A stretch of 27,976 nt of DNA from Armatimonadota bacterium (lineage in GTDB: Bacteria > Armatimonadota > Armatimonadia > Armatimonadales > Armatimonadaceae). Below, piece by piece: positions 1 through 27,976 of this stretch. The position numbers were made by a program, and so were the translations under genes. The stretch lies in NCBI GenBank assembly GCA_043754515.1, contig JAYUUO010000227.1, positions 1-27,976 of the forward strand, written 5' to 3'. Under the pieces are notes generated by a model. The model was not told the DNA's origin. It saw only the letters and a program-made list of their open reading frames with translations, and ran no database searches. The stretch's first letter is position 1; each line of letters begins with the position of its first letter.

Positions 1-26
1 TGCCCCGTACCGGTTGGTACGGGGCA
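1..26. terminator. Perfect 11-bp hairpin, probable intrinsic terminator downstream of the ABC/M1 gene
   Basis: TGCCCCGTACC (1-11), loop GGTT, GGTACGGGGCA (16-26). It lies 27 nt past the minus-strand stop at 54. Any minus-strand U-tract would be outside the window. A short CTTTTCT follows on the plus strand. Confidence 0.65.
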
Positions 27-53
27 CGCCCTTTTCTGTGTTTCAGGAACGTC

Positions 54-3000
54 CTACTCGTCGCGTACTTCGATCGAGTTGTTGTCCGGCGTCCGATCAA
101 TCATCAGGTTGTAGGGATCGATCCCCGCTTCATAAGGCTTCGACGGCACGGTGAATATAATTTTCCCGGTGACTGGTCGTGGTCTGGCGGGGTTCGTCGT
201 TGTCGCCGTCACGGTAATATTTGGCATAAGGGGGTCGCCGAGTTCCTCTACCTTTCCTTTGCTTTTCGCCGACTTATCGAAGACGTTCACGTCAAAACTT
301 TCCCCGTTCAATGGGGCCGGGGTTTCCTTCCCTTTCTTGTCGGCGTAAAACTTCGCCACCGAGTAGCGGAGCGTGACCCGCCACTTCCCACCCGGCAGTT
401 TTTTGCGGGTCGCCGTGTCGGCGCGACACTCGTATATCGTTATCTTCTCGAATAGGTCTCTGATAAACTCCCGCTCCGGTCGGGTCGCCCCTTGTTTGAG
501 ATATTCCACCAGCTCAGGAGCCGTCGTGTAGGGCGGCTCCTGGAACCGCTTGTCTTTCAGATAGCGCGACAGGATAGCATTAAGACGAGCCTCCCCGATC
601 CGCTCCGCGAGCGCGTAGAACACGAGCGACCCTTTTCTGTAATGGATGTACTGCTGGTGCTGTGCCTTAACCAGCGGGTTTTCCCCTTCGTCATCCCCTT
701 TGCGACCGGAAAGGTACTCGTCCAAATCATAGCGCAGGAAGTGACGAAGATGTCGCGCCCCGTACTTTTGGCGAAACACCATCAGTGCGCTGTACTCCGA
801 AAGCGACTCCGACAGCATCTCCGATCCCTCGACATTCCCGCCGATGACCTGATGCGCCCACCATTGGTGTGCCGTTTCGTGCGCGGAAACATAGTACGGA
901 TAATCTATGTCGCCGGATAGATCGTCCACTCGGGCGATGAAACCGATCCCTTCCGAATATGGGATCGTGTTCGGGAACGACTGGGCGAACTTCGCGTAAT
1001 CGGGGAACTCCAGCACGCGCAATTGTCGGAACTGGTAGGGCGCGTAGTTTCGCGAGCAGTAGTCGAGCGAGCCTTTAACGCCCGCGAGCATCCGGATCAC
1101 GTTGTACGCGTGCGCCGGGTGGTAGTAGACGCTGAGCGCGACCTTTTTGCCATCCGGCCCGGTCCAGGTATCTCTTTTAACGGCATATCGCGCGGACAGG
1201 ATCGAGTAAAAATTGCGTATCGGGGCGTCCATGCGATAGCGGAAGCACTTTTGCCCGTTCTCGTTCCACTCGCGGACTAGATAGCCGGGTGCCAGCGCGG
1301 TCTGGTCCGGGTCGGTGCGCACCGTCGCCTCGAACGAAATCCAGTCGGCGTCATTCCCTATGTACGTCACCTGCCGGGCAGAAATGTCCGTGACGGGAGC
1401 CATTACGCGCCGCGCTCCAAGGTGGTGGTGACGCCGCTCCGACTTGTCGGAGATCTCGCTCTCCTCCTGGTACCCGATTCTCGGGGCGGGTGCCGTTAGG
1501 AAGGTGCCGTTCTCAGCGATGTCGGACTGTTTCCCGTTGTTCGAGAAGCCGCGCCGTTTGTCCTCAAGGTCGAAGGTGAACAATATTTCGGCACCGAGCG
1601 CGAGCGGCTTCACCAGTTTGAACGTCTGAAATCCTATCTTCTTTTCGGTGATGCCGACTTTTACTGGCATGCTCCAATCCCATCGGTTCACGAAAAGGTG
1701 CGCATTATAGTTAACCAGGATCTCGCGCACTGGCTTCGCGGTCTTGTTTTTAAGCCGATACGTGCCCCGCACCCGGTACGTCCCCCGGCGCGGGTGGAGC
1801 GTCACGTCCAGCACGACGCCGACTATTTTCGGTTGCGGCTCGTGTTCGTATCGTTTCTTATAGTGCTTCTCATACCGCGCGGAACGCTCGTTCGTCTCCC
1901 ATGCGGTCGTGTACTCGTTCAGCACGTCGGTGTTGTAATACAGAAACACGCCGCTTCCTACAAACACGGCCCCCGCGAGAAGAGCGGCGCAAACCGTGCC
2001 TGTTCCGATGCGCGAGCTACCCCCGCGCACCCACAACCGGCTATCGGTGCCCCGCGCCCACAGTTTCAAAGTCAGGCAAGCCAGTAGAACGCCCGCCGCG
2101 ATCCAGTAGAGTTGCCACCACCGGATAGGCCCGAGGAATGCGCCGAAGCCGTTCATGTCGGAGTAAACGAAATCACCGTGCGAGCCGACAAGATACAGGC
2201 GTCGCTCGAACCCCCAGGACCGGAACGTCGCCCCGACGATGTATATCAAGACGAGTGCCAGATGCGCGACGAACTTCTGGTTGATCAACGTGTGTAGGAA
2301 AAAGCAGAGCAGTGCCACGATGGTGAGGTCCCAGAACTCGACGCCGTAAAGCCAGAAGAAGTAGAGCGGCAACTCCAGACGTGTATACCCTTTGAATAGT
2401 TGCACCCCCACCCCCGCTATGACCAGTACCAGGTCGAGGGTGATGATCATCAGCAGAACCGCGCCCAGTTTAGCGAGCAAAGCGGTTGCCGACGCGACGG
2501 GGAGCACATCGGTGGTCTGATCCGCGCGGACGACGCGCTCGCGCCAGACTAGTTCGCCTACGTAGAACGTGATCAGCGCAAAAAAGAACACCCGGAACGC
2601 GGCCGTCACACTCGCCAGGATAATCCGCGTCACGGGGTACACAGGGGTGTCGAACACCTTATCCGCCTCGGAAGCGGCGATCAGCAACACCCCGACCCCC
2701 GCCATCGCGATGACCAGGAACGGCACGCTCCGTAACGTGTCCAGCGTGTAGAAGTGTAGCAGGCTCAGAAAAGTCGCGACGTGGTACCGCCAGCCCGTCG
2801 GGACCGCGGGGGGCACGTCCCCCGCGAACACATCCGGCGAGTTAGTCGCCGTCGGAGGGGCGTCGGACGTAGCCGCCTTGCGTAGCGTGCGAGGCGAATG
2901 CGCGAAGTCGAAGGCGTAGTAGCCGCCGATCAGCACCACAAGCGCGACACCCACCCACAGGAGGCGATTTATCAGCAAGCCTTCCGTGAGCGGCACCAGC

Positions 3001-3701
3001 CGCGTGTTCTCCTCGGAGAGTGTCCAGTACCGCGTCACGTTCGCCATTGCTGAAAGCCCAAACGGTTCAAGAACACCGGCGAGCATCCGCTTCTCCAGGC
3101 TATCGATCAGTACGACCGAGCCGAGCCAGAGAGCGAGTAGCACAATGCCCTGCGTGTAAATGGCGAGTAGACTACGGGTTAGTGCCCCGCCGACGAAGAA
3201 CAGGACCGAGATCAGAAACAGATCCGGCAACAGATAGTGGCCCCACAGGGCGAGGTATGTGTCGAGGTGATACGGCCCGATGATCTCTTTGTGCTCCCAA
3301 CGCAACCCGCACCCGGCGAGGAAGCCGAGAGGGATCGCGCTGAACACGATCACGGTGACGAGGAACGAACCCACGAAGCGGCCATACCAGTAATCGGCTT
3401 TTGAGAGCCGCGTCGAAAAGAACAACTCATGGGTATTGGACTCGAAGTCGCGGTAGATGGCCGTCCCGGCGAGCGCGGAGATCATGGTCGCGCACAGCGC
3501 GACGAGTGCCACCGCGATCACATTCAGCGACTCGGGGGAGTTCAGGAACGAACGCCCGTCGCGATTTGAGACCAGGCCGGTGTCCACCGACATGACCAGC
3601 ATGGCCAGGAAAAATAGTACGGCGAAGAAGATATAGGGAATGACGCTTTTCGCCCGGAAGCGTAGCTCGAACAGCACCATTTCACGAAATCCGTTACCCA
3701 A
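54..3701 (-). CDS. ABC-2 type transporter permease / M1-family zinc aminopeptidase fusion
   Basis: The N-terminal ~590 aa hold two tandem multi-TM ABC-2-like halves (RDFESNTHELFFST, RERVVRADQTTDVLP). The C-terminal part has HETAH (867-881), a downstream LSESLSEY Glu ligand and YIHYRKG. The TTG start overlaps the ATPase stop; an alternative ATG is at 3680. Confidence 0.9.
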   Translation of the reverse strand: MGNGFREMVLFELRFRAKSVIPYIFFAVLFFLAMLVMSVDTGLVSNRDGRSFLNSPESLNVIAVALVALCATMISALAGTAIYRDFESNTHELFFSTRLSKADYWYGRFVGSFLVTVIVFSAIPLGFLAGCGLRWEHKEIIGPYHLDTYLALWGHYLLPDLFLISVLFFVGGALTRSLLAIYTQGIVLLALWLGSVVLIDSLEKRMLAGVLEPFGLSAMANVTRYWTLSEENTRLVPLTEGLLINRLLWVGVALVVLIGGYYAFDFAHSPRTLRKAATSDAPPTATNSPDVFAGDVPPAVPTGWRYHVATFLSLLHFYTLDTLRSVPFLVIAMAGVGVLLIAASEADKVFDTPVYPVTRIILASVTAAFRVFFFALITFYVGELVWRERVVRADQTTDVLPVASATALLAKLGAVLLMIITLDLVLVIAGVGVQLFKGYTRLELPLYFFWLYGVEFWDLTIVALLCFFLHTLINQKFVAHLALVLIYIVGATFRSWGFERRLYLVGSHGDFVYSDMNGFGAFLGPIRWWQLYWIAAGVLLACLTLKLWARGTDSRLWVRGGSSRIGTGTVCAALLAGAVFVGSGVFLYYNTDVLNEYTTAWETNERSARYEKHYKKRYEHEPQPKIVGVVLDVTLHPRRGTYRVRGTYRLKNKTAKPVREILVNYNAHLFVNRWDWSMPVKVGITEKKIGFQTFKLVKPLALGAEILFTFDLEDKRRGFSNNGKQSDIAENGTFLTAPAPRIGYQEESEISDKSERRHHHLGARRVMAPVTDISARQVTYIGNDADWISFEATVRTDPDQTALAPGYLVREWNENGQKCFRYRMDAPIRNFYSILSARYAVKRDTWTGPDGKKVALSVYYHPAHAYNVIRMLAGVKGSLDYCSRNYAPYQFRQLRVLEFPDYAKFAQSFPNTIPYSEGIGFIARVDDLSGDIDYPYYVSAHETAHQWWAHQVIGGNVEGSEMLSESLSEYSALMVFRQKYGARHLRHFLRYDLDEYLSGRKGDDEGENPLVKAQHQQYIHYRKGSLVFYALAERIGEARLNAILSRYLKDKRFQEPPYTTAPELVEYLKQGATRPEREFIRDLFEKITIYECRADTATRKKLPGGKWRVTLRYSVAKFYADKKGKETPAPLNGESFDVNVFDKSAKSKGKVEELGDPLMPNITVTATTTNPARPRPVTGKIIFTVPSKPYEAGIDPYNLMIDRTPDNNSIEVRDE

Positions 3702-4590
3702 GGAGCGATCCCCCTATCTGGCGTGCACTGGTGTAGAAAAAATAAGCGTCTTCGAGGTCGGCGTTTACCGGCGAGAAACCGTCGCCGGGCGGCGAGTCGG
3801 AGAAGATAAAGACGACCGGCTTGCCGCTGACCAGTCGTACCGAAACGACCCGGTATTGCGATTGGAGTAAAGCGAGTTCGCTCTTTTCGCTCACCCGCTT
3901 ATAAAGGTGCCCCTGAATCTGGTGCGTAATGACCGCCTCAGGACTCCCTTGCACGATCACCCGCCCCCGCGCGATGATCGCCATCCGCTCGCACAGTTCG
4001 CGCACATCCTCCACGATGTGCGTCGAGAGAATCACGATCGCGTGTTCACCGACCTCGGAGAGCAGGTTCAGGAAGCGGTGCCGCTCGGTCGGATCGAGGC
4101 CGGCGGTCGGCTCGTCCACGATCACGAGTTGCGGGCGGTTCAGAAGGGCGACCGCGATGCCGAGTCGTTGCCGCATCCCGCCGGAAAACCCGCCGACATT
4201 CTTTTTGCGGGCGTCATATAGGTTAACCTGCGCGAGCAAACGAGGCACGATGTCGTTCCGCTCTCGCGCCTCAATGATGCCTTTCAACACGGCGAAATGA
4301 TGCAGGGTCGCCTCGGCTGAGAGTCCTGGGTAGAATCCGAACTCCTGGGGGAGGTAGCCCAGACGCTGGCGGACGTAATCTTTGTCGCGGATTATATCCA
4401 CGTCGTCGAGACGGACGCTTCCGAAATCCGGCTCTTGCAGGGCGGCGATGGTACGCATGAGCGAGGACTTGCCCGCCCCGTTAGGGCCAAGGAGTCCGAA
4501 CAGCCCCCGCTCGATCCGCAGGGAGACGCCGTCGAGAGCGCGCACCCCGTTCGGATAAGTCTTGGTGAGGTTCTCGATGGACAGGGTCAT
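3694..4590 (-). CDS. ABC transporter ATP-binding protein (ABC-2/DrrA-like)
   Basis: Walker A GPNGAGKS, Q-loop YLPQ, signature FSGGMRQ, Walker B VIVDEP, H-loop STH. The ATG at 4590 (MTLSIENL) is preferred over the TTG at 4599. Confidence 0.95.
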   Translation of the reverse strand: MTLSIENLTKTYPNGVRALDGVSLRIERGLFGLLGPNGAGKSSLMRTIAALQEPDFGSVRLDDVDIIRDKDYVRQRLGYLPQEFGFYPGLSAEATLHHFAVLKGIIEARERNDIVPRLLAQVNLYDARKKNVGGFSGGMRQRLGIAVALLNRPQLVIVDEPTAGLDPTERHRFLNLLSEVGEHAIVILSTHIVEDVRELCERMAIIARGRVIVQGSPEAVITHQIQGHLYKRVSEKSELALLQSQYRVVSVRLVSGKPVVFIFSDSPPGDGFSPVNADLEDAYFFYTSARQIGGSLLG

Positions 4591-4658
4591 ACGACACAAT
4601 AGGACGCGGGGGCGCGTTTATCCTGCCCGAGCGACACTCCCGGCACCAATCGGCGGGT

Positions 4659-5819
4659 TTATTGGCGCGATGAACGAAGCATCTGTTTGAGTTCGGTCAG
4701 GTTATTGGTCGCGACGAACGCCTCCTCCGCCGTAATGCCACGTCCCTGCACCAATTGCTGGAGCGACTGGTTCAGCGTATTCATGCCGAAGTGCCCTCCT
4801 TCCTTGATGCTGTTATAAATGTCGCCGTAAGATTCCCCCTCCTCGATCTGCTTCTTAATCGTGGGCGAGCCGGTCATCACTTCGACCGCCGGGACGCGCC
4901 CGGTCCCCGTCGCCCGCAGAACGAGCCGCTGGGATATAACGCACGTCAGCGTCGCGGCGAGTTGCATCCGCACCTGCTCTCGCTCGTGCGGCGGGAACGC
5001 GTTCAAGATGCGGTCAATCGTGCCGACCGCGCTGATCGTGTGCAGGGTCGTGATGACTAGGTGCCCGATCTCGGCGGCGGTCAGGGCGACGCGCATCGTG
5101 TCGGTATCGCGCATCTCACCGATCACGATCACATCGGGGGTTTGCCGCATCACGGCGCGGAGAGCTGTCGCGAACGAGCGGGTGTCGGTGCCGACCTCGC
5201 GCTGGGAGACGACCGAGTTGCGGTCCTCGAAGACATACTCTATGGGGTCTTCCACCGTAACAACGTTCGCGCGACGGTGTTCGGTGACGTGGTCAACGAG
5301 CGCGGCGAGCGTAGACGACTTACCGCTCCCCGTCGGGCCCGTCACCATAATCAGGCCTTGCGGTTGCATCGCCTGATCCTTGAGCACGCGCGGGAGCATC
5401 AGGGCATCCAGACTGGGCGGACGGAGCGGGATGAGGCGCAGGGCGGCACCGATCGCGCCGCGTTGCAGGAACAGGTTCGCGCGGACCCGCACCAGCCCAG
5501 ACACGGTGAAAACAGCGTCTATCTCGTGCTGGTCTAGGAGGCGGCGCATCAGGTCGTCCGCCGTCTCGCCCGCGACCTGCGCGCCGATCCGCTCGTCGTC
5601 CCCCGCCGCCGTCCCCGCGCGCACGAGGTTGTCGCGGGTGGCGGCATACAGGATGCTCATCGCCATCTCGTGCATCTCGTCGAAGGAGAGGGCACCGATA
5701 TCCGGACGAGACACGATCCGCCCGTCAACGCGTAGCGCGGGCGGGGCGTCGGCTTTGAGTATAAGGTCGGAGGCGCGCGATTGAAGCGCGACATCAAGGA
5801 GGCTATGGATACTTTTCAT
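4659..5819 (-). CDS. pilT: PilT/PilU-family type IV pilus retraction ATPase
   Basis: ASDL N-terminal motif, Walker A GPTGSGKSST, Asp box TVEDPIE, QREVG, Walker B PDVIVIGEMRD and His box GHLVITTLH. A GGGAG SD lies upstream. PilT versus PilU paralogy is uncertain. Confidence 0.88.
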   Translation of the reverse strand: MKSIHSLLDVALQSRASDLILKADAPPALRVDGRIVSRPDIGALSFDEMHEMAMSILYAATRDNLVRAGTAAGDDERIGAQVAGETADDLMRRLLDQHEIDAVFTVSGLVRVRANLFLQRGAIGAALRLIPLRPPSLDALMLPRVLKDQAMQPQGLIMVTGPTGSGKSSTLAALVDHVTEHRRANVVTVEDPIEYVFEDRNSVVSQREVGTDTRSFATALRAVMRQTPDVIVIGEMRDTDTMRVALTAAEIGHLVITTLHTISAVGTIDRILNAFPPHEREQVRMQLAATLTCVISQRLVLRATGTGRVPAVEVMTGSPTIKKQIEEGESYGDIYNSIKEGGHFGMNTLNQSLQQLVQGRGITAEEAFVATNNLTELKQMLRSSRQ

Positions 5820-5898
5820 GGATAAACGCTCCCAATTCCGCGCACGCTACTCCCGAGCGCGATACCAGCGCGATGCCGTGCAATATTGTGGCGTAGTA

Positions 5899-5907
5899 TG
5901 TTATAAT
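5899..5907 (+). promoter_or_regulatory. Putative sigma70 extended -10 promoter (TGnTATAAT) for the efp cluster
   Basis: TGTTATAAT at 5899-5907 in the AT-rich divergent pilT/efp intergenic region. GTGCAA at 5878-5883 is a possible -35 with an 18-nt spacer. Confidence 0.5.
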
Positions 5908-6042
5908 TAGGCCGGTAGCCTAGCGCGATGCGGAACACACTACAAAGGCTGATTGTGCAAGTTTCGCGTCCGCGGAACGATTCTCCTGTATTTCGCCCTA
6001 GTGAATCGCACATCCCCCGCCACTACCACGGTTATACGCAAT

Positions 6043-6603
6043 ATGGACACCAGTGATTTCCGCAACGGCCTCTCGCTCGTTTACGAGGGCAACATTTTTA
6101 CCATCGTTGAATTTCAACACGTCAAGCCCGGTAAGGGAGGGGCGTTCGTCCGCTCCAAGCTGAAGAACCTGAAAACGGGCGCGACCATAGACAAAACATG
6201 GCGTGCTGGGGAGCGCATGGATCAGGCGGTTTTGGAACGCCGACCGATGCAATACTTGTATTTGCTGGATGAGGAAGCACATCTTATGGACTCGGAGACC
6301 TTCGAGCAAACGACCATGCCTATAGCACGGGTCGGCTCGCAGGCAAAATACCTGAAGGAAAATACCGAAATCCAGGTCATATTACATAAAGAGGAAATCG
6401 TCGGCGTTAACCTCCCCGATTTCGCGGAACTCGCCGTAATCGAGACCGACCCCGGGGTGCGGGGTGATACAGCGACCGGCGGAACGAAGCCCGCCACACT
6501 GGAAGGCGGCGCGGTAGTCATGGTTCCCCTATTTATCAACGTCGGCGAGAAGTTGCGCGTGGACACCCGGACGGACACCTACCTGGAACGCGTCAAATCG
6601 TAA
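6043..6603 (+). CDS. efp: Translation elongation factor P
   Basis: MDTSDFRNG start, HVKPGKGGAFVR loop with the conserved Lys, C-terminal TDPGVRGDTATGGTKPATLE and VPLFI. It is 186 aa from the ATG at 6043; the longer TTG-start ORF extension is not EF-P-like. Confidence 0.97.
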   Translation: MDTSDFRNGLSLVYEGNIFTIVEFQHVKPGKGGAFVRSKLKNLKTGATIDKTWRAGERMDQAVLERRPMQYLYLLDEEAHLMDSETFEQTTMPIARVGSQAKYLKENTEIQVILHKEEIVGVNLPDFAELAVIETDPGVRGDTATGGTKPATLEGGAVVMVPLFINVGEKLRVDTRTDTYLERVKS

Positions 6604-6655
6604 AGCGACGAGACGTGTCGGGTAGCATGTCTGCCCTTCTCACGCCTCGTTCGTT
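6604..6655 (+). other. Long imperfect stem-loop immediately after the efp stop codon
   Basis: ACGAG(6608-12)/CTCGT(6646-50), CGTG(6614-17)/CACG(6641-44), GGGTAG(6620-25)/CTGCCC(6631-36), loop CATGT. There is no strong U-tract. Confidence 0.45.
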
Positions 6656-6718
6656 GCCACGCCCGGTCTCGCGCCCTGCCCGCGACACCACCTGAACGAA
6701 AGGGTTTGGGTTCCTTTG

Positions 6719-7993
6719 ATGAGCGTTAGCGACGGTTCTTCGGAACGACCCACTCTTATATCCTTGATCGGCGGGCCGCTACATGGCCTGCTGACGATAG
6801 CGTCCAATGTCGCGTTCGCGGCCGGTGCCGCCGGGGCGCTGTGGCTTTTCGCGTCGCTGATATTCGGGCAATATGGCGACATCGGCTCGGCACCCGAGGC
6901 GGCGCAAGCCGCCGCGATGAGCAACATCTCGCTTGCGCGGATGCTACTCACATGGGGACTAGGCGTGGGTAGCATCCTCGCCGCAATAATCTATTTCGGA
7001 GAGGAAGTGCTAGGCTACCTCCTGCTCGGCGGCGCGCTCCTGATCGGCTTCGGGATTCCCTCCGGGTTCCAGCAGTTCGGCGGCGAAGGCTTCATTGCCA
7101 CGAAATCCGCCGCGCTAGCCAGAGTGTACGGCGGATTCTTCAGTAGCGTTCAGATCCCCGCCGTAATAGGCGGTTTACTCATCGCCTACGATGTCGTCCT
7201 GCGCCTAGTGCGCACCGCCCGCCAGCGGCCCGTCGTCCGCGTAGAGAAAATGACGTACGGGAGTGGAGCGAAACAGGAAAACACCGCGCGCCCCCCACGC
7301 ACATCGCCACTGGGCAAGTGCTGGGAGGGGCCGTTTTGCCGCGACTTTATCCGCCCTCACTGCCCGATATTCCTGAAGCGGCAAGCCTGCTGGCAACAGA
7401 AGCGCGGATGCTATTGCGAAGAGGACATCGTCTCACAAGCCGCCGCGAAGGTGACTGGTCAGGCGTTGCCGATGGCCGGGGGGACGTCCCGATTCGCGAA
7501 CATGTCCGGCTCAGCCAAGACGAATACGGACGGCACCCCCGACCCGGATATGTCCGGGTTTCAGGCGATAGGCGCGGCACCCGGCATCCCGATGGGTATG
7601 GGCGGGATGAACCCGACGGCCCCGGTACTATCTCAAGGTGGGTCTCGCAAATTCGAGTTGACCACGGGACAGAAGCGGGAGCGGTGCCGAAACTGCGTCA
7701 TCTATAATGAGCACCAGCGCGAGAAATATCAGCTACTTCTACCCGTCGTGATGATCGCGACCGTGGTGTTATGTGGCTTCGTCGCGGTGCAGTTCCAGAG
7801 TAACGCGACCAACGTCGTGAACCTGGTAGAAGGGCTGATCAACCGGTTCTCGTTCCTGCCAGGAAGCCACGCCATTGAGGTAGGCAATGCCTCATCGTCC
7901 GTCGCGTGGGTGTTCATCGGCGCGACAGCCATCATGATACTGTCGAAGACTTTACAGTTTCTGGAGTGGTGCGTGTTCAAGATCAAAATTTGA
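6719..7993 (+). CDS. Hypothetical ~6-TM membrane protein with a Cys-rich (two-CW-like) loop
   Basis: Four hydrophobic segments, then CWEGPFC-x7-CP-x7-CW-x5-CYC...CRNC-x2-Y, then two more hydrophobic segments. GAAAGGG lies upstream and the stop is 1 nt before the next ATG. An alternative TTG is at 6716. Confidence 0.85.
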   Translation: MSVSDGSSERPTLISLIGGPLHGLLTIASNVAFAAGAAGALWLFASLIFGQYGDIGSAPEAAQAAAMSNISLARMLLTWGLGVGSILAAIIYFGEEVLGYLLLGGALLIGFGIPSGFQQFGGEGFIATKSAALARVYGGFFSSVQIPAVIGGLLIAYDVVLRLVRTARQRPVVRVEKMTYGSGAKQENTARPPRTSPLGKCWEGPFCRDFIRPHCPIFLKRQACWQQKRGCYCEEDIVSQAAAKVTGQALPMAGGTSRFANMSGSAKTNTDGTPDPDMSGFQAIGAAPGIPMGMGGMNPTAPVLSQGGSRKFELTTGQKRERCRNCVIYNEHQREKYQLLLPVVMIATVVLCGFVAVQFQSNATNVVNLVEGLINRFSFLPGSHAIEVGNASSSVAWVFIGATAIMILSKTLQFLEWCVFKIKI

Positions 7994-7994
7994 C

Positions 7995-8465
7995 ATGATT
8001 GACCACTCCTCTATCGAAGCGTTCGTCGCCGCGTTTGACAATGCCCCCCAACTGGCGGAGATGGAAATACGCTCCGCGACACACGGCGTGTTGCGCCTAC
8101 GGCGGGCACCGCGCCCGGCGCGTCGCGGCGGACCCGCTGTTCCCCCGCCCCCCGTCGCGGGCGAGGCGACGTCGGACAGCCCTGGTGTCATCCTGTCAAC
8201 AGTGTTGAGTACGATAGTCAAATCCACGCTGGTCGGGGTATTCCGCGCCGCGACCGCCCCCCCTACCGACATCGGCATGTCCGTGACTGAAGGACTGGGG
8301 CTGGGCTACGTCGAAGTTATGCGTCTGTCCAGCGTGGTTCCCGCGCCCGTGATCGGTGAAATAATTGCCGTCTTCGTCGCCGACGGACAGCCGGTCGAGT
8401 ATGGCCAACCCTTGTTCGAGATCGCCGAAACAGTGAACAGCGAGGAGAGCCAAACCATTGAATAA
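7995..8465 (+). CDS. accB: AccB (biotin carboxyl carrier protein)-like protein lacking the biotinyl-lysine (EVMRL)
   Basis: AccB-like N-terminal segment (IEAFVAAF...EMEI...LRLRR), Pro/Ala linker and biotinyl/lipoyl domain (VKSTLVGVF...G...V.DGQPVEYGQPLFEI), upstream of accC. The EAMKM motif reads EVMRL, so canonical function is doubtful. Confidence 0.85.
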   Translation: MIDHSSIEAFVAAFDNAPQLAEMEIRSATHGVLRLRRAPRPARRGGPAVPPPPVAGEATSDSPGVILSTVLSTIVKSTLVGVFRAATAPPTDIGMSVTEGLGLGYVEVMRLSSVVPAPVIGEIIAVFVADGQPVEYGQPLFEIAETVNSEESQTIE

Positions 8466-8466
8466 C

Positions 8467-8928
8467 ATGAAGCGGGCCGGGTTCGGCCTGATCGAGATAC
8501 TGGTCGTCATCGTCATCATCTCTATAATGATGCTGATCCTGATCCCACGATTAACCGGCGACGGCAAGTCCGGGAAGAAACACCACACACCCATCGAGCG
8601 GGCGAAGGACACGGCGGGGATATCGTACGTCTCACAGATAAATCAGGCGATAATGATGTATAAGCAAGACAATGACGGCAAGAACCCGCCTGATTTAAAA
8701 TCGCTCAAGTCCTACGGCGTGTTGGACGAGATGATGGTGGATCAGGTCACGAAGCAGTCACTCGCCTATGACCCCGCCACCGGCGTCGTTAGCGAACCGG
8801 TCAACCCGTCCGCCGCTACTACCGCCCCCGGATCCGCGCCCGCTCCCCCCCGAACCAACGTCGGGCCGGGCGGCGTTTCGCTCCCAAACATCCCACAAAC
8901 ACCAGTCGGCGCGGGCGACAACGAGTAG
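8467..8928 (+). CDS. Prepilin-type N-terminal cleavage/methylation protein (GspG/ComGC-like pseudopilin or type IV pilin)
   Basis: MKRAG|FGLIEILVVIVIISIMMLILIP class III signal peptide with Glu5. QINQAIMMYKQDNDGKNPPDLKSL resembles the GspG-type head. The C-terminal tail is Pro/Gly/Ala-rich. Confidence 0.88.
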   Translation: MKRAGFGLIEILVVIVIISIMMLILIPRLTGDGKSGKKHHTPIERAKDTAGISYVSQINQAIMMYKQDNDGKNPPDLKSLKSYGVLDEMMVDQVTKQSLAYDPATGVVSEPVNPSAATTAPGSAPAPPRTNVGPGGVSLPNIPQTPVGAGDNE

Positions 8929-8930
8929 CG

Positions 8931-10292
8931 ATGTTCAGGAAAATACTGATCGCCAATCGCGGCGAGATCGCCGTCCGTATCATCCGCGCCTGTAAAGAAA
9001 TGGGGATCGCCACGGTACAGGTGTATTCCCAGGCGGACGCGGACTCGCTCCCAGTCCACCTCGCCGACGAATCCGTGTGCGTGGGACCCTACGCCGGCAA
9101 AGACTCGTACCTGAACGTGCCCAACATCGTCTCCGCCGCGCTGATCACCGGCGCGGAGGCGATCCATCCCGGCTACGGCTTCCTTGCCGAGACTGCTTCG
9201 TTTGCCGAAGTTTGCGCGGCGGCCGGGATTAAGTTCATCGGCCCACCGGTCTCGGCTATCGAAGCCATGGGCGACAAAGCGACGGCTCGGGAAACCGCGA
9301 AACGCGCCGGGGTGCCCACCGTGCCCGGCTCCGAAGGCGTGATCGGCTCCGAAGCCGAGGCATTACGCGTCGCGGCGGGCATCGGCTACCCGGTGATCCT
9401 TAAAGCGACGGCAGGTGGCGGCGGGCGCGGCATCCGTGTCGTGCATACCGAGGATGAATTGATAGCGGCCCTCAAGGTATCGCAGACGGAGGCGGCGGCG
9501 GCGTTCGGCAACGCGGACGTGTACATTGAAAAGTACATCACGTCCATGCGCCACATCGAGGTTCAGATACTCGCCGACGAGCATGGCAACTGCATCCATC
9601 TTGGCGAGCGGGAATGTTCGGTGCAGACGGTGCGCCACCAGAAGGTGGTCGAGGAGGCACCGTCCGTGACGCTGACTCTGGATCAGCGGTTGGCGATCGG
9701 CGCGGCGGCGGTCAAAGCGGCGAAGGCGGTAGGCTACACGAACGCGGGAACGGTGGAGTTTATCTGGACGCCGGATGGCAAGTTCTACTTCATGGAGATG
9801 AACACCCGGATTCAGGTCGAGCACCCGGTCACGGAGGCGGTGACCGGCGTTGATCTGGTGCGGTGGCAGATACGGATCGCGGCCGGCGAACCCCTCCCTC
9901 TTCGGCAGGAGGATATCACCTGGCACGGGCACAGTATCGAGTGCCGCGTCACGGCGCAGGACCCCGAGCGCGGGTTCGCGCCCGGTGCGGGTCTGCTGAC
10001 GAGCGTACGCTTCCCCGGCGGTCTCGGTGTTCGCATTGACACGCAGATTTATGGCGGTTACCTGATGCCGCCGTTCTACGACAGCAACTTGGCGAAGGTG
10101 ATCGTCTGGGGCGAAACCCGAACCGAAGCGATAGCACGGATGCGCCGTTGCCTGGACGAGTTCGAGGTGGAAGGGATCCCGACCAACATTGCCTTCCTGC
10201 AACGCATCCTGGCCGACGACCGGTATCGGAGCAATGACGTATCCACGGCGTTCCTTCCGAGTCTAATGACCGAGATGGGGTTGTCTGGGTAA
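8931..10292 (+). CDS. accC: Biotin carboxylase (acetyl-CoA carboxylase BC subunit)
   Basis: KILIANRGEIAVR, HPGYGFLAE, KATAGGGGRGIR, RHIEVQ, EMNTRIQVEHPVTE and PPFYDS; 453 aa. Confidence 0.96.
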   Translation: MFRKILIANRGEIAVRIIRACKEMGIATVQVYSQADADSLPVHLADESVCVGPYAGKDSYLNVPNIVSAALITGAEAIHPGYGFLAETASFAEVCAAAGIKFIGPPVSAIEAMGDKATARETAKRAGVPTVPGSEGVIGSEAEALRVAAGIGYPVILKATAGGGGRGIRVVHTEDELIAALKVSQTEAAAAFGNADVYIEKYITSMRHIEVQILADEHGNCIHLGERECSVQTVRHQKVVEEAPSVTLTLDQRLAIGAAAVKAAKAVGYTNAGTVEFIWTPDGKFYFMEMNTRIQVEHPVTEAVTGVDLVRWQIRIAAGEPLPLRQEDITWHGHSIECRVTAQDPERGFAPGAGLLTSVRFPGGLGVRIDTQIYGGYLMPPFYDSNLAKVIVWGETRTEAIARMRRCLDEFEVEGIPTNIAFLQRILADDRYRSNDVSTAFLPSLMTEMGLSG

Positions 10293-10367
10293 TTGAACGC
10301 TGTTTCGACCGAGGTAGTCGAGTTTGGGATAATTTCACATAAGCGAGCAGGAATTTTATTGTAAACC

Positions 10368-11483
10368 ATGGCACCGACCACGAATCTTGTTACTGATCCC
10401 GGCCTTAGGGGAATATCGTTCGCCGTTGACGATGTAGTGCGTGGAACTAAGCCCCTACCGGTGCTATCTTACTCCGACACTTTAGCGTTGACGGTAGGCA
10501 GCAATGTCGAAGCCTACTCACGCGACATGAAACCACTCGTTCTTCCCGGAGTGTTTCCTGCCACCGTAAGAGGAAGACGCGCAATACACGGTTTCGTAGA
10601 CGCCGTTTCGACCGCATATAGCCGTCACCATCCGCTTTCAATATCTCCCGACATGATCTGGCTTCTGATCGCGCAAGGGTTCGCGCAACATGTCAAGAGC
10701 GACGCCGAATCCTTGCGCGGGCGATTCGTATCGCACCAGGGACGGGAGCTGATTACTGTCCGTCGGGATGAGTTCATTCGCGGGTTCGCGGGGAACGATC
10801 GGGAAGGAGTTTTTTCCGAGTTCTCGGATAAGATTCGCGGATACGTCGGCCCGCGAGTTCATGGCTCTGTCGTGCCCCATTTTTCAACCACGAGCATAGT
10901 CGAAACAGCGGCGTTCGAGGTGACATTAATGGACGCAATGCAGAAGTATTTCGAGTATGACCTTCTGACCCTCTGCGGAATCCCGGAAGTCACTCTAGAG
11001 GGCACGCCTGACGATTGGGAGACTATACGATCCGGCGCGGAGGTGCTTCTCGAGTACGACCTCGAATGGTGGGGAAAAGGGTTACTGCCCGTTCTCGACC
11101 AGTTCGTCCGCGCGAGTCATGGAGATATAGATCTCCTGTTCTGGAGGAATTTCTATAAGGGCGAGGGCGGAAGCGGGGGGCCTTACATCACCGGTCACAT
11201 CATCAATCTCTTTCCCTACCTGATAGATGAGAGACTCGGTTCCTTCCGAAATAAACTCATCAGCGCGAATATCCCCGTCCCACCCTATACATCAGCCAAC
11301 ATCACGAACAGGAGCATACCCTCCCCCTTGTCCGTCGCCCCATTCCTGTGGAAGTACTACAACGAAGTCTTCGCTATGGATTTCGTCGCGGGCTTCGTAA
11401 GCGCGGCTCAGGATCCCAGCACGCTCGCCATCCGCCCCGAGATCGGTTGGGCGGTGCTCGACCGAAGAGACGGCGAAAATTAG
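10368..11483 (+). CDS. DUF4419 domain-containing protein
   Basis: Motifs recognised as typical of DUF4419: AYSRHHPLSISPDMIWLLIAQGFAQHV, FSTT, LMDAMQKYFEY, CGIPEVTLEGTPDDW, GSGGPYITG and PEIGW. Confidence 0.85.
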   Translation: MAPTTNLVTDPGLRGISFAVDDVVRGTKPLPVLSYSDTLALTVGSNVEAYSRDMKPLVLPGVFPATVRGRRAIHGFVDAVSTAYSRHHPLSISPDMIWLLIAQGFAQHVKSDAESLRGRFVSHQGRELITVRRDEFIRGFAGNDREGVFSEFSDKIRGYVGPRVHGSVVPHFSTTSIVETAAFEVTLMDAMQKYFEYDLLTLCGIPEVTLEGTPDDWETIRSGAEVLLEYDLEWWGKGLLPVLDQFVRASHGDIDLLFWRNFYKGEGGSGGPYITGHIINLFPYLIDERLGSFRNKLISANIPVPPYTSANITNRSIPSPLSVAPFLWKYYNEVFAMDFVAGFVSAAQDPSTLAIRPEIGWAVLDRRDGEN

Positions 11484-11505
11484 TTACGACAAACACAGTA
11501 ATGGC

Positions 11506-11516
11506 CGCGATACAAT
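11506..11516 (+). promoter_or_regulatory. Putative -10 element (TACAAT) of a leaderless promoter
   Basis: CGCGATACAAT ends 6 nt before the GTG at 11523. An identical 11-mer sits at 12179-12189 with the same spacing. Confidence 0.45.
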
Positions 11517-11522
11517 TAGTGT

Positions 11523-12122
11523 GTGGCCGCACCTATTACTATCTCAATGCGACAACTTTTGACCAGGGGCGAGTTCGCGAGCATACCGTTCGGCTCGACG
11601 CGCGAAGAGGTCATCCAAAAACTGGGCGAACTGGACGCCACTCTTCCCGTGTCAAGGCGCAATCCCACCCCCGTGCTTCTGCGCTGGGGAGACGTCGAGC
11701 TTATTTTTGATCAGGATTGTGGTCTCTTCTGGTGCTTCCTGTGGGAGCCATCCGACGACGATTTGCCGCTGTGCAATGACCGGGTGACGATTGACCCCTG
11801 GGTGCTTGGTGGGGGCATGACCTATGAAATGATGCAAAACGGACTCAGCCAGGCTGGGATCGCCTTCGCCTGCGACACGGGCGTTAAGGGGGAGTACAGG
11901 CTGACGCTGGAGAGTGGCGTCGTGCTACGGTTTGAAGATGGCGGTGATGATAACGATACCGGGTTCAGGCTCCGCGTCGTGAGCGCCGATAGGCGGGAGG
12001 TAATTCCCCCGTCAGAGCCGAAGAGACAGGTTTCCGTGACCCTAACAAAAGCCGAGTTCGACCGACTACGCCGGGCAGCCGACCTGCGGAAAGTCTCGGC
12101 GGGGCGGCTCTGCGTGGAGTAG
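11523..12122 (+). CDS. Hypothetical protein with a C-terminal RHH/CopG-like segment, probably truncated by an in-frame TAG
   Basis: 199-aa ORF from a GTG start (alternative ATG at 11547). It ends in KRQVSVTLTKAEFDRLRRAADLRKVSAGRLCVE*, and the frame continues as VRERLA... to a TGA at 12189-12191. Confidence 0.7.
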   Translation: MAAPITISMRQLLTRGEFASIPFGSTREEVIQKLGELDATLPVSRRNPTPVLLRWGDVELIFDQDCGLFWCFLWEPSDDDLPLCNDRVTIDPWVLGGGMTYEMMQNGLSQAGIAFACDTGVKGEYRLTLESGVVLRFEDGGDDNDTGFRLRVVSADRREVIPPSEPKRQVSVTLTKAEFDRLRRAADLRKVSAGRLCVE

Positions 12123-12178
12123 GTTCGCGAGCGGTTGGCGTCAGAGGCCATAACGCCTGACTTACCCACTGCCGATAG

Positions 12179-12189
12179 CGCGATACAAT
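12179..12189 (+). promoter_or_regulatory. Putative -10 element (TACAAT) of a leaderless pcrA promoter
   Basis: CGCGATACAAT ends 6 nt before the ATG at 12196. Confidence 0.45.
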
Positions 12190-12195
12190 GAGGGC

Positions 12196-14613
12196 ATGGA
12201 CGACTTCCCGCCCCCCCCGACCGACGCCGACGACCCCTTCGCCGAGTACGAGACCGCCCCCCGACCGCGCGCGGTTTCTCCCCCCTCCGTTAAAGCCGAA
12301 GTCGTTCGGGATGACACCCCCGCAGACCCCACCCCTCCGATGGATGTGACTGATCCACTCCTCGCCCGTCTGAACCCGTCGCAACGCGAGGCGGTCGTCT
12401 ATAAGGACGGCCCTCTGTTAATCTTCGCCGGGGCCGGTTCGGGCAAAACGCGCGTGCTGACACACCGGATCGCCTACCTAACCGGTCGCTACGGCGTCCG
12501 CCCGCGCAATATCCTCGCCGTGACGTTCACGAACAAAGCCGCGACCGAGATGAAGGAGCGTCTGCAACGGCTACTCGGGCTGGAAGGAAGCAAGGAGATG
12601 TGGGTAGGCACGTTCCACGCGACATGCGCCCGTATCCTGCGCGAGCGCGGCAAAGACATCGGTCTGGAGCGCGAGTTCACGGTCTATGACGACGGCGACC
12701 AGATCACGCTGATGAAGGAGTGCCTTTCGCAACTTAATCTTGATGATCGCCAGTACGCCCCCCGCGCCGTGCTCTCGCTGATCTCGAAGGCGAAGGAGAA
12801 ACTCGTCTCGCCCGCCGACTTCAGCCAGTTTTTCCACGGCGTTTTCGAGGGCGTGGTCGGTAAATTGTATACGTTGTATCAGGAGAAGTTGACCCAGAAC
12901 CGCGCCGTTGATTTCGACGACCTGATCATGCTATCAGTGCGCCTTCTCGAACAGCGCGAGGACACCCGCGAGTATTACCAGAATAAGTTCCGCTACGTGC
13001 TCGTGGACGAGTATCAGGACATCAACAACGCCCAGTACCGCCTGATCGCGCTACTCTCCGGTAAATACGGGAACTTGTGCGTGGTCGGCGACGAGGATCA
13101 ATCCGTGTATAGTTGGCGCGGCGCGGACGTTTCGATCATCCTGCGCTTCGACCGCGACTTCAAAGACGCGAAGGTGATCAAGCTCGAACAGAACTACCGC
13201 TCGACGCAGACGATCCTTGATGCGGCGTATAACGTCGTGAAAAATAACCGGGGCCGCAAGGACAAGAAACTGTGGACGGAGAACCCGGCGGGCGACCAGA
13301 TCCACCTGTTCGAGGCGATGAACGAGCAGGAGGAGGCGGTTTTCGTCGCGGATAAGGTGCTCGCGGCGGTGCAAGCAAAAAAACGCAAATTGGCCGACTT
13401 CGCCATTCTGTACCGCACCAACGCCCAGTCGCGAACTTTGGAAGAGGTATTGAACAACTACCGCGTGCCGTACAAGATTATCGGCGGCGTGCGCTTCTAC
13501 GAGCGGCGCGAGATAAAAGATTTGGTCTGTTACCTGCGGCTGATCCAGAACCCGTACGACTCCGTCTCGCTCCATCGCGTAATAAATGTTCCGGCTCGTG
13601 GCATCGGCGCGGGGACCTGGCAGAAGATCGAACTCAAGGCGCAGGTCGAGAACCTGTCGCTGTGGGAGGTGGTCGCGGACCTCGCGAGCATTGAGGGCGT
13701 CCGGGCGACCACGCGCAAAGCCGTGGAATCGTTTGTCGCACTGATTGCCACCGCGCGGGGACAGTCCGGGTCGGGCGCGTGGGGAGTCACTAAAACGCTG
13801 ACTGAGATCATCGAAAACACCGGCTACATCCGCGATCTGGAGCGGGAGCGCACTATCGAGGCGAACACCCGCATCGAGAACATTCGTGAGCTGATGACCG
13901 CAACCAAGCAGTTCGAGGCGACTACGGAAGAGCCGACACTGTACGGCTTTTTGGAGCAGACCGCGCTGATCGCCGATATTGACGCGCTGGAGGACGCCGA
14001 CGCGAACGACCGCGTGGTGCTGATGACACTCCATGCCGCGAAAGGTTTAGAGTTCCCGGTTGTGTTTCTGGTGGGGCTTGAGGAGGGCGTCTTCCCCCAT
14101 TCGCGTAGTTTGCAAAGCGACACGGAGCTTGAAGAGGAACGCCGCCTCGCCTATGTCGGCATCACGCGGGCGAAGGAGGAGTTGTTCCTGACTTACGCGA
14201 CGCGGCGCACGATCTTCGGCAACACGAACATCGGTACGCTATCGCGCTTCGTTCGCGAGGTGCCGAAGGAACTGATGAAACTGCCGCGTTCCCTGCAGAA
14301 TCGGATGACTCTCGGGGGTAGCGGCGCGTCTCTCGGGGCGCGGGCGAACCCCGACGAGTACTCGCAGGTCCCGCCGGGTTGGGATGACGCCGACGCGGGC
14401 AGCCGCGCGGCGGCAAAAGCGAAGGGGCCATCTAGCGCGGCTAAGCCCGAAACGCCGCTTAAAATCGGCGACAAGGCGAAGCACGCCGTGTTCGGTGTTG
14501 GGGTGATCGTCGCGCTGATCGGGAGCGGCGAGGACGCGCAGGTCTCGATAGCGTTCCCGAACATAGGCGTTAAAAAGCTCGCGCTGTCGTACGCACGGCT
14601 GGAAAAGGTGTGA
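12196..14613 (+). CDS. pcrA: ATP-dependent DNA helicase PcrA/UvrD (SF1A)
   Basis: LNPSQREAV, AGAGSGKT, TFTNKAA, VDEYQD, VGDEDQSVYSWRGA, LEQNYRS, LYRTNAQ, MTLHAAKGLEFP and EEERRLAYVGITRA, plus a C-terminal Tudor-like domain (GDKAKHAVFGVG). An alternative ATG is at 12340. Confidence 0.96.
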   Translation: MDDFPPPPTDADDPFAEYETAPRPRAVSPPSVKAEVVRDDTPADPTPPMDVTDPLLARLNPSQREAVVYKDGPLLIFAGAGSGKTRVLTHRIAYLTGRYGVRPRNILAVTFTNKAATEMKERLQRLLGLEGSKEMWVGTFHATCARILRERGKDIGLEREFTVYDDGDQITLMKECLSQLNLDDRQYAPRAVLSLISKAKEKLVSPADFSQFFHGVFEGVVGKLYTLYQEKLTQNRAVDFDDLIMLSVRLLEQREDTREYYQNKFRYVLVDEYQDINNAQYRLIALLSGKYGNLCVVGDEDQSVYSWRGADVSIILRFDRDFKDAKVIKLEQNYRSTQTILDAAYNVVKNNRGRKDKKLWTENPAGDQIHLFEAMNEQEEAVFVADKVLAAVQAKKRKLADFAILYRTNAQSRTLEEVLNNYRVPYKIIGGVRFYERREIKDLVCYLRLIQNPYDSVSLHRVINVPARGIGAGTWQKIELKAQVENLSLWEVVADLASIEGVRATTRKAVESFVALIATARGQSGSGAWGVTKTLTEIIENTGYIRDLERERTIEANTRIENIRELMTATKQFEATTEEPTLYGFLEQTALIADIDALEDADANDRVVLMTLHAAKGLEFPVVFLVGLEEGVFPHSRSLQSDTELEEERRLAYVGITRAKEELFLTYATRRTIFGNTNIGTLSRFVREVPKELMKLPRSLQNRMTLGGSGASLGARANPDEYSQVPPGWDDADAGSRAAAKAKGPSSAAKPETPLKIGDKAKHAVFGVGVIVALIGSGEDAQVSIAFPNIGVKKLALSYARLEKV

Positions 14614-14635
14614 GACCGGGCGGGTACGCCTAGCC

Positions 14636-15901
14636 TCACGGAAGAATCGTGTCGTAAACTGCTTCTATATCCCGCGCGGTTCGACGCGGCAGGAATCGCG
14701 CGCGCACTTCCCGCCAGCCGTTCCCACCCAAGTGCGACGCGGTTGCCGGGTCGCGCAGGAGTGTCAGAAGCGCGTCGGCGAGGGCGGGCGCGTCCCCCAT
14801 CGGCACCAGCAGGCCGGTGCGACCGCTTTCCACGGTCTCCGGTACCCCGCCGCCTCTGGTCGCGATCACAGGAATACCCGCCGCCATGCCTTCGATGATT
14901 ACCTGGCCGAACGGCTCCGGGGTGATACTCGCGTGAACCAGCAAATCCAGTTCGGACAATAGTTTGGGGATGTCCGCGACGTTGCCGCGCCACTCGACCG
15001 CGCCGGGCGGAAGGTCGCGCGCCGCGAGTGCCTTCACTTCGGCCTCGTAAGTGTCCTCACCGAAGAGCGCGGCACCCGCGATCACGAAGCGCAATGACGG
15101 GATCGTCGCGTCTCGCTCCCTGTCGAGCGTCTCGCGCACGGCCCGCGCCGCCTCGAGAAAGATATGTTGCCCCTTCCAATGGGTCAGCCGCCCGATGATG
15201 CCGATGTAAAGAGGGCGGGCGTCGCTGATCGCCCGCCATGAAGCGCGTGGGGTCGGCTCGGGAACGCCCAGGAAACTTTCGTCCACGCAATCCGACACGA
15301 CCGTATAGCGTCCTATGCTTTGCCCGCGCGTGGTCGCGGCGTCGTCCCCCGCGAACAAGGACGTCAGGGTGCTACGCGAGTTACAGATCACGTGCGTCGG
15401 GAGCCGCCTCGCCAACAGGCGCAGGGCGCGCACCGCTATGCCGGGCAGGTATTGCGCCGAGATATGGTCGCGGATGTGCCAAATGACCGGGATTCGCGCG
15501 ATACGCCCCGCTATGGCACCGTAGACGTCGGACTTCAGACTGTTACAATGGATCAGTTCGCAACGGTGCTCTCTAGCGAGCACGGCGACACGGCAGGCGT
15601 ACGCGAGCAGGGTAGTCCCCCCGCCGATTACTTTTCCCACTATCCCTCTGGCACCGAGCGAATCCTTGCGCGTTTCGCGCATGCCGGTCGCCAGCGGCTC
15701 GATCAGGACACGCACGCTGACGTCCCGTAGTCGGTCGGCGAGCACTCCCTCCTCGCCGAGCACGACCACCGCCTCGTAGCGGTCGCGATCTAGCGCGGTC
15801 AGGAAGCGATAAAGCGCGATCTCGCCGCCGCTCCAGCGGGCGGTGTGATCCAAAAACATCACGCGCCGTGGCGCGGCGCGAGTTTCTTCCGCCCTCGTCA
15901 T
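14636..15901 (-). CDS. Glycosyltransferase family 4
   Basis: VMFLDHTARWSGGE, WHIRD, IGRLTHWKGQ and EPFGQVIIEGMAAG (EX7E). The true start is likely the ATG at 15901, which forms an ATGA overlap with the upstream stop, rather than 16162. Confidence 0.92.
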   Translation of the reverse strand: MTRAEETRAAPRRVMFLDHTARWSGGEIALYRFLTALDRDRYEAVVVLGEEGVLADRLRDVSVRVLIEPLATGMRETRKDSLGARGIVGKVIGGGTTLLAYACRVAVLAREHRCELIHCNSLKSDVYGAIAGRIARIPVIWHIRDHISAQYLPGIAVRALRLLARRLPTHVICNSRSTLTSLFAGDDAATTRGQSIGRYTVVSDCVDESFLGVPEPTPRASWRAISDARPLYIGIIGRLTHWKGQHIFLEAARAVRETLDRERDATIPSLRFVIAGAALFGEDTYEAEVKALAARDLPPGAVEWRGNVADIPKLLSELDLLVHASITPEPFGQVIIEGMAAGIPVIATRGGGVPETVESGRTGLLVPMGDAPALADALLTLLRDPATASHLGGNGWREVRARFLPRRTARDIEAVYDTILP

Positions 15902-17175
15902 GGCTGTAGCACGCTCCTGTAAACCGTCTCTACAGCGGCGGCGTGCCGCGCCCAGGTGTAGCGATCGTCCACGAATATGCGGAGCCGCTCCGCCGTCAGT
16001 TCCCGCGCCCAGACCTCGCCGCGCTCCTGGGCCTCGCAGAATGCGAGTATCGCTTCCGACAAGGAAACCGAATCGGTGCCGCGCGTTAAAAGTCGGGGTT
16101 CCAGGTCGCCGAGCACCTCCGGGGTCGCGCCGACCGGGGTCGCGACTACCGGAGTGCCGCACGATAAAGACTCCACAGTGACGAGGCCGAAACCTTCCAG
16201 CGACAGCGTCGGCAGGACGAAGAGGTCGGCACCCCGGTAATAGTCAGCGACCAGCTCGTCGGGTATAAACCCGGCGAACGTCGTCGCATCCGCGACGCCG
16301 AACGTGCCCGCCATCGCTTGGAGCGGCTCCATGAGGGGGCCGCGCCCACCGATTACGAGATGCGCCTTCGGAAATCTCCTCCGCACAGCGGGGAACGCGG
16401 CGATTAGATTTTCGAGTCCCATCCTGGGTACCAGGCGACGTATGGACAGAAGGAGTGGATAGGCCTCGGTCGGCAGGCCGGACTTCTCCCGCGCTTGATG
16501 GCGTGCGCCAGGGTCGTCAGTATCCACGAAATACCGGTCACGGTTCACCCCGCCCGGTATTTTGACGACATGATCCGCCGCGTACCCGAACGCGGCGACT
16601 TCACTCCGCGTCTGCTCGGATAATATCACCGTTCGCAGACTGGTTCGGAGGTTTTGCGCCTCGACGGAGTGGCGGTAATGGCGTTTGGCGAACGCACGCG
16701 CGAGCAGGATGGGCCTTCTCCACGGCGCAGTGCTTTTCAGCAGGGCGGTGTCTTCCACAAAGCCCTCGACATCCCACGGGCCGTAGAAGGAACGTATCCG
16801 GGGGACGCTACCCGGTATCGCACTCATCGGGCCGACGGCGGAATACGCGAAATGTGTGTGTACTAGATCGAAGGGCCTGTTCTCGCGGGCGGCATCCGCG
16901 ATTAGTTTCGCGCAGGCGATTCGCCCGTTACGCACCCACGCCGCAGGGTTATCCCCCTTCGCATACTGCGCGACGCTGCCATACTCCGGGTCGCGCCAGT
17001 CCTCCGGCTCGCCCGACGCGGCGCGGGAAACTAACAGAGTGGCATCGTGCCCCCCTTTTATTTGGGCGCGGATCAGCTCCCGCGCGACCTGGCGTGAGCC
17101 GCCTGGCTTTTCCTCGAATCGGATGTCGGAGAGATGCAGTATCCGCAGACGGCCACCTTCGTGAGACGGACTCAG
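15898..17175 (-). CDS. Glycosyltransferase family 4 with a probable CTG start
   Basis: The frame is open upstream of the track start (16935) and encodes LRILHLSD...PGGSRQVARELIRAQIKGGHDATLL, a typical GT4 N-terminus. The C-terminal part has RRLVPRMG and EGFGLVTVE. The candidate starts are CTG 17175 and CTG 17148. Confidence 0.88.
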   Translation of the reverse strand: MSPSHEGGRLRILHLSDIRFEEKPGGSRQVARELIRAQIKGGHDATLLVSRAASGEPEDWRDPEYGSVAQYAKGDNPAAWVRNGRIACAKLIADAARENRPFDLVHTHFAYSAVGPMSAIPGSVPRIRSFYGPWDVEGFVEDTALLKSTAPWRRPILLARAFAKRHYRHSVEAQNLRTSLRTVILSEQTRSEVAAFGYAADHVVKIPGGVNRDRYFVDTDDPGARHQAREKSGLPTEAYPLLLSIRRLVPRMGLENLIAAFPAVRRRFPKAHLVIGGRGPLMEPLQAMAGTFGVADATTFAGFIPDELVADYYRGADLFVLPTLSLEGFGLVTVESLSCGTPVVATPVGATPEVLGDLEPRLLTRGTDSVSLSEAILAFCEAQERGEVWARELTAERLRIFVDDRYTWARHAAAVETVYRSVLQP

Positions 17176-18308
17176 AGCGTGCCGCCTTCTCGGTCGCCGA
17201 TCTGAAAGCCGGGGTCGACACCGTCACGCGTCTCCCCGGCCTGCCCCAACTCGCGCGCGATTATGTAAAGAGGGCGGTGCTTCACCTCATCGTATATACG
17301 CCCGATGTACTCGCCGACGAGTCCCAATGTGATAAGTTGTATGCCGGAGAGGAAGGTCAACACGGTGATCACGCTCGCCCAGCCGGGCTGGAACGTTCCC
17401 TGTGAAAAGATGACGCGTATCACCGTCACGATCCCGTAAATGATCGAAAGGGCGGCGACCACAAGCCCGATGTTAGTGGCCAGTTTGAGCGGGGCGTCCG
17501 AGAACGACGTGAGGGCGTCCATCGCGAAACGTAGCATCTTGCCCAGGGGGTACTTGGTCTCGCCCGCCGCGCGCGCCGGCCGCTCGTAGTAGATCGGCTC
17601 CTGCTTAAACCCAACCCAGGCACTCATGCCGCGCAGGAAGCGGTGTGACTCGTTCATCCGATTGAGCGCGTCCACTACGCACCGATCCATCAACCGAAAA
17701 TCGCCGGTGTCGGCGGGGATATCCACGCTGGTCATGCGGCGTAAGAGCGTATAGAACTGGGACGCGGTCCATTTCTTGAATGCGGTCTCGCCTTCGCGCT
17801 TCGTGCGCACGGCGTACACGACATCTGCCCCTGCCAGCCATCGGGCGATCATCCTCGGGAGCAACTCGGGCGGGTCTTGTAGGTCCGCGTCCAAGAGCGC
17901 GATGGCGTCGCCCGTAGCGTGGTGCATCCCCGCTGTGACGGCGGCCTGGTGGCCGAAATTGCGTGAGAAGTCGAGCACGCGCAAGAAAGGACGGGTCTGG
18001 GTGGCTTCGGCGAGTTGCGCCAGCGAATCATCGCGTGAGCCGTCGTTGACACAGATCACCTCGACGGTGAGCGGAGGCAGATCGCCCCCACTCCCTTCAA
18101 CGGTCGCCCCGCGAGACAGTTCAGCGACCACGTCGTCAACGCGTCCCATTAATATGGGGATCACCTTGGACTCGTTAAAGATAGGGAACACAAGCGACAG
18201 TTTCGGGCTTGCGTTGCCACGCCCTGACACGCCAGTGAGAAGTGCTCCGCTATCAGAGCCGCTCGGGGCATTGATGGGGATGTGCGTAGACGGGGGGAAA
18301 GAGGGCAT
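17172..18308 (-). CDS. GT2 polyisoprenyl-phosphate glycosyltransferase (GtrB/CsbB-like)
   Basis: LSLVFPIFNE, VNDGSRD, FSRNFGHQAA, DADLQDPP, TGDFRLMD, two C-terminal TM helices and LGLVGEYIGRIYDEVKHRPLY. Confidence 0.93.
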   Translation of the reverse strand: MPSFPPSTHIPINAPSGSDSGALLTGVSGRGNASPKLSLVFPIFNESKVIPILMGRVDDVVAELSRGATVEGSGGDLPPLTVEVICVNDGSRDDSLAQLAEATQTRPFLRVLDFSRNFGHQAAVTAGMHHATGDAIALLDADLQDPPELLPRMIARWLAGADVVYAVRTKREGETAFKKWTASQFYTLLRRMTSVDIPADTGDFRLMDRCVVDALNRMNESHRFLRGMSAWVGFKQEPIYYERPARAAGETKYPLGKMLRFAMDALTSFSDAPLKLATNIGLVVAALSIIYGIVTVIRVIFSQGTFQPGWASVITVLTFLSGIQLITLGLVGEYIGRIYDEVKHRPLYIIARELGQAGETRDGVDPGFQIGDREGGTL

Positions 18309-20051
18309 CTATCTGTTTCCCTTCGGCGAACGGGAGGGCAAGGCGACGACAGCGCGCGGAGACTGTGTGTCAAAGCGTTTTACCCATATATAATACGGGA
18401 GTGTTGGGCGGTGCATCATCTCCGAGAGCCACAACCTCTCCGCATCAGTCCTCCACATGAAGCCCGTCTCAACCGGGGGACCGAAGCGTTGCCCAAGCAC
18501 GGTACATAATGTAGCACCCCGCACTACCGCGTTATGATCACCCCTATCCCGCCCGATAAAGTAGAGGTAGCGGCGCCTCCCTAGATTATTCAGACTCAGG
18601 CTGATTGTTCGTGATACGCCATCGGCATCGCTGGATTGCTTATTCGGATTTACCACGGGAACCCCAGAATTGGAATGTCTCAGGCCGAAGTCTATCACCG
18701 CTTCTTCCGTGATGATCACCGCCTTCTCGCGGAATCCGTCAGCCTCCAGGCGGCTCATCACGGCTCCCCAGGGTGCCGTGTAGTTCGGGTTGAGAAACTC
18801 ACGCCCGATCCAGTAGTTAACGTCGGAGTAGATCCAGACACAGAACAAGACAATAATCATCCCCACCCGGATGGGGCGGGGACGCAACATCATCAGCCCC
18901 GTCGCCACGGTCACACAGAACAGCGGGACCAGGAAAGAATCCCGTTTGCCCATGCTACCGAGTGTCTGCATCGCGCCGAACCGCCCGCTTGTGATCAATG
19001 CGAACAGGAGTGTCGTGACGACGACCACGATCGGGATGACGCACTCTCGCTTTCTATGCAAGTAAGCAGCACCAGCGACGAACGCGAATAAACTTCCTAC
19101 CACCCCCGGTAGCGAGACTGCCCAGGTCCAGGGGTATACTGTTTCGCCAACACAATACATGTATACGGGTAGCATGAAGCGTCGAATGAAACCGCCTAAT
19201 CCCTGTCCGACAGAGGGGTCTTCCACGGAGACGCCACCGCCACCGCCGCTCTGACCCGCGAGTTGCCAGAGGATCACGGGCGATAAGAGTACGGCGCAGG
19301 CGACCATAGCACCGAATACTTTCGGCGCGTGTCTCTCGCTACGCCACTGATATGCTAACGCGAGGAACTGCCCGACGACCAGAAACAGGCTCGGCACGTA
19401 GATGAGCAGCATCGTCATTGTCACCACGCCGTAGGCAACAATGAGTCTCGATTTACCAGTACCCAAGGCTCGTAAAAACAGGTAAACACTCCATGTGGCT
19501 AGTAAGCCTAATACCGCGTGGTAGCGCGTCATACGGTCGAATAGGAGAATCCCCGGAGATATAGCGGTAATCCAGAGCGCGAGCAATCCAACCTTATAAT
19601 TCAGACGTCTACCCAACAGGTACGCTATATAGGGAGTGAAAACGCCGGGCAGTGCCGAGAAAAATCGGTACAGCGCAATACTGTCGCCGAATAGATTGCG
19701 TATCCCCCAAAGTACAAGTGCTTGCAAGGGGGTGTGATCCCTCGGCGACGCGTTACCACGCGCTATCTCAATCAGCGGGTAGTAGCCACATTCCAAATTC
19801 AGAACTTCGTCGGTCCATAGCGGTTTCGCCAGAGGAAAAAGCAAGAGCAACAGTGCGCCGATGAACAGCCCACTCCAGAAAAGGATGCGGAACCATGATG
19901 ACGGCTCCGAAGGTTTCCGCTCTTCCGAACTTCGGTCCTTCGCGCCGACATCTGCCGAACTCATCCTGCTGGTAGGCATTTCATCAGGAGTTGCGACAGC
20001 GGACACAAGGACTTCTCTCCTCGTGCCGGTCATCGAAGTATTCTCTAGCAT
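18309..20051 (-). CDS. GT-C superfamily (PMT/ArnT-like, GT39/83) integral-membrane glycosyltransferase
   Basis: LWTDE after TM1, DHTPL, RFFSAL, RMTRYH, many TM segments and a soluble C-terminal domain. The stop abuts the GT2 ATG. The exact start is uncertain (several ATGs). Confidence 0.82.
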   Translation of the reverse strand: MLENTSMTGTRREVLVSAVATPDEMPTSRMSSADVGAKDRSSEERKPSEPSSWFRILFWSGLFIGALLLLLFPLAKPLWTDEVLNLECGYYPLIEIARGNASPRDHTPLQALVLWGIRNLFGDSIALYRFFSALPGVFTPYIAYLLGRRLNYKVGLLALWITAISPGILLFDRMTRYHAVLGLLATWSVYLFLRALGTGKSRLIVAYGVVTMTMLLIYVPSLFLVVGQFLALAYQWRSERHAPKVFGAMVACAVLLSPVILWQLAGQSGGGGGVSVEDPSVGQGLGGFIRRFMLPVYMYCVGETVYPWTWAVSLPGVVGSLFAFVAGAAYLHRKRECVIPIVVVVTTLLFALITSGRFGAMQTLGSMGKRDSFLVPLFCVTVATGLMMLRPRPIRVGMIIVLFCVWIYSDVNYWIGREFLNPNYTAPWGAVMSRLEADGFREKAVIITEEAVIDFGLRHSNSGVPVVNPNKQSSDADGVSRTISLSLNNLGRRRYLYFIGRDRGDHNAVVRGATLCTVLGQRFGPPVETGFMWRTDAERLWLSEMMHRPTLPYYIWVKRFDTQSPRAVVALPSRSPKGNR

Positions 20052-20054
20052 GAT

Positions 20055-20360
20055 TTATATCCTCTCCAGCGACGGCACACTGGCATTGACCAGCATAAAG
20101 TATTTCGTGAGTGCACTGAGGCGACTCCACTGATCCCCCATGCTACCGTCATCCGCTAGCGGAGCACGGGGGCACCTACTCAGAACGTCGGCAACCGCCG
20201 CGAAGGGGCGGTACCATACGCGTGCTAGCTGGTAACGTGCCTTCCAGCCATCGAAGACGGGAACTGCCAAAACATACGACGCGCTGTTAGCCGTCGGATG
20301 GGAGCAGACAGGGAGACTATATCTTTTCTTCGTGCTTAAATTTGCAGTCATGGCTATCAT
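20055..20360 (-). CDS. Possible small hypothetical protein (101 aa)
   Basis: An ATG follows an AT-rich tract, and the stop is 3 nt before the GT-C start. There is no recognisable motif, so the ORF may be non-coding. Confidence 0.2.
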   Translation of the reverse strand: MIAMTANLSTKKRYSLPVCSHPTANSASYVLAVPVFDGWKARYQLARVWYRPFAAVADVLSRCPRAPLADDGSMGDQWSRLSALTKYFMLVNASVPSLERI

Positions 20361-20449
20361 TTATTATTAATTAGACTTCTGACGCCATGCGCTAATGACT
20401 GTGACCGCGCACGGTATCCCACTCTCGCGACACGTGTCACCAAGTCGGC

Positions 20450-21667
20450 TCACCCGGATGGATGATCCGCCGTTAGGGATTTGGCCGGTTCCTTCGCAGG
20501 AAGAGTGGGACCATGCGAGGATGCATTGCTCTGCCATGAGGGACGGACGTTCGCGGGTAGCGCACCTTTTTTCCCGAAACCCGCGGCGAGTTCATCGCGC
20601 ACGACGTTACGATCCAAGAGATCTCCGTAAACCTTCTCATAGCGAGCGACGACCGCCTCCCACCCATATTCGCGGGCACGTGCCGAACCCAGAGATTCGT
20701 AGCCCCCCCGCCGCGCCGGGTCGGTCAGTAGCGAGATGAGTTCCCGTGCCAGTGTATCATCGGGCGCGACGACCCCGTACTTCCCATCCGCTAGAACTTC
20801 GCGCGCACCCATATTCGGCGAGCCGACCGCGACAGTGCCGGATGCGAACGCCTCAATGTAGGGCACGCCGAAGCCCTCGTACAGACTTGGCAGACAGAAC
20901 ACCCACGCCCGCTTATATAGTTCGGTGAGTAATTTGAACGGAATTCGCCCGAAGTTTTTAATGCCGTCCCCCTCCAGTGGCTCATCAGAGACGGCCCAGA
21001 GCGTGGCACCAGACGGTAACCGTGGTAGCATTTCGCGACTCCACTGGTCGGCAAGCCACTGCCCGCGTTTTCGTCCGCCTTTGGTTCCGACGAAGAGCAC
21101 AATCGGACTATCTTCCTTGGTACCCGACGCGAACGAGGACAAATCAACGCCGCACGGGATGACCTCGGCGACTTCCGGGAATCGGAGGCGTGTCGCCTCG
21201 GAGATTCCCGTGACGTAATCCGCGCGGCGTGCGCCCCACTCTTCCAGGGGGATAAGCACAGCCTGAAAGATTTTGCGTCGCAACGTGCTCGCGCTACGCA
21301 TCTCATCACGGGCGGAGCCGTTAATAGTTCGTACTATCGGCGGATGTCCCCCGCCTCCCGTCAAATAGTTGTCGCCCATTAGATGCACGATGTCAAACCC
21401 ATCCCAGCTCTGCTTTCTTAGCGCAAAGGCGAAGGCGAACGAGGCCACGAAATGTGGGAGTCGCGGCTTCGGCAGAGTACGAACCGCATACAACGAATCG
21501 TCGCATGGCGGGCTGAATGTCACCATTGTCACTTGATGACCACGTAGAACAAGCGCGTTCGCCAGGTGATGCGACTGGTGCGCGACACCGCCTTTGGACT
21601 CGTTGGGTAGATCCGCGTGACCGATTGCTATACGGAGCGGCGAAAGTATTGACGGCGAGTTGATCAT
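20450..21667 (-). CDS. Glycosyltransferase family 4
   Basis: LRIAIGH...KGGVAHQSHHLANALVLRGHQV, IPCGVD, LFVG...RKRG and PSLYEGFGVPYIEAFASG; low-complexity C-terminal tail. Confidence 0.92.
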   Translation of the reverse strand: MINSPSILSPLRIAIGHADLPNESKGGVAHQSHHLANALVLRGHQVTMVTFSPPCDDSLYAVRTLPKPRLPHFVASFAFAFALRKQSWDGFDIVHLMGDNYLTGGGGHPPIVRTINGSARDEMRSASTLRRKIFQAVLIPLEEWGARRADYVTGISEATRLRFPEVAEVIPCGVDLSSFASGTKEDSPIVLFVGTKGGRKRGQWLADQWSREMLPRLPSGATLWAVSDEPLEGDGIKNFGRIPFKLLTELYKRAWVFCLPSLYEGFGVPYIEAFASGTVAVGSPNMGAREVLADGKYGVVAPDDTLARELISLLTDPARRGGYESLGSARAREYGWEAVVARYEKVYGDLLDRNVVRDELAAGFGKKGALPANVRPSWQSNASSHGPTLPAKEPAKSLTADHPSG

Positions 21668-21747
21668 GGCTTGGTGACACCTACCAAGACCCCGCGCGAT
21701 GGCGCGACCTTCTCGGGTGTGACATTCATCAGGCTTTTAGGCATGGG

Positions 21748-23511
21748 CTAGGAAGGGCGCGTGTCGGTGATGTCACCGCCCGCCTGGAGCGTAGTCGCGC
21801 TACGCTCCAGCATGTCACGCTCGGTTGACTCGATGCGGGGTACCGCGAGTATCGAGCCGCAACATATCCAGAAGAAGTAGTTCGATTGCAGTGACGCCCC
21901 GCCGAAACTGTAAATTATCGTGCTCAGAATATACGTGTATAACAGGGAGGCCACCACCCGTAGATTGGCATCCTTAACAGTACGACAGATCTGATATCCG
22001 AAATATAGGATGCCGACGAAGAGGGCTGCATTCAGAATGAGTCCGAAGATACCCATGTCGCCCTGAGTGGCATTCCATTGCGTTTCCCGGTCAGAGACAT
22101 TGTTCAGCACGTGGATGTCAATAGTAAGGTTGGAGTTGCCAGCACCCGCGAATAACGAGGTTCTGGAGATCCCGATCCCGAGCGGACGTATAGTAATCGT
22201 TTTGTAGAGGGAGTCGAAGTGATACCCTCGTTGCTTCTGGTACGAAGTGAACGGGTTCTGAAGAGTAGACTTGTAACGCTTCGTCAGCTTACCATGCGCG
22301 AGTCCGTCAGCTATGGCGAATGAGACGACCAGAAGAGTGGCAATCAAGAACGTCATGAAATAGATCCGGGCGGCGTCCTGCAACCGCCGCACCGAGAGAG
22401 CGAGGAAGACGGGGGTGACAGCAAGCAAAGTCAGAACAGAAAGTCGGACGCTCGAAACGGCGATCGCCATCCCTGTCACGATCACTGACATGAGTGCCAC
22501 CACGCGGCGCGCACCCAGCATCCGCGGCATTGTCCCGACGCACAACGCGGCGAGTAGCGACGTAGCCGCGACACCGACGTAACCGCCGGCGATGGCGTAT
22601 GTCCCAACAGGACGGAACGCGCCTTCCTCGCCTACCTTTCCTCCAACGAGTGCGTAAGACATTAAGTTAACGCTCTCCTTCATTCCGATGACATGACTGT
22701 AGCACCACGATCGCCCCATATTGAACTGAAAGAGGGCATAAGCCGCGGAGACAAAACCGACCACGAGCGTCATGTAGACCAGACCCATCGCATGCTTCCG
22801 CCGCGTGAGGTTGTAGTAGGAGACGAAAAAGAACGCCATCGGAGCGGTATACCATACGAGGCCGCCTTGTAAGGCGGTGACGATGCTCGGCGTTTCGGGG
22901 TTTAGACACTGTAACAGACTGAGGGACATCAGCGCGGCGACGAGCATACTCATCTTGGGCAGGGGTATGGCCGGCTCATCCGGTGCATCTCCGAGGACGC
23001 TGGGCTTCGAAGTTGTCGGGACGGGGGATACTTTCGCGGACTTCTTCGAGGCCGATAGCATGTTCTGTACGCGGAGGCGCCACGCGATGATGATCACGGT
23101 CGCTAAAAGCGGCGCGACGATGTAGACGATCTGGTTGAACTTGGAAGTGTATTTGTACATCCCCTCAAGGCTAAGGTACACGGTGAACAGCATCACGGCA
23201 TTCCAGGTGTCTGTCAAGGCGACGGCTGATATTACGACGAAAATCAGCATGAGAGACAGGTAAGTGAAGCCTGTCTTGACGACGATGGACCCAATTATGA
23301 TGGCGGCTATCATCATCCCCCAGACAAGGGCACGTGATACTTCTTTTTTATCGTTGTAGAGCGCGCGAAGCAACGGGATATTAATCGCGGCGCGTTTGGG
23401 CACCGGGGGGGGCAACCGGAAAGGCTTGATAGGGACGTCCGATGGCGTGGCACGGGCGGAATCCGGGCGGGGCGAGGGTGACGAGTTGTCCAGGGAGAGT
23501 GGGAGTAACAT
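21748..23511 (-). CDS. Wzy polymerase / O-antigen ligase-like membrane protein
   Basis: Many TM segments, FRPVGTY, SSVR, a periplasmic loop ending RPLGIG, and DMGIFG. It lies directly downstream of wza/wzc. The ATG at 23511 is preferred because it avoids overlap with wza. Confidence 0.75.
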   Translation of the reverse strand: MLLPLSLDNSSPSPRPDSARATPSDVPIKPFRLPPPVPKRAAINIPLLRALYNDKKEVSRALVWGMMIAAIIIGSIVVKTGFTYLSLMLIFVVISAVALTDTWNAVMLFTVYLSLEGMYKYTSKFNQIVYIVAPLLATVIIIAWRLRVQNMLSASKKSAKVSPVPTTSKPSVLGDAPDEPAIPLPKMSMLVAALMSLSLLQCLNPETPSIVTALQGGLVWYTAPMAFFFVSYYNLTRRKHAMGLVYMTLVVGFVSAAYALFQFNMGRSWCYSHVIGMKESVNLMSYALVGGKVGEEGAFRPVGTYAIAGGYVGVAATSLLAALCVGTMPRMLGARRVVALMSVIVTGMAIAVSSVRLSVLTLLAVTPVFLALSVRRLQDAARIYFMTFLIATLLVVSFAIADGLAHGKLTKRYKSTLQNPFTSYQKQRGYHFDSLYKTITIRPLGIGISRTSLFAGAGNSNLTIDIHVLNNVSDRETQWNATQGDMGIFGLILNAALFVGILYFGYQICRTVKDANLRVVASLLYTYILSTIIYSFGGASLQSNYFFWICCGSILAVPRIESTERDMLERSATTLQAGGDITDTRPS

Positions 23512-23575
23512 AGCTATATGAGTGGGACGTTCGGCGAGGTCGGCGGCGTCATGCGCATGACGCCGCCGTATGCCT

Positions 23576-24841
23576 CTACCGCGAGAAGAGGTAACGCAGG
23601 TTGACCAGACCACCGAGCGCGCCCAGGGAGCTAACCCCGTCCATTATGCCGAACTTCCGACCGTTCTTGAATGGGATGTAAACGATGTCGCCCGGTAGGA
23701 GTACGATATTCTTAGACAGATCCGCCTTCTTTAGCATCTCCTCGACGTTAACGGTTGTTGCGACCTGCGTCCCGTCGGGCTTGGCGCGGATGACCTGCGT
23801 CTTCTTCGTCTCGGCCTGCTGGAGGGGTACCCCGGCGTCCGATATCGCTTGAACCAGAGTCATAGGGCGATCATCCGGTATAAGGGTAGCACCTTGCCGG
23901 TTGAAGGCACCAACCATGTATACGAGCCGCCTGTTCTCGGGCACTACCAACTTGTCACCCGGCTGAAGACGTACCTCCGGTTCGGAACCGTCCTTGACAT
24001 ACTGCCGGAGATCAATAGGTATCTTCGTGCCGTTCCGCTCGATCACCGCTTCCGACAACAGCGCGGACGGCTTCACTCCGCCCGCGTCCTGCAAAGCTTT
24101 GCTGACTGTGTGGTCACGCGGGATCAGCACGGCACCCGGCTTGAACACCTCGCCAGTCACCTGAATCTGCGATCTCGATTCATCAACCGAGTCCACAATC
24201 AGCAGGTCATTCGGTTCCAGAAGCATGTTCGCGGACGAATCGCTGTTTTGGTAGACCGCGCTTAGGTCTATCGGAATGACTTCTTTCGTCTCCAGGCGGA
24301 TCAACCTCGCCGTGAATAGGTCGGTCCGGTCGGAGATTAGTCCCCCCGCGTCGGAGAGAGCATCCAGAACGTGCCAGCCGTCACGCATTATCCGCTTCCC
24401 AGTCGTTTTGACCCCGGACCCGGTCACCGCTACCTGCCGCACTTGTCTTTCGCGCACGCTCACCGAGACCTGCGGACGGACAAAATCTTTGCGAATGACT
24501 CCGGCGAGGATGGCCTCCACTTCGCGTGGAGTCTTACCCGCGACCACGATCTGCCCCGCTTTCGGGTAGGAGATAGTACCGTCAGGTAGCACCGTCGCGA
24601 GCATGGTGTATTGGGGATCGTTCATACAAGATATGAAGATGGAGTCGTCCTTGCTGATCTTGTACGTGGAGACCCCGTTCGCGGGCTTGACCGAAGCCGA
24701 CTTACTCGTCGCTACCGCAGTCTTGTCTTTTGGTTTCGCCCTCACGCCCGTACGCACTCCGGTATTCTGAGCCGACGCGACGCCGGTCAGCATAACGGCC
24801 ACCCCTAACCCGACGGCGATTTTCTCTTGGATTCTTGACAT
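23576..24841 (-). CDS. wza: Wza-like polysaccharide export protein (Poly_export plus SLBB repeats)
   Basis: YKISKDDSIFI...VLPDGTISYPKAGQIVVAGKT (PES motif), three SLBB-like repeats (LEPND, LQPGD, LLPGD) and a C-terminal amphipathic helix. An AGGAG SD precedes the ATG at 24841, followed by an N-terminal signal peptide. Confidence 0.88.
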   Translation of the reverse strand: MSRIQEKIAVGLGVAVMLTGVASAQNTGVRTGVRAKPKDKTAVATSKSASVKPANGVSTYKISKDDSIFISCMNDPQYTMLATVLPDGTISYPKAGQIVVAGKTPREVEAILAGVIRKDFVRPQVSVSVRERQVRQVAVTGSGVKTTGKRIMRDGWHVLDALSDAGGLISDRTDLFTARLIRLETKEVIPIDLSAVYQNSDSSANMLLEPNDLLIVDSVDESRSQIQVTGEVFKPGAVLIPRDHTVSKALQDAGGVKPSALLSEAVIERNGTKIPIDLRQYVKDGSEPEVRLQPGDKLVVPENRRLVYMVGAFNRQGATLIPDDRPMTLVQAISDAGVPLQQAETKKTQVIRAKPDGTQVATTVNVEEMLKKADLSKNIVLLPGDIVYIPFKNGRKFGIMDGVSSLGALGGLVNLRYLFSR

Positions 24842-24863
24842 TGTGTTAACTCCTGAGGGGCGA

Positions 24864-27089
24864 TTAGCCTTCGCCCCCATCCTCGCGTGTCTCAGCGCCG
24901 TTCGCGCCGCCTTCAATGCGCTTGCGGTCGGCACTAGCCGGAGCATAGGCACCAACCGAACTACGTTTCTTTCCCGTGCCGACGGGTGCGTAGCCGCCCT
25001 TCTTCCCGCTCGGCGCGTATCCCGCCCCCTGGTAGTACTTGCCGTAGTAGTAGTATCCGCCGCCCGCGCCGTCCATCCGGTTTAGGACCGTGCCCAGTAT
25101 ATTGGCATTACCCCGTGCCAGCATCTCCTTCGCGCGTTTAACGGACGTCTTCTTCGTGTCCCCGTATCCGATCACAAGCAACGCGCCGTCCGTCCGGGCC
25201 GCGAGTACCGTGGCATCCGCCACCGCGAGTGCCGGGGGGGTATCGAGCAGGATGACATCGGCACGTGTTTCCACCTCCGCGAGGAAGCGTCCCATCGCGG
25301 CGGAGCCGAGAAGCTCGGCGGGGTTCGGGGGCGGCGATCCCGCCGGGATGAGAAACACCCCCTCAACCGTTGTAGTCCGGATGACTTCGTCAATGGTGTG
25401 TGAGCCGATCAGTATGTCAGTCAAACCCGGCGATGCGTCTACCTTGAACAGGTGATGTTGCGACGGTCGCCGCAGGTCAGCGTCAACGATGATCACTTTT
25501 TTTCCGTCCATCGCCATAGCCATAGCTAGGTTGGCACAGGTAGTTGACTTCCCCTCGGCGGGGACGGAGGATGTCACTACCATGGAGCGCACTTCATTCC
25601 CGACCGCCGCGAAGTTGATGTTGGTACGTAAAGTCCGGTACGACTCCATCAGCGGGGAGAAGGTAGAAATGTCGCGGATTAGGCGCAGACCTTCCTCTTC
25701 GATGTTGGGGATGTATCCGAGACTCGGCAACTTGAGAACGCGCTCCGCTTCATCCGCAGAGTTAATCCGGTCGTCGAACAACTCCTGTAGTAGCGCGAGA
25801 CCGAGTCCTAGGAACAGGCCGATCACCGCGGCGAAGATGATGTTTTGAACGCGGTTCGGGCTGACTGGCTCCTGGGGCACCTGCGCCCTATCAATAATAG
25901 TCGTTAATTGTGGGCGCGCCGACATACGCATGTCGAGGTCGCCTATATGTTGGCTGGAGATGGCGAGTACGGAGGTCGCAGATTCTTTCTTACGTGTCAG
26001 GTCATTAAGTAACCGCTCGCGGTCAGGTAGTTCCGCGATCCGCTGTTTAGCCTGTTTTACCGCCTTAAGCGCATCTATCATCCGTTGCGTCAACACAATC
26101 GCGTCGGTACTCAGGTCGAGCAGTTTGTCACGCAAGGCGATATAGACCGGATTGTTGGCCGCAGTGCGCTGTTCGTAGGACTTCCGCGCCGCGAGCAGAC
26201 GTCGCTGTAAGTCGTTGATTTCGGAGAGCGAAATCAACATTCGGTCAGTCTCCGGCTGGATGGTCTTCTTCAAGACGATCCGTTCGATCTGCTTATCGGC
26301 TAGACGTTGCTGTAGCGATTGAACGAGCTGGTCCGCGTCCGGGGTCGGGGTATTGGTAAGCGTCGGACGAACGGAGTTCATGTTCTGCTGGGTCGAGCCA
26401 ATACGTGAGTTCAAAGCCGCGCTCTCCGCCTGGATCCCACTGAACTGGTTGTTCGCGTTCTCGAACGCGACGGCGGCGGATTTGCGGCTTTCCTCGAGCT
26501 CCACGATGTTGAACTTGCGTTTGTAGAGCGCAATTTTGGCGTCCATCTTGTCCGCCGTACTCTTGGCTTCGTCGCGCTGTTGTTCGGCGAACTTCTTCGC
26601 TTTTTTCAGGTCCGCCTCACGGCGTTCCTGCATATCCGCCTGGTAGACCTCAAGCAACGTGTTGGTAGCGTCCGCCGCGAGGTTCTGGTCCGGGCTGAGT
26701 GCCTCTACCTCAATGATAGATGTGTCTGCCACCGCCTGAACCGAGAACTTTGGCAGATCTTTGCTGACCTTGTTGCTGACCTTTTTCAGAATCTCGGGGG
26801 TTTGCAACAACTCGACCTGGGTCGCGACGTTGTAGTTCTGGCTGATCTTAAACAGTTCGTTCAAGGGATCCGAGCTGTTGCTAAGGTTGATACCGCTGTA
26901 GGTAGGCTCGATAAGAAGGCGAGCCGCCGCGCGGTAGATGTTGGTTTGGAAGGCTGTCCAGATGATGCCCACGATCAGCACGAACAGAAAAGCCTGCAAG
27001 ATAATGGCGCGGCGCCGACGTAGGATTTCTCCGTACTCGCGCAAGCTAATCGAGGGGGCGTCGTTCAATTCAAGAGATTGTTCGTTCAT
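24864..27089 (-). CDS. wzc: Wzc polysaccharide co-polymerase / BY tyrosine autokinase
   Basis: SLREYGEILRRRR plus TM1, a coiled-coil periplasmic region, PQEPVSP plus TM2, ESYRTLRTNI, Walker A PAEGKST, A' DADLRRP, B DTPP and a C-terminal YYYYGKYY cluster. The start is ATG 27089 (alternatively 27146). Confidence 0.94.
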   Translation of the reverse strand: MNEQSLELNDAPSISLREYGEILRRRRAIILQAFLFVLIVGIIWTAFQTNIYRAAARLLIEPTYSGINLSNSSDPLNELFKISQNYNVATQVELLQTPEILKKVSNKVSKDLPKFSVQAVADTSIIEVEALSPDQNLAADATNTLLEVYQADMQERREADLKKAKKFAEQQRDEAKSTADKMDAKIALYKRKFNIVELEESRKSAAVAFENANNQFSGIQAESAALNSRIGSTQQNMNSVRPTLTNTPTPDADQLVQSLQQRLADKQIERIVLKKTIQPETDRMLISLSEINDLQRRLLAARKSYEQRTAANNPVYIALRDKLLDLSTDAIVLTQRMIDALKAVKQAKQRIAELPDRERLLNDLTRKKESATSVLAISSQHIGDLDMRMSARPQLTTIIDRAQVPQEPVSPNRVQNIIFAAVIGLFLGLGLALLQELFDDRINSADEAERVLKLPSLGYIPNIEEEGLRLIRDISTFSPLMESYRTLRTNINFAAVGNEVRSMVVTSSVPAEGKSTTCANLAMAMAMDGKKVIIVDADLRRPSQHHLFKVDASPGLTDILIGSHTIDEVIRTTTVEGVFLIPAGSPPPNPAELLGSAAMGRFLAEVETRADVILLDTPPALAVADATVLAARTDGALLVIGYGDTKKTSVKRAKEMLARGNANILGTVLNRMDGAGGGYYYYGKYYQGAGYAPSGKKGGYAPVGTGKKRSSVGAYAPASADRKRIEGGANGAETREDGGEG

Positions 27090-27454
27090 CGGCGGTCTTT
27101 CGTTGCGGCGGCTATTAGCACCCGGCGTGCTCGGGACGCGCGGCATGGGTACATTTGCCTAGGGTAGACGGAGTAGTGCCGTTCTATTAGCCTCGTCCCG
27201 TGCAGTCGAGTTTGTTTCTTTCGGCGGTTATTTTGACATGCGTCTATTCCGCCATAAATCGTCGGACAGCTCACCGAGCAGTTCGGGTAGCATTGATCCG
27301 TCGCGCCCTAACTCTTTCGTCAGAAGAGGATGCCGTAAGGCAGACGGTTCCCGGCTTGTGAAGACGGTGATCCGAAGGAGGCCAACTATTAATACTCAAA
27401 CGTCGGTACTCGAGTTCGCCGCCACCGTTTGCGCGCTTCGCACCGGTCGGAACC

Positions 27455-27460
27455 ATTATA
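27455..27460 (-). promoter_or_regulatory. Perfect -10 hexamer TATAAT, possible internal promoter for the wzc operon
   Basis: ATTATA on the plus strand at 27455-27460, within the ~450-nt gap upstream of wzc. No convincing -35. Confidence 0.35.
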
Positions 27461-27545
27461 CAGCATCTCTTCCTCGCCGCGCACGGATCAAACGACATTT
27501 GTCGTCAGTGAAATTTACCACACCTGGCGATAAACTCCCCGCCAC

Positions 27546-27976
27546 TCAATATGCGCCGTCCGCTTTCAACACCGCGGGTATTAGACGCATGAGGATCCAC
27601 AAGTCGGTGCGGACCGAGCGGTTGCGTATGTAGAGCAGATCGTAGGCCACCCACTGATCAAAGCTCAGGTGCGAGCGACCGAGTACCTCGCGCAGACACA
27701 GCAACCCTGGCTCGACGTTCTGCCGGTCGAAATGCCAGTCCTCGTACATCTCCACCTCGCGGGGCAGGTGCGGGCGCGGCCCAACGAGTGTCATCTCGCC
27801 TCGCAGAACGTTGACGAGTTGCGGCAGTTCATCAAGACTAGTTCGGCGCAGAATGCGCCCGCAACGGGTGACGCGGGGATCGTTCTTGATCTTGAACACA
27901 GGACCTGCCGCCTCGTTCAAGGAGGCTATTTTCTCTTTCAACGCGTCCGCGTCACGAACCATGCTCCGGAACTTGT
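27546..27976 (-). CDS. Priming sugar transferase (WbaP/WcaJ-type phosphoglycosyl transferase domain), 5'-truncated by the window end
   Basis: KFRSM (the frame stays open past the window edge), [44 protein letters not shown] and GAY*. Confidence 0.93.

Follow-up and report, generated by a model that had tools for sequence, protein, structure and literature searches.

A Lys-less AccB paralogue beside accC in Armatimonadota is a likely non-catalytic adaptor of ACC

Can an AccB protein that has no biotin-accepting lysine still serve ACC, and if so, in what capacity? The question is raised by a 27,976-nucleotide stretch of an Armatimonadota bacterium genome (GenBank assembly GCA_043754515.1, contig JAYUUO010000227.1, forward strand), hereafter the window, in which an accB homologue encoded close to accC, here termed accB* or copy A, carries an arginine where the E. 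coli protein has Lys122. Codons 8313-8327 read GAA GTT ATG CGT CTG, which translate to EVMRL, and alignment with E. coli BCCP places Arg110 opposite K122, in agreement with the initial annotation. That annotation had also held that a single base-calling error cannot explain Arg110, and this proved correct: a second near-identical protein (P0030), which differs from accB* at 1 of 156 positions, also contains EVMRL, and a contig from another study that covers positions 8226-8508 shows a single difference, at 8476, and none at the Arg110 codon. Together, these two sources rule out an assembly or base-calling error. BirA requires the Lys for biotin attachment, and from the missing Lys the accB* protein is predicted not to be biotinylated. 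The literature that we searched yielded no paper on K122R biotinylation.

In other respects, the protein resembles E. coli AccB/BCCP (1BDO, 4HR7, 8UXZ; TIGR00531), with which it shares a three-part architecture, the fold, the gene neighborhood, and the docking residues. The PF00364 match lies above the cut-off, as expected for a biotinyl-domain fold. The AlphaFold2 model, based on a 28-row alignment, has a mean pLDDT of 86 and comprises an N-terminal segment, a low-confidence linker, and the biotinyl domain; its best Foldseek match is 1BDO (E 8.2e-06). The helix-strand-strand segment and linker of a functional BCCP thus appear intact in the prediction, as had been suggested, and the same N-terminal motif is predicted for E. 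coli BCCP in the portion of PMC11160672 consulted. Two further features of a functional BCCP are missing from accB*, namely the Lys at the hairpin tip (E-A-M-K), where Arg110 is found, and a thumb with conserved Tyr and Pro. As first reported, the thumb spans 10 residues rather than the 14 of E. coli BCCP, which leaves a four-residue gap in the alignment, and Arg84 stands in place of Tyr92. The thumb is described as necessary for BCCP function (PMC11926652, in part). Also unlike E. coli AccB, in which one protein holds features here shared out over two, accB* falls below the TIGR00531 cut-off (49.3 versus 115.2 bits), as does the second AccB of this genome, copy B (90.2 bits).

Table 1. Features of the accB* locus, in window positions; residue equivalents refer to E. 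coli BCCP.
Feature	Position	Strand	Description	Basis
efp	5953..6603	+		longest ORF; true start probably later
425-aa protein	6716..7993	+	hydrophobic, Cys-rich	stop codon 1 base ahead of accB* ATG
accB* (copy A)	7995..8465	+	AccB paralogue, 156 aa, without biotin-accepting Lys	PF00364, 34.5 bits
N-terminal segment	7995..8105	+	helix-strand-strand, residues 1-37, predicted assembly module	AlphaFold2 model: H4-15, E22-27, E31-36, pLDDT 86-91
biotinyl-fold domain	8208..8429	+	residues 72-145	pLDDT 94-98 over residues 71-140; Foldseek best match 1BDO
Val80	8232..8234	+	equivalent of Val88, BC-contact residue	alignment with E. coli BCCP
shortened thumb	8244..8273	+	residues 84-93; Arg84 replaces Tyr92	alignment with E. 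coli BCCP
Arg110	8322..8324	+	CGT at Lys122 position	codon read and alignment
Pro133-Val-Glu135-Tyr136	8391..8402	+	equivalents of Pro145/Glu147/Phe148, BC-/AccD-contact residues	alignment
prepilin-like gene	8467..8928	+	N_methyl / GFxxxE, between accB* and accC	domain search
accC	8931..10292	+	sole biotin carboxylase found in assembly	

The initial annotation described a bare efp-accB-accC locus, and this part of its account must be revised. The gene order is efp, a gene for a 425-aa protein, accB*, a prepilin-like gene, and accC, with gaps of 1-2 bases between each of the last four (Table 1). The 425-aa protein matched no Pfam or NCBIfam family. In 28 of the 59 Armatimonadota A loci, as well as in genomes G045 and G094, a homologue occupies the interval from efp to accB*. 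A homologue of the prepilin-like gene separates accB* from accC in 32 of the 59, a curious conserved presence for an operon of fatty-acid synthesis. Divergently upstream of efp lies a gene for a PilT-like T2SSE ATPase (4659-5819), and the minus strand over 14636-27962 carries a gene cluster for the synthesis and export of polysaccharide (glycosyltransferases, Wzy-like, Wza, Wzc-like, sugar transferase). Scanning the locus for promoters and terminators returned nothing beyond what shuffled sequence gave. In all 59 stretches examined, efp or accC is found within ~3 kb of copy A (accC in 50, efp in 48).

If accB* is not the carrier, the true BCCP would be encoded elsewhere, as had been proposed, and the genome does contain a Lys-bearing AccB: copy B, with the motif EAMKV, is found at C201:25309-25830 of the same assembly (92.7% complete). 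The genome also contains one AccC, adjacent accD and accA genes on contig C189, and one BirA, and the search found no biotin carboxylase besides the one AccC. A second carboxylase that might serve as partner for one of the two AccB copies was considered and rejected; judged by the sequence of their N termini, the weak AccC matches in this genome resemble carbamoyl-phosphate synthase and PurD. The eight PF00364 matches comprise accB*, copy B, three weak matches in other long ORFs, and the N-terminal domains of three long proteins that we take to be E2-like. Given this single set of ACC genes, there is only one enzyme to which either AccB copy could belong, and at the sequence level accB* thus coexists with a biotinylatable BCCP of the same ACCase. 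The BirA (L290:1399-2163) carries the motif RFPND in place of the usual KWPND and seems to have no DNA-binding domain.

An orthologue of copy A is present in 31 of the 31 genomes of the order sample, and copy B with EAMK in 30, the exception being G001, which is 85% complete. Within the family to which the window belongs, none of the 19 copies of A has Lys; 16 have Arg (CGC in 11, CGG in 3, CGT in 2), one has His, and two have Gly. The best 120 database matches to the family profile, five of which were read by eye, contain 104 Arg, 16 Gly, and no Lys. Lys is kept in 12 of 12 copies of A in the sister family, yet the thumb there is nine residues long. Over 49 codons around the site, 14 pairs of copy A give pN values of 0.05-0.29 versus pS values of 0.36-0.86, and dN/dS is 0.05-0.28 in the nine of these pairs with measurable dS. 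The orthologues at this locus thus combine absence of the Lys throughout the family with dN far below dS, the mark of purifying selection, and accB* with its Arg110 is a real, conserved, and selected feature.

To extend the comparison, we searched 121 Armatimonadota genomes with A and B profiles. Outside the order, A was taken from 58 of 110 genomes, spread over families and drawn from ranked lists, and B from 62, for totals with the order set of 89 A and 92 B domains. Four copies of A stand outside these counts, those of G045, G094, and G042, which have Gly, and that of G139, which has Lys. At the Lys122 position, the 89 A domains carry Lys in 33, Arg in 31, Gly in 14, His, Ser, Asp, Thr, and Asn in two each, and Ala in one, and Lys-less A is present in 25 of 34 families. 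Every one of the 92 B domains combines the Lys with a thumb of 14 residues. Of the 56 genomes with a Lys-less A, 55 also yielded a Lys-bearing B. In a 77-column tree, a single branch separates A from B (SH-aLRT 96; the tree has no outgroup and many unresolved forks), and the Lys/non-Lys state requires at least 12 changes on the A tree. In a joint tree that asks whether copy A arose once or several times, calculated from 77 columns, motif included, and with three truncated outgroup rows, the 73 A rows all fall to one side (support 82), and B needs three changes.

These counts bear on two readings that we regard as very improbable. In the first, copy A would still carry biotin or lipoate through another Lys, recoding, or an unusual ligase, and the 33 Lys-bearing copies speak for it; against it, the only Lys of the accB* protein is K76, which in the AlphaFold2 model sits on a strand remote from the hairpin, and no single recoding rule can explain eight different residues in place of Lys across the phylum. 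In the second, A would be a redundant duplicate in decay. Its pN exceeds that of B in 11 of 12 pairs, its thumb ranges from 7 to 17 residues (n = 89), and the TIGR00531 score of accB* is far below the cut-off, as decay would have it. A pseudogene is nonetheless contradicted by dN far below dS, and further arguments against decay are the presence of A in every genome of the order, a docking motif that is near-invariant in three phyla, and the finding of no stop codon inside any of 60 order-level ORFs. We also considered the short thumb as the defining change in copy A and rejected it, given that Lys-bearing copies of A share the short thumb and that the Elusimicrobiota copies described below mostly do not have it.

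What, then, has been conserved in copy A? According to the supplement of an E. coli ACC cryo-EM preprint (PMC11160672, in part), BCCP docks noncatalytically through M121 and M123 against AccD:BC and through V88 and F148 against BC; P145 and E147 are also docking residues, with E147 forming a salt bridge to AccD K8, and the preprint names M121/M123 as the primary AccD:BC contact. Using this one preprint as the residue list, and presuming an E. coli-type architecture for the Armatimonadota ACC, we transferred the positions via the accB* alignment and numbered them after E. coli BCCP. Among the 89 A and 92 B domains, respectively, V88 is found in 88 and 31, P145 in 72 and 1, E147 in 83 and 13, and an aromatic residue at 148 in 89 and 0. 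The carrier features show the reverse distribution, with Lys in 33 and 92, an aromatic residue at 92 in 3 and 92, P86 in 36 and 92, and A120 in 26 and 87. M121 occurs in 63 and 92 (a hydrophobic residue in 89 and 92) and a hydrophobic residue at 123 in 84 and 88. AccC keeps V/I49, V/I51, and P53 in 18 of 18 sequences of the family. The residue counts show that the features of an ancestral AccB have been divided between two genes in Armatimonadota, with the predicted docking set in A and the carrier set in B.

Because A keeps the docking residues and B keeps the Lys but few of them, accB* is likely a noncatalytic ACC adaptor, as BADC may be in plants, that fills the docking site of BCCP at the junction of AccC and AccD and tethers the Lys-bearing B, rather than a decoy; we assign this a probability of roughly 0.6. 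In such a complex, A would sit in the noncatalytic BC-AccD docking site via its equivalents of V88, P145, E147, and F148, would hold B through the N-terminal segments while leaving it free to shuttle, and would be required for full ACC activity. For E. coli ACC, the N-terminal segments of BCCP have been modeled as forming a barrel to which the carriers are tethered (PMC11160672, in part), and a BCCP hairpin barrel has been seen in Chloroflexus BC1 (PMC11077971, in part).

The initial annotation had left open a decoy or a scaffold subunit. Its proposal of a noncarrier AccB is supported, and the partition of residues between the copies favors the scaffold over the decoy, since the catalytic copy B has lost most of the surface for which a decoy would compete. 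As a tunable inhibitor, A would occupy AccC or dilute B in the N-terminal oligomer and so reduce the synthesis of fatty acids, perhaps in response to PII or pH, a type of control proposed for BADC in plants. We consider this unlikely, although an inhibitor role of BADC has been reported in vivo (PMC11926652, in part), Arg, a mimic of Lys, is the commonest substitute (31 of 56 Lys-less A, and the great majority of the best 120 database matches), and a short motif scan found a PII-like ORF in this genome. With P145, E147, and F148 lost from B, little would be left to compete for at the docking site, and the tight packing of the accC gene run would suit fixed coexpression with AccC better than separate control.

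More doubtful still is a role outside the complex, in which A would either act as a sink for BirA or regulate its own accC operon through the N terminus. The N terminus of E. coli AccB represses accBC (PMC11160672, in part), and copy A keeps E119 in 72 of 89 domains along with M121 in most. The best-kept residues of A, however, are the BC and AccD contacts and not the ligase motif, as the low retention of A120 indicates, and the BirA match begins at residue 13 of a 255-aa ORF (with its start chosen), which leaves no space for a DNA-binding domain.

Several observations count against the adaptor reading. Of the six docking positions in the preprint, copy B keeps two, M121 and a hydrophobic residue at 123, the primary AccD:BC contact, so B may dock alone, and the 33 Lys-bearing copies of A may still be biotinylated. 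Genome G094 (97% complete; L295, G094:C5:69788-72961) has a Lys-less A, but neither a B nor any other PF00364 match was found in it, and G001 also is without B. Three of the 12 sister-family A genes are not adjacent to accC, and most genomes encode A and B at separate loci, G032 being the only one seen to have them side by side. There, efp, A, accC, and B form one gene run (C26:9500-18300), possibly an ancestral arrangement. Elsewhere, B adjoins one gene type in 76 of 90 loci, which we take to be homoserine dehydrogenase-like, and another in 27, which we take to be threonine synthase-like; neither arrangement is found in the present genome.

A comparable pair of genes occurs in Elusimicrobiota, where one record (L027) has efp, an accB with EAMQV, and accC, in addition to a second, Lys-bearing AccB. 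Among 41 genomes of this phylum, 39 have two AccB matches, one has one, and one has three. We sorted 71 stretches by gene context, 38 with the copy beside efp or accC and 33 others. The 38 linked copies all have E147, an aromatic residue at 148, and V or I at 88, with thumbs of 13-14 residues, and they carry Lys in 28, Arg in 5, Ser in 3, and Gln and Glu in one each. All 33 other copies have Lys, two have E147, and one has an aromatic residue at 148; one of these, L336, has an A-type sequence. A search with P0210 listed 120 matches, eight of which are named Ktedonobacterales/Chloroflexota, and in these listed matches V88, E147, and aromatic 148 each occur 120 times and Lys does not occur. By these residues, the Chloroflexota-labeled (Ktedonobacterales-labeled) family matches copy A. 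In 39 AccB loci from other phyla, which were retrieved partly by the end motif itself, the Lys, the thumb, and a PVEYG-type end are found together.

The closest known parallel to this arrangement is found in plants and green algae. BADC of the plastid heteromeric ACCase (Arabidopsis BADC1-3; Chlamydomonas Cre01.g037850) is, like copy A, a BCCP paralogue without the biotinylation Lys that exists beside a true BCCP. The consulted portion of PMC11926652 calls BADC unique to plants, reports that no binding of Arabidopsis BCCP1 to BC was seen without BADC, and describes a dispute over whether BADC is an ACCase glue or an inhibitor. Read by eye from published supplements, full-length Brassica BCCP domains have Ala88, Ser147, and Val or Leu148 (PMC9578262, in part), and soybean BCCPs follow the same pattern (PMC11432495, in part). 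The Lys-less soybean paralogues in the latter supplement, also read by eye and taken here to be BADCs, have Val88, Arg92, Pro145, Gly147, and Tyr148. In their V88, P145, Y148, and Arg at position 92 they resemble accB*, while the plant BCCPs are without equivalents of V88, E147, and F148; the Gly rather than Glu at 147 counts against the adaptor reading. Unlike BADC, copy A is bacterial and chromosomal, with Armatimonadota as its closest named relatives and not a plastid-targeted plant or algal protein, has efp and accC as neighbors, retains Glu147 and the greater part of the E-x-M-x-L motif, and has a short thumb, and a third of its orthologues still have Lys. We therefore use BADC-like in the sense of working like BADC, with no implied membership of the BADC clade, and the plant and bacterial splits are probably of independent origin. 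The epsilon subunit (AccE) of actinobacterial acyl-CoA carboxylase, likened here by description only, is also a noncatalytic glue subunit, as proposed for A, but in the part of the literature consulted is not described as a BCCP paralogue. In the published literature searched, with subscription papers largely outside its scope, we found no bacterial Lys-less AccB paralogue; further comparison literature, consulted in part, includes PMC12706156, PMC13585458, PMC11889953, PMC3199775, and the preprint 10.64898/2025.12.30.697075.

Three results are new here: docking and carrier residues are partitioned reciprocally between the two copies, Elusimicrobiota show such a split as well, and plant sequences offer a parallel. 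A broader reading, to which we give even odds, is that a five-subunit bacterial ACC is widespread, at least in Armatimonadota, Elusimicrobiota, and part of Chloroflexota, with one AccB product serving as an obligatory docking subunit and the other as a catalytic carrier defective in docking. The plant BADC/BCCP pair would then be one instance of a recurring split, the glue role of BADC would be explained by the loss of the V88/E147/F148 face from plant BCCP, and the residue rule would predict noncatalytic copies even among those with Lys. A bacterial two-AccB system with reciprocal residue loss offers a minimal, expressible test of the glue-versus-inhibitor dispute over BADC, together with a residue-level hypothesis. 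In these phyla, genes that sit next to accC and are labeled accB often do not encode the biotin carrier, with consequences for annotation, for metabolic models, and for the reconstitution of ACC.

Two minor observations concern the wider distribution of such domains. The Atlas lists a Vulcanimicrobiota cluster, which we note as a lead. In addition, the proteins P0137, P0142, and P0146 carry two to four BCCP-like domains in tandem, fused to an N-terminal region that we assume to be TIR-like; the Lys is present in some of these domains and absent from others.
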